Source: an uncultured Sedimenticola sp. (lineage in GTDB: Bacteria > Pseudomonadota > Gammaproteobacteria > Chromatiales > Chromatiaceae). From it: 64,000 nucleotides of DNA. Under the pieces are notes generated by a model. The model did not search any database. It was not told the DNA's origin and worked only from the letters and a program-made list of their open reading frames with translations. The position numbers and the translations under genes were made by a program. Numbering within the stretch: the stretch's first letter is position 1; every line of letters begins with the position of its first letter. Location: positions 9,317-73,316 of the forward strand of contig CAZJCM010000003.1 of NCBI GenBank assembly GCA_964544655.1, in the 5' to 3' direction. This document shows positions 1-64,000 of this stretch, in pieces.

Positions 1-2
1 TG

Positions 3-2342
3 CACCAGCTGCCACCCGTCTCCGCCGCCGTCATCGCCTCTGGAGAGAGCCTCGCGGCGCTGCTCGCCGCCCTGTTGCTGAAGCGCATCGGCCCGCCGCA
101 CAAGCTGCTTTCCAATACTCGCAACACCCTGTCGCTGATACTCTACGGGGTGCTCGCAGCCCCGCTCGTCAGTGCACTGACCGGCGTTGCCATGCTGTTC
201 TTCAGCGCCGCTCTGGATGACGGGAACCTGCCTCACACCCTTTTCGCCTGGTGGGCGGGAGAGGCCACCGGCAGCATCCTGGTAGCCCCTTTCGTACTCG
301 CCTGGCGCACCCAGACGGCGGGTAAAGCAACCAGGCACAAGTGGGAACTGGCAGCTCTGGCAGCCACCACGCTGTTCACCGGCGCGCTGCTCTTTGGCGG
401 CATCCTGCCGGCAGCTTACCCCATATCCTACCTCCCTTTTCCCTTGCTGGCCTGGAGCATCCTGCGCTTCAAACACCGCACTGCCACCACGCTCCTGCTC
501 ACCATTTCCGCCATCGCCCTGTGGGGCACCCTCAGCGGCAACGGCCCATTCATCCTGCCAGACACGGATCACGCCATGATCCTGCTGCAGTTCTACATCG
601 CCGTCCTCTGCATCACCGCGCTGATGGTGAAAGCGGCCATCAGTGAGCGTCAGCAGATCACCTCCCGCCTGGCCCTGGCAGGCAAGGTGATCACCCATTC
701 TCCAGATGGCATCATCGTCACCGACCCCCGCGGCATCATACTCTCCGGCAATCCGGCATTCTTTCAAAATACCGGGTTTCAGAAGAGCGACATCATCGGC
801 AAGTCGATCCAGCAACTCACCTCGGTGCACCACAGCGATGACTTCTTCACCAATATCTGGCGCCAGTTACGCAGCACCGGCCATTGGGAGGGTGAGATAT
901 GGAACCGCAACAACAGTGGCGAGATACTGCCCCAGTGGCTGCATCTCACGGCGATCACCGACAGCAACCGGCACACCACCCACTATCTTGGCATCTACTC
1001 CGACGTATCCCACCAGAAACAGATCCAGGAACGGATCCACCGCCTGGCCTATTACGACATCCTCACCGGGCTGCCCAACCGCCAACTGTTCACCGACCGT
1101 CTGAACCAGGCGATCAAATACTCCGGGCGTCACAGCCGGCGGCTGGCACTGTTCCTCCTGGATCTGGACCGCTTCAAGAACATCAACGACACCCTGGGAC
1201 ACAGTATCGGCGACAAGATCCTGCAGATGACGGCAGAGCGGCTGTCGAAGTACATCCGCCAGACGGATACCCTGGCCCGCCTGGGGGGAGACGAATTCAC
1301 CATCGTGGTGCAGGACATCAACGAGGATTTCGACGCCATCCTGGTCGCGGAGAAGGTAGTGAAGGCATTCCAGGATCCGCTGAATGTGGAAGGACATGAG
1401 CTGTTCATCACCCCGAGCATCGGCATCTCCGTGTTCCCCAACGACGGCAATACCAGCGACGAGTTGACCAAGCACGCCGATACCGCCATGTACCGCGCAA
1501 AGGAACTGGGCGGCAATGGCTTTCAGTTCTTCGCCGCCGACATGAGCGACCCAGTACGCTGGAACCTGACGGTGGAGAACGCCCTCCGCCGGGCGATCGA
1601 GCAGGAGTCTATTCAGATTCTCTACCAGCCCCAGTTCGACCTGCGCAGCGGCAACATCATCGGCCTGGAGGCGTTGGCGCGCTGGCATCACAAAGGGCCG
1701 GAAGAGACACCGCCGGAGACCTTCATCAAGGTGGCGGAAGATACCGGCCTGATCCACCGCATGGGGGACCAGATCATCGAGAGCGCCTGCCGCCAGGCGG
1801 TGCAAAGGGCCAATGAGGGCTACAACAACCTGCGCGTGGCGATCAACATCTCGCCACTGCAGCTGAAGCAGGCGGATTTCCCGGAACGCCTGCGTCGTAT
1901 CATCGACAAATATGGCATCTCCCCGAAGATGATCGAACTGGAGATCACCGAGAGCAGCCTGATGGAGAACGCCGGCATCATGGAGAATCTGATCAACCTG
2001 CTCTCGGTGCAGGGATTCAAGATCGCGGTGGACGACTTCGGCACGGGCTATTCCTCCCTGAGCTATCTCAAGCGCCTGTCCATCGACAGGATCAAGATCG
2101 ACAGCTCATTCATCCAGGAGATCCCCGGCAACAACAACGACGCGGCCATCTGCCGCGCCATCATCTCCATGGCTCACAACCTGAAATTGCGGGTGATCGC
2201 CGAGGGGGTGGAAAGCGAAGCGCAGATGGAGTTCCTGCGTCAGGAGCGCTGTGACGAGGTTCAGGGCTTCATCTACAGCCAGCCGGTAGGACCATCGGAG
2301 GTGTCGGAGATGATCCGGCAGGGATACTGGCATACTGAGTAG
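3..2342 (+). CDS. Membrane PAS-GGDEF-EAL c-di-GMP signalling protein with a MASE1-like N-terminal membrane domain; 5' end cut by the window edge
   Basis: The frame is open from nt 3; the track start at 75 is a TTG inside a hydrophobic segment. PAS-like 'SPDGIIVTDPRGIILSGNPAF'. GGDEF 'LARLGGDEFTIVV'. EAL 'IGLEALARW' and 'DDFGTGYSSLSYLKRL'. Confidence 0.9.
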   Translation, partial: HQLPPVSAAVIASGESLAALLAALLLKRIGPPHKLLSNTRNTLSLILYGVLAAPLVSALTGVAMLFFSAALDDGNLPHTLFAWWAGEATGSILVAPFVLAWRTQTAGKATRHKWELAALAATTLFTGALLFGGILPAAYPISYLPFPLLAWSILRFKHRTATTLLLTISAIALWGTLSGNGPFILPDTDHAMILLQFYIAVLCITALMVKAAISERQQITSRLALAGKVITHSPDGIIVTDPRGIILSGNPAFFQNTGFQKSDIIGKSIQQLTSVHHSDDFFTNIWRQLRSTGHWEGEIWNRNNSGEILPQWLHLTAITDSNRHTTHYLGIYSDVSHQKQIQERIHRLAYYDILTGLPNRQLFTDRLNQAIKYSGRHSRRLALFLLDLDRFKNINDTLGHSIGDKILQMTAERLSKYIRQTDTLARLGGDEFTIVVQDINEDFDAILVAEKVVKAFQDPLNVEGHELFITPSIGISVFPNDGNTSDELTKHADTAMYRAKELGGNGFQFFAADMSDPVRWNLTVENALRRAIEQESIQILYQPQFDLRSGNIIGLEALARWHHKGPEETPPETFIKVAEDTGLIHRMGDQIIESACRQAVQRANEGYNNLRVAINISPLQLKQADFPERLRRIIDKYGISPKMIELEITESSLMENAGIMENLINLLSVQGFKIAVDDFGTGYSSLSYLKRLSIDRIKIDSSFIQEIPGNNNDAAICRAIISMAHNLKLRVIAEGVESEAQMEFLRQERCDEVQGFIYSQPVGPSEVSEMIRQGYWHTE

Positions 2343-2371
2343 GCACCAGGCAGGAGATCAGCCCTGATAGC

Positions 2372-4273
2372 TCATTCCTCGAAGTAGGTGTAACCATGCA
2401 GCCCTGCGTCCAGCTCCTGGAACAAGGCCGCAGCCTCCTCCTCGCCAAGACCCGCCTGCGCCAGTTTGTCACGGTAGGCGTCCTGCAGCGCTTCCGGGGA
2501 GAAGTGGACATAGCGCAGCAGCTCGTCCACTGAATCGCCCCGCTCTATTTCGCTCAGGTAATAGCCACCCTTGCCATCCAGCCTCACGTTGACTGTATCC
2601 GTGTCGCCGAACAGGTTATGCATATCCCCCAGTATCTCCTGGTAGGCGCCAACCAGGAACATCCCCAGCAGGTAGGGCTCACCCGGCCGGAGATCGTGCA
2701 CCCGCAGGCTGTGCTCGATGCCGTCATGCTCCACATAGCTCTGCAGGCAGCCATCGGAGTCACAGGTCAGGTCGTGCAGTACGGCGCTGTGACAGGGCGC
2801 CTCCAGCAGCCGGTGCAACGGCATTACCGGGAAGACCTGATCGATGGCCCAGGCATCCGGCAGCGACTGGAACAGGGAGAAGTTGCAATAGAGGCGATCC
2901 GCCAGCCGCTCATGCAGGCGATCGAGCAGCGCCCGGTGACGCCGTGACTCCGGCCGCAGCCGGGGCAGCAGGCGCCGGCACACCTGGACAAAGGCCGCCT
3001 CCGCCAGCGCGCGCTGCTCCAGATCGAGCCGCCCCTGCTCGAACATCTCCTGTACCTCCTCCAGTGCGTGCAGACTCTCCTGGTACACCTCGGAGGGGGA
3101 GTCATCCAGCGCCCGCTGCAGCTCCCGGCCAAGCTGTCTCAACGGATCCGGCTGATCGGCGCCGATCTCCAGCCCGCCATCGTCCTGGGCCACGGGGTCA
3201 CATTCGATGACATTCGTGATCAGCACCGCATGGTGGGCGGTCATGGCCCGGCCCGACTCGGTGCAGAGGTGCGGATGGGGTAACGAACGCTCCTGGCAGA
3301 TGCCCTTGAACGCCTTCACCACCTCCCGGGCGTAACTCTCCAGATTGTAATTTATGGAGCAGAAATGGCGGGTGCCGGTGCCTTCATAGTCCACCCCCAG
3401 CCCGCCACCCACGTCGACGATACGGATATCCGCTCCCAGGCGGCGCAACTCGCCATAGAAACGGGCCGCCTCCGCCATCCCCCGCCGGATGTCGCGCAGG
3501 TTGGGGATCTGCGAGCCGATGTGAGAGTGCAGAAGCTGCAGGCAGTCGAGGCGGCCGGCCTGGCGCAGCCGGTCGACCAGCTGTAACAACTGGCCAGCGG
3601 TAAGGCCGAACTTGGCTTTCTCACCGCCGGAGTTCTGCCATTTGCCGGCAGCGGACGAGGAGAGCCGGATCCGCACCCCCAGCAGAGGAGAGACTCCCAT
3701 AGCGGCCGCCTCATGCAGGATCAGAGAGAGCTCGGAGAGTTTCTCGATCACCAGGTAGACCCGGCATCCCATGCGCTGCCCGATCAGGGCCAGACGCACA
3801 TACTCCCGATCTTTATAGCCGTTGCAGACGATCATCCCGCCAACCGGCGAGTGTGCCAGCACCGCCATCAGTTCCGGTTTGCTGCCCGCTTCCAGCCCCA
3901 CACAGGCCCCACCGCCGGCCAGGATCTCATCGACCACGGTGCGCTGCTGATTCACCTTCACCGGATAGAGGGCGGTATAGCCCCCCTGGTACGCCAGCTC
4001 CTGCCGGGCGCTGGCGAAGGCGCGGCACAGCACGCGCACACGGTCGTGCAGAATGTCGACGAAGCGGACCAGTACCGGCCAGGCCAGGCCGGCGGCCTTC
4101 AGCTCATGGGCCAGCCGGTGCAGGTCGATCCGCACCGGAATTTGAGGATCAGGACGCACCTGCAGGCACCCCTGGGGACCGACCTCGAAATAGCCCTCGC
4201 CCCAGCGCTGCACTGCATAGTCCTGGGGTATGGTGCCGGGCTCACCATCACCATTGGGTGGATGTCTGTTCAT
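2372..4273 (-). CDS. speA: Biosynthetic arginine decarboxylase
   Basis: Collinear with E. coli SpeA as I recall it: 'YPVKVNQQRTVV', 'GLEAGSKPELMAVLAH', 'VCNGYKDREYVRLALIG', 'GGEKAKFGL', C-terminal 'GLHGYTYFEE'. Start chosen at 'MNRHPPNG'; an upstream ATG at 4324 is possible. Confidence 0.93.
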   Translation of the reverse strand: MNRHPPNGDGEPGTIPQDYAVQRWGEGYFEVGPQGCLQVRPDPQIPVRIDLHRLAHELKAAGLAWPVLVRFVDILHDRVRVLCRAFASARQELAYQGGYTALYPVKVNQQRTVVDEILAGGGACVGLEAGSKPELMAVLAHSPVGGMIVCNGYKDREYVRLALIGQRMGCRVYLVIEKLSELSLILHEAAAMGVSPLLGVRIRLSSSAAGKWQNSGGEKAKFGLTAGQLLQLVDRLRQAGRLDCLQLLHSHIGSQIPNLRDIRRGMAEAARFYGELRRLGADIRIVDVGGGLGVDYEGTGTRHFCSINYNLESYAREVVKAFKGICQERSLPHPHLCTESGRAMTAHHAVLITNVIECDPVAQDDGGLEIGADQPDPLRQLGRELQRALDDSPSEVYQESLHALEEVQEMFEQGRLDLEQRALAEAAFVQVCRRLLPRLRPESRRHRALLDRLHERLADRLYCNFSLFQSLPDAWAIDQVFPVMPLHRLLEAPCHSAVLHDLTCDSDGCLQSYVEHDGIEHSLRVHDLRPGEPYLLGMFLVGAYQEILGDMHNLFGDTDTVNVRLDGKGGYYLSEIERGDSVDELLRYVHFSPEALQDAYRDKLAQAGLGEEEAAALFQELDAGLHGYTYFEE

Positions 4274-4372
4274 AACGGGGATTATGCGGCAATCAACGGC
4301 AACAGGAAAACCTGTTGCCTGCATGCTGAAGGTTGTTTATCGTGCCCCATGTCCCGTACAGGAGCCCGACAG

Positions 4373-5224
4373 ATGACACTGGATGAAAACTGGTTTACCG
4401 AACCCTGTGATGAGGCCGGCACCGCCTTCTCCCTGCGCATCAACGGCCTGCTGCATACCGAGCAGACCCCATTCCAGAAGATAGATATCTACGACACTAC
4501 CGATTTCGGCAAGCTGATGGTGATCGACGGTTTCATCATGCTCAGCAGCCGGGACAACTTCCTCTACCACGAGATGATGGCCCACCCGGTGCTCTATACC
4601 CACCCCTCACCCAAGCGGGTCGCCATCATAGGCGGCGGCGACTGTGGCACCCTGCGTGAGGTGCTGCGTCACCCCGAAGTGGAGCAGGTCACTCAGATCG
4701 ACATCGATGAGCGGGTCACCCGGCTGGCGGAGATCTATTTTCCGGAGCTGTGCAAATCCAACCAGGATCCGCGGGCGGAACTGCTGTTCGTCGACGGCAT
4801 CCGCTGGATGGAGCAGGCTGCCCCAGGCAGCCTGGATGTCATTATCGTCGACAGCACCGACCCCATCGGCCCCGGGGAGATACTCTTTTCCGAGGCCTTC
4901 TACCGCGCCTGCCGGGAAGCCTTGGGAGAAGACGGGCTGCTGGTGCAACAGAGTGAATCCCCTCTGTTGCACCAGGAGATACTGCAGCGTATGTACCGGG
5001 ACATGAAGGCCGCGGGCCTGCAGCAACGCCGCAGTCTGTTCTTTCCACAACCGGTGTATCCCTCAGGCTGGTGGAGCGCCACGCTGGCGCGCAAGGCGGA
5101 ACCGATCAGCGGCTTCCGTGAACAGGATGTGCTGGAGCGCAACTTCACCACCCGCTATTACAACGCGGAGATCCATCGGGCCGCCTTCGCGGCACCGGAA
5201 TTCTTCCTGTCGCTGCTGCGGTAA
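4373..5224 (+). CDS. speE: Spermidine synthase
   Basis: Only the 3' part of track ORF 3713-5224 is real. 'WFTE...FSLRINGLLHTEQTPFQKIDIYDT..FGKLMVIDG', 'VAIIGGGDCGTLREVLRH', 'IIVDSTDPIGPGE'. GGAG sits 8 nt before the ATG at 4373; an alternative ATG is at 4349. Divergent from speA. Confidence 0.92.
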   Translation: MTLDENWFTEPCDEAGTAFSLRINGLLHTEQTPFQKIDIYDTTDFGKLMVIDGFIMLSSRDNFLYHEMMAHPVLYTHPSPKRVAIIGGGDCGTLREVLRHPEVEQVTQIDIDERVTRLAEIYFPELCKSNQDPRAELLFVDGIRWMEQAAPGSLDVIIVDSTDPIGPGEILFSEAFYRACREALGEDGLLVQQSESPLLHQEILQRMYRDMKAAGLQQRRSLFFPQPVYPSGWWSATLARKAEPISGFREQDVLERNFTTRYYNAEIHRAAFAAPEFFLSLLR

Positions 5225-5315
5225 CCGCAGCCTCCCACCCGGCCGCTGCCTGAACAGGCCGATCGGGCGACCCCGCCCCTGGCCCGACAGACAGCCATCC
5301 GGGGCGGCGTTGGCA

Positions 5316-5774
5316 TCAATCACACAGGCGCGCCGCATTGTCACGCGCAGCGGCAATCAGCTGACGCCGCTCGGCGGGAGAGAGATAGCGCCGCTCCCCG
5401 TTTGGCAGATCCCGGTAGAGCAGTGCCAGGGTTTCATAACGCTGCAGCCGTTTTCTCGCCTCGGTGCATTTGGTTTCGTGGGCCTTGAGTTCCGCCGCAC
5501 GCCGCTCCCGGGCCGCTTGCTGCGCCCGGCGGTCCGCCTGAAAACTCTGCAACAGCTTCCGCTGACGCGCCCGGCGCTCTGCATCCAGCCGCTGCTGATC
5601 CGGGGCGGGGGCAGACGCTGCTTCATTCGGTATATCCAGCGCCTGTCCACCTTCCTGTGGGGGATGGTCGCCAAAGTGGACCTTGCTCTGGGCATCCACC
5701 CAGCGGTATGCACCGGCAACGGCACTGCCAGCCATCAGCAGCAACAGAAAAGATATTATCGTGCAACGTTTCAT
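5316..5774 (-). CDS. Secreted DUF4124-like protein
   Basis: Signal peptide 'MKRCTIISFLLLLMAGSAVAGA' followed by 'YRWVDAQSKVHFGDHPP', then an Arg/Gln/Ala-rich helical tail. Confidence 0.7.
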   Translation of the reverse strand: MKRCTIISFLLLLMAGSAVAGAYRWVDAQSKVHFGDHPPQEGGQALDIPNEAASAPAPDQQRLDAERRARQRKLLQSFQADRRAQQAARERRAAELKAHETKCTEARKRLQRYETLALLYRDLPNGERRYLSPAERRQLIAAARDNAARLCD

Positions 5775-5903
5775 GATCGCAGTTCCCTCCGCCGATCATT
5801 GAATGATCTCTGGTATGGCGATTGGGCAGGGCTGACCGCTGACCCGGACGACCGAGTGCAATCACCGATCGCGTGGCCGGCAATGGCCCGGGGCCCATTC
5901 ACC

Positions 5904-7730
5904 TCATTCAAAATGGAGCGTCCACTGGTTGCTACCGCCCCGGTTGTCTGCACTGCAGACCCGATTGCGGCCCAAATTCTTCGCCCGGTAGAGGGCCAGA
6001 TCCGCACGTTCGATGAAACCGGGGATGGACTCTCCCACCTGGCGGACCGCCGTGCCGATGCTGACACTGACGCGCAGGCCGGGGAGCCGGCCCGGAGACT
6101 GGATGGCCGCCACCTTCTGCCGCAGGCGCTCGGCGAAGGAATGGATTTCCGTCGCCGGCTCCCCCACTACGATGACACCAAACTCCTCACCACCGATGCG
6201 TACCGGCAGATCCCCCGCCCGCGCATCCGCCTTGATGATACCAGCCACCTCCCGCAACACCTGGTCGCCCCGCGAATGTCCATAGCGATCATTGATCGCC
6301 TTGAAGTGATCGATGTCCAGCATCGCCATGGCCACCGGCGTTCCACCACTGCGATCATGGATCTCGAACAGCCGGCGCAGGGTATCCTCCATATAAAAAC
6401 GGGTGAACAGCCCCGTCAAGGCGTCACGGATCGAGCGTTCGTAGAAGCGCTGGCGTTCCAGTTCGATACGACGATAGATGGTCTCCCGCTCCACCGCCAC
6501 GCCAAGCGCCGCGGACATCTGCTCCAGCATGCGGCAGATATCGTCGTCCAGCAGGATCTGTTCACGCAGGGTGATCAGCGCGACGCCATGGATGTGCGCC
6601 TCATCCCCGGCGAACAGCGGCAACAACAGCTGGTCACGGCCGCCGCCATCCTCCGTCGCCCAACGTTCCAGGCTGAAGCAGTGGCGGTGCCGCGCCTCCC
6701 AGGCCGCCCGCGGCATGCCGAGCAGGGCGGAGACATGGGCGGCCGGAGAGGCCAGCAACACACCGCGAAAACGACTCTCCCGGGTCAGCTGCAGAACCCC
6801 CTCATTCTCCAGCAGCACCTGAAACTCCAGCGACTCGGCCGGCAGCATCCGCTGCAGGATCACCAGCAGGCGATTGGCAATCTCACGGAAATCCCGGGAC
6901 ACCACCATGGTGGAGGTGATCTCCTGCAGGGAGTCATTGAGGCGGGAGAGGCGCTGTATGTCATTACCTTCCCGCGCCATCAGATAGAGACCGCACTCCA
7001 ACTCCTTCAGCTTGCCGATGACGTAGGCCGCCAGCTGCTCCGGTATCAGTGCCCCGCATTGAGGGGCAATCAGGTCGAGCGGCCGGTTATCGATATGCCG
7101 CAGGGCATAGGTGAGCACCTCCCGGCTGGCGATATACTGTTCATGCCAGGGACGTATCGCCTCGAAGCAACTCTCATCCTGGGCAAACAGCCCCGGTACG
7201 GTGGAGCCACCGCCAAACAGATGGCTGGAAAACAGCACCCGGCTGGTACTGTCGTAGCTGCAAAAGGCCCCCGGGAAGCAGACATAGGGGGTAGAGATGA
7301 AATTGAGCGTACGGTCTTCCAGCACCAGCTGCCAGTCATGCTCGTCCACCAGCCAGAACGGGATACGCAGGCCGTAATGCCCGATCACCGTCTCGGCCCG
7401 CCGATGACAGACGAGGCGGGCGTCTTCACGACTGAGCAGTTGATCGATCAGGGGCAGACAGCTGGTGACATCCGGATCCGGATGGTGACAGACGAACCAG
7501 CGGATGTGGCTGAAGGGCAGCACCTGTTCGATCTTGCGCCGCGTATGGTCAAAGCCGGTTGCGGAACCTGGATCGATCAGCACCGACTGATCGCCTTGCT
7601 CGATCAGGTAGGCGTGCGACTGTAACCGGTCGTCCGGCAGCCCGCCTCCGACCCACCAGACGCGGTCCGCCAGCTGCACGGCATCCAGCATCTCCTCTGC
7701 GGCCCTATTCGAGCAATTCTCGTTTCTCAT
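5904..7730 (-). CDS. Diguanylate cyclase with an N-terminal metallo-beta-lactamase/di-iron-like sensor domain and a central GAF-like region
   Basis: C-terminal GGDEF domain ('LTGLFTRFYMED', 'RIGGEEFGVIVV', 'RADLALYRAKNLGRNRV'). The N-terminal part 'VWWVGGG...HAYLIEQGDQSVLIDPGS...WFVCHHPDPDV' looks like an MBL fold. Start is ambiguous: ATG at 7730 overlaps the upstream gene by 26 nt, ATG at 7691 is the alternative, and the track start at 7883 is unlikely. Confidence 0.85.
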   Translation of the reverse strand: MRNENCSNRAAEEMLDAVQLADRVWWVGGGLPDDRLQSHAYLIEQGDQSVLIDPGSATGFDHTRRKIEQVLPFSHIRWFVCHHPDPDVTSCLPLIDQLLSREDARLVCHRRAETVIGHYGLRIPFWLVDEHDWQLVLEDRTLNFISTPYVCFPGAFCSYDSTSRVLFSSHLFGGGSTVPGLFAQDESCFEAIRPWHEQYIASREVLTYALRHIDNRPLDLIAPQCGALIPEQLAAYVIGKLKELECGLYLMAREGNDIQRLSRLNDSLQEITSTMVVSRDFREIANRLLVILQRMLPAESLEFQVLLENEGVLQLTRESRFRGVLLASPAAHVSALLGMPRAAWEARHRHCFSLERWATEDGGGRDQLLLPLFAGDEAHIHGVALITLREQILLDDDICRMLEQMSAALGVAVERETIYRRIELERQRFYERSIRDALTGLFTRFYMEDTLRRLFEIHDRSGGTPVAMAMLDIDHFKAINDRYGHSRGDQVLREVAGIIKADARAGDLPVRIGGEEFGVIVVGEPATEIHSFAERLRQKVAAIQSPGRLPGLRVSVSIGTAVRQVGESIPGFIERADLALYRAKNLGRNRVCSADNRGGSNQWTLHFE

Positions 7731-8370
7731 CCCGGCTGACCTGTCCCTTGGGCTGCAGGCGAGAGAAGTCTCCATGACAAACCCGGTTACGCCCTTCTGC
7801 CTTGGCCTGATAGAGGAAGCCATCGGCTCGTTCGACCAGTGCCTCGACAGTAAGATCATCCTCCGGCATGCAGAGATCTGCACCCATACTGACCGTAACC
7901 CGTATCTCCTGCCCTTCGAATGGAATCACACTCCCGGCGATGGCCTGCCGTACACGCTCGGCTGCATTCACCGCCCGGGGCAGCGGGGTCGCCGGCATGA
8001 TCAGGGCGAACTCCTCGCCACCATATCTGCAGGGGATATCCACCCGGCGCAGCAGCTTCTTCATCAGCCCGGCACAGTGCTGCAGGATGCGGTTGCCCGC
8101 CTCATGCCCCCAGTCGTCATTGACCTGTTTGAAGTGATCCAGATCCAGCATCACCAGGGAGAGGGGCTGCCCAGTCCGCCGGGTGCGCGCTATCTCCCGC
8201 TCCATGGCCAACAGAAAATGCCGATAGTTGTACAGACCGGTGAGCTCGTCGACATGGACCAGCCGGGCCAGCGTCGTCGCCTCGGCGCGCGCCTGTTGCA
8301 GCTCATCCAGGAGCGGACAAACGGGCTCGCCAACCGGGCAGGAGGGTCTTTCTGTATCGGGGGATTCCAT
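7705..8370 (-). CDS. Short stand-alone diguanylate cyclase (GGDEF)
   Basis: 'LTGLYNYRHFLLAMEREI', 'LVMLDLDHFKQVNDDWGH', 'RYGGEEFALIM', 'RADGFLYQAKAEGRNRV'. About 45 aa N-terminal segment with 'CPVGEPVCP'. Confidence 0.88.
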   Translation of the reverse strand: MESPDTERPSCPVGEPVCPLLDELQQARAEATTLARLVHVDELTGLYNYRHFLLAMEREIARTRRTGQPLSLVMLDLDHFKQVNDDWGHEAGNRILQHCAGLMKKLLRRVDIPCRYGGEEFALIMPATPLPRAVNAAERVRQAIAGSVIPFEGQEIRVTVSMGADLCMPEDDLTVEALVERADGFLYQAKAEGRNRVCHGDFSRLQPKGQVSRDEKRELLE

Positions 8371-8443
8371 TATCCCGGCAGATTACCGGGAGCAGAGAAA
8401 ACTCTCAACAACCGGCAGACATTCTCTCCATTTCCTTGCCGGC

Positions 8444-8468
8444 AAAAAAACGGGCGCCGAAGCGCCCG
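8444..8468 (-). terminator. Rho-independent terminator of glnK-amtB
   Basis: On the minus strand: CGGGCGC-UUCG-GCGCCCG followed by U7, starting 24 nt after the amtB stop. Confidence 0.85.
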
Positions 8469-8491
8469 CTTTCCCAGAGACGATGTCGCTG

Positions 8492-9796
8492 TTACATACC
8501 GGAGCCGCGGGAACCCACAAACTCTGGATAGGCCTCCATGCCGCATTCGCCGATATCGACGCCCTCGTACTCCTCCTCCTCGCTGACCCGGATGCCCATC
8601 ACCATCTTGATGACCAGCCAGACCACGAAGCTGACCGCGAAGACCCAGATGAAGATGGTGGCCATACCGACGAACTGGCCGAGGAAGCTGGCACCGTCAT
8701 TGGTCAGGGGCACCGCCATCAGGCCCCAGATGCCGACCACGCCATGTACCGAAATGGCACCGACCGGGTCGTCTATCTTCAGCTTGTCAAGGGTGATGAT
8801 GGAGAGCACCACCAGCGCACCACCGGCGGCTCCAATCAGGGTCGCCATCAGCGGCGACGGTGTGGATGGTTCGGCGGTAATCGCCACCAGGCCGGCCAGC
8901 GCGCCATTGAGCACCATGCTCAGATCGGCCTTGCCGAACAGCATGCGGGCAACAAGCAGGGCGGCTACCACGCCACCGGCAGCGGCAGCGTTGGTGTTCA
9001 GGAAGACCATGGCAACAGAATTGGCGCTGGCCGCATCGCCGAGCTTCAGTACCGAACCGCCGTTGAAACCGAACCAGCCCATCCACAGGATGAAGGTACC
9101 CAGGGTGGCCATGGGCATGTTGGCACCCGGGATCGGGCGGATCTCACCATTCGGGCCATATTTACCCTTGCGGGCGCCGAGCAACAGCACACCGGCCAGT
9201 GCCGCACTGGCGCCTGCCAGGTGGACGATGCCGGAGCCGGCAAAGTCGGAGAAGCCGAAGTCATCCCCCAGGCTGAACATACCGAAGACGGACTTGCCGC
9301 CCCAGGTCCAGGCACCCTCCATCGGGTAGATGAAGGCGGTCATCACCACTGCAAACAGCAGGAAGGCCCACAGCTTCATGCGCTCGGCCACTGCACCGGA
9401 GACGATCGACATCGCGGTGGCGACGAATACCACCTGAAAGAAGAAGTCAGAGGCGTTGGAGTAGACCGAATCACCGCCAAAACCGGCCTCGGCAGACTCC
9501 TTCAACACCGCTGCGGTCAGCGCATCGGCACTGACGGCACCGTCCAGCGCGATGTCGGCGAGGAACAGCCCGCCGTCGTACATCAGATCGTAACCGACCA
9601 CCAGATATGCGGTACAGGCGATCGCAAACAGCACCACATTCTTGGTCAGGATCTCGGTGGTGTTCTTGGCCCGCACCAGCCCCGCCTCAAGCATGGCGAA
9701 ACCAGCCGCCATCCACATCACCAACGCACCCATCACCAGAAAGTAGAAGGTGTCAATGGCGTACTGCAGTTCGAAGATATTGTTTTCCACTGTCAT
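8492..9796 (-). CDS. amtB: Ammonium transporter
   Basis: Multi-TM protein. 'FYFLVMGALVMWMAAGFAMLEAGLVRAKN', 'AGSGIVHLAGASAALAG', 'VHGVVGIWGL'. Immediately downstream of glnK. Confidence 0.95.
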   Translation of the reverse strand: MTVENNIFELQYAIDTFYFLVMGALVMWMAAGFAMLEAGLVRAKNTTEILTKNVVLFAIACTAYLVVGYDLMYDGGLFLADIALDGAVSADALTAAVLKESAEAGFGGDSVYSNASDFFFQVVFVATAMSIVSGAVAERMKLWAFLLFAVVMTAFIYPMEGAWTWGGKSVFGMFSLGDDFGFSDFAGSGIVHLAGASAALAGVLLLGARKGKYGPNGEIRPIPGANMPMATLGTFILWMGWFGFNGGSVLKLGDAASANSVAMVFLNTNAAAAGGVVAALLVARMLFGKADLSMVLNGALAGLVAITAEPSTPSPLMATLIGAAGGALVVLSIITLDKLKIDDPVGAISVHGVVGIWGLMAVPLTNDGASFLGQFVGMATIFIWVFAVSFVVWLVIKMVMGIRVSEEEEYEGVDIGECGMEAYPEFVGSRGSGM

Positions 9797-9811
9797 TGCC
9801 CTCGTTCTGGA

Positions 9812-10285
<474 letters not shown>

Positions 10286-10451
10286 TCAGCATGTTGCCCA
10301 GATGAAAAAGAGATTCAAAAAACGCGCTGCACCAAATTGGACGCGCCTTGCCCAATGCACCGGGCAGCAACGCACCAAAACAGCGCATGACATAGCAACC
10401 CACGACTCATCCAGGCTGGACAAGCCGCCATTGCCCCGTTAAGGTGCGCCT

Positions 10452-10712
10452 ATGATCGACCCCAAGCTATTAGACGACCTGGCGAAACGGATGGCGGGGA
10501 ACATCCCCACCGGCCTCCAATCCCTGCAGGAAGAGCTGCAAAAGAACCTGCGCAGCGCCCTGGAGAGCGGGCTCTCCCACCTGGATCTGGTGACCCGGGA
10601 AGAGTTCGATGTCCAGAGCGCGGTGCTGGCCCGCACCCGGGAAAAGCTGGAGCGGCTGGAGCGGCAGGTGGCCGAACTCGAGGGAATGCTGGCCGCGAAT
10701 GAAGGCGAATGA
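10452..10712 (+). CDS. ubiK: Ubiquinone biosynthesis accessory factor UbiK (YqiC/BMFP family)
   Basis: 86-aa coiled-coil protein. 'LDDLAKRM...', 'LDLVTREEFDVQSAVLARTREKLERLE' is typical of this family. Confidence 0.75.
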   Translation: MIDPKLLDDLAKRMAGNIPTGLQSLQEELQKNLRSALESGLSHLDLVTREEFDVQSAVLARTREKLERLERQVAELEGMLAANEGE

Positions 10713-10943
10713 ACGCGGTTGTGTCTTCGGTCGTCTGATGAGTTTTACTTTGTCAGATTGGCCACTAAGCCGCTGATATCTGCTGTTTCTGGGGGAAATA
10801 TCCGGCGGGACGAATGCATGGATGCAGGAGGTAGAGCAACGCAGGAGCAGTTGCCGAGGGACGCCGCCGCCAAGCCTACAAGGATGTATTCACGGCGCTT
10901 TCCGGAAGCAACTGCCGATGTCAGCGACGATCCTCGACCATAT

Positions 10944-11011
10944 GGGACCGGAGTCACGCCACAGAAGCATCTTCTGTTGGCACGGCTTTGGGATAGCATG
11001 ACTCCGACCCC
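10944..11011. repeat. Inverted-repeat element, copy 1
   Basis: Arms GGGACCGGAGTCA (10944-10956) and TGACTCCGACCCC (10999-11011), 11 of 13 complementary, around a 42-nt spacer. The spacer contains the hairpin CAGAAG-cat-CTTCTG. Ends 57 nt before the comM ATG. Confidence 0.5.
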
Positions 11012-11068
11012 TCTTAAAAGATATACACGCCGGACGGAACCGGCCCGACGACACCAAGGAAGGCAATC

Positions 11069-12580
11069 ATGTCACTCGCCCTGCTCTACAGCCGCGCCCG
11101 CAACGGCGTGGATGCACCGCTGGTCACCGTCGAGGTGCACCTCTCCAATGGACTTCCCTCCCTCTCCATGGTCGGTCTCGCCGAGACTGCGGTAAAGGAG
11201 AGCAAGGACCGGGTGCGCGGCGCCCTGCTCAACAGCCATTTCGAGTTTCCCGCCCGGCGCATCACCATCAACCTGGCCCCCGCCGACCTGCCCAAGGAGG
11301 GGGGGCGCTTCGATCTGCCCATTGCCCTGGGCATCCTGGCCGCCTCGGGCCAGATCCCCGAAACGGCCCTCTCCGGCTACGAATTCCTCGGCGAACTGGC
11401 CCTGTGCGGGGAACTGCGGCCGGTGAAAGGGGTGCTGCCGGTCGCCCTCGCCGCCCGGCGGGCGGAGCGCGCCCTCATCCTGCCCGATGCCAATGCGGAC
11501 GAAGCCGCACGGGTGGAGGGGATGGCGGTCCATCCCTTTCACGACCTGCTGGAATTGTGCAACGCTCTGATCCAGGACGACCCGCTCCCCCGGCACCGAC
11601 CGGCAGAAATACCGCCGGCCGCTCCACTCCCCGACCTGTCCGAGGTAAAGGGTCAACCCCACGCCCGCCGCGCCCTGGAGATCGCCGCCGCCGGCGGCCA
11701 CAGCCTGCTGATGATCGGCCCGCCCGGCTCCGGCAAATCCATGCTGGCCACACGTCTGCCCGGCATCCTGCCCGCCATGACCGAACAGGAGGCCCAGGAA
11801 ACCGCCGCCGTGCATTCCATCAGCAGTGGCGGATTCCAGCCATCGATGTGGAAACTGCGCCCCTTCCGCGCACCGCACCATACCGCCTCCGGCGTCGCCC
11901 TGGTCGGCGGCGGCAGCAATCCGCGGCCGGGAGAGATCTCCCTGGCCCATCATGGGGTGCTGTTTCTCGATGAGCTGCCCGAATTCGACCGCCGAGTTCT
12001 GGAGGTGCTACGCGAACCCCTCGAGTGTGGCCGCATCACCATCTCCCGAGCCAACCGCCAGGCCGACTTTCCCGCCCGCTTCCAGCTGGTGGCGGCCATG
12101 AATCCCTGCCCCTGCGGCCATTTGGGAGATCTGGACAGCGGCCATGGCTGCCGCTGCACCGAGGACCAGATAGCACGCTATCGCGGCCGCATCTCGGGTC
12201 CGCTGCTGGACCGCATCGACATGCACATCGAGGTACCCAGGCTGCCCCCGGACGTGCTCGCCAGCACGGAGGGCGGACAAGCGGAATCGTCGGCACAGGT
12301 ACGGCAACGGGTGGAGGCGTGCCGCCAGCGCCAACTGGCCAGGAACGGCTGCCCCAACAGCCGGCTGAACGGCCATCGGCTGGAACAGGTCTGCCTGTTG
12401 CACGAAGGAGAGCGCCAACTCATGCTGCACGCCATGGAACAGCTCGGGCTCTCGGCCCGTGCCTACCACCGCATCCTGCGCCTGGCCCGCACCATCGCCG
12501 ACCTGGATCAGGCGGGCGACATCGGCAAACGCCACCTCAGCGAGGCGATCGGCTATCGAAGGCTGGATCGGCGCCGATAG
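11069..12580 (+). CDS. comM: Mg-chelatase-like AAA+ ATPase ComM/YifB
   Basis: 'NGLPSLSMVGLAETAVKESKDRVRGAL', 'ITINLAPADLPKEGGRFDLPIALGILAASG', Walker A 'MIGPPGSGKSML', 'GVLFLDELPEF'. Confidence 0.93.
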   Translation: MSLALLYSRARNGVDAPLVTVEVHLSNGLPSLSMVGLAETAVKESKDRVRGALLNSHFEFPARRITINLAPADLPKEGGRFDLPIALGILAASGQIPETALSGYEFLGELALCGELRPVKGVLPVALAARRAERALILPDANADEAARVEGMAVHPFHDLLELCNALIQDDPLPRHRPAEIPPAAPLPDLSEVKGQPHARRALEIAAAGGHSLLMIGPPGSGKSMLATRLPGILPAMTEQEAQETAAVHSISSGGFQPSMWKLRPFRAPHHTASGVALVGGGSNPRPGEISLAHHGVLFLDELPEFDRRVLEVLREPLECGRITISRANRQADFPARFQLVAAMNPCPCGHLGDLDSGHGCRCTEDQIARYRGRISGPLLDRIDMHIEVPRLPPDVLASTEGGQAESSAQVRQRVEACRQRQLARNGCPNSRLNGHRLEQVCLLHEGERQLMLHAMEQLGLSARAYHRILRLARTIADLDQAGDIGKRHLSEAIGYRRLDRRR

Positions 12581-12588
12581 ATACACCC

Positions 12589-12661
12589 GGGGCCGGAGTC
12601 AAACCGGCGCAAAAAACAGCAGCAAAAACCCACATGGCTGGAGCAGTTTGACTCCGACCCC
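12589..12661. repeat. Inverted-repeat element, copy 2
   Basis: Arms GGGGCCGGAGTCAAAC (12589-12604) and GTTTGACTCCGACCCC (12646-12661), 15 of 16 complementary, around a 41-nt A-rich spacer. Starts 9 nt after the comM stop, in the convergent gap with arnD. Its right arm shares TGACTCCGACCCCT with copy 1. Confidence 0.55.
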
Positions 12662-12667
12662 TGAGGA

Positions 12668-13570
12668 TTACAGCGCCACACTCTGCATGGCCAGGTGGCC
12701 AGATCGGCCTTCGACCTGGCCCCAGCCGATACGGTGGGTGGGGATCACCGACTGGTCGATGGCATTGAAGGTGTCCTCCAGGGCGCAGATCTCGCCCTCG
12801 AAGCTCTTCCACATCACCAGCAGCTTCTCCATCACCGGCAGCAGGCGCATCCCCTCCAGCTCGGCATGGAGGGTGTAGACGTGGCCCTGGGGCAGCAGGT
12901 GCAGGCTCTCGGCGTAGACATGCTCGTGCACGTTATCCTCGGTGATGCCATCGCGGCCGATCAGTTCGTCCAGGGTGGGGAGGGTGGTGGGGATCTGGGG
13001 GCAGCGGGAGACCACGCCCTGAAGCTCGGGGTAGAAGATGCTCTTGCCGCGCACGTCGCTGGCATAGCGGAAGCCCATCTCCTCCTCCAAGGCCAGCAGG
13101 TGCGGGTTGAGCTGCCAGCCGGCGGCGCCGTGGACCCGGGCAGGGCGGCCGAACACCTGTTGAAACGCCTCCACCGCCCGTTCCAGCTCGCGCCGGGTCC
13201 AGGCCGCATCCTTGTGGGCGACGAAATCCTGCCAGCGCACGTGATCGTAACAGTGGATGCCCACTTCGTGGCCCGCCTCGGCCACCGAGCGCATCACGTC
13301 ACCCGCCTTGCGGCCGATGTGTGGCCCCGGCAGCAGGGTGCCGTACATCAGGGTCTTGAGCCCGTAGTTGCTGGCCACCGAGGTGCGCCGCACCTTCTGC
13401 AGGAAACCGGGGCGGAAGACGCGCCGCAGGGCGCGGCCGGTGTGGTCCGGCCCCAAGCTGAACAGAAAGGTGGCGCGCACCTGGTATTCATCGAACAGGC
13501 GCAGCAGGGCGGGCACCCCTTCGAGGGTGCCACGGTAGGTGTCGACGTCTACTTTCAGGGCAATATGCAT
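12668..13570 (-). CDS. arnD: 4-deoxy-4-formamido-L-arabinose-phosphoundecaprenol deformylase
   Basis: Polysaccharide-deacetylase fold. 'IALKVDVDTYRGTLEGVP', 'ATFLFSLGPDHTGR', 'HEVGIHCYDH' match E. coli ArnD as recalled. Last gene of the arn operon. Confidence 0.85.
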   Translation of the reverse strand: MHIALKVDVDTYRGTLEGVPALLRLFDEYQVRATFLFSLGPDHTGRALRRVFRPGFLQKVRRTSVASNYGLKTLMYGTLLPGPHIGRKAGDVMRSVAEAGHEVGIHCYDHVRWQDFVAHKDAAWTRRELERAVEAFQQVFGRPARVHGAAGWQLNPHLLALEEEMGFRYASDVRGKSIFYPELQGVVSRCPQIPTTLPTLDELIGRDGITEDNVHEHVYAESLHLLPQGHVYTLHAELEGMRLLPVMEKLLVMWKSFEGEICALEDTFNAIDQSVIPTHRIGWGQVEGRSGHLAMQSVAL

Positions 13571-13576
13571 CTATTC

Positions 13577-13601
13577 AGGTTCTAGGTTCTAGGTTCTAGG
13601 T
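13577..13601. repeat. Heptamer tandem repeat (AGGTTCT x3.6)
   Basis: aggttct aggttct aggttct aggt, 7 nt from the arnD start codon. On the coding (minus) strand this gives ACCTAGA repeats with three TAG triplets and no obvious Shine-Dalgarno. Confidence 0.8.
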
Positions 13602-13606
13602 GCCTG

Positions 13607-13627
13607 GCACGAGGAACGGCCTCGTGC
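13607..13627 (-). other. Intercistronic stem-loop between arnA(DH) and arnD
   Basis: GCACGAGG-aacgg-CCTCGTGC: perfect 8-bp stem with a 5-nt loop, extendable by CCTG/CAGG with a 2-nt bulge. Confidence 0.6.
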
Positions 13628-13751
13628 TGCAGGATGGATAAGCGCAGCGCATCCACCGGCCGGAGGGCTAACGTACCCTCTTTGGCGGATGCGGCCCTTC
13701 GGACCTTGTCCACCCTGCGCGCCACACTGAAAAATCTCTGCATCCAAAAAA

Positions 13752-14795
13752 CTAATCGTCCAGCAACGCCCGCGCCTCGGCCACTTCGTGGCGGTAGGCC
13801 TCAAAGATCTTGCGCAGGGCATCGCGCACATCCACTTCCGGCTTCCAGCCCAGGTCTTCCATGGTGTTGCCGATGTAGGGCACCCGGGTCTGGATGTCCT
13901 GGTAGCCCTCACCGTAATACTTGCCGGAGGAGACCTCCTGCAGCTCGACCTTCTCCGCTCCGGCGGCGTATTCGGGAAACTCACGGGCGATCTCCAGCAT
14001 CAGCTCCGCCAGCTCCCGCACCGACAGGTCGTTGGCCGGGTTGCCGATGTTGTAGATGTTGCCCAGGGCGCAGCCCTCCTTGTTCTCGATGATCTTCATC
14101 AGTGCCCCGATGCCATCGCTGAAGTCGGTGAAGCTGCGCCGCTGGCTGCCGCCATCCACCAGCTTGATCGGCTCGCCGCGGGCAATGTGGCCAAGGAACT
14201 GGGTCACCACCCGGGAGCTGCCCTCCTTGGGGGTGTGGATGCTGTCCAGCCCCGGGCCGATCCAGTTGAAGGGGCGGAACAGGGTGTACTCCAGCCCCTG
14301 CTGCTGGCCGTAGGCGCTGATCACCCGGTCCAGCAGTTGCTTGGAGCAGGAGTAGATCCAGCGCGGCTTGGTAATCGGCCCCAGTACCAGGTTGGACTCG
14401 TAGGGGTGGAACTGGGCGTCGGCGGACATGCCGTAGACCTCCGAGGTGGAGGGGAACAGCACCCGCTTGCCATAGCGCACACAGGCGCGGATGATCGGCA
14501 GGTTGGCCTCGAAGTCCAGTTCGAACACGGAGAGGGGATCGGTGACGTAGGTGGCCGGGGTGGCGATGGCCACCAGGGGCAGGATCACGTCGCACTTCTT
14601 GACGTGGTACTCCACCCACTCGTGGTTGATGGTGATATCCCCCTCGAAGAAGCTGAAGCGGTCATGGTCCAGGAATGCCTGCACCCGCTCCGAGTGCATG
14701 TCCATGCCGTACACCTCCCAGTCGGTGGTGTCGAGGATACGCCGTGACAGGTGGTGGCCAATGAAACCGTTCACACCCAGGATCAGTACTTTCAT
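13752..14795 (-). CDS. arnA: UDP-glucuronate decarboxylase (ArnA C-terminal dehydrogenase-type domain as a separate protein)
   Basis: Start at 'MKVLILGVNGFIGHHL' (Rossmann GxxGxxG). 'STSEVYG', 'YSCSKQLLDR' (SDR YxxxK). Its ATG overlaps the stop of the formyltransferase gene (ATGA). The track ORF is N-terminally over-extended. Confidence 0.88.
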   Translation of the reverse strand: MKVLILGVNGFIGHHLSRRILDTTDWEVYGMDMHSERVQAFLDHDRFSFFEGDITINHEWVEYHVKKCDVILPLVAIATPATYVTDPLSVFELDFEANLPIIRACVRYGKRVLFPSTSEVYGMSADAQFHPYESNLVLGPITKPRWIYSCSKQLLDRVISAYGQQQGLEYTLFRPFNWIGPGLDSIHTPKEGSSRVVTQFLGHIARGEPIKLVDGGSQRRSFTDFSDGIGALMKIIENKEGCALGNIYNIGNPANDLSVRELAELMLEIAREFPEYAAGAEKVELQEVSSGKYYGEGYQDIQTRVPYIGNTMEDLGWKPEVDVRDALRKIFEAYRHEVAEARALLDD

Positions 14796-15742
14796 GGACT
14801 CTGCTTCTCCGTTGGATTGTTGGCCGGGAGGGACAGTTCCTGGCCGAACAGGGCATGAAATCCCTGCCGGTCCAGTGGCTTGCCGTCCAGCGCCAGCCGG
14901 GTCAGTTCGATTCGTCGGCCGTCCGCACAATCCGCGTAGCAGCGGCCCGAATCCCAGTAAAGCCGTGCATTATCGCCCGTAGCGGCCTGGTTACGCCAGT
15001 AACTGCCCAAAATCAGCAGCCGCCCCGCCGGCAGATCGGTGAAGGCGCCAGGATAGGGCGGTGCCACCGCCCGGATCAGGTTGTGGATCTGCCATGCGCC
15101 CCGGGACCAGTCGATGCGCCCATCCTCCGGCCGCCGGCCGCCGAAGTAGCTGCCGGCGCCCAGGTCCAGGGGGGTCTCCCGTACACTGCCGTCGAGCAGC
15201 CCCGGCAGGGCGCGTTCCAGCACCTGCTCGGCGGCGCAGACCAGTTTGCGAAACAGATCCAGGGCGGTGTCGTTGGGCAGGATCGCCACCCGCTGCTGGC
15301 CGATCAGATTGCCCGCATCCGGCTTGATCTCCATCCGATGAAGGCTGACCCCGGTCTCGGATTCACCGTTGACCAGGGCCCAGTTGACCGGCACCCGGCC
15401 GCGGTACCTGGGCAACAGGGAACCGTGCATGTTGAATGCGCCCTTGGGGGGAATGCCCAGCAGATCCGCCCGCAGCATGTGCCGATAGTAGAAAGAGAAG
15501 ATGAACGCTGGCGCCGCGGCCCGCACCCGTGCCACCACTTCGGGGGCGTTGGGATTGTCCGGGGTGATCACCGGGATGCCGGCATGGCCCGCCAGCTCCG
15601 CCACGCTGTCCCACCAGACGTCCTCACCGGGATTGTCCCGATGGGTCACCACCAGGGGCACCTCGACGCCGGCAGCCAGCAGGGCGGCGAGACAGCGCAC
15701 CCCCACCTGATGATAGGCGAAGACTACCGCCGATTGGCTCAT
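14792..15742 (-). CDS. arnA: UDP-4-amino-4-deoxy-L-arabinose formyltransferase (ArnA N-terminal domain as a separate protein)
   Basis: Formyltransferase motifs 'AFNMHGSLLPRYRGRVPVNWA' and 'TGVSLHRM....DAG'. ATGA overlap with arnC upstream. Confidence 0.85.
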   Translation of the reverse strand: MSQSAVVFAYHQVGVRCLAALLAAGVEVPLVVTHRDNPGEDVWWDSVAELAGHAGIPVITPDNPNAPEVVARVRAAAPAFIFSFYYRHMLRADLLGIPPKGAFNMHGSLLPRYRGRVPVNWALVNGESETGVSLHRMEIKPDAGNLIGQQRVAILPNDTALDLFRKLVCAAEQVLERALPGLLDGSVRETPLDLGAGSYFGGRRPEDGRIDWSRGAWQIHNLIRAVAPPYPGAFTDLPAGRLLILGSYWRNQAATGDNARLYWDSGRCYADCADGRRIELTRLALDGKPLDRQGFHALFGQELSLPANNPTEKQSP

Positions 15743-16743
15743 GGCTCATCTTTCCCGCCGCTGGCACCGGTGACATCCTGGCTCTCCCGGGACAGCACCG
15801 CCCGCACCAGATAACGTGGCCGGCCCCGGGCCTGGACGTAGATGCGTCCCACGTACTCCCCCAGCAGACCGATACCGAACAGCAGGATACCGATCAGGAA
15901 GAAGGCGATGGCAAACAGGGTGAACACCCCCTCCACTTCCGGTCCGACGATCAGGCGGCGCACCGCCAGGAAGATCACGAATAGGAAGGAGGCGATGGAG
16001 ATGCCGACCCCGATCAGGGAGAAGAGCTGCAGCGGCATCAGGGAGAAGCCGGTCATCAGATCGAAGTTGAGGTGGATCAGCTTGTACAGCGGGTACTTGG
16101 ACTCGCCGGCCGCCCGCTCCTCGTGCTCCACCACGACTTCCACCGGGTTGCCGGAGTAGAGATAAGCCAGGGCAGGAATGAAAGTGTTGGCCTCCTCCGA
16201 GTCCAGGATCGCCTCCACGATCTCCCGGTCGTAGCCGCGCAGCATGCAGCCCTGGTCGGTCATGTGGATGTTGGTGATGCGCTCGCGCAGCCGGTTCATC
16301 GCTTTGGAGGCCCAGTCCCGCCACAGGCTGTCCTGGCGCACCCGGCGGATACTGCCCACGTAGTCGTGACCCTGCTCCAGCTTCTCCAGCAGCTTGCCGA
16401 TCTCTTCCGGCGGATTCTGCAGGTCGGCATCCAGGGTCACCACGTAGCGCCCCTGGCACTGCTCGAAGCCGGCCATGATGGCGGCGTGCTGGCCGGCATT
16501 GGCGCGCAGACAGACCACTTTGGTCTCGTCCGGGCGCTGCTGGAACTGCTTGCGCAGCAGGGCCACCGAGCGGTCGCGGCTGCCGTCGTCGACGAAGATC
16601 ACCTCATAGGGGCGGTCCAGGGCGTCCAGGGCCGGATACAGCCGGGCGAACAGGGCCGGCAGCACCGCCTCCTCGTTATAGACCGGGATCACCACCGACA
16701 GCAGCGGCCCCTGATCCAAACCCAGTTCGGTCATGCCGGTCAT
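15739..16743 (-). CDS. arnC: Undecaprenyl-phosphate 4-deoxy-4-formamido-L-arabinose transferase (GT2)
   Basis: 'LSVVIPVYNEE', 'VIFVDDGSRD', 'TLDADLQNPPEE', two C-terminal TM helices. Confidence 0.9.
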   Translation of the reverse strand: MTGMTELGLDQGPLLSVVIPVYNEEAVLPALFARLYPALDALDRPYEVIFVDDGSRDRSVALLRKQFQQRPDETKVVCLRANAGQHAAIMAGFEQCQGRYVVTLDADLQNPPEEIGKLLEKLEQGHDYVGSIRRVRQDSLWRDWASKAMNRLRERITNIHMTDQGCMLRGYDREIVEAILDSEEANTFIPALAYLYSGNPVEVVVEHEERAAGESKYPLYKLIHLNFDLMTGFSLMPLQLFSLIGVGISIASFLFVIFLAVRRLIVGPEVEGVFTLFAIAFFLIGILLFGIGLLGEYVGRIYVQARGRPRYLVRAVLSRESQDVTGASGGKDEP

Positions 16744-17861
16744 GGGTTTTCTCCTTCAGTCAGCAGTTCAGACAGAGCCTCACAGACCCGCTCCAGATCA
16801 CCATCGGTCATGGCCGGGAACAGGGGCAGGGTGAGAGTCTGTTCGCCGATGCGCTCCGCATGGGGAAAATCCCCGGGCCCATAACCGTAGCTCCGGTAGA
16901 GCGAGAACAGGTGCATGGCCGGATAGTGAATGCCCACTCCGACCCCTTTTTTCGCCAACCGTTCCACGAACGTCCGGCGGTCGCAGCCCAGGGCAGCGAA
17001 ATCGATACAGACACAGAACATATGCCAGCTGTGGCCGGGCACATCCTCGGGCAGCAGCAGCGCCGGATGGCGCGGCAGCCGCGCCAGGTAATGCAGAGCC
17101 AGCTCCCGCCGGCGCCGGTTGAAACCATCCAGCCGGCCCAGCTGGACCAGGCCGATGGCGGCGTTCACATCGGGCAGGTTCATCTTGCCGCCCCACTCCG
17201 GCACATCCATGGCGCCGTCCGCGGCGCGCTCGATGCCGTGAAAGCGGATACGTTCCAGGCGCCGCAGCAGCCGCCGGTCGCTGCAGGCCACCGCCCCGCC
17301 TTCGATAGTGGTCATGTTCTTGTTGGGATGAAAACTGAAGCAGACCGGATTACCGGCGGCTCCCACCCGGTGACCGCCCTCCGAACTGCCGATGGCCTGG
17401 GCCGCATCCTCGATCAACAGCAGCCGGCGCTGCGCCGCCAGTGCCCGCAGCGGCGCCATCTCCGCCGGCCGACCGGCAAAATGGACCGGCATGATGGCGC
17501 GGGTCCTGGGGGTGAGTGCGGCCGTCACCCCATCGATGGAGAGATTGCGGCTCACCGGGTCCACATCCACAAACACCGGCTCCGCCCCCACCCGCACCAC
17601 CACATTGGCGCTGGCGGTGAAACTCATGGCCGGGACGACCACCTGATCGCCGGGGCCCACGCCGGCGGCGGTGAGGGCGGCCTCCAGGGCGCTGGTGCCC
17701 GAGTTGAACAGGCGCACCGAGACGCCACCGCCGATATAATCGGCCAGCGCCTGCTCCAGGGCAGCCACCTTGGGGCCGGTGGCGAGCCAGCCGGAGGCCA
17801 GCACCTCGGCCGCCGCCTGCTGCTCCTGATCACCAATGGAAGGACAGGTAAAAGGCAGCAT
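16740..17861 (-). CDS. arnB: UDP-4-amino-4-deoxy-L-arabinose--oxoglutarate aminotransferase (DegT/DnrJ/EryC1 family)
   Basis: 'PFTCPSIGDQEQQAA', 'FNSGTSALEAAL', 'SFHPNKNMTTIEGG' (PLP lysine region). ATG at 17861 is preceded by GGAG; the track start at 17867 is a TTG. Confidence 0.88.
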   Translation of the reverse strand: MLPFTCPSIGDQEQQAAAEVLASGWLATGPKVAALEQALADYIGGGVSVRLFNSGTSALEAALTAAGVGPGDQVVVPAMSFTASANVVVRVGAEPVFVDVDPVSRNLSIDGVTAALTPRTRAIMPVHFAGRPAEMAPLRALAAQRRLLLIEDAAQAIGSSEGGHRVGAAGNPVCFSFHPNKNMTTIEGGAVACSDRRLLRRLERIRFHGIERAADGAMDVPEWGGKMNLPDVNAAIGLVQLGRLDGFNRRRRELALHYLARLPRHPALLLPEDVPGHSWHMFCVCIDFAALGCDRRTFVERLAKKGVGVGIHYPAMHLFSLYRSYGYGPGDFPHAERIGEQTLTLPLFPAMTDGDLERVCEALSELLTEGENP

Positions 17862-17863
17862 GA

Positions 17864-18235
17864 TCAACTCCGCGCAAGAATGAAGACACCCAGGATGATG
17901 ATACCGATGCCACCCAGGCGGGCCAGGGTGAGGGCCTCACCGAACAGGGCCCAGGCGGCGAAGGCATTGACCACGTAACCGATGGAGAGCATCGGATAGG
18001 CGATGCTCACATCCACCCTGGACAGGGCCAGGATCCACACCACCACGCTGATGCCGTAACAAAACAGCCCCAGCCAGAGCCAGGGCTCGGCCAGCAGCCG
18101 CTGGGCCACACCGATGGAGCCAGACAGGGCCAGGCCGATCTCGCCCATATCGCGCACACTCGCCTTCAGCGCCAGCTGGGCCACTGCGTTCAACAGCACC
18201 CCGGTCAGAATCAGGGCAAAGCTCGACAGGTTCAT
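17864..18235 (-). CDS. arnE: ArnE/ArnF-like small (SMR/EamA-type) undecaprenyl-phosphate-L-Ara4N flippase subunit
   Basis: 123 aa with four hydrophobic helices, located between arnT and arnB. ATGA overlap with arnT. Only one such gene is present. Confidence 0.7.
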   Translation of the reverse strand: MNLSSFALILTGVLLNAVAQLALKASVRDMGEIGLALSGSIGVAQRLLAEPWLWLGLFCYGISVVVWILALSRVDVSIAYPMLSIGYVVNAFAAWALFGEALTLARLGGIGIIILGVFILARS

Positions 18236-19875
18236 GGTTTCACCACCGCTATTTTGTTCAAGTCGCGATATATTACCCGCATTGGCAGGCCACGGTTACG
18301 AAAGCCGGGGAAATCCCCCGCCCTGAACACGGCAACCGCCTGTCTCTCCCCCTGCCAGCGCCGGCTGAAACTTTCCCAATCGGGGATCCATTTGGCCGGC
18401 TCCTGATCGATCCCCATCTGCAGCTCGCTCGGCGTCAGCGCCAGCCATACCGGACGCCCCAGATAAAACGGCAGATCGCGGGAGAAATTGGCCACGCTGT
18501 AGACCGGCGCTCCTGCATCGGTCCAGGGCCGGATCGCCTCCACCAGCGCCCGGCTGGAACGATGCACACCCAGGGGCTGAAAGCCACGCAGCAGGATCTG
18601 GCTGGCGAGCAGAAAGCCGATCGCCATGACCACCACCGCCCGGTCACCACGCCAGCGTAAGCGATAGAGGAGCAGGGCGCTGATGCTCAGCACACCTCCT
18701 GCCGCCAGCACCCAAGGACGAAAAGCTGCCAGCTGCGAAGGCGGATAACGCCCTGCCAGCAGCGACTCCAGGCCGATGCCAATCCCGAGCAGCAGCAAGC
18801 CAAGCAGCGCCAGCAGCCCCCCATCCAGCCCCACCAGGGGTCGGCGGGATAGTTGCCGCCCCATGATCAGGGCCAGGGCGGGAAACATGGGCAGGATATA
18901 GCCGGCCAGCATGGAGTGTCCGGCGGAGAAGAACAGCAGGATGAACAGGGCGTAGACCCAGAGGAAACGCAGTGGATCGAACCCCCCTGCCCGCGCTGGC
19001 AACCAGTCGAAACCGGGACGAAGCAGCGCCCGCAATCCACTGGGGATCCAGGGGATCAGTCCCAGCAGCAGTATGGGGAGAAGGTACCAGACCGCCTGGT
19101 CCCGCTGGTGCACGGTGGAGGTGTAACGGGCGAAATGCTCATGAATGAAAAAGAATTCAGGAAATTCCGGATTCGCCACACTGACGGCGACGAACCAGGG
19201 GGCGGTCACCAACAGGTAGAGCAACAGCCCCTTGCCGATATGCAGATGGCGCCACAGGGCCCAATCCCGCTGCCATAGGGAGTAGATCAGGATGGCACCA
19301 CCGGGCAGCACCAGGCCGATCAATCCTTTACTCAGGGTGGCCAGTCCCAAGGCAGCCCAGCCGAACAGCATCCAGTTGCGCACATGACGCGGATCGTCCC
19401 GCCGGGACTGGGCGATCAGCAAGGCACCCACGCCGAAGGCAAGAAACACCCCCACCATCATATCCAGGGTGATGATGTGCCCCAGCGCTGCATAGAGGAA
19501 GCTGCTGATCAGCAGCAAAAAGGCGTAAAAACCGGCCCGTTGGCCCCACAAGCGCCCGGCCACGAACATCGCCCATAATGCGCCGAGAAACGACACCAGG
19601 GCCAGGGGAAGGCGCGCACTGGCGACGCTGACGCCAAACAGTTCATAGCTGATCGCGGTGAGCCAGTACTGCAGTGCCGGCTTTTCGAAATACTTGATGT
19701 CGTTGAGCCGCGGGGTCAACCAGTCGCCCGAGGCCACCATCTCCCGCGGGATTTCGGCATAGCGCCCCTCGTCCGGCCCCATCAGATCCCGCTGGCCAAG
19801 CAGCCCGAACCAGATCAGGGCGGCCAGGGCCACCACCGTCCAGCGCACGCCAGGGCTTGGGGTCGAGTCTGTCAT
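18232..19875 (-). CDS. arnT: 4-amino-4-deoxy-L-arabinose lipid A transferase (GT39/GT83-like)
   Basis: Polytopic membrane protein. 'DEGRYAEIPREMVASGDWLTPRLNDIKYFEKPALQYW' is the typical ArnT/PMT N-terminal loop. First gene of the operon. Confidence 0.88.
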   Translation of the reverse strand: MTDSTPSPGVRWTVVALAALIWFGLLGQRDLMGPDEGRYAEIPREMVASGDWLTPRLNDIKYFEKPALQYWLTAISYELFGVSVASARLPLALVSFLGALWAMFVAGRLWGQRAGFYAFLLLISSFLYAALGHIITLDMMVGVFLAFGVGALLIAQSRRDDPRHVRNWMLFGWAALGLATLSKGLIGLVLPGGAILIYSLWQRDWALWRHLHIGKGLLLYLLVTAPWFVAVSVANPEFPEFFFIHEHFARYTSTVHQRDQAVWYLLPILLLGLIPWIPSGLRALLRPGFDWLPARAGGFDPLRFLWVYALFILLFFSAGHSMLAGYILPMFPALALIMGRQLSRRPLVGLDGGLLALLGLLLLGIGIGLESLLAGRYPPSQLAAFRPWVLAAGGVLSISALLLYRLRWRGDRAVVVMAIGFLLASQILLRGFQPLGVHRSSRALVEAIRPWTDAGAPVYSVANFSRDLPFYLGRPVWLALTPSELQMGIDQEPAKWIPDWESFSRRWQGERQAVAVFRAGDFPGFRNRGLPMRVIYRDLNKIAVVKP

Positions 19876-20140
19876 GGAATTGCCGGAGATCGCTTCAGAA
19901 TCAGAGGAATGGAAAACCGGACATGATACCCCCGATGAGGTCCAAGGGCCAAGAATTGCAGGGCCCCAATAGCAAAAATATCACCCCTGCCCGATTCTAT
20001 GGAGGAAAACAGCGTCAGTATAATCCTTCGTTGCGGGAGCAAGCTGTACACCATGATTGACCGGACAAGTGATCGCAACCAGGAAATCACTCCCGTCAAC
20101 CCCTATCAGTCGGGAGCATTTTGCACGGGCAGTGTTTACA

Positions 20141-21382
20141 ATGCACCACTCCACACAGCCCGACTCCGATCTCAATACCCAAGTGAAGCCTGAACAGCTA
20201 ACCGAAGAGTGTGACCGCTGCGTCAAATGCGGCCTCTGCCTGCCCCACTGCCCCACCTACCGCCATACTCTCGACGAGGGTGACTCACCAAGAGGCAGGA
20301 TCGCCCTGATTCAGGCAATGACCGCAGAGGGTATCGACAGCCGCCGACTGCAGCGTCATCTCTCCCGCTGCCTCGGCTGCCGCGCTTGTGAAGCCGCCTG
20401 TCCCTCCGGGGTCCGTTACGGGGCGCTACTCGACAGCGCCCGCAATATCAGCCGGCGGAGACACCCCACGGTCGGTCAGCGGCTGATTCCGGCCCTCATC
20501 TCCTCGCTGCCCTATAAACCCTACAGCCGCCCACTGCTGCGACTCTATCAACGGTCCGGGGCCCGCTGGCTGGCACGCCGTCTCGGCGGCAGACGCTGGC
20601 GGCGGCTGGATGATCTGCTGCCACCGCTGTCATCCCATCCGGGCTGGCAGGAGAGCTACCCCCCTGCAACCGGCGAACACAGCCGGATACTCCTGTTCAC
20701 CGGCTGCATGGGCCGCATCACCGACCAGCCCGCGCTGGATGCCACCATCCAGTTGCTCAACCACCTCGGTATCGAGGTGCTGGTGACAGAAAAGCAGGCC
20801 TGCTGCGGCGCCCTGCACCAACACAACGGAGACCCGGATGCGGCAGAACGTCTGGTCTCGGCCAACCGCACCGCATTTGCCCTGCCAGAGATCGATGCCG
20901 TCGTCTATCTGGCCAGCGGCTGCGGTGATCAACTGGAGAAATCCGCACCTCCCGGCGGCGCACCAGTAATCGAGATATGTCGCTATCTGACGCAGATCCA
21001 GGCCCAGTCACGGCTGACACTGCGGCCGCTGCAGAAGCGCGTCGCCATCCACACCCCCTGCTCCCTGCGCTATCCCTTGAGGGGGGAAGGCTCCGCGCCG
21101 GCACTATTGCGCCAGATCCCCCAAATCGATCTGCAGTTCCTCCCTGGAGAGGGCTGTTGCGGCGCAGCCGGCAGCTACCTGCTGACTCAGCCGGAGATGG
21201 CCGACGAACTGCGGGAAGATGCGCTGACCGCAATCGGTGATCTGCAACCTGACATCCTGGTCACTTCCAATACCGGCTGCACCCTGCATCTGGCCGCGGG
21301 ACTAAAGCGACAGAACGCAGACCTGAAAGTGATGCACCCGGTGGAGTTGTTGTGGCGGCAGGTGGAACAACAGCCCCGCTGA
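20141..21382 (+). CDS. glcF: GlcF-like (glycolate oxidase Fe-S subunit family) protein with 2x[4Fe-4S] motifs and CCG-type Cys-rich domains
   Basis: 'CVKCGLCLPHCPTY', 'CLGCRACEAACPSG', later 'FTGCM...ACCG' and 'HTPCS...GCCGAAG'. Start at 'MHHSTQ' (20141). Confidence 0.75.
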   Translation: MHHSTQPDSDLNTQVKPEQLTEECDRCVKCGLCLPHCPTYRHTLDEGDSPRGRIALIQAMTAEGIDSRRLQRHLSRCLGCRACEAACPSGVRYGALLDSARNISRRRHPTVGQRLIPALISSLPYKPYSRPLLRLYQRSGARWLARRLGGRRWRRLDDLLPPLSSHPGWQESYPPATGEHSRILLFTGCMGRITDQPALDATIQLLNHLGIEVLVTEKQACCGALHQHNGDPDAAERLVSANRTAFALPEIDAVVYLASGCGDQLEKSAPPGGAPVIEICRYLTQIQAQSRLTLRPLQKRVAIHTPCSLRYPLRGEGSAPALLRQIPQIDLQFLPGEGCCGAAGSYLLTQPEMADELREDALTAIGDLQPDILVTSNTGCTLHLAAGLKRQNADLKVMHPVELLWRQVEQQPR

Positions 21383-21496
21383 GCCAGGAAGGCAGCGGCA
21401 CCAAGGCATCCGGCTGGCCCGGTCATCGCATCCAGGAGGCTGCTCCTGCGAACGGCATCTACCGTGCAACCGGTAAAACCGGCTATCATTAAAACT

Positions 21497-22141
21497 ATGG
21501 ATACACGCAACTACACCCCGGCCGATCAGTTGCTGATCGGCATCGATCAGTTCCTGCGCACCCTCTTTGGCCAGCCGCAGGTCACCGGGCGCCCCAACCC
21601 GGCCGACAGACTACCGGAGGCCGAGCTGACTACGGAGCAGAAACGGCATACCGCCAGGTTGATGCGTATCAACCACACTGGTGAAGTGTGTGCCCAGGCC
21701 CTGTACCAGGGGCAGGCGCTGACCGCAAAATTGCCCGAGGTACGTCACAGCATGGAACGTTCCGCTCAGGAGGAGAACGACCACCTGGCATGGTGCGATC
21801 AAAGACTGCGGGAGCTGGACGACCGCAAGAGCCTGCTCAATCCACTCTGGTATGGCGGCGCCTTCGCCATCGGTGCCGGCGCCGGTCTGGCCGGCGACAA
21901 GTGGAGCCTGGGCTTCGTCGCCGAAACCGAGTATCAGGTGTGCGCTCACCTGGAGAGCCATCTGCAGCAGATTCCTGCGGATGACCGGAAAAGCCGCGCC
22001 ATCCTGGAGCAGATGAAAGAGGATGAGATGCGCCATGCCACGACAGCCCTGGAGGGCGGCGGCGCCAAGCTGCCGAAGCCGATCAGGCTGGCGATGAAAC
22101 TCACCTCGAAGCTGATGACCAGGAGCGTCTATTGGCTATAA
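21497..22141 (+). CDS. coq7: Demethoxyubiquinone hydroxylase (di-iron carboxylate Coq7 family)
   Basis: '[18 protein letters not shown]', 'EENDHLAW', '[11 protein letters not shown]', 'EDEMRHA' (paired E...ExxH motifs). Start at 'MDTRNY'. Confidence 0.88.
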
Positions 22142-22275
22142 GCTGTCCTGATTACGTCCATGGTTCAGCAAAGGTTGAAGTAACTATCCTGCTGCCATGA
22201 AAATTCAGCGACGATCTCGATTGCAGCTGAATAGTTACGATTGAATTAACCGCATAAACCCGGCGTTGCCGCCAG

Positions 22276-23604
22276 TCACAGGTGCCGCAGGTTGTCCTTG
22301 GCGGTGCGGATCAACTGCACGATGGGAATGCTGGACGGACAGGCAAAGGTACAGGCACCACACTCCACGCAGTCCATCACCCGGTATAGCTCCTTCATCT
22401 CCTCGAACAACCGCGCCTTGCCCAACCGCGCCAGGCGTGAGGGATTGAGAAAGTAGGGGCAGGCCTCCAGGCAACGGCCGCAACGGATGCAGGGATATTC
22501 TTTCGGCCGCGCCGTCTCCTTCTCGGTAAAGGCGAGGATGCCGGAGGTCCCCTTCAGCACCGGCACATCCAGGCTGGCGATGGGGGCGCCCATCATTGGA
22601 CCACCCATGATCACCTCCCGGGTCTCTTCCTTCAGACCACCGCAGAAACGCAGCACATCCCGTACCGGCGTGCCGAGCGGCACGATCAGGTTGGCCGGAT
22701 AGGCGGCACCGGGGCCGGAGACGGTCACCACCCGCTCGATCAGGGGCATACCGCGGTCGAACCAGTCGGCGATGGCCACTAGGGTGCCCACGTTGTTCAC
22801 CGCTATACCCAGATCACGGGGCAGCTGACCTGCCGGCACCTCACGATCATAGATCGCCTTGATCAGCATCTTTTCCGCCCCCTGGGGGTACTTCACCGGC
22901 AGCGAGACCACACTCACCGGCCCATTGGGGTCGAGCCGTTTCTCCAGCTCGCGGATGGCATCCGGCTTGTTCGCCTCCACACCGATGGCGGCACGCTCCG
23001 CGCCCAGCTTGGTACGCAATATCTCGATGCCCCGCAACAGGGCATCCGGGCGCTCCATCATCAGCCGGTGGTCATTGGTCAGATAGGGCTCGCACTCGGC
23101 GCCGTTGACCAGCAGATCGTGGATCTGCTGGCCCTCGGGGATGGCATATTTCACATGGGCGGGAAAGGCGGCGCCTCCCATGCCAACGATGCCGGCCTGC
23201 TGCACCTCCCTGATGAATTCATCCATGCTGAGGGACGCCCACTCCCGTGGCGGCTGAACCGGCAGCTGCTGCGTGGCATAAGGATCGGCCTCGATCTCGA
23301 TCGCCAGCTTGAAGCTGCCATCGATATAGCGATGGGGACCGATATCCCGCACCCGACCGGTAACCGGACTGTGCAGGCAGGTCGAGACGAAGGCCCCTGC
23401 CTCGGCTATCAACTGACCGCGCACCACCTCCTCACCCACCTTCACCACCGGCTTCGCCGGCGCCCCGATGTGCTGCCCCAGGGGCATCAGATAGCGCTCG
23501 CCAAAGGGTACGCGCTGGATCGGCCGGTCCACCGTCTGCTCCTTGTGGCCAGCCGGATGGACGCCGTGGGAGAAGGAGCGTTCAAACAGATTCAGCAAGG
23601 ACAT
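22276..23604 (-). CDS. RnfC-like NAD(H)/FMN-binding iron-sulfur protein
   Basis: 'HPAGHKEQT' N-terminal RnfC-type region, 'IVGMGGAAFPAHVK', 'LVNGAECEPYLTNDHRLM', two ferredoxin motifs 'CIRCGRCLEACP' and 'CVECGACTFACP'. Starts 7 nt after the stop of the 1522-aa gene. Confidence 0.85.
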   Translation of the reverse strand: MSLLNLFERSFSHGVHPAGHKEQTVDRPIQRVPFGERYLMPLGQHIGAPAKPVVKVGEEVVRGQLIAEAGAFVSTCLHSPVTGRVRDIGPHRYIDGSFKLAIEIEADPYATQQLPVQPPREWASLSMDEFIREVQQAGIVGMGGAAFPAHVKYAIPEGQQIHDLLVNGAECEPYLTNDHRLMMERPDALLRGIEILRTKLGAERAAIGVEANKPDAIRELEKRLDPNGPVSVVSLPVKYPQGAEKMLIKAIYDREVPAGQLPRDLGIAVNNVGTLVAIADWFDRGMPLIERVVTVSGPGAAYPANLIVPLGTPVRDVLRFCGGLKEETREVIMGGPMMGAPIASLDVPVLKGTSGILAFTEKETARPKEYPCIRCGRCLEACPYFLNPSRLARLGKARLFEEMKELYRVMDCVECGACTFACPSSIPIVQLIRTAKDNLRHL

Positions 23605-23611
23605 GGCATAC

Positions 23612-26600
23612 CTACTCGTACCCCGCCAGATGCAGCAGGCGCTGGCGGATCTGACCGGCGATCTCGCCTTGCAGACCGGACTGCAACTCCGCCATGCGTC
23701 GTTCGTATTCCGCTTTCAGTGCGGCGATCTCGGCCGCCCGCTCGTTTGCCACGCACTGCTCGGCCTCCTGCCGCACCCGCTCGGTGAAAGGGGTGACCAG
23801 GCCCGCCAGCTCCTGCAGTGTGCGCCATATATGGCCCAGACGCCCCATCTGCATGGCAGCATCCACGCTCACTTTCAGCGCAGTCCCGGCCTCATCGGTG
23901 AGCCTGACCACAGGTGTCTTCCGTTGCCGCTCCGCTGGCGCCAGTGCGAGCCAGTCGATCACTGGCACAGCCGGCGGATCGTCTTCCTCCAGGCGGGAAA
24001 AATGGTCGGCGAAACGCTGCTCTGAAAGCATCCAGTCCAGCGGCGTGAACGGCGCCCCATCGTCACCCGGTGCCCACGCCTCCCGCTCATGCGGGTTGCC
24101 GGCAAGGCTGATCCGGCTACCGAAGACTCCCTCCTCTTCGGGGTTATAGCGCAGCAGGGGAAAGGCGCGGCTGAGCAGCGCCAGCCGGGACTGCCGCAGG
24201 GTCTGATCGGCGGCGAAGCCATGGCGCAGGGGACTCGGCGCATGCAGCCGGATCAAGGCGGGCCCGGAAAAGCCGAGGGCCTCCTTCAGGCACTGGCGAT
24301 AATGGTCCGGCTCAGCGATGGCACACTGGGCGACATAGGCATCGCGCTGGGCCAGGGCCATGAGGAGCAGGTCGGTACGGGGATCATGGCTGTCGGAGAC
24401 TGAATCGGACGTCGGCCCGGCCCCGGCCAGCCCGAGATCCAGGCTGCTGAGCAGCAATACTTTGAGCGGCAGGCCGCTGTTGAGCAGCCAGGCGACCTGG
24501 GCCAGCCCACGGCCTCCCAGTTCCCGCTCACTGCCGACCAGGATCAGGGGCGGACAGAGGGCCCGCTCTTCATCGGTCAGCGCCTGCCAGCAGGAGGCGA
24601 CCTCGGCTGTCGCCTGTTTGTCATCCAGTGCCGCCCTGGCGCGGCGTGCCAGGTTCAGGGTCGCCATCATCTCAGCCAGCTGTCCCTGCAGCAGGCCGAC
24701 CGCCATCTGCGCCCCATCACCGGTCATGTCGAGGGTGACCGGCGCGTGAAACGGGTTGTTCGGAAACACCCCGGCCCAGGCGGCGACGCTGCCTGGCACC
24801 AGCGCCAGCCCGAAGCGGGCGCGACCCAGGCCGTAATCACCCTTGGAAAGCTGCCAATGCGCCTGACGCAGGCCACTGGCCAATTCGATCAGCCCACCCA
24901 GCCGGTCGGCGTCGATACTGCTTTCCCGGCCACTGGAGCCCCTGGTCAGGGTGGAGAGATCGATCTGCCGGCCGCCCGCCGCCCCCAGATTGTTCAACAG
25001 CGTATCGAGGTCGTCCGTAGGCAAGGCATCGGTGAGGGTGTCCCGGATCCGCGTTTCAATCTCCCCCAGCAGGGCCGCCAACTCTGTATTGAAACGGCTG
25101 AGCCGGGGCTGCTGGTGATACTCTGTAGCGGCCAAGGCCAGGCGCAGCGCGATCTTCTCGCCTGAACCCGCCTCGGAGCCATCGCCGCCAGCCACTGCCA
25201 TGGCGCAGTGCCGGGACATCAACAGGGCGGCCAGGCCGTTCATATCGCCTTCTGCACCCAGCCGCTCAATGGTGGATGAGGCCGTATCCGGCATCTGTTC
25301 CCAAATGCGCCAGCACAGGCCCGCCTGCTCCAGCAGGGCCGCTGTCTGCGGCTGCGGGGTCAGGGCCTGGGCCTCGCAGGCCGCCAGACATAGGCCACAG
25401 CCCTTGCAGGCATCCGGATCGATCACCAGGGACAACAGCTCCCCACCATCCTTCTGCAGCCTTTCACCGCCCTGAAACAGGAGATCGGTCTGGGCCAGAG
25501 GCAGCGGTCCGACCTGTTCCACCACCGCAGCGAATGCCTCCTGCACCGCCTCTCTGCGCCCCTCGGGCAGGGGGGCCTTTTCCTGCAACCAGTCCCAGGC
25601 CCGCTGCAGCAGAGCGCCTGCCGTAGCGCCGGTAATCTCACCCTTGCGCCCCAAGGCACTGATCCGGGCTGCCAGCTTGCCCCCTACCTGACGCAGGGCA
25701 TCGGCGCCGGCCAGCCGGATACCGCTATCGACCAGCGTACTGGGGGTGAGCGCGGCAACGGCGATGGCGCTGTCGGGACAGGCGGTCCAGCAATCACCGC
25801 ACGCGGTGCAGAGTTCCGGGTTGAATTCGGGCAGGATCCGGCGCCAAGGCCCCATACTGCGGAACGTGCTGCTCAGCGGCGGTACCGCCGCCACCGTCAT
25901 GAAGGGATCCGCCGTTAGATCCTCCTGCTCGCCTTCGCGATAGAGGATTCCGACCTGATCCCAGAACCGGGGCAGACTGAACAGGGTCTCATCGCTCCCC
26001 CCCAATTGGCGCACCACAGCCGGGACCTGGTCCCGCCACTGCGCCTCTTCCGCCACTACTGACGCAGCCAGGGAAAAGGGCTCAAGCCGCGTCATTCCGG
26101 CGTCGAGGGCCGCCGTCAGGGCATCCCGCCCCGCAGCGGAGAGGCCGGCCAAGCCGCTTTCCCAGGCCGACTGGATACGCCGGCTCGACTCCCCGATCAG
26201 CCCCAGTGCCTGCATTGCGGCCATCGCTCCGCCAAGGCGGTATGCATCCTGCCTCTCGGCCCTGCCGGGGCCGGATTCCCCCGGGCCGTCCTGCTCCCAT
26301 CTCCCGGCCGGGAGACGGAACAGGCGCAATTCCATACGCTCGATGAGGGAGCGGGCCGTCGCATCCTGCCCCAGCACAGACTCCGCAGGATCCTCCAGGC
26401 CGCAGACCAGCAGGCCCGCGCCTTGGCGCAGCCGCGCCAGAAGCGCCGGGTGCAGCGGTTCATCGGCCGTGATCAGGGCGAAATCGAGACTCTTCTCTCC
26501 CTCTGCCGGCAGTGGCGCACCCTCAGCGCCATGAATGAGACGGTCGCAGCGCCAGCCATTCCACTCGTCCCAGGCGGAGTCGGGCAGACTGCGCAGCCAT

Positions 26601-28180
26601 CCACCGGCCAGCCGGTGCAGCAGTCCGGCACAATCCGGCAGGATACCCCCGGCGTGATGAACCGGCCGATGGAGCACTGCCAAGGCGAGGGCGCCCTTGC
26701 CGCGAAGGTCTACCCCGGCATCCCGCGCGCGTACGCCCAGCCGTTCGATCCCGGGATAGGCGCGGCGAACCTGGTCCAGCAGCACCTGCCTCTTGGGGTG
26801 CTTTTCGATATTGCCATGAAAATCGATACCAAGATAACGAACGGAGGGCGCCCCGCCATCCAGGTCGCGACAACAGGTGATCAGGTCACCACTGTCCAGC
26901 GCCAGGCCGCCCAGGCCATAGAGCACCGAGAAGGGTCGTGGCAGTTGCTGCTGATCCAGGGCCGGCACCGCGGGGTAGGGCGGGGCACCACCGTGACGCC
27001 GATTCTCCAACGCCATCGCCAGGGTGGCACGGACCTCCCGCAGCAGCGGCGCATCACCCGCCAGGGGGGTGTCCAGACGCTCCAGCACCAGCAGCTGGCG
27101 CCTGCCCTTCAGCCGCTCCAGCAGTTGGTTATGGGGGAAAGGGCGCAGGCTGTTGATACCGACCACGCCAACCTTCATCTTGTGCTCCTGACGCAACCGG
27201 TCGGCCACTGCACGGACCTGCTCCACGGCACTGCCCTGGACCAGCAGCAGTAACCGGGCATCCTCCACCCGATGGCTGGAGAGGGCGCGGTAGCGACGCC
27301 CGGTCAATCGGGCAAACGCATCCTGGGCCTGGCGCAACAACTCCGGCAGGTGGTCGTCGAAGAACGGGCGATTGCCCGCCACGCCTTGGGCATAGGCATC
27401 CGGCGCCTGCAGACTACCCTGCTGCAACGGCCGGTCCAGGTCGTGCCAACGCGGCAACCGGCGTCTGCTGTCGCCAAACAGCAGCTGCTGGGCCGGCGTT
27501 GGGCAGGCCACCGACGCCTCCGTACCACCGATGTAGTCACGAATCAGCGCTGCATCCACCAGCCGCAATTCCTGCAGCGAGCGGGCAGTACCCTCCCCGT
27601 CCATTGCCACCACCACCGGCAGCAGGGCGGTCTCGGCCAGCCGGCGGGCAATCAGAGTGAAGTCGACCGCCTGCTGGACATTTTCGGCGAGCAGGATCAC
27701 GGCCCCTGATTCCGCGGCCATATGCAGTGCCCGATGGTCGCTGCCCCGGCTCACGCCTTGGGCCGGCAACGCCTGATTGTCGAGATGAATCACCAGCGGC
27801 AGATGACGGGAAGCCGCATTGGCCAGCAGATCCTGCACCGCCGCCAGATCCGGCCCGGCCAGAAACAGTGTGGTACGCAGTCCGGCCATGGACTGTCCCA
27901 TGGCAACGGCAAAGGCGCCCCGGGGGCCTTCCGCAGCCTGGGCTTCCGGCCTGATACCGAAACTGTTCACCGGCATGCGCTGAAGCGCCTGTTGCCAGGC
28001 CAGTTCCGCGCCGCTGGCGGAGGTAGCATTGCTCAGGGCAGCCGCATCGGCCAGGGCCGCTTCGGTAAGGGCTACCGCACTGTTGCCATCCAGCACCTGA
28101 TCGGCACCGGCTGCCGGACCCGTCCCGGCAGGAACACCGAACAGGCGCCTATAGAGACGAACTGCAATTTCATTGATCAT
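23612..28180 (-). CDS. Giant (1522 aa) pyruvate:ferredoxin oxidoreductase-like protein with apparently degenerate TPP and proximal-cluster motifs
   Basis: PFOR-like order: N-terminal 'LDGNSAVALTEAA', Rossmann-like middle, ferredoxin motifs 'CTACGDCWTACP' and 'CKGCGLCLAACE', then a domain-VI-like region ending in an Ala/Glu-rich tail. ATGA overlap with the RnfB-like gene. Confidence 0.8.
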   Translation of the reverse strand: MINEIAVRLYRRLFGVPAGTGPAAGADQVLDGNSAVALTEAALADAAALSNATSASGAELAWQQALQRMPVNSFGIRPEAQAAEGPRGAFAVAMGQSMAGLRTTLFLAGPDLAAVQDLLANAASRHLPLVIHLDNQALPAQGVSRGSDHRALHMAAESGAVILLAENVQQAVDFTLIARRLAETALLPVVVAMDGEGTARSLQELRLVDAALIRDYIGGTEASVACPTPAQQLLFGDSRRRLPRWHDLDRPLQQGSLQAPDAYAQGVAGNRPFFDDHLPELLRQAQDAFARLTGRRYRALSSHRVEDARLLLLVQGSAVEQVRAVADRLRQEHKMKVGVVGINSLRPFPHNQLLERLKGRRQLLVLERLDTPLAGDAPLLREVRATLAMALENRRHGGAPPYPAVPALDQQQLPRPFSVLYGLGGLALDSGDLITCCRDLDGGAPSVRYLGIDFHGNIEKHPKRQVLLDQVRRAYPGIERLGVRARDAGVDLRGKGALALAVLHRPVHHAGGILPDCAGLLHRLAGGWLRSLPDSAWDEWNGWRCDRLIHGAEGAPLPAEGEKSLDFALITADEPLHPALLARLRQGAGLLVCGLEDPAESVLGQDATARSLIERMELRLFRLPAGRWEQDGPGESGPGRAERQDAYRLGGAMAAMQALGLIGESSRRIQSAWESGLAGLSAAGRDALTAALDAGMTRLEPFSLAASVVAEEAQWRDQVPAVVRQLGGSDETLFSLPRFWDQVGILYREGEQEDLTADPFMTVAAVPPLSSTFRSMGPWRRILPEFNPELCTACGDCWTACPDSAIAVAALTPSTLVDSGIRLAGADALRQVGGKLAARISALGRKGEITGATAGALLQRAWDWLQEKAPLPEGRREAVQEAFAAVVEQVGPLPLAQTDLLFQGGERLQKDGGELLSLVIDPDACKGCGLCLAACEAQALTPQPQTAALLEQAGLCWRIWEQMPDTASSTIERLGAEGDMNGLAALLMSRHCAMAVAGGDGSEAGSGEKIALRLALAATEYHQQPRLSRFNTELAALLGEIETRIRDTLTDALPTDDLDTLLNNLGAAGGRQIDLSTLTRGSSGRESSIDADRLGGLIELASGLRQAHWQLSKGDYGLGRARFGLALVPGSVAAWAGVFPNNPFHAPVTLDMTGDGAQMAVGLLQGQLAEMMATLNLARRARAALDDKQATAEVASCWQALTDEERALCPPLILVGSERELGGRGLAQVAWLLNSGLPLKVLLLSSLDLGLAGAGPTSDSVSDSHDPRTDLLLMALAQRDAYVAQCAIAEPDHYRQCLKEALGFSGPALIRLHAPSPLRHGFAADQTLRQSRLALLSRAFPLLRYNPEEEGVFGSRISLAGNPHEREAWAPGDDGAPFTPLDWMLSEQRFADHFSRLEEDDPPAVPVIDWLALAPAERQRKTPVVRLTDEAGTALKVSVDAAMQMGRLGHIWRTLQELAGLVTPFTERVRQEAEQCVANERAAEIAALKAEYERRMAELQSGLQGEIAGQIRQRLLHLAGYE

Positions 28181-29037
28181 TGAGATGGTTCCCCAGTGGC
28201 GACACTGAACTGATCACCCTCCAGCCAGCGGATGGCGCCGGTAGGACAGCGGCGGGTGGCGGCTTCACTCACCACGAGGCCGGCCCCGTAATCGATACGG
28301 GGCAGATTGTCCCGCATTTCAATCAGCCCGGGCGTGGCGTCAGCGGCGCAACGCCCGCAGGCATCGCAAGCCACCGTGCAGAGGGCCACCGCCGCCTCTC
28401 CGTCCAGCGGGGTATTGCATTGCACGAACAGCTTCTGGCTGATGGGCACCACTTCGAACAGATCCTTGGGACAGGCCTCGACACAGTCGTTGCAGGCGGT
28501 GCAGTTCTCCGTGTCGACTTGAGGCAGCCCGTTGGCGTTCATCTGAATCACGTCGAAGGTGCAGGCAATGGCACAGTCACCCAGGCCCAGGCAACCCCAG
28601 GAGCAGCCCTTGCCGCCCCCCGAGACCACCGCCGCCGCCCGGCAGCTCTCGAACCCCTGGTATTCGGCAATCTGGTACGCCTGCCCCTGGCCGCCGGCAC
28701 AATGCAGCCGCGCCACCCGCTTCACCTGCTCGCCGGCGTCGACGCCGAGGAAATCGGCAATTGCCTGGATGGTATCCGCATCGGCCACGGTGCAGCCGCT
28801 GGGCTGCACCTCGCCCTTCACCAGGGCCTCGGCAAAAGGCATACAGCCGGGCTCGCCGCAGGCACCACAGTTGGTTCCCGGCAACAGCTCCTCGGTCCGC
28901 TCCAGGCGCGGGTCCTCCTCCACCTTCAGCAGCTTGTAGGCCACCGCCAGGATGATGCCGAAGAACAGCCCCAGCCCGGTCATTACCGCGGGGGCGGTGA
29001 AAAATGAACCCAGATCAGGCAATGTGATAAACCCCAC
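28177..29037 (-). CDS. RnfB-like membrane-anchored polyferredoxin
   Basis: N-terminal TM helix 'VMTGLGLFFGIILAVAYKLL'. RnfB-type 'GTNCGACGEPGCMPFAEAL...GC' cluster motif, then 'CSWGCLGLGDCAIAC', 'CTACNDCVEACP', 'CDACGRCAADA'. GTG start at 29037. Confidence 0.82.
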   Translation of the reverse strand: MGFITLPDLGSFFTAPAVMTGLGLFFGIILAVAYKLLKVEEDPRLERTEELLPGTNCGACGEPGCMPFAEALVKGEVQPSGCTVADADTIQAIADFLGVDAGEQVKRVARLHCAGGQGQAYQIAEYQGFESCRAAAVVSGGGKGCSWGCLGLGDCAIACTFDVIQMNANGLPQVDTENCTACNDCVEACPKDLFEVVPISQKLFVQCNTPLDGEAAVALCTVACDACGRCAADATPGLIEMRDNLPRIDYGAGLVVSEAATRRCPTGAIRWLEGDQFSVATGEPSQ

Positions 29038-29060
29038 AACAGATACTAGAATACGGATCC

Positions 29061-31562
29061 TTAATTAAAAGCCGCCGCCCGTTCCAGCAACTCATCGATA
29101 CCATCCTCATTCGGGTTGAGTGGCTTGCCCGGATGGATACATTTCGACGGGCAGATCTCCGCCGCCTCCACCAGCTGAAGATAGGTGCCGGCACTGGCAT
29201 CGGCGATGATGGCCTGGTTGTTCTCGTTGTAGACGAACATGATCGGGTTGATCGCCAGACAGTCGTTGCAGCTGGTGCAGAGGGGGCTGTCGATCCACGG
29301 CTCATCGAAGCCGACGGCATCCTCATCCTCTTCCTCCACCTCTTCAGGCTCCTGCGCCGCCTCTCCTCCGCCCTCTGCCGCCGTCCGTTCCGCAGCAGGC
29401 GCGGCAGGAGCCGATATCGGCGCCCGTGGGGCGCCGGTGCTGAAGTCCATGCCCATCAACACCTCGGTAAGCCGCCCCATCACCTCTCCAGCGGCCTCCG
29501 CCCGGGCCTGGGCCAACGCTTCCTCATGTTGTGCCTCCAGCTGGGCGATGCGCGACGCCGCCTCGGCGGCAGCCTCATCCCTGACCTGGGCCACCGCCTG
29601 CTCGACATAGCGGTTGCGCACGCCCCCCATCTCCTGCAGGGTATGCCAGAAGCTGAGCCGGTCACGACAGGCATTGACCAGCGTACGGCTGACCACCAGC
29701 TGTTGCAGGGTGCCGTATTTGTCCACCCCCCAGACGAATGGCAGGTATTGGAGCGCCTCTTCCTGAGACAACGCCAGATAGTCGGCGATCGGGATCAGAT
29801 CATCGGATTCACAGACCACCGGCACCTGGGCAAAGTGATCGAACAGCCGCGGCATCAGCAGCGCATAGTCGGCAAAGGTGAAGGCCAGTTCGCTTTCCAC
29901 CGGGGCGCCGCTCTCATCCTGATAACGAAACGGATGCAGCGGCCAGTCGCGCTCAGGTTGTGGGTTGCCGGTGAAATCCATGCGCTCGGCAAATGAATCA
30001 CCGCGGGATGGATCCACCCGGAAGAAGGGGTGAACGCGCCCTTCCAGGGCCGCACCGGCGACCAACCAGGCATTGAGAGCCGTCTCGGTCCCTACGGTCT
30101 TCAGCCCGGTGTTGATCAGATGCAGGCTGGTGCGGGTGGCATCCAGCGCTTCGATATAGCCCTGCAGCAGATGTTCATGGCGCGCCGCCGAGGTCTGAGC
30201 CACGAAGGCCTGGCGATGGGCGATGCCCAGATAACCCAGCTCGGTACGAAACGCCTGAAACGGGTCCTCATCATGGCGTGCACCCGGGTTATGGTGAGCC
30301 TGGACCCGTACCATCACCTGTATCGGCCGGCCGGAATTGAGCAGGCGGGAAAAATCGGACATCCCTTCACCGGCCATCCGATCCGCCCCTTCCAGTGCAA
30401 TCACGGTAGGCACCAGGCGGATCTCGTCCTTGGAGAAGCCTTCCCAGTTGAAGCTGTCGAACCAGGGGTCGTGGATCGAGGGGTCATACAGGTCATCCCG
30501 CTCCAGATGAGCGATGCGCAGAGCGGCGAATACCTGCGCCAGCTTCTCCGCCTTGCGATCGAACAGGGCCGTTGCCTGGGCGACCGGGTTAGGATCGGTC
30601 AGGGCCTCGAAGTCGGAGTGGCCCTGCAGCCAGCTGTCATCGGCCAGGCTCCCGGAATGGATGAAGCGCACCCGCACAGGACCCTCCTGGTACGCCTGCA
30701 GGGTCGCCAGGGCCTGCTCCACCCGGCGGCGCCTGGATTCAGGCATGCGTACCGAACCATGGGAATGGTCCATGATGTCGGACAGCGCCTCCGGATCCAG
30801 CAGATCGGCCGCTGCGCCGACACTCTCCTGGAGCCGGGCCGGTTCGATAGCCTCCAACGATTTGCCTCGTTCCACCTCCAGCAGCCGGCTCAGATCGCGG
30901 ATGCCTTCATCGACCTGGGCGCGGAAGCGGGCCAGGCGGGGAGCCGAGAGGCTGCGCACCACATGGATCAGCAGCTGGATTGCCGGATAATGGCCGTAAC
31001 CCAGCAACTGTCCCGCTTCCGGCACCTGTTCCAGCAGGCGATCCAGATCGGCCCGCAGTTTGGCGCTGTTCTCCTCGTCCAGCGCCAACTGTGACAACAG
31101 CCGGTCTGCGGATTCACGCAACAGGGGTAACGCGGGAACCGGTCCCTCCACCGCCTCCAGTTCATCCTCGCCACCCAACTGGCGCCGCAGGTCCCGTTCC
31201 AACCAGGGCAGGTTATCCTTCAGAATCCTGGCCGCCTCATCAGCCGGGGCAAACTGCTCAACTGCTTCACGCAGAAAACGGGACAGCGGCCGGGCCAACC
31301 GGTCCGGTTCGATCGCTTCGGACTGCTCCGGCGCCGGCGCCAGGTAGAGCGGATACTCATAACGCAATCTGCTGCTGTCACGAAACGGGTCCATCAGCAC
31401 CGGCAGAGTGTCGCGCGCTACCGGCTCCAGCTTGTCCCGAGCTTCTGGGTTTCCCAGATGAAAATGCCGCAGAGTATGCATGATCTCTTTGGAGACATCG
31501 GCATCCTTCACTGCGGTTGGCAGGGTGGGCAAGGGTCCTTCAGTTTGGACTGTGGCGTTCAT
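29061..31562 (-). CDS. 833-aa protein: uncharacterised N-terminal half, PFOR domain-VI-like core, acidic linker and C-terminal single-cluster ferredoxin domain
   Basis: The core aligns by eye to the C-terminus of the neighbouring 1522-aa protein (see findings). C-terminus 'EPEEVEEEDEDAVGFDEPWIDSPLCTSCNDCLAINP....EICPSKCIHPG'. Confidence 0.75.
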   Translation of the reverse strand: MNATVQTEGPLPTLPTAVKDADVSKEIMHTLRHFHLGNPEARDKLEPVARDTLPVLMDPFRDSSRLRYEYPLYLAPAPEQSEAIEPDRLARPLSRFLREAVEQFAPADEAARILKDNLPWLERDLRRQLGGEDELEAVEGPVPALPLLRESADRLLSQLALDEENSAKLRADLDRLLEQVPEAGQLLGYGHYPAIQLLIHVVRSLSAPRLARFRAQVDEGIRDLSRLLEVERGKSLEAIEPARLQESVGAAADLLDPEALSDIMDHSHGSVRMPESRRRRVEQALATLQAYQEGPVRVRFIHSGSLADDSWLQGHSDFEALTDPNPVAQATALFDRKAEKLAQVFAALRIAHLERDDLYDPSIHDPWFDSFNWEGFSKDEIRLVPTVIALEGADRMAGEGMSDFSRLLNSGRPIQVMVRVQAHHNPGARHDEDPFQAFRTELGYLGIAHRQAFVAQTSAARHEHLLQGYIEALDATRTSLHLINTGLKTVGTETALNAWLVAGAALEGRVHPFFRVDPSRGDSFAERMDFTGNPQPERDWPLHPFRYQDESGAPVESELAFTFADYALLMPRLFDHFAQVPVVCESDDLIPIADYLALSQEEALQYLPFVWGVDKYGTLQQLVVSRTLVNACRDRLSFWHTLQEMGGVRNRYVEQAVAQVRDEAAAEAASRIAQLEAQHEEALAQARAEAAGEVMGRLTEVLMGMDFSTGAPRAPISAPAAPAAERTAAEGGGEAAQEPEEVEEEDEDAVGFDEPWIDSPLCTSCNDCLAINPIMFVYNENNQAIIADASAGTYLQLVEAAEICPSKCIHPGKPLNPNEDGIDELLERAAAFN

Positions 31563-31705
31563 CGGTATCTGTGTAAGGGTAAGGGCTAAGCACTGAGGGC
31601 AACGGCCGGAGGTGGTGGCTTACGCCCCCCCGCGCCTCTCCCCCTGGGGTCCGTTGGACAGATCCGGACCCACACGAATTCAACTCCTGACGGATTCTCT
31701 CCCGA

Positions 31706-32659
31706 TCAAATAGCGAACTTGTCCAGCGCCGCGTTGATCGCAGCCAGCTTCTCCGCGTTGGTCTTGTCCAGACCCTGGGAGGAGATGTCGTCATAGACTA
31801 TGGCATCATCGTCACGATAGAGCAGACCCACGGGGACCTGGCTGGTATCGCGGGCGATCTCCATCGCCCCCAGCCAGTCGGACGGGTCATGCTCACGCTG
31901 ATTCTCGAACACCCGCTTCACGCTGTCGTCTACCGGAATTCCATCCTCGTGATGCAGCAGTAGAATCCGGGAGGCGTCTTCCTGCAGCGGCTTGCAAAAG
32001 GAGTCCGAGAACACCGGGCATCGCTGGATGATACGCACGAAACTGGTCCCCTTGTGCTGATGGGCCGCCTTGATGGTCTCGTAGAGCATGGGCGGGTTCC
32101 AGTCCACCACCTGGGCCACGAAGGAGATGTTGCTCACACCCAAGGTCACGGTCAGTGGATTCAGGGCCGGCAGGGGCGCCCCGTGCGGATGGGTGTTGGT
32201 GGTCATCCCCGATGGACTGGTGGGCGAGGTCTGTTTCTTGGTGAGGCCATAGATGGCGTTATCGAACACCAACACCACCATATCCATGTTGTAGCGCAAC
32301 GCATGCACCCAGGGACCGGCGCCGATGGAGAAGCAGTCGCCATCACCGGTGGCCACCCATACGTCCAGATCGGGACGCCGCGCCTTGACCCCGTTGGCCA
32401 GGGGCAGCGCACGGCCATGCAGACCATGGAAGCCGTATGTACCCATGTAGTGGGGCAACCGACTGGAACATCCAATGCCGGAGACGGCCACCGTCTGCTC
32501 CGGTGGCAGCTGGGCGTCGCGCAGCACCCGATGCACGGTGTTGAGTACGGCGAAGTCCCCGCAGCCGGGGCACCAGCGGGCCTCGCCGCCAGCATAGTCG
32601 CCGAGGGTGAAATAACGTTCGAATACGTCGAGGGACCAGTCCGCTTTCAATCCAAACAT
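31706..32659 (-). CDS. korB: 2-oxoglutarate:ferredoxin oxidoreductase beta (TPP-binding) subunit
   Basis: 'WCPGCGDFAVL', 'GIGCSSR', TPP motif 'VATGDGDCFSIG...DNAIYGLTKKQ'. ATG at 32659 with AGAGGA upstream; the track TTG at 32677 overlaps the korA stop. Substrate is assigned from rTCA context only. Confidence 0.85.
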   Translation of the reverse strand: MFGLKADWSLDVFERYFTLGDYAGGEARWCPGCGDFAVLNTVHRVLRDAQLPPEQTVAVSGIGCSSRLPHYMGTYGFHGLHGRALPLANGVKARRPDLDVWVATGDGDCFSIGAGPWVHALRYNMDMVVLVFDNAIYGLTKKQTSPTSPSGMTTNTHPHGAPLPALNPLTVTLGVSNISFVAQVVDWNPPMLYETIKAAHQHKGTSFVRIIQRCPVFSDSFCKPLQEDASRILLLHHEDGIPVDDSVKRVFENQREHDPSDWLGAMEIARDTSQVPVGLLYRDDDAIVYDDISSQGLDKTNAEKLAAINAALDKFAI

Positions 32660-32673
32660 ATATGGGTTCCTCT

Positions 32674-34584
32674 TCAATTGTTCAGGGCGTTCAGCTTTTC
32701 GCTGATCGCATCGTAGAGCATGCCCGGCTGCAGCGGGTGACCGTAGACCACCGACCAGCAGTCGACATCGACCAGGGTCTGAGCCCGCAGCACCATGGCA
32801 AGCTGAGCATAGCGCCGGTTCTCGTTGGTGATCAGGGGAGCGTCGGCGCGATCGCTGTAATTGATCTCCACCGTCATCACCTTCTTGAAGCGGCTGAAGA
32901 TCTCCGGCAATCCGGGCTCCAGGGGTGACAGGAAGTGCAGATGCAGCGAGGAGACCCGCTTGCCCTCATCACGCAGGAGGTCCACCGCTTCTTCGATGGC
33001 ACCAAGGGTGGAGCCCCAACCCACCACCAGCAGGTCACCCTCCTGATCGCCGTGCACTTTCGGCGGCTTCAGGGTCTTGTGCAGTGCTGCCAGCTTGCGG
33101 CTGCGATACTCCATGCTGCGCTGATTGGTGTCGGAATCGTAGGCCACCTTGCTGCGATGGGTGTGGGCCAGACCGGTGAGTACGTATTCACCGCCCCGCT
33201 GACCCGGGATCGGACGTTGGGAGAGCCCGGTCTCCTCGTTCCAGTCATAGGCCGGGACCTCCGGATCCCAGGGTGACTGATCCACCGGGGCGCCCAGCCA
33301 CTCCTCTTTCAGCTCAGGACGGGGGTAAGGCTGCACGCCGGTGGCGAGATTGGCATCGGTGAGCATGATCACCGGGATGCGGAACGCCTCTGCCAGCTTG
33401 CGCGCCAGAATCACATAATGGAAACACTCCTCGATGGTCGAGGGCGCGATCACCACCTTGGGCGCATCACCGGGTTCGCCATAGAGGGATGAGAGCAGAT
33501 CCGCCTGCTCCACCTTGGTCGGCAGTCCGGTCGAAGGCCCACCCCGTTGCACATCGACGATGACGATGGGTATCTCCGCCATCACCGCCAGACCGATCAT
33601 CTCGGTCTTCAGCGCCATACCGGGTCCGGAGGTGATGGTGCAGGCGGTTTTGCCGGCGAACGAGGCGCCGAGGGCAAAGCCGATGGCCGCGATCTCATCC
33701 TCAGCCTGATGCACGAACCCCCCCACACCGTCGAATACGTCAGCGATATAGTGGGAAGCGGAGGTGGCCGGTGTGATGGGGTACATGGAAACCAGTTCCA
33801 TGCCCGCCGCCATCACGCCGAGGCCGACCGCCTGGTTACCGTTGCTGATCATCATCGGCCGGCTGTGGCCAGTCTCCTGGGGCGGGATCTCCCAGTGGTA
33901 TTGCACATTTTCCGCGGCGAAGCGGTAACCGGCATCGAACAGGTCATGGTTGACCTGGATCACCTTCTCCCCCTTGCGGGCGAAGGTGCTGGCGATCTCT
34001 TTCTTCGCCAGTTCCACATCACGGCTGTAGATGTTGCAGATCATGCCGAGCACGAACATGTTCTTGCCCCGGCGCGGATTGGATACCAGCTTCAGGCACT
34101 CCTCCTCCAGCGGCAGTTCATGCACGATCAGACCGTGTTCCTGGAACTCCTTCACCGCCGCGGCGTATTGCTCACGGATCTTCTCTTGGGGATCCGTGGC
34201 CCATTTGTTCTCCAGCAACACGATGGTGCCCTTCTTGTAGGCGCCATTGGCGATACGCGAAAACAGCACCTGCTCATTGAAGGCCACCACCAGATCGGCC
34301 TCGTTACCCATATTCGTGACCCGCTTGGAGCCCAGCCTGATACGGATGCCACTGGCACCGGCCGGTGAACGGGCCGGCGGCTGGATCTCGGCCGGGATGA
34401 TCTCGACCGTCCACACCCCATTCCCCATCTTGCCGCTGACGGCACCGAAGGTCTGTCCACACTTCTGTGCGCCTTCACCCGAATCGCTGACGATCTCGAC
34501 GATATGTTCCGGGATGCGCTGAGCGGCACCCGTGCGTTCTTCCATGCGAACGACGTTGTTGCTTTGCTCTGTTTGTTGCGTCAT
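32674..34584 (-). CDS. korA: 2-oxoglutarate:ferredoxin oxidoreductase alpha subunit (fused alpha/gamma type)
   Basis: 'IVSDSGEGAQKCGQTFG' (gamma-like domain), 'GNQAVGLGVMAAGMELVSMYPITPATS', 'AEDEIAAIGFALGASFAGKTACTITSGPGMALK'. Start at 'MTQQTEQ' with AGGAAGG upstream. Confidence 0.88.
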   Translation of the reverse strand: MTQQTEQSNNVVRMEERTGAAQRIPEHIVEIVSDSGEGAQKCGQTFGAVSGKMGNGVWTVEIIPAEIQPPARSPAGASGIRIRLGSKRVTNMGNEADLVVAFNEQVLFSRIANGAYKKGTIVLLENKWATDPQEKIREQYAAAVKEFQEHGLIVHELPLEEECLKLVSNPRRGKNMFVLGMICNIYSRDVELAKKEIASTFARKGEKVIQVNHDLFDAGYRFAAENVQYHWEIPPQETGHSRPMMISNGNQAVGLGVMAAGMELVSMYPITPATSASHYIADVFDGVGGFVHQAEDEIAAIGFALGASFAGKTACTITSGPGMALKTEMIGLAVMAEIPIVIVDVQRGGPSTGLPTKVEQADLLSSLYGEPGDAPKVVIAPSTIEECFHYVILARKLAEAFRIPVIMLTDANLATGVQPYPRPELKEEWLGAPVDQSPWDPEVPAYDWNEETGLSQRPIPGQRGGEYVLTGLAHTHRSKVAYDSDTNQRSMEYRSRKLAALHKTLKPPKVHGDQEGDLLVVGWGSTLGAIEEAVDLLRDEGKRVSSLHLHFLSPLEPGLPEIFSRFKKVMTVEINYSDRADAPLITNENRRYAQLAMVLRAQTLVDVDCWSVVYGHPLQPGMLYDAISEKLNALNN

Positions 34585-34625
34585 GGGCCTTCCTGTTGAA
34601 GCTGTCCGGATCGGGATAAACGTCT

Positions 34626-34647
34626 CCGGGAGACCGGAGTCTCCCGG
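34626..34647 (-). promoter_or_regulatory. Perfect 9-bp stem-loop in the korA leader
   Basis: CCGGGAGAC-cgga-GTCTCCCGG, 42-63 nt upstream of the korA ATG. An additional GTCTCC copy (34622-34627) gives an A-A'-A arrangement. Confidence 0.55.
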
Positions 34648-34741
34648 CAAAGATCCGGGGAAATTCTGCTTGATCTACCGGTAAAAACCGGGCCAAAACC
34701 ACCCGCTGGCTTCGGCGTGGAGACAATCATTCGAGCGTCAG

Positions 34742-34770
34742 ACTATGGCAAAGGGGGGGCCGACGGTCAA
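34742..34770 (-). promoter_or_regulatory. Candidate sigma70 promoter for korAB
   Basis: The minus strand reads TTGACC-17 nt-CATAGT. The spacer contains a C7 run. Prediction by eye only. Confidence 0.3.
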
Positions 34771-34883
34771 ATCCCCACCCCTTGAATGGGAGTACAGTTC
34801 CCGCATAATGCCGCTAATTAAACCGATGATAGCGACAGATAACGAATATTCTCTGCATATTTTAGAACGTTAACCATTACTGA

Positions 34884-36131
34884 TCAGCCTCCGATCGCCT
34901 GCTCATATTCATCCATAAAGTGGTATAGGGAGCTGTCCAACACCTTTACCGCCCCATCCAGTAGATGGCAGCGCCCGGTGCCGGGGAGGATCCGGCACAG
35001 ATTGATCAGCGAATCCAGATCCGCCCGCGAACCCTGGCCGGTGTCGATCTTGCCCAGCAGCAGGGAGATATAATAAGTCCCGGTCTTGCAGGGCGGGCAC
35101 TGGCCGCAGGAGGAGGCGGCGAAGAAGTCCACATACTCGGTCACCCGCTTGACGATGCCGGTCCCCTCGGAGACCACGATCATGGCCCCCGTACCCAGGC
35201 TGGAGCGGCGCGCCTGCACCGAATCGAAATCCAGTGGCACGTCCAGATCCTCCGGCGTCAAAATGGTGTTGGAGGGACCACCGGTGAAAACAGCCTTCAA
35301 TTTCTTGCCCAGCAACATGCCGCCACCATACTGCTCGATCAGCTCGGACAACGGGGTACCCATGGGCAGTTCGTAGATCCCAGGGTAGAGCACATCACCG
35401 CTCAGGCAGTAGAGCTTGGTGCCACAGGCATCCCCCCGTCCCAGATTGCGATACCATTCAGCACCGTGACGAACGATATGGGGCAGGTTGGCCAGGGTCT
35501 CCATGTTGTTGATCAGGGTGGGATGGCCGTGCACGCCTGACTCGGCCGGATACGGCGGCTTGCCACGGGGGAAGGGGAATTTACCCTCCACTGACTCGAT
35601 GGCCGCCGTCTCCTCGCCGCCGATGTAATGGCCGGAGCTGGCCATCACCCAATACTCCAGAGGCTGATTCATACATTTACAGACGGCGAAATAGAGATCC
35701 GATTTCTCCCACTCCTCCACCGCCCTGAGCATCACATCCAGGGATTCCTTCTGATCCGGATTGATATAGAAAACGATATGATCGACGCCGGTGGCAAGGG
35801 CGGCGATGGTGGCCCCCTCAATCACCTGGAACGGGGTCTCCTGTAACAGGATGCGGTCCTTGAAGGTTCCCGGCTCATCCTCATTGCCGTTACAGATGAG
35901 ATACTTGGCCACCGCCTCACGCTGCGCCGCCACGAACGCCCACTTCTTATAGGTGGGAAAACCGCTGCCACCCAGCCCACGCAGACCCGCTTCCTGAATC
36001 AGGGAAATCAGGGCTTCCGGCTCCTGCAACGCGATCTGCAGCCCTTCACCACCATGATTGGCCAGCCAGGCATCGAAATCCGCGCCGACCCGGTTGTTTT
36101 CATGCAGCAGAACCTGATTCAGTACCGTCAT
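34884..36131 (-). CDS. NuoF-like NADH-binding FMN/[4Fe-4S] flavoprotein
   Basis: 'GLRGLGGSGFPTYKKW', 'ICNGNEDEPGTFKDR', 'GHYIGGEETAAIESVEGK', 'SCGQCPPCKTG....C'. Starts 12 nt downstream of the FrdA-like gene. Confidence 0.85.
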   Translation of the reverse strand: MTVLNQVLLHENNRVGADFDAWLANHGGEGLQIALQEPEALISLIQEAGLRGLGGSGFPTYKKWAFVAAQREAVAKYLICNGNEDEPGTFKDRILLQETPFQVIEGATIAALATGVDHIVFYINPDQKESLDVMLRAVEEWEKSDLYFAVCKCMNQPLEYWVMASSGHYIGGEETAAIESVEGKFPFPRGKPPYPAESGVHGHPTLINNMETLANLPHIVRHGAEWYRNLGRGDACGTKLYCLSGDVLYPGIYELPMGTPLSELIEQYGGGMLLGKKLKAVFTGGPSNTILTPEDLDVPLDFDSVQARRSSLGTGAMIVVSEGTGIVKRVTEYVDFFAASSCGQCPPCKTGTYYISLLLGKIDTGQGSRADLDSLINLCRILPGTGRCHLLDGAVKVLDSSLYHFMDEYEQAIGG

Positions 36132-36143
36132 GCCGTCGCTTCC

Positions 36144-37766
36144 TCAGTTTTTACGCAGACCATCATAATCAGTGTCGTTCTCGAACTTGGCACACTCGGG
36201 AAACAACATGGGGCCCTTCAGCGCCATCGGCATATCAGCCAGGGTCAGCTCCCGCCTCAGGTTGCTGATATGCTCCAGTAAAATCTTCTTCGGCCCCCGC
36301 CGATGGCTGTTCTCCGCCGCATGGGCGCCGGCCCGGCGACCAAAGCTGATGATCTCCAGCAGGGCATTGCCCATGATCCTGTTCTTGCCATGAATTCCCC
36401 CGCTCACCTCCCCTACACAATAGAGACCGGGCACGCTGGAGAGGGCATTTTCATCGATCACTACACCACCGTTCTGGTAATGCAGCGTGGGATAGATCAA
36501 CAGGGGTGTGGTATAGAGGTCGGTATTACAGCGCTTGCCCAGCTGCACCAGCTTGGGAAAACGTGCATTCAGGATTCCGGGGTTGCGCAATTCCAGCCCC
36601 GGCGTGTCCAGCCATACCCCCACCGCATCGTCATTGACCCGCACTCCCCGCCCCTCGGTGCACTCGCGCAGAATGGCGGAGGAGACATGATCACGGCTCT
36701 TCAACTCGTCGACGAAACGCTCTCCCATGGCATTCAGCAGGTAGGCGCCGGCGGAACGCACACCCTCCGTGATCAGGGTCCCCGCCAAGTGCTGGGGATG
36801 GGCCAGGCCGGATGGATGATACTGAAACGAGTCCAGATCACGCAGCCGCGCCCCCAGCCGGTAGGCCATCACCAGCCCGTCACCAGTGGCGCCAAAATGG
36901 TTGGAAGTGGGGAAGTCGTTGATATGGACCCGCCCGATACCACCGGTGGCGATGATCACCGACTTCGCCTTGACCAGGGTGTAGCGGCAGTTTTTCAGTG
37001 AAAAGATCACTGCGCCACCACAGTGCCCCACATCATCGGAGAGCAGTTCCACCGCCGGACTGTAATCCAGCACCTCCACCCTGCTGTTGCTGACCGATTC
37101 ACGCAACACCCGCATCATCTCCAGGCCGGTGTAGTCGCGGTAATAGGCCACCCGGTTGGCGCTGGTGCCACCCGCACGGCGCAGCAGGATATCGCCGAAT
37201 TTATCCAGATCGAACTGCATCCCCTGCTGAATCAGCCAGCGGATCACGTCCGGGCCATCCATCACCATGCGCGTCACCAGCTTGCGATCCGCATGGTAGT
37301 GGCCGGCACGCAACGTATCATCCAGATGGGCCCGCGGCGTGTCTTCCCGCTCGATAGAAGCCTGAATTCCCCCCTCCGCCATGACCGTATTGCTGTCCCC
37401 CAGGCGCAGTTTGGTGACCAGCATCACCCGTGCGCCGGCCTTGGCGGCGACCAGGGCAGCGGCACAACCGGCGCCGCCCCCGCCGATCACCAGCACATCG
37501 GTCTCCTGCACCGGCGCCGCAGCCAGATCGGCCTCGTCGATGCGGGCATCGGCCTGCAACAGATCGGCCAGCTGGCGGTGGCACTTGTCCCCCTTGTTTG
37601 GCCCGACCTTCAGGGTGGTGATGGAGCCGTCGTAAAAATCCGGATGAAATTCGTGAAGCAGGGATTCCGGCGACAACGCCTCTTCTGCCGGGGGACGCTC
37701 AGCGAGCGGCTGATACAGAGTTAACGCCTCAGCGTAAGGGATGCCTCTGGACATGGGATTTACCAA
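36144..37766 (-). CDS. Fumarate reductase/succinate dehydrogenase-family FAD flavoprotein (soluble type, NadB/TfrA-like)
   Basis: 'DVLVIGGGGAGCAAAL', 'DSNTVMAEGGIQA', 'FQYHPSG', 'GLYCVGEVSGGIHGKNR'. About 85 aa N-terminal extension. The track start is a TTG; an ATG at 37754 is the alternative. Confidence 0.8.
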   Translation of the reverse strand: MVNPMSRGIPYAEALTLYQPLAERPPAEEALSPESLLHEFHPDFYDGSITTLKVGPNKGDKCHRQLADLLQADARIDEADLAAAPVQETDVLVIGGGGAGCAAALVAAKAGARVMLVTKLRLGDSNTVMAEGGIQASIEREDTPRAHLDDTLRAGHYHADRKLVTRMVMDGPDVIRWLIQQGMQFDLDKFGDILLRRAGGTSANRVAYYRDYTGLEMMRVLRESVSNSRVEVLDYSPAVELLSDDVGHCGGAVIFSLKNCRYTLVKAKSVIIATGGIGRVHINDFPTSNHFGATGDGLVMAYRLGARLRDLDSFQYHPSGLAHPQHLAGTLITEGVRSAGAYLLNAMGERFVDELKSRDHVSSAILRECTEGRGVRVNDDAVGVWLDTPGLELRNPGILNARFPKLVQLGKRCNTDLYTTPLLIYPTLHYQNGGVVIDENALSSVPGLYCVGEVSGGIHGKNRIMGNALLEIISFGRRAGAHAAENSHRRGPKKILLEHISNLRRELTLADMPMALKGPMLFPECAKFENDTDYDGLRKN

Positions 37767-37804
37767 TTGGGTATCACTGGATGGGAAGCAGACACGATGA
37801 CACG

Positions 37805-38431
37805 CTACTCCATGATCTGGAGCTCGCCCCGGCGCAGCTTTTCCAGGCGATTGATGAGATTGGACGGCCTGGTGTGAAAATAGGCGGTCACCCGCCGGGC
37901 AAAGATACCCACATGATTGGGGGCAATGAATTCAGGGCAGGCGGTCATGCAGAAATTGCACATCACGCACTCGACGAACAACTCTCCGGCCTCGCGAAAG
38001 CGCCCCTTGCAGGCCAGCTCGACGCCCTTTTCCACATCGATACCCTTGGGGCATGATGCGGTGCAGCCAGAGCAGTGGCGGCAATGATCGGCTTCCGGGA
38101 AGATACGACTGAACTGGGCCTGCACCTCCCAGGAGTTGCTGATCTCGGTCAGCTCATAGGTATGGTGGGTAGGGGTTGGAAAGACCAGGAAACTGACTTC
38201 CATCCCCTCTTCGATCAGGGTCTGGCAGCCCAATTCCATGGTCACTTCCGCCGTGCCGGCCCGGCGCACCATGATCCGGCAGGAACCACACACCCCCTCC
38301 AGGCAACCCACGCTCTTGACCCGGGGATAGCCGGCATGCCACAAGGCCTGGATGGTGGAAAGACCTGCAGGTGCCGTTATCTCTTTTCCATCGATGGTGA
38401 CATTGATCTGTTGTTCGCTTTTCGTACTCAT
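37805..38431 (-). CDS. SdhB/FrdB-like iron-sulfur subunit ([2Fe-2S] plus two Cys clusters)
   Basis: 'CLEGVCGSCRIMV', 'CRHCSGCTASCP', 'CVMCNFCMTACP'. Confidence 0.8.
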   Translation of the reverse strand: MSTKSEQQINVTIDGKEITAPAGLSTIQALWHAGYPRVKSVGCLEGVCGSCRIMVRRAGTAEVTMELGCQTLIEEGMEVSFLVFPTPTHHTYELTEISNSWEVQAQFSRIFPEADHCRHCSGCTASCPKGIDVEKGVELACKGRFREAGELFVECVMCNFCMTACPEFIAPNHVGIFARRVTAYFHTRPSNLINRLEKLRRGELQIME

Positions 38432-38933
38432 GCTCCCTCTGTCGGCGTGCGCCAGCGATCCTATGCCGTTGTCATGGTCAGGCTCACCTGGATATCCGGG
38501 CCATGGAGACCGGCTTTTCGCCAGCGGAATATGCAGGATGGCTCTGTCTGCGGGGCCATCTTTGCAGCCCTTGCAGCCTGAAAAAGGCCCGGCGAGAGGG
38601 CATGATTTTCCCCCCTGAACGGGCCATTGTCCAGGGCAGACCCCGAAGGATGGAAATAATCACTGCAAAAACAAAATGATACGCGATAGCACAACCCCTG
38701 CCAAAAAAGTGGATTAACGGGCACACAAAAAAAAACGCACTTCGACACCTCCCGATTGACCGCTGTTGAAAGGGCGCAAAGATCGCCCACCGCCCACAGC
38801 CCGGCCGCCCTTCCTCATCGACCGTCGCGCATCCATGCAGCATCTATGTAATAGAGCACTAGCACCCATCAGGGGATATTGATTATGATTGACCGGTGTC
38901 CGACCCGGGAACCTGCAACGAGGAAACAGAAGA

Positions 38934-40853
38934 ATGAAACCTTTGAATCTGACGGAGAAGATCCTGCTGGATCATCTGGTAAGCGGCGATAAGCTTCCGC
39001 CTCCAGGTGAACCTATCACCATCCGCATCGACGAGGCGTTCACCCAGGACGCCACCGGCACCATGTGCATGCTGCAGTTGGAGGCGATGGGCGTAAAGCG
39101 GGTCAAACCCCTCTCCGTCAACTTCGTCGACCACAGCATGATGCAGGTGGGTTTCCGCAATCCGGACGACCATCGTTATCTGCAGAGTGTTTCGAAAAAG
39201 CTGGGCATCATCTTCTCACCGCCGGGGACCGGCATCTGCCACTTCCTCAATATCGAAAACTTCGTCAAACCAGGCATGACCGGCGTTGGCGCCGACAGCC
39301 ACACGGTGAATGCAGGCGGCATGGGCGCCCTTTACTTCGGTGCAGGCGGCTACGATGTGGCCCTGGCCATGGCCACCGGCAACTACACCCTGCCAATGCC
39401 GAAGGTGGTGCGGGTCGAGTTGAGCGGAAAGCTGCGCCCCGGCGTGATGGCCATGGACGTAATCCTGAAGATGCTCTCCATCGTCGGCGTCAAGGGAGGC
39501 AAAGGGATCATCTTCGAGTACGATGGTCCCGGTGCCGCCACGCTGACACTGAACGAGCGGGCCACCATCACCAACATGGGTGCCGAGATGGGGGCGACCA
39601 CCTCAGTATTCATCAGCGACGAGAAGACCCGGGAATACCTGGAAAGCCGCCGCCGGGTGGAAGACTACCAGCCACTGAGGGCGGACGAAGGCGCCGAGTA
39701 TTCCGACATCATCGAGATCGATCTGTCGACCCTGGAGCCCTCCATCGCCATCTATCCCTCTCCCGGTCAGGTGGAGACGATAGCGGATCATGTGGGCGAA
39801 AAGATCGACCAGGTCTGCGTCGGCAGCTGCACCAACAGCTCGTTCTACAACATCGCAAATTTCGCCGAGATGCTGAAAGGCAAGCGCGTGGTGGTAGACA
39901 CCCTGCTCTACCCTGGCTCCCGCGCGGTAGAGCTGCAGCTGGCCGAATCCGGCTATCTCACCTCCCTGCTCTATTCCGGGGTCCGGGTAATGGAGAGCGG
40001 CTGTGGCGCCTGCATCGGCCAGGGCGGCTCGCCCCCCAGCAAGGGCGTCAGCCTGCGCACCTTCAACCGCAATTTCCCCAAGCGCTCCGGCACTGCCGAC
40101 GCCCAGGTCCACCTGGTGAGCCCGCTGGTAGCGGCGGCCAGCGCCCTGACCGGCGTCATCACCCTGCCGGAGCACGAAATGGATATCAAGCAGGTGCCGC
40201 AAGTGGATGACACGGGCGCCTTCATCCATCCACCATCACCCGAAGAAGCGGAACAGGTCGAAGTGATCCGCGGTCCGAACATCATGGCCCTGCCCGATTT
40301 CGATCCGCTGCCGGAGCAGATCGAAGGTGAGGTCCTGCTGAAGCTGGGCAACGATATCAGCACCGATGACATCCAGCCCGCCGGCATCTACCTCTCCCTG
40401 CGTTCGAACGTCAAAGAATACGCCATGCAGGCCACCTTCCGCCCGGTGGACGAGACCTTCGCCGAGCGGGCCGTGGCCCTGCGTGATGCCGGCAAGAGCG
40501 GGATCATCGTAGCGCGGGACAACTATGGACAAGGCAGCTCCCGTGAGCACGCCGCACTATGCCCCCGCTGGCTGGGCGTGCGCGCAGTGATCGTAAAGCA
40601 GTTCGCCCGCATCCACGTGGCCAACCTGGTGAACTTCGGCATCGTTCCCCTCACCTTTGCCGACCCGGACGATTACGAAAAGATCGCCCAGGGGGACAAT
40701 GTGACCATCGACGTCTCCAACCTGGAGGGGGAGCTCTCATTACAGGTGAATGGAGAGAAGATACTGCTGCAGCCTGCGTTTGAAACCAAGGACATCCCGG
40801 TGCTGAAGGCCGGCGGTGCGCTGCCCTATTTCAAGATGACGCATCAGGAGTGA
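38934..40853 (+). CDS. Aconitate hydratase (compact ~640-aa form)
   Basis: 'TQDATGTM', 'VGADSHT', 'VGSCTNSS', 'SGCGACIGQG', swivel domain 'YGQGSSREHAA'. Start at 'MKPLNL' with GAGGA upstream. Confidence 0.9.
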   Translation: MKPLNLTEKILLDHLVSGDKLPPPGEPITIRIDEAFTQDATGTMCMLQLEAMGVKRVKPLSVNFVDHSMMQVGFRNPDDHRYLQSVSKKLGIIFSPPGTGICHFLNIENFVKPGMTGVGADSHTVNAGGMGALYFGAGGYDVALAMATGNYTLPMPKVVRVELSGKLRPGVMAMDVILKMLSIVGVKGGKGIIFEYDGPGAATLTLNERATITNMGAEMGATTSVFISDEKTREYLESRRRVEDYQPLRADEGAEYSDIIEIDLSTLEPSIAIYPSPGQVETIADHVGEKIDQVCVGSCTNSSFYNIANFAEMLKGKRVVVDTLLYPGSRAVELQLAESGYLTSLLYSGVRVMESGCGACIGQGGSPPSKGVSLRTFNRNFPKRSGTADAQVHLVSPLVAAASALTGVITLPEHEMDIKQVPQVDDTGAFIHPPSPEEAEQVEVIRGPNIMALPDFDPLPEQIEGEVLLKLGNDISTDDIQPAGIYLSLRSNVKEYAMQATFRPVDETFAERAVALRDAGKSGIIVARDNYGQGSSREHAALCPRWLGVRAVIVKQFARIHVANLVNFGIVPLTFADPDDYEKIAQGDNVTIDVSNLEGELSLQVNGEKILLQPAFETKDIPVLKAGGALPYFKMTHQE

Positions 40854-40912
40854 CGGTGCCCCGCGCTGTGCATGGAACATAACAGATAACATCTGGGGAA
40901 ATATTTTGCCTG

Positions 40913-40946
40913 TGCCATGGATGGCGCAGGCAAAATCATATATAAA
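40913..40946. terminator. 34-nt near-perfect palindrome downstream of the aconitase gene
   Basis: ATTTTGCCTG-t-GCCAT-gg-ATGGC-g-CAGGCAAAAT (15 Watson-Crick pairs plus one T/G). Lies 60 nt after the stop. No U-tract follows on the plus strand, so function as a terminator is uncertain. Confidence 0.4.
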
Positions 40947-41172
40947 CACAGGCTCCGGGCAGGTTTTCTCAGGCGATGTTCTGCACAGCTCCGATGCAGA
41001 GATGCCGCATGCCGGCAGAGGCCGGGGTATCCGGGCCATTCGCACGATCATGCGGCCCGGCATCGCCCCATGACTTGACCTGCCACGATGGCCGATCCGT
41101 TACGATATACGCCATGACGAAGATGATACAGATACCACAACAACACTCGAATGCAGGTTTGGAGGCCAAACC

Positions 41173-42744
41173 ATGTCCATGAAGATCGGGGTTCCACGGG
41201 AAGTCCACCCGAATGAGTGCCGCGTTGCGCTCACCCCTGAGACAGCACAGCAGATACAGAAACTGGGCTTCAGCATTGCCATCGAGGCAGGCGCCGGGGA
41301 GTTGGCACACTTCTCGGACGATGCCTATCGAGAGGTCGGCGTTGAGGTGGTGGATGAAGTCAAGGCTCTGTGGGCCGAATCCGACATCGTGATGAAGGTC
41401 CGGGGGCCGGAGACGCATCCCGCACTCTGTGTGGACGAGACCGAGCTGCTGCGCGAGGGCGGCACCCTGATCAGCTTTCTTTGGCCGGCCCAGCACCCGG
41501 AGCTGCTGAAGAAACTGGCTGCACGCAAAGCGACGGTGATGGCGATGGACAGCGTCCCCCGCATCTCCCGCGCCCAGAAGATGGACGCCCTCAGCTCCAT
41601 GGCCAACATCGCTGGTTACCGGGCGGTGGTAGAGGCAGCCAACCACTTCGGCCGCTTCTTCACCGGGCAGGTGACAGCCGCCGGCAAGGTACCGCCGGCC
41701 AAGGTGATGGTGATTGGCGCCGGCGTGGCCGGCCTGGCCGCCATCGGCGCCGCCGGCTCTCTCGGCGCCATCGTCCGCGCCTTCGACACCCGCCCCGAGG
41801 TGAAAGAGCAGGTGGAGAGCATGGGTGCCGAATTCCTCGAACTGGACTATGAAGAAGAGGAGGACGGCAGCGGCGAGGGGGGCTACGCCAAGGTGATGAG
41901 CAAGGCCTTCATCGAGGCCGAGATGGCCCTGTTCGCCAAACAGGCGATGGAAGTGGACATCATCATCACCACCGCACTGATCCCCGGAAAGCCAGCGCCC
42001 AAACTGATCACCGCCGGCATGGTCGAATCCATGCGCGACGGCAGTGTGATCGTCGATCTGGCCGCTGAGCAGGGTGGCAACTGCGCACTGACCAAGCCGG
42101 GTGAAGTGGTGGTGGAACACGGGGTCACCATCATCGGCTTCTCCGATCTGCCGAGCCGCCTGCCGACCCAGTCGAGCCAGCTCTATGGCACCAACCTGCG
42201 CCATCTCCTGACCGATCTGACGCCAGAGAAGAACGGCGAGATTCAGGTCAATATGGAAGACGAGATCATCCGCGGCGTGACCGTGGTCAAAGAGGGTGAG
42301 ATCACCTGGCCACCACCACCGCCCAAGCTCTCCGCGGCGCCGAAGCAGAAGCCGGCCACCGCAGCACCGCCCAAGGAGCCGGTGAAAGAGGAGAAAAAAT
42401 CCGGCGGACTGATGACCGCTGTGCTGATGGGCATCGCCGGACTGGCCCTGCTCGGCATCGGCAGCGTGGCACCCCCCGATTTCCTGGCCCATTTCACCGT
42501 CTTCGTACTGGCCTGCTTCATCGGCTACATGGTGATCTGGAACGTGACGCCAGCTCTGCACACGCCGCTGATGAGCGTCACCAACGCCATCTCCGGCATC
42601 ATCGTCATCGGCGCCCTGCTGCAGGTCTCCGGTACCTCGACCCTGGTTACCGGGCTGGCCGCCATCGCCATTCTCATCGCCAGTATCAACATCGCCGGTG
42701 GCTTTCTGGTCACCCAACGCATGTTGAAGATGTTTCAGAAGTAG
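41173..42744 (+). CDS. pntA: NAD(P) transhydrogenase alpha subunit (fused dI plus membrane dII-alpha)
   Basis: Near-collinear with E. coli PntA as recalled: 'IGVPRE', '[30 protein letters not shown]', '[47 protein letters not shown]', '[10 protein letters not shown]'. GGAGG sits 8 nt before the ATG. Confidence 0.96.
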
Positions 42745-42756
42745 GAGCCGCGCACC

Positions 42757-44145
42757 ATGACTGAAGGAATCATCACGGTCGCCTATATCGCGGCCAGTAT
42801 CCTGTTCATCCTCGCCCTCGGCGGCCTCAGCCACCCCGAGACCTCCCGCCGCGGCAATCTCTATGGCATGATCGGCATGACCATCGCCATCCTCGCCACC
42901 GTGCTCGGCGCCCAGGTCACCGGCTACACCACCATCCTCATCTGCATGGCCATCGGCGGCTCCATTGGCGCACTGCTGGCCAAGCGGGTGGAGATGACCC
43001 AGATGCCTGAACTGGTGGCCATTCTGCACAGCTTCGTCGGCCTGGCCGCCGTACTGGTGGGCTATGCCAGCTACCTGGACCCTGCCAGCAACTTTCAGGG
43101 CGCCGAAAAAACCATCCATGAAATCGAGATCTATCTCGGTGTGCTGATCGGTGCCGTCACCTTTACCGGCTCGGTGGTTGCCTTTGGCAAGCTGCGTGGC
43201 AACATCACCAGCAAACCCCTGCTGCTGCCGGCCCGCCACTGGCTGAATCTGGGCATGGGGCTGCTCTGCATCTGGCTCGGAGTACAGTTCGTCGGCAGTG
43301 ACCACGGCGGAGGCCTGATGCCCCTGGTGCTGATGACCCTGATCGCCTTCGCCTTCGGTGTGCACATGGTAATGGCCATCGGCGGTGCCGACATGCCGGT
43401 GGTGGTCTCGATGCTCAACAGCTACTCCGGCTGGGCCGCCGCCGCCACCGGTTTCATGCTCGCCAACGACCTGCTGATCGTCACCGGCGCCCTGGTAGGC
43501 AGCAGCGGCGCCATCCTCAGCTACATCATGTGTCGCGCCATGAACCGCAAGTTCCTGGCCGTGATCGCCGGTGGTTTTGGCACCTCGGCCGGTACGACAG
43601 CGGCAGCTGAAGGTGAACAGGGTGAGGTGGTTGCAACCAACCCGGAGGAGACGGCGGAACTGCTGAAGAACGCCAAAGAGGTGGTCATCGTGCCCGGTTA
43701 CGGCATGGCCGTGGCCCAGGCCCAGTACATCATCAACGAGATCACCCGCAAGCTGCGGGACCAGGGGGTCAATGTGCGCTTCGGCATCCATCCGGTGGCA
43801 GGCCGCATGCCCGGACACATGAATGTGCTGCTGGCCGAAGCCAAGGTGCCCTATGACATCGTGTTGGAGATGGACGAGCTGAACGACGATTTCCCCGACA
43901 CCGACGTGGTACTGGTGATTGGCGCCAACGACATCGTCAATCCCGACGCCCTGGAGAATCCCAACAGCCCAATCGCCGGCATGCCGGTACTGGAGGTATG
44001 GCGGGCACAAACGGTAATCGTGATGAAGCGCAGCATGGCCACCGGCTACGCCGGGGTGGAAAACCCCCTGTTCTTCAAGGAGAACACCCGCATGCTGTTC
44101 GGCGATGCCAAGGCCAGCGTCGAAGCGATCCTGGCGAATCTGTAA
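42757..44145 (+). CDS. pntB: NAD(P) transhydrogenase beta subunit
   Basis: Membrane N-terminal half, '[14 protein letters not shown]', '[22 protein letters not shown]', '[12 protein letters not shown]'. Confidence 0.96.
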
Positions 44146-44298
44146 CCTGACAATCAATATGGAAAGATCCCTGGATCGATCTTCCCGGAGCGCAAACACC
44201 TCTGGAGGGATTGGGCAGGGAGTACGGATGCAGACCTAAAGGAGAGCGGCCCGGCTCACCGCGGCTGCAACGGAAACACAAACCGAGGGTAAGGACCG

Positions 44299-44769
44299 AT
44301 GCATTTCACCAGGCCCCTGTTGCAGGCCCTGCTCGTTGTCGCCTCGTTCATTTCCGCCGGCGCGCACGCCGCCGAACCTGGGCCGCTCTCCAGCTACCAG
44401 CCAGAGCTCAGCGCCAGGATGACCGCACTGCTGCGCCAGGCCGATCCGGCGCGGGGCGAAGCGCTGTTCATGCGCAAATGTTCATCCTGTCACGACCATG
44501 AAAAGAGCGGCGGGCACGGCAAGGGCCCCCACCTGTGGAACGTCATGGGACGCAAGGCCGGCAGCATTGCCGGATTCGACTTCTCCAAGGCGATGAAGAA
44601 CTCCGGGCACACCTGGACCTTCGCCACTCTCAACTACTACCTGACCCGTACCGACCGGGCCGTCCCAGGACTGGCCATGGAGTTCCGAGGCCTGCGACGA
44701 GACAAGGATCGCGCCGCCCTGATCTCTTTTCTCCGCACCCTGAATGACAATCCACCGAACCTGCCATGA
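44299..44769 (+). CDS. Periplasmic class I c-type cytochrome (c2-like)
   Basis: Signal peptide 'LLVVASFISAGAHA', haem motif 'CSSCH', 'GPHLWNVMGRKAGS', distal Met region 'PGLAMEF'. Confidence 0.85.
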   Translation: MHFTRPLLQALLVVASFISAGAHAAEPGPLSSYQPELSARMTALLRQADPARGEALFMRKCSSCHDHEKSGGHGKGPHLWNVMGRKAGSIAGFDFSKAMKNSGHTWTFATLNYYLTRTDRAVPGLAMEFRGLRRDKDRAALISFLRTLNDNPPNLP

Positions 44770-44825
44770 TCCATCAAAGGCTGACACGCAGCGGGCGTGG
44801 CGCCGGATTTGACCAGTGACAGCGG

Positions 44826-45437
44826 TTATCGATACTCCAGCAGATAGATAACCACCCCCAAGCCGATCAGAGCCACCTCGGCCAGGCTGATCCATAGCAG
44901 AATATAGGTGATACGCCGTGCCGACGGCTTCATCGGCAGCCACATCCGGCGCATATACCAGCGCCAGGGCGGGAATCCCGACCAGCGTTTCCAGCGCACC
45001 AGCCAGGCCTGCAGATCCTCGGCCCATTTCACCAGGCTCTGGTCCACCTCATGCAGCCGCGCCTCACGGGTTTGCGGATCATGCCTGCTGTAATCTTCGA
45101 CGATGGTCATCTTCGATCCGATGGACGACGCTTCGACCGCAAACCGGGTGCTCGCCTTGAGACCGTCATGATAATGGATGATGATACCATCCGGCTGAGC
45201 CTCGGCGGAGAGCTCCAGATCGATCTCCAGGGCCGGCTCACGACTCAGGTTCCGTCCCTGGAAGTGAAATCGCCCCTCGCCCAGTGGTTGCCACTGTTTG
45301 AATTCCAGATAGGGGTTGATCCGCAGCAGACGCTCCACATCCTGACAGAAAGCAATCAGCTCGGAAGGGGGCAGAGGCACGTTGAAAGCGGCCCAGGCCC
45401 GATCTTCCTCCGCAGCCGCCACACCACGCTCATCCAT
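44826..45437 (-). CDS. Hypothetical protein with a C-terminal transmembrane helix
   Basis: No family recognised. C-terminal 'ITYILLWISLAEVALIGLGVVIYLL'. 8-nt overlap (ATGGATGA) with the usp gene upstream. Confidence 0.55.
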   Translation of the reverse strand: MDERGVAAAEEDRAWAAFNVPLPPSELIAFCQDVERLLRINPYLEFKQWQPLGEGRFHFQGRNLSREPALEIDLELSAEAQPDGIIIHYHDGLKASTRFAVEASSIGSKMTIVEDYSRHDPQTREARLHEVDQSLVKWAEDLQAWLVRWKRWSGFPPWRWYMRRMWLPMKPSARRITYILLWISLAEVALIGLGVVIYLLEYR

Positions 45438-45894
45438 TGGGATAGGGCACGATCAGCAACGGCACCGGCAGCGCCCGGACCAGAGGTTCAAGCAACATGC
45501 GTGAGCGGATCCCGGATTTCCCCTTGGGCCGTGGCGATCCCATCACCACCAGATCATAGTCACTCTCCCGGCAACTGTTGAGCAGGCAGTCATTCGGCTT
45601 GCCCAGGAGCACACTCTTGCGGTAACCAATGCCCTTCTCCTCCGCCCGGGACTGCACCCGCTCACAGTGCTCCTCGACCTCCCGCCCCAGTTCGGACTCC
45701 AGATAGCGGGCATAGCGGTCACGGGAGACTCCGTTGTTCAACCAATCATCACCCATCATGCCCTTCCACAGATCAGGCACCACGATCAGATGGTGCAAGG
45801 TGGTCTGTTGTGACGACAACTCAATCGCCATGCGCTCGGCGGCCTGCGCCCCCTCGGTACCATGGCTCGATAACAAAATATTTTTCAAATTCAT
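45430..45894 (-). CDS. Universal stress protein family protein
   Basis: 'MNLKNILLSSHGTEGAQAA', 'YDLVVMGSPRPKGKSGIRSRMLLEPLVRALPVPLLIV'. Confidence 0.75.
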   Translation of the reverse strand: MNLKNILLSSHGTEGAQAAERMAIELSSQQTTLHHLIVVPDLWKGMMGDDWLNNGVSRDRYARYLESELGREVEEHCERVQSRAEEKGIGYRKSVLLGKPNDCLLNSCRESDYDLVVMGSPRPKGKSGIRSRMLLEPLVRALPVPLLIVPYPNG

Positions 45895-45956
45895 TTCACA
45901 CCAAAAAACCAGCGCCCCCAAACGGGGGCGCCAGCCATCTCTACGACGATATCATC

Positions 45957-46085
45957 TCAATAGCTGATATAGACAAAAAAGGCGATCGCCAGGGAAATCA
46001 ACAGCGCCATGAAATCTTCTTTCCGGTCACTGCCAAAGATGGAGAGGGCCGAACCCCGATCAAATTTCTTCTGTTCTTCACTCAT
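45957..46085 (-). CDS. Unannotated 42-aa small membrane protein candidate
   Basis: My own translation: MSEEQKKFDRGSALSIFGSDRKEDFMALLISLAIAFFVYISY. The ATG is preceded by TAA-GAGGTG-tgcc, that is, an SD directly after the stop of the upstream transporter. Below the length cut-off of the ORF track. Confidence 0.5.
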   Translation of the reverse strand: MSEEQKKFDRGSALSIFGSDRKEDFMALLISLAIAFFVYISY

Positions 46086-46095
46086 GGCACACCTC

Positions 46096-47673
46096 TTAAA
46101 CTGTTTCTGAAACCAGCATCAACACGACGATCAGCGACAGAACGGCCTTACCCAGGCCCACCACCGCACCAATCACAGCCGGTTGTCCACCGGCCTGCTT
46201 CATCGACGAGACCGTGATCTGCATGCCCAGTCCAACCAGACCAAAGGCAAACAGCCATGTGATCCATTTGCGGAACGCCTTCACCTTCTTCGCCGTATGC
46301 CGCACCGCCTTGTGCGCCCCCTTGAGGATATGGTTCGCCTCTTTGGACAGGAGTCTGGCATTCACCAGACCACGCAGCGCATCATCGTCGTCGATGGTCA
46401 TAATCTTGCCGTTCTCCACCAGCCGTTGCAGCGCAGCCTTGCGATTCTCACGCTGCACCTTAGACGCCTCGGCCTGCAGGATGGCGATCTGATCCGCCTT
46501 CAGCAGCTTGCTCTCCTTGAAGCCGGACTCCGGGGTATTGCCGAAATACTTCCCCTTATAGTGGTTGGCCGGGGCAAAGATACCGGTGCTGGAAAGGGCG
46601 AACATCAGGATGAAGCCGATGACGAACACCGGGAACTTCTCGAAGATCACCCGCCCCACATTGACCTGCTCGGCACTCTCTTCCCGCTTCACATACCAGA
46701 CCGCCAGCCACAACACGATGATCGGCAGCACCAGCACCCGGGTGATGTTGAAGATTTCAGCCACCTTCAGGGTCTCGATCCCATCCGGCTGATAGGCCAG
46801 CGCGGCACCCGCGACCTGGGCCGAGTTGAGAATACCGGTGCCGGCCCAGGCACCGAACTGGACGTAGGACATGTTGAACAGGTTACCTACGATGGGAAAC
46901 ACAAACATACAGCCGACACCCCACAGCAGAATGGTGCCGATGGTGTAGGCGATCTCCACCGACTTGGCCTGCACTACAGGTGCAGAAGCCACCGTGGCCG
47001 AAACACCGCACACCCCCATACCGGCGGACAACACCCCGCCCATGGAGTTGGGAATCTTCATCCGCGCACCGAGCCAGAGAACGGTGCCCACGGAACCCAG
47101 CACGAACACGCCGATCATGATGATGGAGAGGCCACCCAGGTTCTTCAACTCGGCTGCGCTATACAGTGTGCCGAGCAGGATGACCCCGGTCTTCAGGCCC
47201 AGCCGCGACAGTCGCACGCCGTTCTCGGCCCATTTTGGCACGCCGAACACGTTGACCACGACGATACCCACCACGATGCCGATCACCACGTAGTTGAGAC
47301 CAAGGAGCTTATGGATGTATTTGCCGGTATCGCCCACTTTGCCCATGGCATGGCTGATCACCGCAACTTCCGGCGCCACGAACCAGCGCACCAACATGGC
47401 AATGAGCAGGATGAACATGGCACCGGCAATGGAAGACGAATAATAGTCCCAGTGCCCCTCGCGATGCGCACCGAACAGCTGCCACACACCTATCACCACG
47501 GAGAGGACGCCGAAATAGAGGGGGATACTGCTCAGCTCGGATGTGTACTTGTATTTCGCCCCACCAAGATGGTCGATATAGGGGGCCATTAGACCGCTGC
47601 TTGCCAGAAACCAAATGGCAAGCATGATGAGACCCACGATCAATAGCGCGGGTGATTTCTTGGTATAAACCAT
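46096..47673 (-). CDS. YeiH/UPF0324-family putative (sulfate) exporter, enlarged form
   Basis: Multi-TM. 'LSRLGLKTGVILLGTLYS', 'GVCGVSATVASAPVV', 'GAWAGTGILNSAQVAGAAL'. About 110-aa hydrophilic insert 'KGKYFGNTPESGF...KKVKAFRKW'. Confidence 0.7.
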   Translation of the reverse strand: MVYTKKSPALLIVGLIMLAIWFLASSGLMAPYIDHLGGAKYKYTSELSSIPLYFGVLSVVIGVWQLFGAHREGHWDYYSSSIAGAMFILLIAMLVRWFVAPEVAVISHAMGKVGDTGKYIHKLLGLNYVVIGIVVGIVVVNVFGVPKWAENGVRLSRLGLKTGVILLGTLYSAAELKNLGGLSIIMIGVFVLGSVGTVLWLGARMKIPNSMGGVLSAGMGVCGVSATVASAPVVQAKSVEIAYTIGTILLWGVGCMFVFPIVGNLFNMSYVQFGAWAGTGILNSAQVAGAALAYQPDGIETLKVAEIFNITRVLVLPIIVLWLAVWYVKREESAEQVNVGRVIFEKFPVFVIGFILMFALSSTGIFAPANHYKGKYFGNTPESGFKESKLLKADQIAILQAEASKVQRENRKAALQRLVENGKIMTIDDDDALRGLVNARLLSKEANHILKGAHKAVRHTAKKVKAFRKWITWLFAFGLVGLGMQITVSSMKQAGGQPAVIGAVVGLGKAVLSLIVVLMLVSETV

Positions 47674-48024
47674 GATTTCTCCTCTGGTGTTTCTTCAATT
47701 ATTCGTGACCATTCCAACAGCTATGGCATAAACGCTCAGACCCTGTGCGTCACAAGACGCAACGGAGTACAGAAGACGCTGCTGACAAGCCAAAGTGGTG
47801 CTGGACGACTACGATTATTTGTTGTTGTTCTCGTTGCAGACCGGGACTACCGGCCGATGCGCAGGACTACGCAAGGGTTCAATGCATATATGGCGCCTCC
47901 TCACCCGTATAGCGATGCAGGTGTTTATCTGATCAAGCTCGAAGAAGAAACGTGTGATAGAGCAATTTTATTCCATCCAAAAAAATAAATATTGCTCAGC
48001 GGGAGGATCTGGGGGTTCGACCGC

Positions 48025-48807
48025 TCACACCACACAGGGCGTGCTCGCATCGCGCGCCTGTTGCAGCGCCATCATGGCACGGCCATCCATGGTTCTGTGC
48101 GACCGGGTCATACGCTGGACCACGCGGGCAATCTGCTGCAGCCGCTGTGGGTCCATGCGAGGCGCCAACAGATAATAGGCAGCACCGCGAACCTGCCAGC
48201 CATAGATCTGATAACCGCCGTAGGCAAAGGTATCGATCGCCTTGCCGGAGCGGCGGCTGTCATCTTTGAACACGACCAGGCTCACCCGGCATCCATGGGG
48301 GCCGCGATACCCCACATGCAATCCCTTCTGGGACTGGAAAGAGACGGGACGAATGCCATCGTAACTGAGGCCAGCCCGGGACAGGTCAGGAACATAGGCA
48401 TCCAGTTGCAGCCGTTTCAGACTGCTTTTCAGTAGCTCTCCGGAGGCGCCGGCTTTTTCCGCGTGGCCGCCGCTGAGCCAACCGTTATGGGCGACCACGG
48501 CCTGCGCCACCAGATCCGGCGGCAACGCCCTCTCCTCAAAGAGCTGCCATCCGCTGAACAGGGCCATGAATAGAAACAGCGCGGCAACCAGCCCTCTGCG
48601 CCGATAACCTGCGGGCTTGAGCCGAATGGGCTCAGGGCAGGGCTGGCGTAAATCGAACAGTGTGGATTTGAGCCTGCTCAGCTCTGCCACCCGCCGCGCC
48701 AGACCGGGATCCTGCGCCAACTGTTCTGCCACCTGCGCGGTCTCTGCCGGTGTCAGTTCACCATCGACATAGGCATTCAATGTTTCCCATTCGACATCGC
48801 CACTCAC
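48025..48807 (-). CDS. Anti-sigma factor (single-pass membrane)
   Basis: 'LNAYVDGELTPAETAQVAEQLAQDPGLARRVAELSRLK', TM 'LVAALFLFMALFSGWQLF'. GTGA overlap with the ECF sigma gene. Confidence 0.75.
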   Translation of the reverse strand: MSGDVEWETLNAYVDGELTPAETAQVAEQLAQDPGLARRVAELSRLKSTLFDLRQPCPEPIRLKPAGYRRRGLVAALFLFMALFSGWQLFEERALPPDLVAQAVVAHNGWLSGGHAEKAGASGELLKSSLKRLQLDAYVPDLSRAGLSYDGIRPVSFQSQKGLHVGYRGPHGCRVSLVVFKDDSRRSGKAIDTFAYGGYQIYGWQVRGAAYYLLAPRMDPQRLQQIARVVQRMTRSHRTMDGRAMMALQQARDASTPCVV

Positions 48808-49382
48808 GATTCGACCCCCACAACCTGCAGCCTGGTCAGTGGAGGCTTTTCCCTGTGCAATTCATCCAGCAGGAGTTGTCGCGCCCGGCTGACCCGGCTC
48901 ATCACGGTTCCCACAGGAACGCTCAACAGATCGGCTGCCTCCCGGTAACTGAAACCCAGCATGTCGATCAGCACCATGATCTCATGATGGTCACGGCTCA
49001 ACCGATCCATTGCACTCTGCACAGTCAGCTGATCGATCAGGGCATCGTCATTGGATATGGCAAACTGCAGGGGGACCACCTTCCCATCCCAATCCCCCTC
49101 AGTGGCACACTGCTCCAGACTGATCAGATCCTCCCGCTCCCGCCGCACCTCGTCCAGATGCGCATTGCGCAATATCTTGAACAACCAGCTACGATAGGCC
49201 GGCTCGTCCCGGGGAACCCGCTTGGCGGCCAGCGCTTTCAAGGCACAGGTCTGCACCAGGTCACGCGCCTGCTCCTGGTTGTGGGTGAGACTGAAGGCAT
49301 AGCCATAGAGCCGATCGAGATAACCCTCTATCCGCCGCCGGGCCGATTGCTGACAGACTTTTTTGCAAAACAGGGAACTCAT
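48804..49382 (-). CDS. ECF-type RNA polymerase sigma factor
   Basis: Region 2 'YRSWLFKILRNAHLDEVRR'. Region 4 'FSYREAADLLSVPVGTVMSRVSRARQLL'. Start at 'MSSLF' (49382) or 49403; the track start at 49580 is unlikely. Confidence 0.85.
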   Translation of the reverse strand: MSSLFCKKVCQQSARRRIEGYLDRLYGYAFSLTHNQEQARDLVQTCALKALAAKRVPRDEPAYRSWLFKILRNAHLDEVRREREDLISLEQCATEGDWDGKVVPLQFAISNDDALIDQLTVQSAMDRLSRDHHEIMVLIDMLGFSYREAADLLSVPVGTVMSRVSRARQLLLDELHREKPPLTRLQVVGVES

Positions 49383-49521
49383 CGGTTGAACTCTAGGTGA
49401 CATTGCCAAAAGTAGCAAGACTGTAACCCTGGCCCAAACACCCACCAGCCGAGTGATGGAACAATCCATCAGCAGGTATACTGCATCATCTGTAAAATCA
49501 AGGCGTGAAGACTGCGACCGG

Positions 49522-52843
<3,322 letters not shown>

Positions 52844-52944
52844 TTACGTATCGGCATATACCAGACGGCTTCAGTGCGACCACCATCCGGCCTTCGCATC
52901 CAGTGCCAACGTCACGCCCCATTGCCTTGTAATTCATAAGACAA

Positions 52945-53259
52945 TCACAAGCATAACGTACCTATTCTGTGCGAATCCAGCCAAAAAAGGGGAATCCCGT
53001 CATTTTGCAACGAGTGGTGAAAAATCAATCCTGGATAAAAAAACAGGCCTGTTGCAGCCGGCCCGCAATCGATAAAATCCCCCAGGAACACGGCCTTGCC
53101 GGCCGACCGCCGACAGCCACCACCGCGCCGCTCATACCGGAGCTGCTGCAACAGCCGCTCCAGCTTGTCCGCCTGCCCATGGACGTCACCAATGAAATCG
53201 CATTGGGTCAAGATCCGCCACGCTGATTGCCACCCCGCAACGACCGGGGCGGCGTCCAC
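52945..53259 (-). pseudogene. Remnant of a metallophosphoesterase (PPP-family Ser/Thr or ApaH-like phosphatase) gene
   Basis: Only the first two PPP motifs are present: 'FIGDVHGQADKLERLLQQL' and 'AVFLGDFIDCGP'. The GNHE motif and the rest of the ~220-270 aa fold are absent, and the ORF runs into unrelated sequence. Confidence 0.45.
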
Positions 53260-53264
53260 ATACC

Positions 53265-55994
53265 TCAGCCGATGTGACTACACTTGCTGGCCGGCGTCCG
53301 GGTATCCATATTACGCCCGCGGTTGGTGTGGTCCTCGATCTCCGCTGCACTGCCGATCATGCGACCGAACAGGAAGGTGGTGAAGGCCGCAGACTCCATC
53401 ACCCGGTCGGAAATATCGCCATCCACATAGGGCCGCCACAGCATCTTCAGCAGGATAACCGCGATCACCGCATCCACGTTCACACAGTAGACATTGCGGC
53501 TGACACCGACCTTGTACAGGGCCTGCACCAGTTCATGGTAGAAATCGAGGAATATGTTGTAACTGCCGCGCTTGTTGAACAGCTCGCTGACGAACACCTC
53601 CCGCGGGTCATAGTTCACCGGCTCGCCCTTGAATACCGGGTGATTGATGCAGGGAATCTTGGCGTAGGAGAGATCCCCCGCCGCTTTCGCCTTCTTCTTA
53701 TAGGCCAGATATTCCTTGGCATAGGCCAGGGCCATTGCGGACAGATCGAGGCCGTGATCGCGGGCGCCTGGATTGACCAGGCCAGAGTCCCGGAAGCGGT
53801 CGAGCAGAAAGGAGATCGCTTCGTATCCATTACCGCCGTGGGCATAACCGGTGTGAGTGAGGAAACCCAGGTAGCTCTTGTTGATCTGCACCCGCTTCGG
53901 CGCCTCCGGCCCATCGGCGCTGACCGCCCCCTTGGCGCCCTGGGCCGAAATGGTGCCAGGACCGTTGGAGATGATCAGCCCCAGCAGCACCGAGAAGGAG
54001 AACAGGGCCTCCATGTCCGGGCGCTGACCCAGCAGCGCCAGATGGGCGGTCTCGGCGAAGCTCCAATCGTTGAGCAGCTCGCTGTCGGGCACACCGCAGA
54101 ACTTACCGGGCTCCTGCTTCGCTTCGCTGGCGGCAGCACCAACCAGCGTACTGTAGATACGAAAATGCCAGGGCAGGTTCTCCACCGTGGTGATGGAGAT
54201 GCGTTTGCGCATCAGCGCCGGCCATGCCAGATGGGTAGTGATGGCAGCAAGAACCACCTGTCCGCGCAGCTGACCACCGAGCCGCTCTGCCAGGGCCTTG
54301 AGAAATTCGACGAACACCGACTTGGCACCCCGTGCCGTCATCGCAGCCAGCATGGCGCTGCCCCGGCTGCAGGCAGCATCGGAGACCAGTACCCGTGCCG
54401 GGTCACCATCCAACGCCTGATTCAGTTGATCGGTAAAATCAAACGCCGTATCGGAAGGGTCGTTCAGACCGCTCTTGCGAAACAGATCGACCAGGACCGC
54501 CGCAGCATCCCGTGCCGCCTCCACTTCACCCGGCCCGACCAGGGCAAGGGCCGCAGAGAGGCTGGTGTTCGGGCTGTTACCCGCCTGCCGCGCCGCCTCG
54601 GCTGCCGCCAGACCGATGCTGCCGCTCTGATTGACGAAGCCGTTGAGGGCCACATTGGCCAGCGCCACCCCGTTCATGTCGGGATATTCCCGCACCAAGG
54701 CCTGCACCAGGTTCTCCTCGTAACTGCGGGTGGAGGCATCCAGCACACTGGTGCCATGGATGCGGGTCACCTGGGTCTTCGGGTCCATCATCGAGGCGCC
54801 GGAGGCATCCTTCATCACCTGCCGTGGAAAGACTGCCCCCACCTGTTCGTCCAGGGCCGCTATCTGCTCATCATAGGGGGATACGGCCTGGACTACGGGC
54901 GGATTGAGCTGTTCTGGCAGCTTGATGCCCTGGGAATTGCTGAACCAGCACTTCAGAGAAAGGTCACCCTTCGGGGCAAAGTCGGGCCCTACCCCGTTCT
55001 TCTCCATCACCGCGGTCATCGCCAGGGGGATATGGGCGATATTGATCACCACCGCCCCCTTCTCGGAGCAGACCGGGTTTTCCGGGGTGAAGATATCGTC
55101 CACGCCGAATTTCTGCATGAACCACTCTTCCTTGGCGGCCGCATTGTCACCGCTGCCGGCGATGGCACCGGCGTGGCCACAGGCCTTGGTCAGCTTCGCC
55201 TTCCAGCGTCCGACCACACAGGCCACCACCGGCTTGTCGAAGGAGAGATCGTGTTCATAGTAACCGCCGGGTTCGATATACATTACCGCCGCCTTGGAGC
55301 GGTCATCGTTATGGAAGGCGTGGGCCCACTCCATGGCGGAATAATGGATATACAGATCCTTGCCGGATGACAGGGAGACCGTGCTGCCCCAGCCCGCAGT
55401 GAGCAGATAGACGGCAATGGTGGTGGTGAAGTTGCCCGAGTTGGAATAGATCGCCACTGACCCCGGCACCAGAGATTCCTCCGGGTTGCTGCCGCCGAGG
55501 GCGCCGCCGATACGCACCCGGTTATGGGCATCGGCGATACCCAGGCAGTTGGCGCCGAAGATATCGATACCATGCATCTGGCCGATGGCACGGATCACCC
55601 GCGCATCCCGTACCGGCACCTTCTCGGTGAGGATCACGATCTTGTCGATATCGGGATTCACCCGCACCGCCTCGAGCACGCCGTCGCGCACCCCGGCGGG
55701 GGGCAGATAGACCACCACCACATTGAAACGGTGGCCGGCCTCCATCGCCTCTGGCAGGTTGTCATAGACGGGGATATCGCCATCCGCCGTCTTCATCACC
55801 GTACCTGAACGGCCTGGCGCGGTACCACAGACAATATTGCCACCGGAAAAGCTGTGGCTTACCGGTGTAACGGTACGGCTCTCACCGCCGGTGATATTGA
55901 GGACACAAACCCGGTCTTCCCGGGTGGCCAACTGGGCCAGTGAATCGATGCCCACGTAATAGTGGGGAAACGCTGCTACGCCTTGGGGATGCAT
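53265..55994 (-). CDS. aclA: ATP-citrate lyase large subunit, type-II-like (SCS-alpha-like CoA-ligase domain, ~270-aa insert, citrate-synthase-like citryl-CoA lyase domain)
   Basis: 'VCVLNITGGESRT', phosphohistidine loop 'KACGHAGAIAGSGDNAAAK'. C-terminal citrate-synthase catalytic triad equivalents 'YAHGGNGYEA', 'INHPVFKG', 'CVNVDAV'. Confidence 0.82.
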   Translation of the reverse strand: MHPQGVAAFPHYYVGIDSLAQLATREDRVCVLNITGGESRTVTPVSHSFSGGNIVCGTAPGRSGTVMKTADGDIPVYDNLPEAMEAGHRFNVVVVYLPPAGVRDGVLEAVRVNPDIDKIVILTEKVPVRDARVIRAIGQMHGIDIFGANCLGIADAHNRVRIGGALGGSNPEESLVPGSVAIYSNSGNFTTTIAVYLLTAGWGSTVSLSSGKDLYIHYSAMEWAHAFHNDDRSKAAVMYIEPGGYYEHDLSFDKPVVACVVGRWKAKLTKACGHAGAIAGSGDNAAAKEEWFMQKFGVDDIFTPENPVCSEKGAVVINIAHIPLAMTAVMEKNGVGPDFAPKGDLSLKCWFSNSQGIKLPEQLNPPVVQAVSPYDEQIAALDEQVGAVFPRQVMKDASGASMMDPKTQVTRIHGTSVLDASTRSYEENLVQALVREYPDMNGVALANVALNGFVNQSGSIGLAAAEAARQAGNSPNTSLSAALALVGPGEVEAARDAAAVLVDLFRKSGLNDPSDTAFDFTDQLNQALDGDPARVLVSDAACSRGSAMLAAMTARGAKSVFVEFLKALAERLGGQLRGQVVLAAITTHLAWPALMRKRISITTVENLPWHFRIYSTLVGAAASEAKQEPGKFCGVPDSELLNDWSFAETAHLALLGQRPDMEALFSFSVLLGLIISNGPGTISAQGAKGAVSADGPEAPKRVQINKSYLGFLTHTGYAHGGNGYEAISFLLDRFRDSGLVNPGARDHGLDLSAMALAYAKEYLAYKKKAKAAGDLSYAKIPCINHPVFKGEPVNYDPREVFVSELFNKRGSYNIFLDFYHELVQALYKVGVSRNVYCVNVDAVIAVILLKMLWRPYVDGDISDRVMESAAFTTFLFGRMIGSAAEIEDHTNRGRNMDTRTPASKCSHIG

Positions 55995-56176
55995 GTTGCC
56001 TTCCTCTTCGATCTCTTCCGGCCGTCAGGCCGGAGCCGCACATCTCTGCTTGGATTGGTTGGGCCGCAAATGAACATGAATAGACGCATATGTTCTTTAA
56101 ACTGCCGAATGGCTGCCGGGAAAAATACAGGCCCAGGCATCATTCGCGACCAGAATTTCGGGTTATGATTTCCGCC

Positions 56177-57448
56177 TCAGGCGATCCCCAGCCGCTTGGC
56201 CACCAGGTCCCGACCGCCCTCGTTCATCCACTTATCCGCCTCCTGGGCAAAATTGACCACCTCACTCATGGCCGAATCGTGGCCGAACATCTGGTACGGC
56301 AGCCCGAGGGCATCCAGGGTATCGCGCAGATAGCCCATGCCCCGAATCAGGTTGGGACCACCCCGCCCGACCACCACATAGAGGGGCTGGGGGCCGTGGC
56401 TGTTGAAATGATCCCGCAGGGCGTCAGCCATGGCGCGAAAGGTCTCGTAGATATCGGTGTTGTTGGCCTTGCCGCCAATGATGAACAGAACATTGGATTG
56501 CCGCAGCCAGTACTTGTAGACGATGCGGCTGATGTCGTGCATCTTGGCGTAGGGAGGATTGCCGCCGAAGTCCGAGGAGATGGTGGCGGCATCACCCAGC
56601 AGCTCGGTGACCAGCGCATTGGCGCCACCGCCAAAGGTCATGGCGGTGATGGTCCCCTGTTCGTTGATCACGAACACGTCGGACTGACCCTGATAGGTGC
56701 GCAGCTGGTTCACTTCCTGCTCAAAATCCGAATAACTGGAGGTATCCAGCGCCTCCGGCAGATCCAGCCGCTTCCAGTTGGGGTCGTCATCGTCGAAGGC
56801 GCACTTGAAGTCGCAGGCCACCGGCGTCAGGCGGCCGTTCTTCCCCGGCATCATGCGGATCGGATTCAACTCCAGGGTGGTCATACCGTAGGTGTGGTAG
56901 AGATCCCACAACTTGGGCAGATTCTGCACCAGCGGACTGATCAGCTCCCGTGGCGCCTTCAACCGCTTCAAGGCATTGGAGATGACGAAACCCTTGAGCC
57001 CGGTCAGGGGATCGAATGGGATACGGGCGATCTTCTCCGGCGGCAGCTCCTCGATATCCATGCCGCCATAATGGGTCAGTGTAATGGTGGGGGCACGATA
57101 CTCGGTGCTGTCGGTGATGGAGAAATAGATCTCATGCTCCGCCGGCACCGCGCCCTCGAAGGTGACACCTTCCGCCTTGGCCAGGGTGTTGTTATGAAAA
57201 TGCTCGGCAAAATAGAGCCGTGCCTTCTCCTTCATCGCCGTGGGCACATCCTTGGCCCGCCCGAGCAGGCCGGCCTTCCCCTTCTTGCCCACGCCGCCCT
57301 TGAACATGGGCTTGACGAACACCTCGCCATGACGCGCAATCAGATCCCTGATCTGCTCCGCACTCGCCTCAGGTCCCAGCACTTCTGATGTGGGAAAGTC
57401 CACATAATCGAGGAGCATCCCTCCCCAATACATCCCGGTAATCTGCAT
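56177..57448 (-). CDS. aclB: ATP-citrate lyase small subunit, type-II-like (SCS-beta/ATP-grasp)
   Basis: 'VFVKPMFKGGVGKKGKAGLLG', 'LELNPIRM', 'FGGGANALVTE', 'FIIGGKANNTDI'. The ATG is 6 nt after the mdh stop, with CAGGAG upstream. Confidence 0.8.
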   Translation of the reverse strand: MQITGMYWGGMLLDYVDFPTSEVLGPEASAEQIRDLIARHGEVFVKPMFKGGVGKKGKAGLLGRAKDVPTAMKEKARLYFAEHFHNNTLAKAEGVTFEGAVPAEHEIYFSITDSTEYRAPTITLTHYGGMDIEELPPEKIARIPFDPLTGLKGFVISNALKRLKAPRELISPLVQNLPKLWDLYHTYGMTTLELNPIRMMPGKNGRLTPVACDFKCAFDDDDPNWKRLDLPEALDTSSYSDFEQEVNQLRTYQGQSDVFVINEQGTITAMTFGGGANALVTELLGDAATISSDFGGNPPYAKMHDISRIVYKYWLRQSNVLFIIGGKANNTDIYETFRAMADALRDHFNSHGPQPLYVVVGRGGPNLIRGMGYLRDTLDALGLPYQMFGHDSAMSEVVNFAQEADKWMNEGGRDLVAKRLGIA

Positions 57449-57454
57449 TATCTA

Positions 57455-58396
57455 TTACTCCTGGCCCGCCATTCTCGAGACCGTCTCTTTCACCGTCTCA
57501 ACCGTTTGATCAAATTTTGTCCGTTCTTCCCGGGTGAGTTCGAACTCGATCACCCGCTCTACGCCCCCGGCACCGATGACGCAGGGCACGCCGACAAAAT
57601 AGCCGTCGACACCATATTCACCGCTACACAACGCAGCAGAAGGAATTACACGCTTCTTGTCCTTCAGGTAGGCCTCCGCCATCTCGATGACCGAGGCCGC
57701 CGGGCTGTAGAAGGCACTGCCGTTACCCAGCAGCTGAACGATCTCGGTGCCTGCCCCCTGGGTGCGCTCCACCACCTTGGCGATCTGCGCCTCACTCAAC
57801 AGATCGGTCACCGGAATCCCACCGACGGTCGCAGTGCGCACCAGGGGAATCATGGAGGGTCCGTGGCCACCGATCACCATCGCCGAGACATCCTCCACCG
57901 ACAACCCGGTCTCCATCGCGAGAAAGGTGCGGAAGCGCCCGGAATCCAATGCACCGGCCATCCCCACCACCTGGTGCCGGGACATGCCCGTGCGCTGGTG
58001 AAAGGCGTAGATCATGGCATCCAGCGGATTGGTAGTAATGATCACGAAGGCATCCGGCGCGTACCGCTTCACCTGATCGGCCACATCGCGGATGACCCGC
58101 AGGTTGATCTCCAACAGATCTTCCCGGTTCATACCCGGCTTCCGCGGGACGCCGGCGGTGATGATCACCAGATCGGCATCGGCAATGGCGGCATAGTCCC
58201 CACTGCCCGAAAGGGCCACATCATAGCCGCCGTGAGGGCGCAGTGCCATCAGATCCAGGGCCTTGCCTTTGATCGGGTTCTCCAGCTGAGGAAGGTCTAT
58301 GATCACCACATCCCCAAGCTCTTTCTGGGTTGCCAGCAACGCCAGGATACCGCCAATCTGACCACCACCGACAAGCCCTATTTTTTTTCTACCCAT
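57455..58396 (-). CDS. mdh: Malate dehydrogenase (LDH-like family), copy 1
   Basis: 'KIGLVGGGQIGG', 'ITAGVPRKPGMNREDL', 'TNPLD', 'IGGHGPSM'. Start at 'MGRKKIG'. Confidence 0.9.
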   Translation of the reverse strand: MGRKKIGLVGGGQIGGILALLATQKELGDVVIIDLPQLENPIKGKALDLMALRPHGGYDVALSGSGDYAAIADADLVIITAGVPRKPGMNREDLLEINLRVIRDVADQVKRYAPDAFVIITTNPLDAMIYAFHQRTGMSRHQVVGMAGALDSGRFRTFLAMETGLSVEDVSAMVIGGHGPSMIPLVRTATVGGIPVTDLLSEAQIAKVVERTQGAGTEIVQLLGNGSAFYSPAASVIEMAEAYLKDKKRVIPSAALCSGEYGVDGYFVGVPCVIGAGGVERVIEFELTREERTKFDQTVETVKETVSRMAGQE

Positions 58397-58586
58397 GGAT
58401 ACCCGCTCCTTCCGCAATTCCGCCGCTTTCCACTCATCCACCACACAATCTTAATTCCGTAACTTTATAAAGGGTAATGGAAAATTCATTGAATTGGAAA
58501 AGGTTATGGAATCGACCGACAGCGGGTCATCCGGCAAGCCGAACAGGCACCCGGCAGCAATGCAAAAAGCATCCTGAAAGAATTAC

Positions 58587-58614
58587 TGGACAGATGTCCA
58601 TCTGTGTCTATATT
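58587..58614 (+). promoter_or_regulatory. Candidate sigma70 promoter of mdh copy 2 with an embedded palindromic operator
   Basis: TGGACA-16 nt-TATATT. The spacer carries ACAGATG-tc-CATCTGT (58590-58605, 7-2-7 inverted repeat). About 45 nt upstream of the ATG at 58657. Confidence 0.4.
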
Positions 58615-58656
58615 TATCAAAGCGATCACCCCTACCTTCTCTGGAGAAGACAAGAC

Positions 58657-59598
58657 ATGAAGAAAGTCACCATCGTTGGCGCCGGCCGGGTCGGAGAGAC
58701 CGCGGCACAGATACTTGCAGAAGAGGAGCTGTGCCGCGAAGTGGCCCTACTCGACGTGCGGGAAGACGTACCGGAAGGGGTGGCGCTGGATATCTTCCAG
58801 ACATCACCATTCTTCGATTTCGACACCCAAGTGAGTGGCAGCAGCGACCCTGCCATCATGACCGGCTCGGATGTCATCGTGGTCACCGCAGGCTTCCCGC
58901 GAAAGCCCGGAATGTCACGCTCCGACGTACTGGAGGCCAACCTGGGAATCATCGACAGCGTCTGTGACAACGCCATCGAATACGCCCCGGATGCGATCAT
59001 GATACTGGTGACCAACCCGGTAGACATCCTCACCTACCGCGCCCAGCAAAGAACCGGCTGGGGGCGGGAGCGGGTATTCGGCCAGGCCGGCGTGCTCGAC
59101 TCGTCCCGCATGGCCGGCTTCATCGCCATGGAGACCGGCTTCTCGGCCCGTGACATCACCACTCTGGTGCTTGGCGGGCATGGTGACACCATGGTGCCCC
59201 TCCCCCGCTTCTGTACCATCAACGGCATACCGGTGGAGCACTTCATCGAGCCTGAGACCATGCAGCAGATCATCGACCGCACCCGCACCGGCGGCGCAGA
59301 GATCCTGGCGCTGCGAAAGAACAGCAGCGCCTATGACGCCCCCGGCGCTGCGGTGGCCGCCATGATCGATTCCATCAGCCACAACCGACGCCGCATCATG
59401 CCTTGTGTAGCCATGCTGGAAGGAGAATACGGCGAGCATGACATCGCCATGGGCGTGCCCTGCGTGCTCGGTGACAGCGGCGTCGAACAGATCGTGCAGC
59501 TCGATCTGAATGAGGATGAACTGGCCCTCTTCCGGAGTTCCGTCGCCTACATCCGCGAGGATCTTGGGAAGATGCGGGAGATCACGGACAAGGAGTGA
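58657..59598 (+). CDS. mdh: Malate dehydrogenase (LDH-like family), copy 2
   Basis: 'KVTIVGAGRVGE', 'VTAGFPRKPGMSRSDV', 'TNPVD', 'LGGHGDTM'. Start at 'MKKVTIV' with GGAG 10 nt upstream; the track ORF is over-extended. Confidence 0.9.
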   Translation: MKKVTIVGAGRVGETAAQILAEEELCREVALLDVREDVPEGVALDIFQTSPFFDFDTQVSGSSDPAIMTGSDVIVVTAGFPRKPGMSRSDVLEANLGIIDSVCDNAIEYAPDAIMILVTNPVDILTYRAQQRTGWGRERVFGQAGVLDSSRMAGFIAMETGFSARDITTLVLGGHGDTMVPLPRFCTINGIPVEHFIEPETMQQIIDRTRTGGAEILALRKNSSAYDAPGAAVAAMIDSISHNRRRIMPCVAMLEGEYGEHDIAMGVPCVLGDSGVEQIVQLDLNEDELALFRSSVAYIREDLGKMREITDKE

Positions 59599-59848
59599 TT
59601 CAAGTGATCGTAGCGAGCATTGCGGGAGAGGGGGAACCCTCTTCCGGGCAATCTGGCGGCGCTCACCGGGGCAACAGAATAATTAATACAGACGTTCGTC
59701 CTATTTTATGGAGAAACTTGTTCCGACACTGTCTGTCTGTTATACGAAAGATACCAAGCAATCACCCGGCAGGAAAAAACCACCGTTATGCCTCAGGACC
59801 CTCCCTGCATTCCACGTTGGATTTCTCTGCCCCAGGAGATAAGGATCC

Positions 59849-61144
59849 ATGACTGAACAAACGATGACACTCACCGACAATACCAGTGGACAAGCTATAG
59901 AGCTGCCACTGCACAAAGGCACTGTCGGCCCTCAGGTCCTGGATATATCCAGTCTTTACAGTAAGATGGGGATCTTCACCTATGACCCGGGTTTCGTCTC
60001 CACCGGCAGTTGCAGAAGCGCCATCACCTATATCGACGGCGATGCCGGAAAACTCTGGTATCGCGGCTATCCCATCGAGCAGCTGTCCGAACAGAGCAGT
60101 TTCATCGAAGTAGCCTATCTGCTGCTCTATGGAGAGTTGCCGAAGCCCGATCAATTGAGCGAATTCGAGCGCATCATCCGCTATCACACCATGATCAACG
60201 AGACCCTGAAGAACTTCTTCGACGGGTTTCACTATGACGCCCATCCGATGGCGGTAATGGTCGGCGTGGTGGGCTCACTCTCCGCCTTCTATCACGACTC
60301 CCTCGACATCCACGACCCCCGTCACCGGGAGATATCCGCCCACCGCCTGATCGCCAAGATGCCCACCATCGCCGCGGCCAGTTACAAGCACAACGTAGGG
60401 GAACCCTTCATCTACCCGCGCAATGACCTGGACTATTGCGCCAACTTCCTCAACATGATGTTCTCCACCCCCTGCGAGGAATACACACCGGACCCGCTGG
60501 CGGTAAAGGCGGTCAACCTGCTGTTCATCCTCCATGCCGATCATGAACAGAATGCCAGCACCTCCACCGTACGTCTGGCAGGCAGTTCCCAGGCCAACCC
60601 GTTCGCCTGTATCGCCTCAGGCATTGCCTCGCTCTGGGGCCCTGCCCACGGTGGCGCCAATGAGGCGGTGCTGGACATGCTGCAGGAGATCGGTGACGTC
60701 TCGAACATCGACAAGTACCTGGCCAAGGCCAAGGACAAGAACGATCCCTTCCGACTGATGGGCTTCGGTCACCGGGTGTACAAGAACTTCGACCCCCGCG
60801 CCACCATCATTCGGAAGATGTGCCACGAAGTGCTGGAAAAAGTGGCCGATAACAACAACCCGATGTTCGAGCTGGCCCTGCGACTTGAAGAGGTGGCGCT
60901 GAAGGATGAGTACTTCATCGAGCGCAAGCTCTATCCCAATGTAGACTTCTATTCAGGCATTATCTATCGCGCCCTGGGCATCCCCAACAGCATGTTCACG
61001 GTGATGTTCGCCATCGCCCGCACTGTGGGCTGGGTCGCTCACTGGATGGAGATGATGGATGATCCGGAACAACGCATCGGCCGCCCACGGCAGGTCTATA
61101 TCGGTAACGACCTACGTAATTACGTCCCCATCGATCAGCGCTGA
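59849..61144 (+). CDS. gltA: Citrate synthase (type II, GltA-like)
   Basis: Collinear with E. coli GltA as recalled: '[18 protein letters not shown]', '[16 protein letters not shown]', '[10 protein letters not shown]', '[14 protein letters not shown]', '[10 protein letters not shown]'. Confidence 0.96.
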
Positions 61145-61743
61145 ATCGCGGCCATATCACGCACCCGGGAGAGGGACAGCCCCAACCCCGGTCGCCCCGT
61201 CAGCGGGTCGATCGGGGGGTCGGCGCGCTCGGTCAGCGGCAGCACCGTCAACTCGACCCCATGCGCTCCGGCCATGAAAGCGAACAGAGGCCGGTTGCGG
61301 ACCACGCCACCCGCATAACAGAGACGCACCGTCCGTTGCTGATAAGGGATCCGCTGTTCCTCCAGATAGAAGACCACCTCTTCCGGCGCATCGGCAAACA
61401 GATATAACTGCAAAGGCGTGCTGGCAGTCGCCGTTCCGCTGGCTACCGCACCGATGAGACGAGGATCGAAACGAGCCAGGTGCTGCATCGCCTCCAGCGC
61501 CAACTGGCGCAAGGCCACCAGCACCTGCTGCTGACTCTCGGCCGAGAACAGCCGTTGATAGGCCAACAGCGCCGCCTCGATCTCCCGGTTGTCCGGCAGT
61601 TGCCGGTGGTCCCGGCAACCCAACCGGGCAGCCGCCTTGCGCCTCGCACCCTGATAGTCGGCGCATTCATCCCGCGCCAGCAGCCGGGCCGCTTCATCGG
61701 CCACCAGCTGGCGTATCTGGCTTTTCTTTGCTGATCGAGTCAT
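61135..61743 (-). CDS. Hypothetical protein
   Basis: No family recognised with confidence; possibly a degenerate nucleotidyltransferase-like '[21 protein letters not shown]'. Start at 'MTRSAKK'. Convergent 10-nt overlap with gltA. Confidence 0.5.
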
Positions 61744-61857
61744 GGCAATAGATCCGGTTTTGTAACTGTTCAGCACCATTTCAGATTGGCTGCCAGGTCA
61801 CTCGGAGTCTACATCTGCTACAGTATGGCGTCAGTCAATACCCCGATGATAGCACCC

Positions 61858-62454
61858 ATGAACAGACTTCCATTGGCAACCATCCTGCTGGCCCTGCTGG
61901 TTGGCTGCACCAATCAACCTGTTCATCAGGCAAAGGATGGAACCTCCCCCTACCGGGTCGGATCCCTGCTTCAGCTGACCAGGGATCTGACCATTCCCCC
62001 CGGCCATGCCCGGGTCTTCTTCCAGCATGGCGAGATCATTTCCAAGGAGCGGCTCGACGGCTACAATCCCAGCTGTGATCTGGAAGTGAAAACCCTGAGC
62101 GACGCGCCTCGGCTGGTGCACCAGGACAGCTTCTACATCACCGGCATCGAGTCAGGGCTCGAGCCCGTGGTGCAGCAACGGCCTGTGCAGACTGCAGCCT
62201 TTGGCTGGAGGTCGCGGCGTTTGTGGAACAGCGGCCCATCGATCCACCGCTATATCCGCATGAACGTCCATTCTGATGCACAGCCCCAGGTGATACGCTT
62301 GACCTGCCGCGGTGGCTGGGACAGCTACAATGCCGCCCGCTTCCCCAGTCCGATGGAGATGCGCGTTACTCTGGGCCAGATCCTGATACCGACAGCGACG
62401 GCAGACCAGCCGCCCCGCACCAGCGTCCCTAAAACGACACATACCAACGACTGA
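61858..62454 (+). CDS. Hypothetical lipoprotein
   Basis: 'MNRLPLATILLALLVGC' lipobox signal peptide. No family recognised. Confidence 0.6.
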   Translation: MNRLPLATILLALLVGCTNQPVHQAKDGTSPYRVGSLLQLTRDLTIPPGHARVFFQHGEIISKERLDGYNPSCDLEVKTLSDAPRLVHQDSFYITGIESGLEPVVQQRPVQTAAFGWRSRRLWNSGPSIHRYIRMNVHSDAQPQVIRLTCRGGWDSYNAARFPSPMEMRVTLGQILIPTATADQPPRTSVPKTTHTND

Positions 62455-62458
62455 CGAT

Positions 62459-64000
62459 ATGCTGATTACCGAGATACTGGCACGCAATGCCCGCATGTAT
62501 GGCAATGAGACCGCCCTCGTCGAGCGGGACCCGGCCACCAGCCGGCGGCGGGAGATCGACTGGCTCAGCTTCGACCAGGAGGCAAGCCGCTTCAGCAACG
62601 CCCTGATTCGGCACGGGGTGAAGAAGGGGGACCGGGTGGCCCATCTGCTGATGAACTGCCTGGAATGGCTGCCGACCTACTTTGGCATCCTGCGTAGCGG
62701 CGCTTGGGCGGTACCCCTGAACTTTCGCTTCGAGGCACAGGTACTCCAGGGATGCAGCGAACTGGCCGAGCCACGGGTGTTCCTGTTTGGCGAGGAGTTC
62801 ATACCGCGGATCAAGGCCATCCAGCCCGCATTGGGCGATACAGTGGCGCACTACGTCTTTCTGGGCAGCGAACAACAGTGTCCGCCGTTTGCCGTGACCT
62901 ACCAGGAATTCACCGCCGGCTGTGACACGGCGGACCCGATGATACCGCTGGAGATCAGCGACGACGCGGCGCTCTACTTCACCTCCGGCACCACCGGACA
63001 GCCGAAGGCCGTCCGCCTCACCCACCGCAACCTCGAACACGCCTGCTACGTGGAAAATCAGCACCACCGGCAGACCCATAAGGACAACTTCCTGTGCATC
63101 CCCCCCCTTTATCACACCGGCGCGAAGATGCACTGGTTCGGCAGCTTCATCGTCGGCGGGCGTGCCGTGATTTTGAAAGGAATCAAGCCCCAATGGATCC
63201 TGGAGGCGATCTCCGAGGAGCAGGCCACCATCGTCTGGCTGCTGGTACCCTGGGCCCACGATATCCTGATCGCCTGGGAGAACGGTGAGCTGGACTTCAG
63301 CCAATACCGGCTGCAACAGTGGCGGCTGATGCACATCGGCGCCCAGCCGGTCCCTCCGAGCCTGATCCACGCCTGGAAGCGGCTGTTCCCCCACCACGAC
63401 TACGACACCAACTACGGCCTCACCGAATGCACCGGTCCGGGCTGTGTCCACCTGGGCCTGAAAAACACCCACAAAATCGGTGCCATCGGCATCCCCGGCT
63501 TCGACTGGGAGTGCCGTATCGTCGATTTCGATGGAAACGACCTGCCCGATGGCGAACGGGGCGAACTGCTGGTAAAGGGACCAGGCGTGATGAAAGAGTA
63601 CTACCGCAATCCCGATGCCACTGCAGAGGCCTTGCAAAATGGCTGGCTGCACACTGGTGACATCGCCCGTCGGGACCGGGATGGATTCATCTGGCTGGTG
63701 GACCGCAAAAAGGACCTGATCATCACCGGCGGCGAGAACGTATCACCGGTGGAAGTGGAGCACTTCTTCATGCAGCACCCGTCCATTCAGGACATCGGCG
63801 TCATCGGCACCCCGGATCAACGCCTGGGCGAACTGGTGACCGCCGTCATCCAGCTGAAGATGGACCACAGTCTCACCGAGGCAGAGGTCAACGTCTTCGC
63901 CGAGGGGCTGCCCCGCTATAAACGGCCCCGGATCATTCATTTCGGTGAGGTGCCACGCAATGCCACCGGCAAGATCGAAAAGCCGAAACTGCGGGAGCGC
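62459..64000 (+). CDS. AMP-dependent acyl-CoA synthetase/ligase, 3' end cut by the window edge
   Basis: Not in the ORF track because there is no stop within the window. My translation from the ATG at 62459 is open for 514 codons: 'MLITEILARNARMYGNETALV', AMP motif 'LYFTSGTTGQPKAV', C-terminal 'ATGKIEKPKLRER'. The listed antisense ORF 62429-63652 is spurious. Confidence 0.88.
   Translation, partial: MLITEILARNARMYGNETALVERDPATSRRREIDWLSFDQEASRFSNALIRHGVKKGDRVAHLLMNCLEWLPTYFGILRSGAWAVPLNFRFEAQVLQGCSELAEPRVFLFGEEFIPRIKAIQPALGDTVAHYVFLGSEQQCPPFAVTYQEFTAGCDTADPMIPLEISDDAALYFTSGTTGQPKAVRLTHRNLEHACYVENQHHRQTHKDNFLCIPPLYHTGAKMHWFGSFIVGGRAVILKGIKPQWILEAISEEQATIVWLLVPWAHDILIAWENGELDFSQYRLQQWRLMHIGAQPVPPSLIHAWKRLFPHHDYDTNYGLTECTGPGCVHLGLKNTHKIGAIGIPGFDWECRIVDFDGNDLPDGERGELLVKGPGVMKEYYRNPDATAEALQNGWLHTGDIARRDRDGFIWLVDRKKDLIITGGENVSPVEVEHFFMQHPSIQDIGVIGTPDQRLGELVTAVIQLKMDHSLTEAEVNVFAEGLPRYKRPRIIHFGEVPRNATGKIEKPKLRER

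Follow-up and report, generated by a model that had tools for sequence, protein, structure and literature searches.

The four genes that follow korAB in the 64-kb stretch of DNA analysed here (the window) are, on balance, probably the electron-input half of an Rnf-OGOR operon, in which two PFOR-like proteins, PFL1522 and P833, would form a non-catalytic relay or scaffold between KorAB and RnfB. The conserved operon reads (nuoF-like trio)-korAB-P833-rnfB-PFL1522-rnfCDGEA and joins a two-subunit 2-oxoglutarate:ferredoxin oxidoreductase (OGOR) to an Rnf-type ion-translocating NADH:ferredoxin oxidoreductase.

Results

All four minus-strand open reading frames of the original prediction were found behind korAB at exactly the coordinates it had given. 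The sequence shows the ATGA stop/start overlap (28177-28180), and the gaps of 7 nt, 23 nt and 143 nt (the last from korB to the first gene) agree with the coordinates. L082 and L083 below are the loci of the two closest relatives.

21464-22141, convergent: COQ7 gene, beyond the 3' end of rnfC
22270-22282, minus strand: rearrangement breakpoint at the rnfC 3' end, where relatives run into rnfD (DNA alignment with L082 and L083)
22276-23604, minus strand: rnfC, 442 aa, intact
23612-28180, minus strand: PFL1522, full-length PFOR-like, predicted non-catalytic, 1522 aa
23615-25303, minus strand: PFL1522 residues 960-1522, degenerate domain VI/VII, no proximal cluster
25358-25831, minus strand: PFL1522 residues 784-941, ferredoxin domain V, 2x[4Fe-4S] (Fer4 matches)
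26081-28180, minus strand: PFL1522 residues 1-700, PFOR domains I, II, III (and IV), fold kept
28177-29037, minus strand: rnfB, membrane-anchored polyferredoxin, Rnf subunit B (long type), 286 aa
29061-31562, minus strand: P833, paralogue of the PFL1522 C-terminal half plus a tethered ferredoxin, 833 aa
29127-29300, minus strand: P833 residues 755-812, single-cluster [4Fe-4S] ferredoxin domain (Fer4_13)
29310-29450, minus strand: P833 residues 705-751, disordered acidic linker (pLDDT <50)
31706-32677, minus strand: korB, upstream of P833
32674-34650, minus strand: korA, upstream of P833
34884-36131, minus strand: NuoF-like (Pfam and NCBIfam matches)
36144-37766, minus strand: TfrA/FrdA-like flavoprotein (Pfam and NCBIfam matches)
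37805-38431, minus strand: 2Fe-2S and 4Fe-4S protein (Pfam and NCBIfam matches)

No terminator-like site lies in the korB-P833 gap; the region holds 13 such sites versus 8.7 +/- 2.9 expected, which is not above chance. The term four-gene operon proved too narrow, since the genes belong to a cluster of 9 here and of 10-13 in relatives. KorAB scored 511 bits with TIGR03710, TPP_enzyme_C matched KorB with E 1e-24, and the KorB motifs CPGC, GIGCSS, GDGD...DN and RCP are all present. KorAB is the predicted two-subunit OFOR with no ferredoxin subunit, its TPP and cluster motifs intact. The proposed link to a TCA/rTCA locus was borne out by aconitase, pntAB, monomeric IDH, aclBA, two mdh and gltA, and the earlier idea of a dedicated low-potential electron link to KorAB is sensible.

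To follow the operon beyond the source genome, 80 loci were fetched for synteny from the 358 places in GTDB species genomes at which P833 relatives are encoded. P833 directly follows korB, with korAB before it, in 59 of the 66 loci with room, and is followed by rnfB in 54/70 loci; PFL1522 comes next in the series in 47/57. Where the flank was long enough to show rnfD, rnfC was present in 41 of 53 loci, and in 40 of these 41 rnfD stands right after it; RnfD, RnfG (FMN_bind), RnfE and RnfA downstream of rnfC were confirmed with Pfam. Both closest relatives carry the full korAB-P833-rnfB-PFL1522-rnfCDGEA, with the whole 13-gene series. The NuoF-like/TfrA-like/FeS trio lies upstream of korA in 19 of 58 loci with room, L082 included. 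In this neighbourhood survey, of the kind that had been suggested, the gene order recurs in dozens of species, far beyond chance. The full rnfCDGEA is the ancestral and majority state. The adjacent rnfDGEA or rnfC is lacking in the window, in tubeworm symbionts and in Beggiatoaceae; the tubeworm symbionts, in which the adjacent rnfC is absent too, keep rnfB-PFL1522-P833-korAB as the window does. The PFOR-like pair can therefore be kept together with RnfB even where no Rnf membrane module adjoins them. P833 stays with korAB even in loci where rnfB and PFL1522 sit elsewhere.

RnfC and RnfB are ordinary Rnf subunits. The 442-aa protein comprises RnfC_N, Complex1_51K, SLBB and 2x[4Fe-4S] (Pfam domain search) and scored 521 bits against TIGR01945 rnfC (cut-off 246), in agreement with its original description as an RnfC-like NAD(H)/FMN/2x[4Fe-4S] subunit. 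The 286-aa protein, with an N-terminal hydrophobic helix in its sequence, PF04060 FeS and Fer4 domains and 86 bits against TIGR01944 rnfB (cut-off 69), likewise fits the RnfB-like membrane-anchored polyferredoxin it had been taken for. The window RnfC is 91% identical to that of L082, whose gene precedes rnfDGEA, and has evolved no faster than this orthologue. The operon's rnfB is the sole rnfB in the relatives' full operons, and its adjacency to PFL1522 is kept even in loci without rnfC.

Homologues of rnfD, rnfG, rnfE and rnfA were absent throughout the 64-kb window in a tblastn search, as originally stated. RnfB and RnfC had on this basis been set apart from an Rnf complex, a view that did not survive the comparison: in related genomes the operon goes on rnfC-rnfD-rnfG-rnfE-rnfA, the very joining of rnfDGEA that had been named beforehand as speaking against it. 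Since the relatives' operon extends into the Rnf membrane genes, the system it encodes is Rnf with a 2-oxoglutarate:ferredoxin oxidoreductase attached. DNA identity of the window to L082 and L083 stops at ...CGGCA(C/T), within the final two rnfC codons, and the sequence beyond is unrelated. The window RnfC ends in RHL*, while the protein is two residues longer in both L082 and L083. The window copy is a derived truncation, and its lineage lost the adjacent rnfDGEA by rearrangement at the rnfC end.

PFL1522 matched POR_N, PFOR_II and two Fer4 motifs in Pfam, while neither POR(gamma) nor TPP_enzyme_C was above threshold; TPP_enzyme_C is listed in one of 120 homologues. Profile comparison matched the protein to the PFOR structures 6CIN and 1B0P, and its best whole-protein score against TIGR02176 was 142 bits (cut-off 911). 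More than 100 full-length homologues share 41-67% identity, and the gene is the fastest-evolving of the operon (67% identity versus ~90% for its neighbours). The AlphaFold model of residues 1-780 (pLDDT 85.5, pTM 0.88) superimposed in Foldseek on Moorella PFOR 6CIN (E 6e-38, TM 0.66-0.68, about 700-760 columns). Ferredoxin domain V is interrupted by an insertion of ~110 residues, and all 25 of 25 family members share its cysteines C791/794/797/801 and C925/928/931/935. Besides these eight, just two cysteines are conserved, C992 (92%) and C1209 (100%), both in residues 960-1522.

The census of conserved cysteines in the family showed the four proximal-cluster cysteines to be missing in PFL1522 and in P833. 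In the profile alignment to 6CIN, the fourth of them falls on Ser-Pro in PFL1522 (aPsP versus APC) and the YPITPSS segment is missing; for the first half of domain VI, the residue mapping is one by cysteine census and HMM non-detection, not by residue-level alignment. The substrate Arg of PFOR corresponds to residue 136, which is Gln in the window and R or Q across the family, and E/D84 is two residues off the aligned catalytic Glu. Conserved acidic residues at the former TPP motif (E/D1218, E/D1246 and D1248) may allow some ligand or metal binding. The original picture of a PFOR domain order with eroded cofactor motifs holds, the proximal-cluster cysteines being missing and the TPP domain undetected.

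Pfam matched P833 only with Fer4_13 (residues 757-810), which lies behind an acidic stretch. Its core aligned with PFL1522 in BLASTP (E 1e-25) and in hhalign (residues 51-705 versus 764-1518, probability 99.9), and Foldseek of its AlphaFold model (pLDDT 86.6) found PFOR and OFOR beta subunits, which together verify the predicted PFOR domain-VI-like core. The predicted acidic linker and C-terminal ferredoxin were recovered as well: the linker, with the run EEVEEEDED and low pLDDT, is the least conserved block in the family (0.45), and the ferredoxin domain matched D. africanus ferredoxin I (1DAX) by profile and 1FXR in Foldseek (TM 0.84), with C762/765/768/804 invariant in 119 sequences. The core shows high conservation, with many Arg/His/Asp residues invariant, which a passive scaffold would hardly seem to require. 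Long forms of P833, encoded at the same place in the operon, have PFOR domains I-II at their N terminus, which supports an origin of both proteins by duplication of a full-length PFOR. As ancient paralogues, PFL1522 and P833 derive from PFOR; judged by their sequences, decarboxylation or synthesis of 2-oxoacids by either is very unlikely.

Discussion

We suggest that PFL1522 and P833 pair up, mimicking a PFOR homodimer, and would carry electrons between the single KorB cluster and the polyferredoxin RnfB as a relay and scaffold dedicated to this step, with the P833 ferredoxin as a putative swinging arm. With such a relay from KorB to RnfB, the assembly would therefore be a reversible, ion-coupled 2-oxoglutarate:NAD+ oxidoreductase. 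NADH and ion-motive force would drive the carboxylation of succinyl-CoA one way; the other way, energy from 2-oxoglutarate oxidation would be kept as an ion gradient. In the window organism, a separate rnf locus of the genome would have to supply the Rnf membrane subunits. A coupling mechanism had been called not evident, but the operon of the relatives supplies the ordinary one, ion-motive force acting via Rnf, and reverse Rnf is the accepted route from NADH and ion-motive force to reduced ferredoxin (PMC12174285, PMC11889175).

The same genes appear in papers on tubeworm symbionts as "por" and "por-like" (PMC6315080) or "PFOR-like" (PMC11636981), and our literature search found no function assigned to either PFOR-like protein beyond these labels. 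They are the "rTCA cluster 2" of Rubin-Blum et al. 2019, who read PFL1522 as a PFOR and did not tie the cluster to Rnf; the Escarpia symbiont transcribes "por", "rnfB" and "por-like" along with korAB (PMC6315080 and its supplement). In Endoriftia, "PFOR-like" and korAB shift together, and a rise of the ACL/KorABCD rTCA cluster is accompanied by a fall of this one (PMC11636981).

Extending the earlier idea of bifurcation, a soluble or merely membrane-tethered complex might work without RnfDGEA. NADH would be oxidised by RnfC and/or the NuoF-like protein, and the electrons would be split between a downhill branch, in which the TfrA/FrdA-like flavoprotein reduces fumarate, and an uphill one that leads via RnfB, PFL1522 and P833 to KorAB. 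The window and the tubeworm symbionts, with rnfB-PFL1522-P833-korAB kept without adjacent rnfDGEA and the trio directly upstream, speak for it, as does the analogous Hdr-Flx/KorABCD/TfrAB complex proposed for the same organisms (PMC6315080). However, the full rnfCDGEA is ancestral and in the majority, whereas the trio occurs in just 19/58 loci. In solved Rnf structures, electrons pass between RnfB and RnfC via membrane subunits and not directly, and the tubeworm symbionts possess a separate rnfABCDGE operon. We regard bifurcation as unlikely.

Even less credible is a true, if divergent, pyruvate:ferredoxin oxidoreductase (pyruvate synthase) made up of PFL1522 by itself or together with P833. 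The retained domain order and fold, the acidic residues in the former TPP motif region, database names including "pyruvate ferredoxin oxidoreductase" and "pyruvate decarboxylase" and the PFOR label in the PMC6315080 supplement are outweighed by the lost proximal-cluster cysteines with Ser-Pro at the fourth ligand position, the undetected TPP_enzyme_C (1/120 homologues), the 142 bits versus a cut-off of 911 with TIGR02176, the lost YPITPSS segment, Gln at residue 136 and the fast evolution of PFL1522. The pair might instead serve KorAB and/or Rnf in a non-redox role, e.g. oxygen protection, assembly or CoA/acyl-CoA sensing, its iron-sulfur domains being incidental or regulatory. In hosts that are microaerobic or facultative sulfur oxidisers, oxygen is a hazard to OFORs; the CoA-binding domain III fold of PFL1522 is kept, and P833 goes with korAB even without rnfB and PFL1522 beside it. 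But all eight cysteines of the PFL1522 ferredoxin domain and all four cluster cysteines of the P833 ferredoxin are invariant, and PFL1522 nearly always adjoins rnfB, an electron-transfer protein, which makes a non-redox role improbable.

Comparison with known systems

One of the closest known systems is Rnf, with structures from Clostridium tetanomorphum (7ZC6), Acetobacterium woodii and Azotobacter vinelandii (Rnf1, with the extra subunit RnfH). As in RnfABCDGE, the window RnfC and RnfB score as members and the relatives' operon encodes RnfD, RnfG, RnfE and RnfA. Unlike in Rnf, a 1500-aa PFOR-like gene lies between rnfB and rnfC, a second PFOR-derived gene precedes rnfB, the operon is fused to korAB, and the window copy is without adjacent rnfDGEA. 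RnfH, and MmcA in Methanosarcina, are known accessory subunits; to our knowledge no described Rnf has a PFOR-derived partner, and, as originally stated, PFOR homologues are still not known as partners of Rnf.

With homodimeric PFOR (NifJ/YdbK; D. africanus 1B0P, M. thermoacetica 6CIN), PFL1522 shares the order and fold of domains I-III (TM ~0.67) and a two-cluster ferredoxin domain V, and the pair has homologous domains VI/VII. The pair differs in being two diverged paralogues without proximal-cluster cysteines or a detectable TPP-binding domain. PFL1522 is ~350 residues longer, including the domain V insertion, while in this lineage P833 has lost both domains I-III and the cysteines of domain V, and its tethered C-terminal ferredoxin is without counterpart in PFL1522. 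The adjacent korAB is of the two-subunit OGOR type (Hydrogenobacter thermophilus Kor; Magnetococcus marinus OGOR, 6N2N), but whereas the characterised enzymes use free ferredoxins, korAB here is followed by P833 with its tethered one.

In OFORs wired to pyridine nucleotides, a 2-oxoacid oxidoreductase is joined by iron-sulfur carriers to an NAD(P)-binding module, as in Euglena pyruvate:NADP+ oxidoreductase, Azoarcus KorAB with KorC (2-oxoglutarate:NADP+) and phenylglyoxylate:NAD+ oxidoreductase PadEFGHI. The Rnf-OGOR operon has the same overall logic, and PadG/PadI models gave weak matches in the NCBIfam profile search. Those systems, all soluble, work in the oxidative direction, which is downhill, whereas the connectors here would be apparently disabled PFOR paralogues and the NAD module is the ion-translocating Rnf, which would render the reaction reversible. 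The Hdr-Flx/KorABCD/TfrAB proposal (PMC6315080) concerns the same organisms and likewise has an OGOR fed directly by an energy-coupling redox module of the same cluster, but with another OGOR (KorABCD) and another coupling module.

The gene cluster and its surroundings

The ORF list of the window contains, on the minus strand, all four genes that the original prediction had described behind korAB, the genes of a two-subunit 2-oxoglutarate:ferredoxin oxidoreductase (OGOR), and Pfam and NCBIfam searches agree with the domains assigned to them there. The ATGA overlap can be read directly off the DNA, and the coordinates give the gaps of 7, 23 and 143 nt. The tight packing of the four genes stands, but their limit as an operon does not: three more same-strand genes lie upstream of korA, and relatives add rnfDGEA.

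Genes of the cluster and the transhydrogenase genes (window positions)
22276-23604, minus strand, rnfC-like gene, 442 aa
23612-28180, minus strand, PFL1522, PFOR-like protein, 1522 aa
28177-29037, minus strand, rnfB-like gene, 286 aa
29061-31562, minus strand, P833, paralogue of the C-terminal half of PFL1522 with a tethered ferredoxin, 833 aa
31706-32677, minus strand, korB, upstream of P833
32674-34650, minus strand, korA, upstream of korB
34884-36131, minus strand, NuoF-like NADH/FMN protein (Pfam/NCBIfam), directly upstream of korA
36144-37766, minus strand, TfrA/FrdA/NadB-like flavoprotein (Pfam/NCBIfam)
37805-38431, minus strand, 2Fe-2S and 4Fe-4S protein (Pfam/NCBIfam)
41173-42744, plus strand, pntA, proton-translocating NAD(P) transhydrogenase
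42757-44145, plus strand, pntB, proton-translocating NAD(P) transhydrogenase

A promoter and terminator scan of the region returned nothing exceeding chance, and transcript boundaries gain no support from it. The remaining window is a TCA/rTCA neighbourhood with aconitase, pntAB, monomeric IDH, type II aclBA, two mdh genes and gltA. pntAB adjoins the aconitase gene, the same arrangement as in the rTCA clusters of tubeworm symbionts. A 1076-aa ORF (40969-44199, minus strand) without Pfam or NCBIfam match was considered as an unknown giant gene and rejected as an antisense artefact over pntA and pntB. The ORFs at 5118-7625 and 8228-10090 (both plus strand), likewise without family match, overlap an opposite-strand ODP-GGDEF gene (5904-7883) and an ammonium transporter gene (8492-9796), and are probably high-GC antisense artefacts of the same kind. 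Between aclB and gltA lie two adjacent, divergent genes of the lactate/malate dehydrogenase family (57455-58444, minus strand; 58477-59598, plus strand). The ACL large subunit (53265-55994, minus strand, 909 aa) gave a succinyl-CoA-ligase-type match only and no citrate-synthase-like Pfam domain, which fits the divergent 'type II' ACL reported from these bacteria.

Most relatives carry a complete Rnf set

Using a P833 profile, we scanned one genome per GTDB species, found a P833 relative encoded at 358 places and fetched the best 80 of these 358 loci. All fetched loci classified below phylum are from Gammaproteobacteria (for a few MAGs the label is just Pseudomonadota or 'bacterium'), among them Sedimenticolaceae, Thiohalomonadaceae, Chromatiaceae, Thiodiazotropha and other bivalve and tubeworm symbionts, and Thiomargarita/Parabeggiatoa. 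The proteins of the window were mapped onto these loci, and neighbours were counted among loci with enough sequence to tell. korAB preceded P833 in 59 of 66 loci, rnfB followed it in 54 of 70, and PFL1522 was present in 47 of 57. Where the flank reached as far as rnfD (53 loci), rnfC followed PFL1522 in 41 cases, and rnfD stood next to rnfC in 40 of 41 loci with room. The ORFs 3' of rnfC in these relatives encode RnfD (PF03116), RnfG (FMN_bind), RnfE and RnfA (PF02508). The synteny extends far beyond this genome.

The closest relatives of PFL1522, with 67% and 66% identity, are encoded on contigs L082 and L083. L082 has the order Fer2/Fer4–flavoprotein–NuoF–korA–korB–P833–rnfB–PFL1522–rnfC–rnfD–rnfG–rnfE–rnfA, and the shorter L083 shows the same order from P833 through rnfD. 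Since the L082 operon contains no second rnfB, the copy upstream of PFL1522 is the B subunit of the operon. The original prediction had seen in these genes an RnfB/RnfC set without the ion pump, and had held that rnfDGEA joined to the operon in relatives would make it an ordinary Rnf; this is the arrangement in nearly all loci with rnfC and enough flank and in both closest relatives, and the pumpless reading is not supported.

Partial states exist as well. Tubeworm symbionts have korAB–P833–rnfB–PFL1522–sucCD without rnfC, in Parabeggiatoa the rnfB–PFL1522 pair stands alone, and at several loci of Beggiatoaceae and Chromatiaceae korAB–P833 is all that is present. The pairings that vary least across lineages are thus korB–P833 and rnfB–PFL1522.

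RnfB, RnfC and a breakpoint at the end of rnfC

RnfC scored 521 bits against TIGR01945 (cut-off 246), comprises all four expected Pfam domains (RnfC_N barrel, NADH/FMN-binding Complex1_51K, SLBB and two [4Fe-4S] motifs) and holds both CxxCxxCxxxCP motifs. RnfB scored 86 bits against TIGR01944 (cut-off 69) and matched PF04060 with an E value of 1e-15; a hydrophobic N-terminus lies ahead of this Fe-S domain and of ferredoxin motifs, and the protein falls under the cut-offs of the long-RnfB equivalog models. By these sequence matches, both are members of the Rnf families. We considered RnfC as a stand-alone PrdC-type reductase and rejected this, since TIGR04481 gave only 200 bits against a cut-off of 490 and rnfDGEA is present in relatives. 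tblastn found no RnfD, RnfG, RnfE or RnfA encoded in the 64-kb window, as the original prediction had noted.

Aligned with L082 and L083, the DNA of the window is near-identical through rnfC and breaks within its last two codons (22270-22282, at the rnfC stop). RnfC of the window ends ...RHL*, while the L082 and L083 proteins are two residues longer and their rnfD begins about 3 nt past the rnfC stop codon. Downstream, positions 22142-22275 have no similarity to rnfD, and unrelated sequence leads to a convergent COQ7 gene. The junction is present on more than one assembled contig. On this alignment, the copy in the window is a derived truncation of the full operon; of the sequence features of Rnf it lacks only the membrane subunits encoded alongside B and C, apparently through a recent rearrangement. 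Across the junction and just past COQ7 lies a plus-strand gene (20057-21382) for a GlcF/TfrB/HdrD-like protein that combines two CCG domains with a 4Fe-4S dicluster domain.

Loss of rnfDGEA could have relaxed the constraint on RnfC, but its evolution was no faster than that of the L082 orthologue. It is therefore probably still in use.

PFL1522 keeps the fold of PFOR and loses cofactor sites

Pfam detected POR_N, PFOR_II and two Fer4 motifs in PFL1522, and neither Pfam nor NCBIfam matched POR-gamma or TPP_enzyme_C. Aligned with the PFORs of Moorella and Desulfovibrio, the family profile covered domains I–II, some of III–V and the last part of VI. An AlphaFold model of residues 1–780 (pLDDT 85.5, pTM 0.88) superposed on Moorella PFOR (6CIN) in Foldseek with an E value of 6e-38 and TM 0.66–0.68 over about 700–760 columns, and domains I, II and III are therefore kept in fold. 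The eight ferredoxin (domain V) cysteines were invariant in 25 homologues. Together, the fold model, these cysteines and the profile alignment of the C-terminal part of domain VI bear out the full PFOR domain order that had been read from the sequence. Between the domain V cluster motifs, residues 806-918 (window 25427-25765) form a helical insertion of about 110 residues, which is conserved across the family, is kept in P833 (residues ~75-160) despite the lost cysteines there, and might be a docking surface.

The eroded cofactor motifs claimed for this protein were likewise found. In residues 940-1522 (domain VI/VII), the same 25 homologues share only two further conserved cysteines, and the position of the fourth proximal-cluster ligand aligns to Ser-Pro. 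PF02775 was listed for 1 of 120 homologues, and the whole-protein PFOR model TIGR02176 gave 142 bits against a cut-off of 911. The segment LVG[NS][ED]..LGGRG...L[ED]LDLGL, in which acidic residues persist, is, by comparison with known PFOR sequences, presumably the former GDG...N(N) Mg-diphosphate motif, and the TPP motif would then be lost. In domain I, the profile alignment puts Pro86 into the column of the catalytic Glu, and E/D84, two residues upstream, is conserved in 25 of 25. The YPITPSS substrate/TPP loop appears to be gone, aligning to a non-conserved LGxxxxxx, and in place of the PFOR substrate Arg the window protein has Gln, at a position that varies within the family.

P833 is a paralogue of the C-terminal half of PFL1522

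In P833, Pfam recognised a C-terminal Fer4_13 alone, behind an acidic stretch, and TPP_enzyme_C went undetected; among PDB sequences, the P833 profile matched with this ferredoxin only. Profile–profile comparison and structure prediction were needed to relate its core to PFOR. BLASTP against PFL1522 gave an E value of 1e-25 over the last 370 residues, and hhalign aligned P833 51–705 to PFL1522 764–1518 with a probability of 99.9, the domain V cysteine motifs being deleted in P833. Of the PFOR domain series it thus holds the V-remnant/VI/VII part only. The P833 model (pLDDT 86.6) matched PFOR and OFOR beta subunits in Foldseek; its last 60 residues matched ferredoxin I of D. africanus (TM 0.84), and residues 705–751 are disordered. 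The core has many invariant charged residues and three cysteines, two at 97% and one at 87% conservation.

Among 1.84 billion cluster representatives, a profile search detected 2,519 relatives, and 1,143 of these reached E <= 1e-30. They include long forms (1,300–1,370 aa) with PFOR domains I–II ahead of the P833 part. At a further related locus (L087), such a form is encoded in the usual operon position, korAB – long P833 – rnfB – PFL (1,278 aa) – rnfC, the long P833 and the shorter PFL lying at 2293-6399 and 7380-11216. P833 and PFL1522 therefore descend from a duplicated full-length PFOR, to which the long forms may be nearer. Among the long variants with N-terminal domains I-II are P0453, P0464, P0467 and P0418 (1,300-1,565 aa), of which P0418 (1,565 aa) appears to have two ferredoxin stretches. 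Fusions of P833 to KorB or RnfB did not occur among the best 150 cluster representatives, where long forms carry PFOR domains I-II instead. With PFOR an obligate homodimer, a heterodimer of PFL1522 and P833 would be natural to expect.

Enzyme or pseudoenzyme

The proximal cluster of every OFOR requires four cysteines. KorB has all four, along with a TPP_enzyme_C match (E 1e-24), while neither PFL1522 nor P833 has the four in its domain VI/beta region. Where KorA, KorB, RnfB, RnfC and NuoF show about 90% identity, PFL1522 reaches 67% and P833 83%. Loss of the TPP motif and of the first three cluster cysteines was judged from the cysteine census, HMM non-detection and known PFOR motifs: hhalign of the KorB-family profile with the PFL1522 and P833 profiles yielded a 53-column stretch only (probability 1.9) and no residue map, and a Moorella PFOR N-terminal search for full-length PFORs yielded nothing but partial proteins, none longer than about 600 aa. 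Taken together, these sequence features indicate that PFL1522 and P833 are probably not enzymes. The acidic residues conserved near the catalytic Glu column and in the presumed TPP motif region of PFL1522, and the invariant charged residues of the P833 core, call for some caution here.

A possible electron route between OGOR and Rnf

The OGOR of the operon is intact, has one cluster and lacks a ferredoxin subunit. Encoded with it are, in most lineages, all subunits of Rnf, and the PFOR-derived pair, with two [4Fe-4S] clusters predicted from the cysteines of PFL1522 and one on the flexible tether of P833. We infer that this pair would relay electrons between KorB and RnfB, in either direction, and it may keep KorAB at the membrane. 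Synthesis of 2-oxoglutarate would then be powered by NADH and the ion gradient through Rnf; run backwards, the system would oxidise 2-oxoglutarate, build an ion gradient and substitute for 2-oxoglutarate dehydrogenase, an enzyme that tubeworm symbionts lack (PMC6315080 supplement). When sulfide is limiting in Endoriftia, the ACL/KorABCD cluster goes up, and 'PFOR-like' and this korAB go down (PMC11636981). The original prediction noted that uphill transfer from NADH to ferredoxin needs coupling, and the coupling it found not evident would be supplied by the ion gradient through the Rnf of the relatives' operon.

The trio upstream of korA (34884-38431, minus strand) looks, by its domains, like a soluble NADH-linked fumarate reductase module and could be the downhill partner of a bifurcating scheme. 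Of 58 related loci with room, 19 have it, as does the closest relative, L082. In a bolder variant, for lineages without adjacent rnfCDGEA, this NuoF-like/TfrA-like module might bifurcate NADH electrons to fumarate and KorAB. The relay to RnfB can also be drawn more tightly. It is conceivable, if rather unlikely, that a dead pseudo-PFOR heterodimer PFL1522:P833 bridges KorAB and RnfB in a ferredoxin-free supercomplex in which NADH and ion-motive force drive succinyl-CoA carboxylation; the tethered ferredoxin of P833 would be a swinging-arm carrier, and the reverse reaction would conserve energy. If true, a pseudoenzyme was recruited as wiring for a CO2-fixing enzyme.

Comparison with known systems

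For the Escarpia symbiont, Rubin-Blum et al. list 'por, rnfB, por-like, korB, korA, nuoF*, frdx*' and take 'por' as pyruvate synthase (PMC6315080), and Mitchell et al. name one of these genes 'PFOR-like' (PMC11636981). Apart from these labels in two tubeworm-symbiont papers, we found no literature linking the genes to Rnf or reporting cofactor-site loss, and a keyword search of a recent Rnf review met no passage on such accessory genes. It is very unlikely that a gene called 'PFOR' or 'por' here makes or breaks pyruvate, be it in the second TCA cluster of the Riftia, Escarpia and Lamellibrachia symbionts or in Sedimenticola, Thiodiazotropha and the large sulfur bacteria. Reconstructions and expression analyses that count 'por' as pyruvate synthase need revision.

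OGOR works with electrons of very low potential, and the operon, with a dedicated second Rnf encoded together with the enzyme, offers a concrete and testable route by which aerobic or microaerobic sulfur oxidisers could supply or harvest them. If the PFOR-derived pair is its built-in electron wiring, the pair would clearly exemplify how a large metabolic enzyme becomes a pseudoenzyme adaptor, and would form a class of Rnf accessory subunit not described before; with a large family and cultivable hosts among its carriers (candidates are Sedimenticola isolates, Thiocystis violacea and Endothiovibrio diazotrophicus), experiments are feasible. The gene set is real and widely conserved, and the strangeness of Rnf B and C without a pump vanishes against the relatives. 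What is new is the presence of two probably dead PFOR paralogues, mislabelled in the symbiosis literature and with a function that we infer, within an OGOR–Rnf operon. By descent and fold, PFL1522 and P833 are members of the OFOR superfamily, but they lack two of its defining cofactor features and should not be filed as PFOR.

Follow-up and report, generated by a model that had tools for sequence, protein, structure and literature searches.

The 1522-aa PFOR-like protein (PFL) encoded at 23612..28180 (-) in the window, i.e., the 64,000-nucleotide stretch of an uncultured Sedimenticola sp. that was analysed, is most likely an electron-transfer adaptor and not the pyruvate synthase as which it is annotated, because its catalytic and cluster residues have been lost and the family is conserved in rnf operons adjoining a real OGOR. 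Loss of PFOR catalysis in PFL is strongly supported by its sequence. A previous sequence-only reading of this DNA had suggested that the protein lost the Mg-TPP motif and all four Cys of the proximal [4Fe-4S] cluster while keeping its ferredoxin domain, and had taken it for a pseudoenzyme or electron-transfer scaffold. The losses, to which that of the TPP-activating Glu (E64 in the PFOR of Desulfovibrio africanus, Da) can be added, hold family-wide, whereas the wire or scaffold part of that proposal draws on gene context. Absent from that reading were the Rnf/OGOR context, a second PFOR paralogue (X) and the conservation of the residues that replace the cluster ligands.

The reading frame of PFL is intact over 4.6 kb, its start overlapping the stop of rnfB by 4 nt, and the identical protein is found on four independent contigs. 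The family comprises at least 962 clusters at 50% identity (E<=1e-30), with hundreds of full-length orthologues from several families; over 53 sequences, column identity averages 53%, many positions being invariant. Judged by this column conservation, the family is clearly under purifying selection, and PFL combines, as a pseudoenzyme does, the loss of catalytic residues with purifying selection on the remainder. In the Escarpia symbiont, transcripts of the gene have been recorded (PMC6315080 supplement). A decaying pseudogene or an assembly artefact, which would account for the loss of motifs and for nothing else, is at odds with the intact frame, the independent contigs, the orthologues and the transcript alike and can be considered extremely improbable, decay being refuted by the conservation of PFL.

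PFL appears to have descended from a single-chain pyruvate:ferredoxin oxidoreductase, of which it keeps the six-domain fold and the two [4Fe-4S] clusters of the ferredoxin domain. The protein was modelled by AlphaFold as two separate halves, and Foldseek matches the N-terminal half to PFOR structures 6cio/2c3y (E 3e-36, TMq 0.67-0.70) and the C-terminal half to 6ciq/1b0p (E 4e-13). At the profile level, hhalign gives 100% against E. coli YdbK and 99.5% (E 3e-23) against a PFOR profile. Domains I, II, III, (IV), V, and VI, as in the OFOR superfamily, follow one another in PFOR order, so that fold and domain order are those of the single-chain PFORs of D. africanus (1B0P/2C42) and M. thermoacetica (6CIN), of YdbK, and of NifJ (TIGR02176); the RF..L motif after domain VI is also present. 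Domains I-II (residues 28-390; 27011..28099, (-)) correspond to the PFOR Pyr domain and domain II, and the following domain III/IV-like region (residues 391-760; 25901..27010, (-)) has a PFOR-matching fold and no Pfam match. The only Pfam matches in PFL are POR_N, PFOR_II, and two Fer4 motifs; the scan found no PF02775 (TPP_enzyme_C), PF01558, or PF10371.

Residues were mapped by HMMER and hhalign profile alignments to the D. africanus and M. thermoacetica PFORs, and their conservation was counted in 121 close homologues of PFL and in a wider set of 265 sequences including distant representatives. A single-sequence phmmer search of the PDB covered no more than domains I-II, the Fer4 motifs, and the final 80 residues of domain VI, too little for judging motifs. 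With YdbK alone as hhalign target, in global as in local mode, the placement of 'GACSGCGET' was unreliable, with low confidence over residues 957-1115, and this target was replaced by a three-sequence PFOR profile (the C-terminal halves of the Da and M. thermoacetica enzymes and YdbK), which gave consistent alignments matching the predicted secondary structure. The motif pairings with PFOR previously made by eye were reproduced by these profile alignments, and the structure-guided comparison that had been called for confirms both the PFOR fold and the losses, which hold in the 121 and 265 sequences.

At the TPP site, the conserved Glu that activates N1' of the cofactor in TPP enzymes is replaced by P86 in PFL, the family having Pro in 80, Ala in 23, and Gly in 15 of the 121 sequences. 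The Mg-TPP motif, GDG-x(26-28)-N/T in PFOR (Da D963, T991), is degenerate across the family and reads G-[N/S]-[D/E]...S-[E/D]-L-D-L-G-L. Its first half lies in the strand CPPLILVGSERELGGRGL (residues 1209-1226; 24503..24556, (-)), where G-[N/S]-[D/E] stands in place of GDG and where Da 'GGDGWAYDIG' pairs with 'VGSERELGGRG'. Its second half (Da T991/N996) is lost in residues 1240-1255 (24416..24463, (-)), which are the equivalent of Da 'DTEVYSNTGGQ' and read 'SSLDL-GLAGAG' in the profile alignments. HMMER and hhalign differ by one residue in the register of the GDG site, the former placing D963 on E1218 and the latter on R1219, so that the D963 position may still be acidic; position 1218 is Asp or Glu in 107 of the 121 sequences. 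That the Cys and GDG residues might be present but shifted had been named as what would overturn the earlier reading. Literal GDG strings do occur at residues 999 and 1154, but they align to the former cluster loop and to the 'GQGPAW' loop of PFOR, respectively, and neither is the topological counterpart of the Mg-TPP strand.

The proximal cluster of PFOR must take the electrons from TPP. None of the four Cys that hold it in OFORs (Da C812, C815, C840, and C1071) is found in PFL. In the former cluster loop GGDGSEAGSGEK (residues 998-1009; 25154..25189, (-)), C812 is replaced by E1003 and C815 by S1006, and E817 is kept, as E1008; C840 is replaced by S1131 within PGSVAAW (residues 1129-1135; 24776..24796, (-)) and C1071 by S1316 within HAPSP (residues 1313-1317; 24230..24244, (-)). 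Glu occupies the C812 position in 121/121 sequences, and Cys in none; S1006 is found in 117/121 and S1316 in 118/121, while residue 1131 is Ser in 71 and Thr in 33 (104 of 121 together). The same pattern of Glu, Ser, Ser/Thr, and Ser is seen in the 265-sequence set. From these losses, PFL would be incapable of TPP chemistry and of passing electrons between a TPP site and the domain-V clusters.

Given the strong conservation of these replacements, a new ligand site is conceivable. It can be hypothesized that the remodelled cluster/TPP pocket, lined by the invariant Glu, three Ser/Thr, an invariant GGD, and nearby Asp/Glu, binds another metal or ligand, making PFL a neo-functionalised enzyme or a metabolite or redox sensor regulating Rnf or OGOR. 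Positions that once held cluster ligands are as conserved as catalytic residues, G999-D1000 is invariant, and two additional Cys, C992 and C1209, are near-invariant. The fold of domain III, which is the CoA-binding domain of PFOR, and the equivalent of the substrate Arg (Da R114; Arg in 87/121 relatives, 72%) are largely kept, and AlphaFold confidence falls exactly at the remodelled loops, as would be expected of a ligand-dependent structure. However, Pfam and NCBIfam recognise no known cofactor-binding motif in PFL, the ligand cannot be named, oxygen donors in place of Cys may merely fill the cavity by hydrogen bonding, and the window protein itself has Gln (Q136) at the R114 position. A new function of this kind is therefore unlikely, although it is the strongest competitor of the adaptor reading. 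Two side observations count against a passive relay or mere wire: E1003, S1006, S/T1131, S1316, G999-D1000, and the acidic positions 1218/1246/1248 may point to a ligand or metal site that is new, and with it to a new activity, and domain III and R114 are kept for no obvious reason.

NCBI and JGI records label PFL 'pyruvate ferredoxin oxidoreductase', and published reconstructions of the tubeworm-symbiont rTCA cycle give its gene the role of pyruvate synthase in 'rTCA cluster 2' (PMC6315080 supplement). Besides this annotation and usage, a working enzyme with divergent motifs could find support in the overall PFOR fold and in the acidic residue that may persist at the D963 position. Against it stand the missing TPP-activating Glu, the missing second half of the Mg-TPP motif, and the absence of the four proximal-cluster ligands from every family member. 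Against the NCBIfam PFOR equivalog TIGR02176, PFL scores 141.7 bits in three partial stretches where the cut-off is 911, 770 bits too few to be called an equivalog of PFOR (EC 1.2.7.1). Moreover, bona fide PFOR isoforms exist separately in Endoriftia (PMC11636981), and we regard a catalytically competent PFL as very improbable.

While the catalytic center is lost, domain V is present in PFL with its two CxxCxxCxxxCP motifs, namely CTACGDCWTACP (C791, C794, C797, and C801; 25775..25810, (-)) and CKGCGLCLAACE (C925, C928, C931, and C935; 25373..25408, (-)). Both motifs are invariant: all eight Cys are found in 121/121 sequences, and in 250-262 of 265 when distant representatives are included. 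The long distance between the two motifs, put at about 125 aa by eye, was borne out, C801 and C925 being separated by 124 aa vs 46 aa in D. africanus PFOR; a confidently modelled helical insertion of ~78 aa lies between them (residues 803-924; 25409..25774, (-)). Likewise, the extra ~100 residues noticed after the GSGEK loop correspond to a second helical insertion (residues 1010-1120; 24821..25153, (-)), which brings the distance from E1008 to S1131, the C840 equivalent, to 123 aa vs 23 aa in D. africanus PFOR. A C-terminal extension (residues 1350-1522; 23615..24133, (-)), with the motifs EGVFGSR and WRTLQELAG and a terminal helix of ~55 residues, is shared with X; beyond residue ~1402, PFL has no PFOR counterpart.

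PFL is encoded within an rnf operon. In the window, the gene directly upstream is rnfB (28177..29037, (-)), which encodes the membrane-anchored polyferredoxin subunit with 20 Cys, and rnfC (22276..23604, (-)) follows 7 nt downstream; rnfDGEA were not found within the 64 kb. Further upstream lie X (29061..31562, (-)), korB (31706..32677, (-)) for a canonical OGOR beta subunit, and korA (32674..34650, (-)) for the alpha subunit, with domains III, I, and II. KorB retains the TPP motif and all four proximal-cluster Cys (CxxC at 36 and 39, C70, GDG111, and C220 intact) and, because it keeps all these motifs within the same operon, it serves as an internal control for the losses in PFL. The order korA-korB-X-rnfB-PFL-[sucCD]-rnfCDGEA is conserved: rnfB is immediately upstream of PFL in 66/68 species-level genomes, X upstream of rnfB in 58/60, korB upstream of X in 53/54, rnfC or sucCD-rnfC downstream of PFL in 60/71, and rnfDGEA present in 46/52; korAB adjoins PFL in nearly all the genomes covered. 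Carriers of the module comprise Sedimenticola-like bacteria, tubeworm and clam symbionts, Woeseiaceae, Beggiatoaceae, and a Myxococcota MAG, the latter showing the same gene order, as does a distant metagenome contig. Nor are rnfDGEA neighbours of PFL in tubeworm symbionts, which, like their absence from the window, counts against a link with Rnf. Beggiatoaceae have rnfB-PFL alone or PFL alone, with korAB and X not nearby, and the link with KorAB is therefore not universal.

X is an 833-aa paralogue of the C-terminal half of PFL, harboring domains V'-VI' and the extension (BLASTP E 1e-25; hhalign 99.8%). It is more degenerate than PFL: its PFL-like part is devoid of cluster Cys, and an acidic linker leads to a C-terminal single-cluster ferredoxin domain (C762, C765, C768, and C804). 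In a distant relative, X is full-length, with 1360 aa. No NCBIfam family matches X, and no PDB relative was found other than for its ferredoxin tail. That X could supply the missing TPP or cluster site in trans was considered and ruled out, X lacking both too. In Endoriftia, X is co-regulated with korAB(3) (PMC11636981 supplement).

The conserved operon position of PFL, its large helical insertions and coiled-coil-like terminal helix, which are typical docking elements, and the maintenance of X despite the loss of all its domain-V Cys could also be explained by a purely structural role, PFL being a scaffold or assembly factor for Rnf or OGOR whose domain-V clusters would serve fold stability only, off the electron path. 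This is hard to reconcile with the invariance of the eight domain-V Cys and with the ferredoxin domain that X has independently kept or acquired; besides, the adjoining gene product, RnfB, is where electrons enter or leave Rnf on the ferredoxin side. We consider such a scaffold improbable, slightly more so than the new ligand site discussed above.

Returning to the adaptor, the more specific proposal that PFL is a pseudo-PFOR which joins X in an accessory Fe-S module, itself non-catalytic, of a specialised Rnf complex and relays electrons between Rnf and KorAB seems to us evenly balanced between right and wrong. PFL and X would bind at RnfB or close to it and carry low-potential electrons between Rnf and KorAB, the two-subunit OGOR, which has no ferredoxin domain of its own; these electrons may run towards reductive carboxylation or towards the oxidation of 2-oxoglutarate. 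The gene context is what points to such wiring between Rnf and OGOR, and suggests that PFL and X may associate physically with Rnf and KorAB. By analogy with the PFOR homodimer, from which it would derive, a PFL:X pseudo-heterodimer may exist. That this heterodimer bridges the membrane Rnf (via RnfB) and KorAB in a hard-wired Rnf-OGOR supercomplex, delivering electrons to a CO2-fixing OGOR through protein-bound clusters, is a bolder idea that we hold only tentatively and judge rather unlikely. Low-potential electrons energised by the ion gradient would then run from Rnf to domain V of PFL, to the tethered ferredoxin of X and on to OGOR, bypassing a freely diffusing, oxygen-labile ferredoxin pool.

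Compared with known systems, PFL differs from single-chain PFORs, with which it shares both domain-V motifs and E817, by the absence of the TPP-activating Glu, of GDG...T/N, and of the proximal-cluster Cys, by the two insertions, by a new C-terminal part of ~120-170 aa, and by its location inside an rnf operon. With the two-subunit OGOR KorAB of the Magnetococcus marinus 6N2N type, given as lying 0.9 kb upstream (31706..34650), it has in common the OFOR superfamily, the operon, and presumably the pathway. KorB and PFL are mirror images of each other: KorB has TPP and a single cluster with no ferredoxin domain, PFL a ferredoxin domain with neither TPP nor proximal cluster. Like the extended subunits of Rnf (RnfB polyferredoxin extensions; 7ZC6, 9ERI), PFL carries Fe-S clusters and is predicted to be cytoplasmic, and, being encoded between rnfB and rnfC, it is probably located on the ferredoxin side of Rnf. 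Among PDB sequence and Foldseek matches, no PFOR-like chain belongs to an Rnf entry, the only Rnf matches being RnfB chains 7zc6_B and 9eri_B, via Fer4 motifs. To our knowledge, a PFOR-derived subunit is part of no solved or described Rnf complex, and it is by genes that PFL is tied to Rnf. PFL also resembles pseudoenzyme paralogues that partner active enzymes, with lost residues, a fold under purifying selection, and an active relative encoded alongside. It differs from them in keeping a redox-cofactor domain and may therefore remain an active electron carrier rather than an inert regulator.

In the literature found by our search, the protein bears only the labels 'por', 'por-like', and 'PFOR-like ferredoxin', and no paper notes its motif losses. 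As the sequence of PFL is incompatible with the pyruvate synthase reaction, the flow of acetyl-CoA carbon must use other isoforms. PFL would plainly exemplify how duplication can turn an OFOR into a pseudoenzyme, with two copies showing complementary losses relative to KorAB. Its context suggests an undescribed coupling of Rnf to a ferredoxin-dependent carboxylase, and the module offers a testable hypothesis for the supply of low-potential electrons to CO2 fixation outside strict anaerobes. If true, the Rnf-OGOR supercomplex would explain how ferredoxin-dependent (r)TCA steps can operate in microaerobic sulfur oxidisers.

The gene of the PFOR-like protein (PFL) is an uninterrupted open reading frame of 1522 residues (23612-28180, minus strand), the start codon of which shares 4 nt with the stop of rnfB (28177-29037), and rnfC (22276-23604) lies 7 nt past its stop. 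Pfam matches are confined to POR_N (81-218), PFOR_II (309-390) and two 4Fe-4S motifs, as PF02775 (TPP_enzyme_C), PF01558 (POR, domain III) and PF10371 were not detected in PFL by the Pfam scan, and the score against the NCBIfam PFOR equivalog TIGR02176 is 141.7 bits for a cut-off of 911. Modelled by AlphaFold as two pieces, residues 1-770 (pLDDT 78, pTM 0.81) and 740-1522 (pLDDT 81, pTM 0.78), PFL has PFOR as top PDB match for both halves: 6CIO (E 3e-36) and 2C3Y (TMq 0.70) for the N half, and 6CIQ/6CIN (E 4e-13), then 1B0P, then PorB 9BT4_C for the C half. Because both half-models match PFOR structures, domains I-VI are kept, domain III among them though invisible to Pfam. The insertions are modelled as helical with high confidence, the loops near the old cluster and TPP sites with low confidence.

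The sequence-only reading had proposed that the Mg-TPP motif and the four Cys of the proximal cluster are lost, and both losses are borne out. When PDB sequences were searched with a profile of 53 PFL-family sequences, Moorella thermoacetica PFOR 'IWIIGGDGWAYDIG...VLDTEVYSNTGGQ' paired with the family consensus 'LlLvGndeeLgGrG...vls.eLdlgld', and PFOR 'IIAYAPC' with 'irvhaPsP'. The C-terminal halves of Desulfovibrio africanus (Da; 635-1168) and M. thermoacetica PFOR, reconstructed from alignments to Escherichia coli YdbK, align by hhalign with the PFL-family C-terminal alignment at 99.5% probability (E 3e-23). Da C812, C815, C840 and C1071 thereby fall on PFL E1003, S1006, S1131 and S1316, E817 on E1008, the GDG962-964 strand on 'VGSERE', and T991 and N996 both on Leu. 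Since HMMER and hhalign disagree by one residue around GDG (D963 on E1218 in the former, on R1219 in the latter), an acidic residue may survive at the D963 position, the GDG motif itself being gone. The literal 'GDG' at PFL 999 and 1154 had been considered as shifted versions of the motif and were rejected, as they align off the Mg-TPP strand, the first to the old cluster loop and the second to the loop 'GQGPAW' of PFOR. In domain I, the TPP-activating Glu (Da E64, 'QSEAG') is P86 of PFL ('EGPRG') in three independent alignments. The pairings fit the helices and strands of the AlphaFold model, in which a helix begins at 'GEKIA', as at 'GETPY' in PFOR, and the strand 'FGLAL' precedes 'PGSVAAW' (PFOR equivalent 'MFIANATGC'). 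The two insertions estimated by eye also hold: C801-C925 spans 124 residues in PFL vs 46 in Da PFOR, and E1008-S1131 123 vs 23. Two extra Cys lacking a PFOR counterpart, C992 and C1209 (about 25203-25205 and 24554-24556), recur in 85-93% of the close homologues.

KorB (31706-32677, 0.9 kb upstream of PFL), a true OFOR subunit of the same operon that serves as internal control, displays 'CPGCGD', 'GIGCSS', 'ATGDGDC' and 'QRCPVF' and so retains the four proximal-cluster Cys and GDG, whereas PFL has neither. With regard to the Escarpia symbiont, Supplemental Note 2 of Rubin-Blum et al. (2019, PMC6315080) expects OGOR (KorAB) and PFOR to co-occur, since PFOR carboxylates acetyl-CoA, a reading that takes PFL as a functional PFOR. 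With no Glu to activate TPP, no Mg-TPP motif and no proximal cluster, OFOR catalysis is not credible, and a working PFOR seems, from these motifs, extremely improbable; the claim of a pseudoenzyme in place of a working pyruvate synthase is thus supported in its central point and is taken further.

Homologues of full length (about 1440-1590 aa, 41-67% identity) number more than 120 in a word-indexed search, their sources being Sedimenticola, Endothiovibrio, clam and tubeworm symbionts, Thiomargarita and Parabeggiatoa. When 1.84 billion representatives were searched exhaustively with a profile, 962 clusters (50% identity) matched at E<=1e-30 and 3276 at E<=1e-3. None of the eight ferredoxin Cys varies across 121 sequences, in agreement with the earlier view that this domain is kept, and the same set has E1003 in 121, S1006 in 117, S or T at 1131 in 104, S1316 in 118 and P, A or G at the E64 position in 118. 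A wider set of 265, distant representatives included, shows the same picture, with E in 250 and S in 251 and 236 at replaced-ligand positions. Purifying selection thus acts on PFL, and conservation extends to the residues that took the place of the cluster ligands. This raises the main rival, neo-functionalisation of the old pocket, as the replacements E, S, S/T and S, together with an invariant GGD and acidic residues close by, show conservation resembling that of a binding site.

A second paralogue, X (29061-31562, minus strand), is an 833-aa ORF between korB and rnfB with no curated family match except a C-terminal Fer4_13 domain. Residues 340-703 align to PFL 1167-1516 (27% identity, E 1e-25, BLASTP) and 14-705 to PFL 719-1518 (99.8%, E 2e-30, hhalign). 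The domain-V Cys are missing from X too, and its C terminus consists of an acidic linker followed by a CxxCxxC...CP single-cluster ferredoxin domain. A full-length X of 1360 aa, aligning to PFL 85-1521, is found in a distant relative (L009:4088-8170). Judged from their sequences, PFL and X resemble two PFOR subunits that arose by duplication and have both lost catalysis. As PFOR forms homodimers, a pseudo-heterodimer of PFL and X would be a natural hypothesis.

Contigs with an identical PFL and loci of relatives share the order (flavoprotein, NuoF-like)-korA-korB-X-rnfB-PFL-(sucCD, in some)-rnfC-D-G-E-A-(mdh), and the korA to rnfA order recurs in a Myxococcota MAG and on a metagenome contig whose PFL has 1399 aa. 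Scored by tblastn in 80 species-representative genomes, the gene directly upstream of PFL is rnfB at 66 of the 68 loci that could be evaluated; rnfB is preceded by X in 58/60, and X by korB in 53/54. Directly downstream, rnfC is found in 50 of 71 loci and sucCD in 15 (rnfC next in 10 of 14 evaluable); the six loci with neither are five of Beggiatoaceae type (e.g., Parabeggiatoa, Marithrix, Thiomargarita, Thioploca) and one unclassified gammaproteobacterial MAG. While rnfDGEA follow rnfC in 46/52 related genomes, rnfC is the final operon gene in the window and, in the region 22141-22276, faces a convergent COQ7 gene; rnfD, rnfG, rnfE and rnfA were not found anywhere in the 64 kb, and they are located elsewhere in tubeworm symbionts also. 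At the Beggiatoaceae loci of the large sulfur bacteria (L007, L044, L045, L048, L077, L082, L089, L090), PFL stands with rnfB only or alone, with no X, korAB or rnfC nearby; L007 has a separate three-subunit porABG-type OFOR about 8 kb away.

Three genes upstream of korAB (34884-38431, minus strand) encode a 2Fe-2S/4Fe-4S protein, a fumarate-reductase-like FAD_binding_2 flavoprotein and an NADH/FMN subunit of NuoF type, a set resembling a soluble, NADH-linked module of the fumarate reductase type. In L006 and the symbiont of Solemya pervernicosa (L004), the latter two genes likewise precede korAB, and the Fe-S gene is seen only here and on the identical contig (L002). The surroundings form a TCA/rTCA island with aconitase, monomeric IDH, citrate synthase (59849-61144), two malate/lactate dehydrogenase paralogues back to back on opposite strands just before it (57455-59598), and a 909-aa protein with Succ_CoA_lig as sole Pfam match. 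The last adjoins a divergent 432-aa ORF without Pfam match (53265-57388 for both), and the pair may belong to an unconventional system for citrate cleavage or CoA ligation. Next to aconitase is an ORF of 1076 aa (40969-44199, minus strand), likewise without Pfam match, and downstream of the rnf/PFL cluster lies an arn-like operon for L-Ara4N modification of lipid A (13752-19875, minus strand; ArnT-, ArnB-, ArnC- and ArnA-type genes).

The 'rTCA cycle cluster 2' of the Escarpia symbiont lists sucD, sucC, por, rnfB, por-like, korB, korA, nuoF* etc., and both por and por-like are transcribed according to its expression table (Rubin-Blum et al., 2019, PMC6315080). A 'PFOR-like ferredoxin', LOY14_RS16070, in the position of X, directly follows korA(3)/korB(3) and drops together with korAB(3) when sulfide is limiting; the same account notes that bona fide isoforms of PFOR exist separately (Mitchell et al., 2024, PMC11636981). 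A full-text literature search of limited coverage found no paper on the loss of TPP or cluster motifs or on a PFOR-derived Rnf partner, which is absence of evidence only.

Most simply, the gene context suggests that PFL, with X, would be a non-catalytic Fe-S adaptor or scaffold connecting Rnf, the ferredoxin-side port of which is RnfB, to OGOR. This reading is favored because the domain-V clusters are invariant and PFL sits between rnfB and rnfC, because of the tight linkage to a two-subunit OGOR without its own ferredoxin domain, and because X bears a tethered ferredoxin. Its OGOR link is tempered by the Beggiatoaceae with rnfB-PFL or PFL alone and by the location of rnfDGEA elsewhere in tubeworm symbionts and the window. 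Another rival is that PFL plays a structural part only. PFL represents a family of pseudoenzymes derived from OFOR and encoded within rnf operons, with practical consequences for pathway annotation and a testable bioenergetic hypothesis.

What the first reader, a model, noticed from the sequence alone, without database searches (positions are those of the whole stretch)
34884..38431. Anchor-less FrdB-FrdA-NuoF gene trio: candidate soluble NADH-dependent fumarate reductase
Three co-directional genes encode an SdhB/FrdB-like Fe-S protein, a soluble-type fumarate reductase flavoprotein and a NuoF-like NADH/FMN/[4Fe-4S] subunit; the FrdA-like and NuoF-like genes are separated by a 12-nt gap. No membrane-anchor (FrdC/D, SdhC/D) gene is adjacent.

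A NuoF module attached to a fumarate reductase core would give direct NADH:fumarate oxidoreduction. The only precedent I know is the soluble NADH-dependent FRD of Hydrogenobacter thermophilus, whose genes are dispersed rather than clustered. A compact three-gene version in a proteobacterial rTCA locus would be a distinct solution.

Fumarate reduction by NADH is strongly exergonic. It could also be the driving half of an electron-bifurcating ferredoxin reduction for the neighbouring KorAB. That last idea is pure speculation.
Basis: partly seen in the sequence, partly recalled or inferred. Interest (0 to 1): 0.62.

Follow-up and report, generated by a model that had tools for sequence, protein, structure and literature searches.

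The report
NuoF-coupled soluble fumarate reductase cassette
Three adjacent genes most likely encode a membrane-free enzyme that uses NADH to turn fumarate into succinate; the same cassette is found in many bacteria, and I found no study of it.

Summary
On the minus strand lie a 208-aa Fe-S protein (37805-38431), a 540-aa flavoprotein (36144-37766) and a 415-aa NuoF-like protein (34884-36131). The gaps are 38 and 12 nt. They sit between a divergent aconitase gene and korAB.

- **Fe-S protein.** It is collinear with E. coli FrdB (hhalign probability 97%) but has Cys ligands for one [2Fe-2S] and two [4Fe-4S] clusters.
- **Flavoprotein.** It keeps every fumarate-binding and catalytic residue of FrdA/SdhA. 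It lacks the histidine for covalent FAD, the NadB glutamate and the C-terminal domain, and it has a conserved ~85-aa N-terminal extension.
- **NuoF-like protein.** It keeps the FMN/NADH motifs and the N3 cysteines, but no NuoE-like gene accompanies it.

The three-gene order is the same in all 80 related genome loci. They span Gamma-, Alpha- and Betaproteobacteria and Anaerolineae, so the cassette is not specific to rTCA loci.

A sister Fe-S/flavoprotein pair in anaerobes replaces NuoF with Flx-Hdr. It sits beside fumarase or aspartase genes and C4-dicarboxylate transporter genes, which points to fumarate as the substrate.

Best reading: a soluble three-subunit NADH:fumarate oxidoreductase (confidence about 0.65). 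Nothing supports electron bifurcation. No biochemistry exists, and I found no description of this NuoF-linked form.

The parts
37805..38431 (-). Fe-S subunit (208 aa), FrdB-like. Predicted to bind one [2Fe-2S] cluster (C43, C48, C51, C69) and two [4Fe-4S] clusters (C117/120/123/127 and C155/158/161/165). A GAGGGAG Shine-Dalgarno sequence precedes the ATG.
   Evidence: Searches give the ORF and domains. One search shows all 12 Cys invariant in 23 homologues; hhalign against E. coli FrdB gives 97.1% probability, collinear. NuoG N-terminus 0.8%. One search shows the Shine-Dalgarno sequence.
36144..37766 (-). Flavoprotein subunit (540 aa from the TTG; the likely true start is the ATG at 37754). 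It has a FrdA/SdhA-type FAD and capping domain. FAD is predicted to be non-covalent (Asn126 replaces the His). Catalytic residues H317, T333-E334, R358, H429 and R463 are present. It has a conserved ~85-aa N-terminal extension and no C-terminal helical domain.
   Evidence: domains, and scores below the cut-offs of TfrA, NadB and SdhA/FrdA; residue mapping against 1NEK and 5KXJ; conservation; the model's best structural matches are E. coli FrdA and SdhA; clade separate from E. coli SdhA, FrdA and NadB.
34884..36131 (-). NuoF-like NADH/FMN/[4Fe-4S] subunit (415 aa), the presumed electron-input module. It starts 12 nt after the flavoprotein stop codon.
   Evidence: aligns to E. coli NuoF residues 23-420 with E = 1e-87. 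GGxGF, NxxExEPGTxKD, GEE(T/S)A and NNxET motifs and C342/C345/C348/C388 are invariant in 22 homologues.
38676..38704 (-). Promoter-like site (TTGGCA-17-TATCAT, 10 of 12 matches) about 245 nt upstream of the Fe-S gene, in the 457-bp divergent region shared with the aconitase gene.
   Evidence: This is a consensus match only; 4 sites were found against 2.1 expected.
34692..34716 (-). Terminator-like hairpin with a T-rich tail between the NuoF-like stop codon and korA. With the promoter-like site at 34742-34770, it suggests the trio and korAB are separate transcription units.
   Evidence: pattern scan, not above chance; in tubeworm-symbiont RNA assemblies korAB contigs show about 5-30 times the assembler depth of the trio contigs. 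Contig depth is a poor measure of expression.

Best explanation
The three genes most likely encode a cytoplasmic heterotrimeric NADH:fumarate oxidoreductase.

Inferred electron path:
1. NADH gives a hydride to FMN in the NuoF-like subunit.
2. Electrons leave one at a time through its N3-type [4Fe-4S] cluster.
3. They cross the FrdB-like subunit: distal [4Fe-4S], which replaces the [3Fe-4S] quinol-side cluster of membrane enzymes, then the medial [4Fe-4S], then the [2Fe-2S].
4. They reach non-covalently bound FAD in the FrdA-like subunit, where fumarate is reduced to succinate.

The potential gap is about 350 mV and FAD is non-covalent, so the enzyme should work in practice only in the reductive direction.

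In this Sedimenticola-like vent bacterium the enzyme would supply the fumarate-to-succinate step feeding the neighbouring KorAB (2-oxoglutarate:ferredoxin oxidoreductase) in a reductive or branched TCA cycle. In aerobic Burkholderiales it more likely serves as an NADH-reoxidising valve, paired with a DASS dicarboxylate carrier.

Shown here: the domain and residue content, the cofactor ligands, the strict three-gene conservation, co-assembly of the three genes in RNA data, and the gene contexts. Inferred: that the subunits assemble, the order of the clusters, the substrate and the physiological roles.
For: 1. The active site is intact and invariant. H317, E334, R358 (proton donor) and H429 are invariant in 23 family members. 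R463 is conserved in all but one frameshifted copy, and the residue at position 333 is Thr or Ser. The covalent-FAD His is Asn in all members, as expected for a reductive-only enzyme (established knowledge from FrdA His44 mutants).
2. The Fe-S subunit is homologous to and collinear with FrdB. All 12 cluster Cys are invariant.
3. The NuoF-like subunit keeps its FMN and NADH motifs and the four N3 Cys.
4. The Fe-S/flavoprotein/NuoF order is the same in all 80 genome loci across at least four classes. Flanking genes vary. Sequence similarity to another Cupriavidus strain starts and stops close to the ends of the trio, at L054 7184-10944.
5. The sister clade is 46% and 30% identical for the two subunits, has the same N-terminal extension, and joins this family with 100/99 support. 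In it NuoF is replaced by hdrBCA-flxDCBA in 6 of 7 contexts.
6. That sister cluster carries fumarate-forming enzymes and C4-dicarboxylate carriers. Class I fumarase occurs in C. estertheticum and Marinisporobacter. Aspartate ammonia-lyase occurs in Natranaerobius (707 bits against a cut-off of 510). A Lyase_1 gene occurs in Acetoanaerobium. The carriers are DcuC, DcuA/B, DASS and SDF.
7. The same operon architecture is the highly expressed 'succinate operon' of the succinate producer P. thermosuccinogenes (PMC7282089).
8. A DASS transporter gene lies within 8 kb in 28 Burkholderiales loci, directly upstream and divergent in about 19.
9. In the window the trio sits in a TCA cluster: aconitase, pntAB, IDH, ACL-like genes, mdh, gltA and korAB.
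10. RNA-derived contigs from tubeworm transcriptomes span the Fe-S/flavoprotein/NuoF junctions, for example L011 7378-10000. A compost metatranscriptome contig begins 58 nt before the Fe-S gene and covers the trio.
Against: - No member of the NuoF-linked family has been purified or assayed. No knockout data were found.
- Every NuoF homologue of known structure matched belongs to a complex that, to my knowledge, also contains a NuoE-like partner or domain. None is encoded here, so stable assembly and the N3-to-FrdB-like contact are untested.
- Foldseek of the Fe-S model found only weak NuoG/StnC-type N-terminal matches (TM about 0.26) and no FrdB.
- All three proteins score below the curated cut-offs of the named families.
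- Contig depth of the trio in symbiont RNA assemblies is well below that of korAB.
- The literature says tubeworm symbionts also have tfrAB/Flx-Hdr and a QFR/SQR (PMC6315080, PMC11636981), so the trio need not be the rTCA fumarate reductase.
- Whether this genome has sdhCDAB, frdABCD or tfrAB elsewhere could not be checked.
Confidence: 0.65

Rival explanations
1. The trio is an electron-bifurcating enzyme. Exergonic fumarate reduction by NADH would drive reduction of ferredoxin for the neighbouring KorAB.
For: - The reaction has ample free energy (about -67 kJ/mol, from textbook potentials).
- The sister Fe-S/flavoprotein pair is wired to Flx-Hdr, a proposed bifurcating module (PMC6315080, PMC7282089).
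- korAB and an Rnf-linked operon lie downstream in this window.
Against: - The NuoF-like subunit has only FMN and one [4Fe-4S] cluster. There is no NuoE/HydC-like gene, no extra ferredoxin domains and no second low-potential exit path. To my knowledge, bifurcating NuoF-type enzymes such as HydABC and NfnABC have these features.
- The cassette occurs unchanged in about 50 aerobic Burkholderiales, where no korAB was seen in the loci examined.
- korAB appears to be a separate transcription unit.
Confidence: 0.08
2. The flavoprotein acts on a substrate other than fumarate, with NuoF linking it to NAD(H). Candidates are L-aspartate (as in NadB), another C4/C5 dicarboxylate, or another 2-enoate.
For: - Database annotations often call these proteins 'L-aspartate oxidase'.
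- The NadB model scores nearly as well as the TfrA and SdhA/FrdA models: 302, 328 and 296 bits.
- FAD_binding_2 enzymes are known with acrylate, cinnamate and urocanate specificity (titles and abstracts listed).
- One Bacillota locus pairs the core with UbiD/UbiX and CoA-transferases.
Against: - The NadB-specific Glu121 is Ala here.
- The family forms a clade apart from E. coli NadB.
- All dicarboxylate-binding and catalytic residues of FrdA/SdhA are invariant.
- Neighbours of the sister clade make fumarate (fumarase, aspartase) and carry C4-dicarboxylates.
- As far as I know, NadB is a single-subunit enzyme with no Fe-S partner.
Confidence: 0.12
3. The Fe-S/flavoprotein pair is a peripheral module that docks onto a membrane anchor or another complex encoded elsewhere. 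The NuoF-like protein would serve a different partner.
For: - The genome outside the window could not be searched.
- Membrane anchors are too divergent for tblastn to exclude.
- Tubeworm-symbiont loci carry a 117-aa membrane ORF between the NuoF-like gene and korA.
Against: - The NuoF-like gene is adjacent, on the same strand and in the same order in every locus where the contig extends past the flavoprotein gene. Here the gap is 12 nt.
- The quinol-side [3Fe-4S] site is converted to a four-Cys site.
- No conserved membrane protein accompanies the trio. The 117-aa ORF is on the opposite strand and occurs only in tubeworm symbionts.
Confidence: 0.05

Closest known systems
Flx-Hdr-linked two-subunit fumarate reductase. 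Examples are the 'succinate operon' of Pseudoclostridium thermosuccinogenes (PMC7282089; preprint 10.20944/preprints201912.0288.v1) and the pairs examined here in Ilyobacter, Natranaerobius and Clostridium estertheticum. The tubeworm-symbiont 'tfrAB' genes next to flxABCD-hdrABC have the same arrangement (PMC6315080).
   Same: - The Fe-S/flavoprotein core is the same: 46% and 30% identity to the Ilyobacter pair.
- Both have the same N-terminal extension, Asn in place of the covalent-FAD His, and the same 12 cluster Cys.
- The two types form a joint clade with 100/99 support.
- Both are anchor-less and presumed to take electrons from NADH.
   Different: - Electron input there is a seven-gene Flx-Hdr module, proposed to bifurcate. 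Here it is a single NuoF-like subunit.
- I did not compare sequences from P. thermosuccinogenes or from the tubeworm tfrAB genes directly. That link rests on identical operon architecture.
- Neither form has published biochemistry that I could find.
E. coli quinol:fumarate reductase FrdABCD and succinate dehydrogenase (complex II)
   Same: - The flavoprotein fold and all catalytic residues match; the best Foldseek hits are 1KF6_A and 1NEK_A.
- The Fe-S subunit is collinear with FrdB.
   Different: - No FrdC/D anchor and no quinol site.
- FAD is not covalent.
- The flavoprotein has no C-terminal helical domain.
- The third cluster site has four Cys, so [4Fe-4S] is predicted instead of [3Fe-4S].
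- The flavoprotein has an extra N-terminal domain.
- The electron donor is NADH through a NuoF-like subunit.
Soluble NADH-dependent fumarate reductase of Hydrogenobacter thermophilus (FrdABCDE; Miura et al. 2008, cited in PMC13147460)
   Same: Both are cytoplasmic and NADH-dependent, are irreversible in practice, and act in an rTCA context.
   Different: - That enzyme has five subunits (PMC13147460). From memory, its NADH-binding part is not NuoF-like.
- The original paper was not available and no sequence comparison was made here.
Thiol:fumarate reductase TfrAB of Methanothermobacter
   Same: - TfrA is the best-scoring NCBIfam model for the flavoprotein (328 bits).
- Both are anchor-less and cytoplasmic.
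   Different: - The score is far below the 718-bit cut-off.
- By my recollection TfrB carries a C-terminal HdrB-like CCG domain that oxidises CoM-SH and CoB-SH. The 208-aa Fe-S protein here has none.
NADH-dehydrogenase module of complex I (NuoEF) and HoxFU-type diaphorases
   Same: The NuoF-like subunit aligns end to end with E. coli NuoF and keeps the FMN, NADH and N3 ligands.
   Different: - There is no NuoE-like partner.
- The downstream Fe-S carrier is FrdB-like, not NuoG/HoxU-like.
- The score is below the NuoF equivalog cut-off: 394 against 559 bits.
L-aspartate oxidase NadB
   Same: Both have non-covalent FAD and a similar length. Database annotators often give these proteins this name.
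   Different: - The Glu121 equivalent is Ala.
- The score is below the NadB cut-off: 302 against 453 bits.
- The family is phylogenetically separate from E. coli NadB.
- It has obligatory Fe-S and NuoF-like partner genes.

Membership tests
Complex II-type QFR/SQR (FrdABCD, SdhCDAB) | Flavoprotein with a histidine that binds FAD covalently | tested here: not met
   The His45 (SdhA) position is Asn126, invariant in 23 homologues.
Complex II-type QFR/SQR (FrdABCD, SdhCDAB) | Fumarate/succinate-binding and catalytic residues (His, Thr-Glu, Arg proton donor, His, Arg) | tested here: met
   H317, T333/E334, R358, H429 and R463 align with SdhA H242, T254/E255, R286, H354 and R399. H317, E334, R358 and H429 are invariant and R463 nearly so.
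Complex II-type QFR/SQR (FrdABCD, SdhCDAB) | C-terminal helical domain of the flavoprotein (Pfam Succ_DH_flav_C) | tested here: not met
   There is no PF02910 hit. Homology to SdhA ends near residue 493 of 540.
Complex II-type QFR/SQR (FrdABCD, SdhCDAB) | Fe-S subunit with [2Fe-2S], [4Fe-4S] and [3Fe-4S] clusters | tested here: inconclusive
   The protein is collinear with FrdB, but the third motif has four Cys (CxxCxxCxxxCP), so a [4Fe-4S] cluster is predicted. It scores below the SdhB model cut-offs.
Complex II-type QFR/SQR (FrdABCD, SdhCDAB) | Membrane anchor subunit(s) encoded with the A and B subunits | tested here: not met
   The neighbours are aconitase and korA. tblastn found no SdhC/D or FrdC/D hit in the window or in 84 loci. 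The rest of the genome was not searchable.
Thiol:fumarate reductase TfrAB | TfrA equivalog score, and a TfrB with a CCG (HdrB-like) domain | tested here: not met
   NF004900 scores 328 bits against a cut-off of 718. The Fe-S protein has no CCG domain, and NF004898 scores 18 bits against 385.
L-aspartate oxidase NadB | NadB equivalog score and the catalytic Glu121 | tested here: not met
   TIGR00551 scores 302 bits against a cut-off of 453. Glu121 aligns with Ala. The family lies outside the E. coli NadB branch.
Flx-Hdr-linked anchor-less fumarate reductase core (Fe-S plus flavoprotein pair) | Homologous Fe-S/flavoprotein pair with the N-terminal extension, Asn at the covalent-FAD site and 12 conserved Cys | tested here: met
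   Identity to the Ilyobacter pair is 46% and 30%. The joint clade has 100/99 support, and the Cys columns are shared.
Flx-Hdr-linked anchor-less fumarate reductase core (Fe-S plus flavoprotein pair) | Adjacent flxABCD-hdrABC genes as the electron-input module | tested here: not met
   No CCG, FlpD or HdrA-type genes flank the trio in the window or in the 80 loci. A NuoF-like gene takes that place.
NuoF / Nqo1 (51-kDa subunit of complex I) | FMN and NADH binding motifs and the four Cys of cluster N3 | tested here: met
   The motifs and C342/345/348/388 are invariant. The protein aligns with E. coli NuoF residues 23-420.
NuoF / Nqo1 (51-kDa subunit of complex I) | NuoF equivalog score, and a NuoE partner within a nuo operon | tested here: not met
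   TIGR01959 scores 394 bits against a cut-off of 559. No NuoE-like gene is present in the window or the loci.
Bfu-type bifurcating enzymes (HydABC, NfnABC/StnABC) | NuoF-like subunit with added Fe-S domains, plus a NuoE-like subunit | tested here: not met
   The 415-aa protein has only the Complex1_51K, SLBB and NADH_4Fe-4S domains. There is no NuoE-like gene.
H. thermophilus NADH-dependent fumarate reductase FrdABCDE | Five-subunit composition and close similarity of the A subunit | not tested
   No H. thermophilus sequence was at hand and the original paper is not held. The composition is taken from PMC13147460.

The most novel reading that the evidence does not exclude
The NuoF-like subunit, working without any NuoE partner, feeds a FrdB/FrdA-type core. 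Together with the adjacent KorAB and Rnf-linked proteins it would form a machine that couples NADH-driven fumarate reduction to ferredoxin reduction. That would be a new, minimal kind of bifurcating or energy-coupled module driving the reductive TCA cycle in sulfur-oxidising Gammaproteobacteria.
Probability: 0.08. Interest if true: 0.85.

Novelty: new variant of a known kind. Interest (0 to 1): 0.6.

Why it matters
- **An open question becomes testable.** A 2026 survey of rTCA and roTCA autotrophs (PMC13147460) concludes that several lineages must use as yet unknown fumarate reductases. Which enzyme reduces fumarate in gammaproteobacterial rTCA organisms and tubeworm symbionts is also unsettled. 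There, tfrAB does not follow the expression of the rest of the cluster (PMC11636981). This cassette is a concrete third candidate.
- **Annotation.** Databases label these proteins 'L-aspartate oxidase', 'FAD-binding protein' or 'NADH-ubiquinone oxidoreductase-F domain protein'. If the reading is right, pathway reconstructions miss a fumarate reductase in many genomes.
- **Mechanism.** It would be a NuoF homologue working without NuoE and joined to a complex-II-type core. It would also show that one fumarate reductase core can take two alternative electron-input modules, NuoF or Flx-Hdr.
- **Tractability.** The cassette is present in cultured strains such as Cupriavidus metallidurans CH34, Cupriavidus necator A5-1, Paraburkholderia species and Thiorhodococcus minor DSM 11518. 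A compact, irreversible NADH:fumarate reductase could also be useful for succinate production.

Tried and rejected
- **Own genome.** Whether other fumarate reductases exist in this organism stays open.
- **Foldseek on the Fe-S model** (pLDDT 80, pTM 0.55). It gave only weak matches (TM about 0.26) to NuoG/StnC-type N-termini and none to FrdB. I set this aside in favour of the collinear profile match to FrdB and the 0.8% probability for NuoG.
- **hhalign against E. coli SdhB.** It matched only one motif, with 28% probability.
- **RNA runs for the window itself.** None exist; the only holder is the source vent metagenome.
- **Cupriavidus 'RNA' runs.** They produced contigs of 12 kb and longer, which look like DNA, so they say nothing about expression.
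- **Supplements of the Riftia co-expression paper.** Nothing recognisable as the trio was found.
- **Papers not held.** The H. thermophilus enzyme paper and the 2019 preprint on the Flx-Hdr fumarate reductase could not be read.
- **Neighbours of the trio** outside the TCA and DASS contexts. They were unrelated: GGDEF, integrase, ABC exporter, endonuclease and cytochrome c genes.
- **Extra metal site.** Four Cys of the flavoprotein are specific to the NuoF type (C62, C101, C249, C450). I considered a metal site and rejected it as a claim, because the sister clade has V/A/A/V there, which suggests buried small residues.
- **The 119-codon ORF at 38484-38843.** It has no family hit and low GC3, so I treat it as non-coding.

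Full report
**What is in the sequence**

Three co-directional minus-strand ORFs lie at 38431-37805 (208 aa), 37766-36144 (540 aa) and 36131-34884 (415 aa). The gaps between them are 38 nt and 12 nt. Homologues of the middle protein begin at its fifth codon, so its start is probably the ATG at 37754.

Upstream, across a 457-bp divergent region, lies an aconitase gene followed by pntAB. Downstream, after 233 nt, come korA and korB and then an Rnf-linked operon. Earlier notes of this scan described that operon.

The window is about 60% G+C. Its best protein matches are Sedimenticola MAGs (89-90% identity). The only public run that holds the stretch is a hydrothermal-vent metagenome.

**The flavoprotein**

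Pfam finds FAD_binding_2 over residues 90-469 and no Succ_DH_flav_C domain. The best NCBIfam models all fall far below their cut-offs:

| Model | Score (bits) | Cut-off (bits) |
|---|---|---|
| TfrA | 328 | 718 |
| NadB | 302 | 453 |
| SdhA/FrdA | 296 | 567 |

Alignment to solved structures places every residue that binds and reduces fumarate:
- H317 in QYHPSG
- T333-E334
- R358, the proton donor
- H429
- R463

In a 23-sequence alignment H317, E334, R358 and H429 are invariant. R463 is conserved in all but one frameshifted copy, and position 333 is Thr or Ser.

The histidine that carries covalent FAD in SdhA and FrdA is Asn126 in every member. The glutamate that NadB needs for aspartate (Glu121) is Ala.

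Homology to SdhA stops near residue 493, so the C-terminal helical domain is missing. In its place there is a short tail with a conserved PxLFP motif. There is also a conserved ~85-aa N-terminal extension (LLxxYHPD...GxNxG). An AlphaFold model predicts that extension with fair confidence; the whole model has mean pLDDT 71 and pTM 0.76. The closest solved folds are E. coli FrdA (1KF6_A), then SdhA, with NadB lower.

**The Fe-S protein**

Twelve cysteines are invariant in 23 homologues. They form a CX4CX2C...C [2Fe-2S] motif and two complete CxxCxxCxxxCP motifs.

Profile-profile comparison gives these results:

| Compared with | Probability | Note |
|---|---|---|
| E. coli FrdB | 97.1% (E = 7e-11) | collinear through all three cluster sites |
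| E. coli SdhB | 28% | one motif only |
| NuoG N-terminus | 0.8% | |

The site that is [3Fe-4S] in the quinol enzymes has a fourth Cys here. Foldseek on the model was uninformative.

**The NuoF-like protein**

It aligns with E. coli NuoF residues 23-420 (E = 1e-87). The flavin and nucleotide motifs and the four N3 cysteines are invariant across the family.

It has no added Fe-S domains. No NuoE-like gene is present in the window or in any related locus.

**Is the trio a unit?**

A scan of one genome per species returned 80 loci. All of them have Fe-S, flavoprotein and NuoF-like genes in the same order and on the same strand, wherever the contig allows.

Carriers include:
- Sedimenticolaceae, tubeworm symbionts, Chromatiaceae (including cultured Thiorhodococcus minor) and Thiohalomonadaceae, at 69-82% flavoprotein identity
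- Alphaproteobacteria and Anaerolineae MAGs, at about 60%
- about 50 Burkholderiales (Cupriavidus, Paraburkholderia, Caballeronia, Variovorax), at about 57%
- the chromid of C. metallidurans CH34

The flanking genes differ between lineages. korAB follows the trio only in ten Sedimenticolaceae- or Thiohalomonadaceae-type loci. In the tubeworm symbionts the trio sits between gltA and the dimeric korAB. That is the 'second TCA cluster' of Rubin-Blum et al. (PMC6315080), whose text does not mention these three genes.

In Burkholderiales a DASS dicarboxylate carrier gene lies within 8 kb in 28 loci. In about 19 it is directly upstream and divergent.

Similarity between two Cupriavidus strains begins and ends close to the boundaries of the trio.

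RNA-seq assemblies from tubeworm hosts contain single contigs crossing both gene junctions. The assembler depth of korAB contigs is several-fold higher, and the contigs break between the NuoF-like gene and korA. The window also has a terminator-like hairpin and a promoter-like site between the NuoF-like gene and korA. This suggests two transcription units, but the pattern scan is not above chance.

**What is the substrate?**

The strongest contextual evidence comes from a sister clade found through a plasmid search. In Ilyobacter polytropus, a flavoprotein 46% identical and an Fe-S protein 30% identical to those of the trio follow hdrBCA-flxDCBA, and there is no NuoF-like gene. These proteins share the N-terminal extension, the Asn and all 12 cluster Cys.

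The same arrangement occurs in five further genomes:
- Natranaerobius thermophilus, with an aspartate ammonia-lyase (NF008909, 707 bits against a cut-off of 510), DcuC, DcuA/B and DASS genes
- Clostridium estertheticum, with class I fumarase alpha and beta subunits and a DASS gene
- Marinisporobacter, with class I fumarase and malic enzyme
- Acetoanaerobium, with a Lyase_1/FumaraseC gene
- Cetobacterium, with DcuC

This architecture matches the published 'succinate operon' of the succinate-fermenting Pseudoclostridium thermosuccinogenes. That operon consists of fumarate hydratase, Flx-Hdr, a two-gene fumarate reductase and a putative transporter (PMC7282089). I could not compare those sequences directly.

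A maximum-likelihood tree joins the NuoF-type and Flx-Hdr-type flavoproteins in one clade with 100/99 support. E. coli SdhA, FrdA and NadB lie outside on long branches.

Two different fumarate-producing enzymes and four kinds of C4-dicarboxylate carrier sit beside the same core. That makes fumarate much the most likely substrate.

**How it probably works**

This section is inference. NADH reduces FMN in the NuoF-like subunit. Electrons then pass in order through:
1. the N3 cluster
2. the distal [4Fe-4S] cluster of the FrdB-like subunit
3. its medial [4Fe-4S] cluster
4. its [2Fe-2S] cluster
5. FAD in the flavoprotein, where fumarate is reduced

Using textbook potentials (NAD+/NADH -320 mV, fumarate/succinate +30 mV), the reaction releases about 67 kJ/mol. 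Non-covalent FAD is known from FrdA His44 mutants to abolish succinate oxidation while sparing fumarate reduction. The enzyme should therefore be one-way.

In this organism it would fill the fumarate-to-succinate step within a cluster that already holds ACL-like, mdh, aconitase, IDH, KorAB and PntAB genes. In aerobic Burkholderiales a role as a redox valve with a dicarboxylate exchanger is more plausible. That too is inference.

**Rivals**

- *Bifurcation to ferredoxin.* This lacks the usual hardware: no NuoE/HydC partner, no extra clusters and no second exit path. It also sits poorly with the cassette's presence in aerobes, where no korAB was seen in the loci examined.
- *Aspartate or another enoate as substrate.* The missing NadB glutamate, the tree and the gene contexts argue against it.
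- *Docking to an unseen membrane anchor.* The invariable NuoF linkage and the four-Cys distal site argue against it. The rest of the genome could not be searched.

**Comparison with what is known, and novelty**

Soluble NADH-linked fumarate reductases are known:
- the five-subunit enzyme of H. thermophilus
- the single-chain enzyme of Klebsiella
- the yeast enzymes

These are summarised in PMC13147460. The anchor-less Fe-S/flavoprotein core has been proposed as a fumarate reductase in its Flx-Hdr-linked form.

Nine full-text searches found no paper that describes or tests the NuoF-linked three-gene form. Databases name its parts 'L-aspartate oxidase', 'FAD-binding protein' and 'NADH-ubiquinone oxidoreductase-F ... 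domain-containing protein'.

I class it as a new variant of a known kind.

**Limits**

- There is no biochemistry for this family.
- Subunit assembly was not modelled, because no multimer tool was available.
- The tree has only three outgroups.
- RNA evidence comes from assembled contigs of related symbionts, not from this organism.

Noticed in passing
L076:8001-10878 and L078:8001-10706: Two Burkholderiales copies look decayed. In L076 the flavoprotein reading frame breaks near residue 455 and the NuoF-like gene gives two overlapping low-identity hits (36-41%). In L078 the flavoprotein match is truncated and the NuoF-like match is partial (55%). These may be pseudogenes or assembly errors. 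In both loci the flavoprotein and NuoF-like genes are affected.
   Followed up: no
L011:11014-11367 and the same place in L014, L015, L017 and L024: Tubeworm-symbiont loci carry a conserved 117-aa hydrophobic ORF on the opposite strand between the NuoF-like gene and korA. It has no Pfam family and is absent from the window, where that gap is only 233 nt.
   Followed up: partly
L033:10971-11363, L034, L035, L063:4474-4869: A 131-aa tautomerase-superfamily gene (it starts Met-Pro; PF01361) directly follows the NuoF-like gene in four Caballeronia or Paraburkholderia loci.
   Followed up: partly
L092:8217-17834: In a Bacillota MAG the Fe-S/flavoprotein pair has neither NuoF nor Flx-Hdr. It is followed by UbiX-like and UbiD genes, two family-III CoA-transferase genes and succinyl-CoA-synthetase-like genes. 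This may be a third wiring or a different pathway.
   Followed up: no
window:36144-37766 (residues C62, C101, C249, C450): Four cysteines are invariant or nearly so in the NuoF-type flavoproteins. In the Flx-Hdr type they are replaced by V, A, A and V. They are probably buried small residues, but they mark the subfamily cleanly.
   Followed up: partly
L054:5820-7184: RNA-labelled runs of a related Cupriavidus strain contain a contig that skips 1363 bp here. That strain therefore lacks the DASS transporter gene next to the trio, while the trio itself is kept.
   Followed up: no
Burkholderiales loci, e.g. L031:5010-7096 and L034:11913-14239: DUF3300/DUF2950 gene pairs (secreted proteins of unknown function) recur within a few kb of the trio in 15 Burkholderiales loci. 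This may be mere regional synteny.
   Followed up: no
window:38484-38843: A 119-codon minus-strand ORF lies in the divergent region between the Fe-S gene and the aconitase gene. It has no family hit and GC3 of 0.59, against about 0.75 for neighbouring genes. It is probably not a gene.
   Followed up: partly
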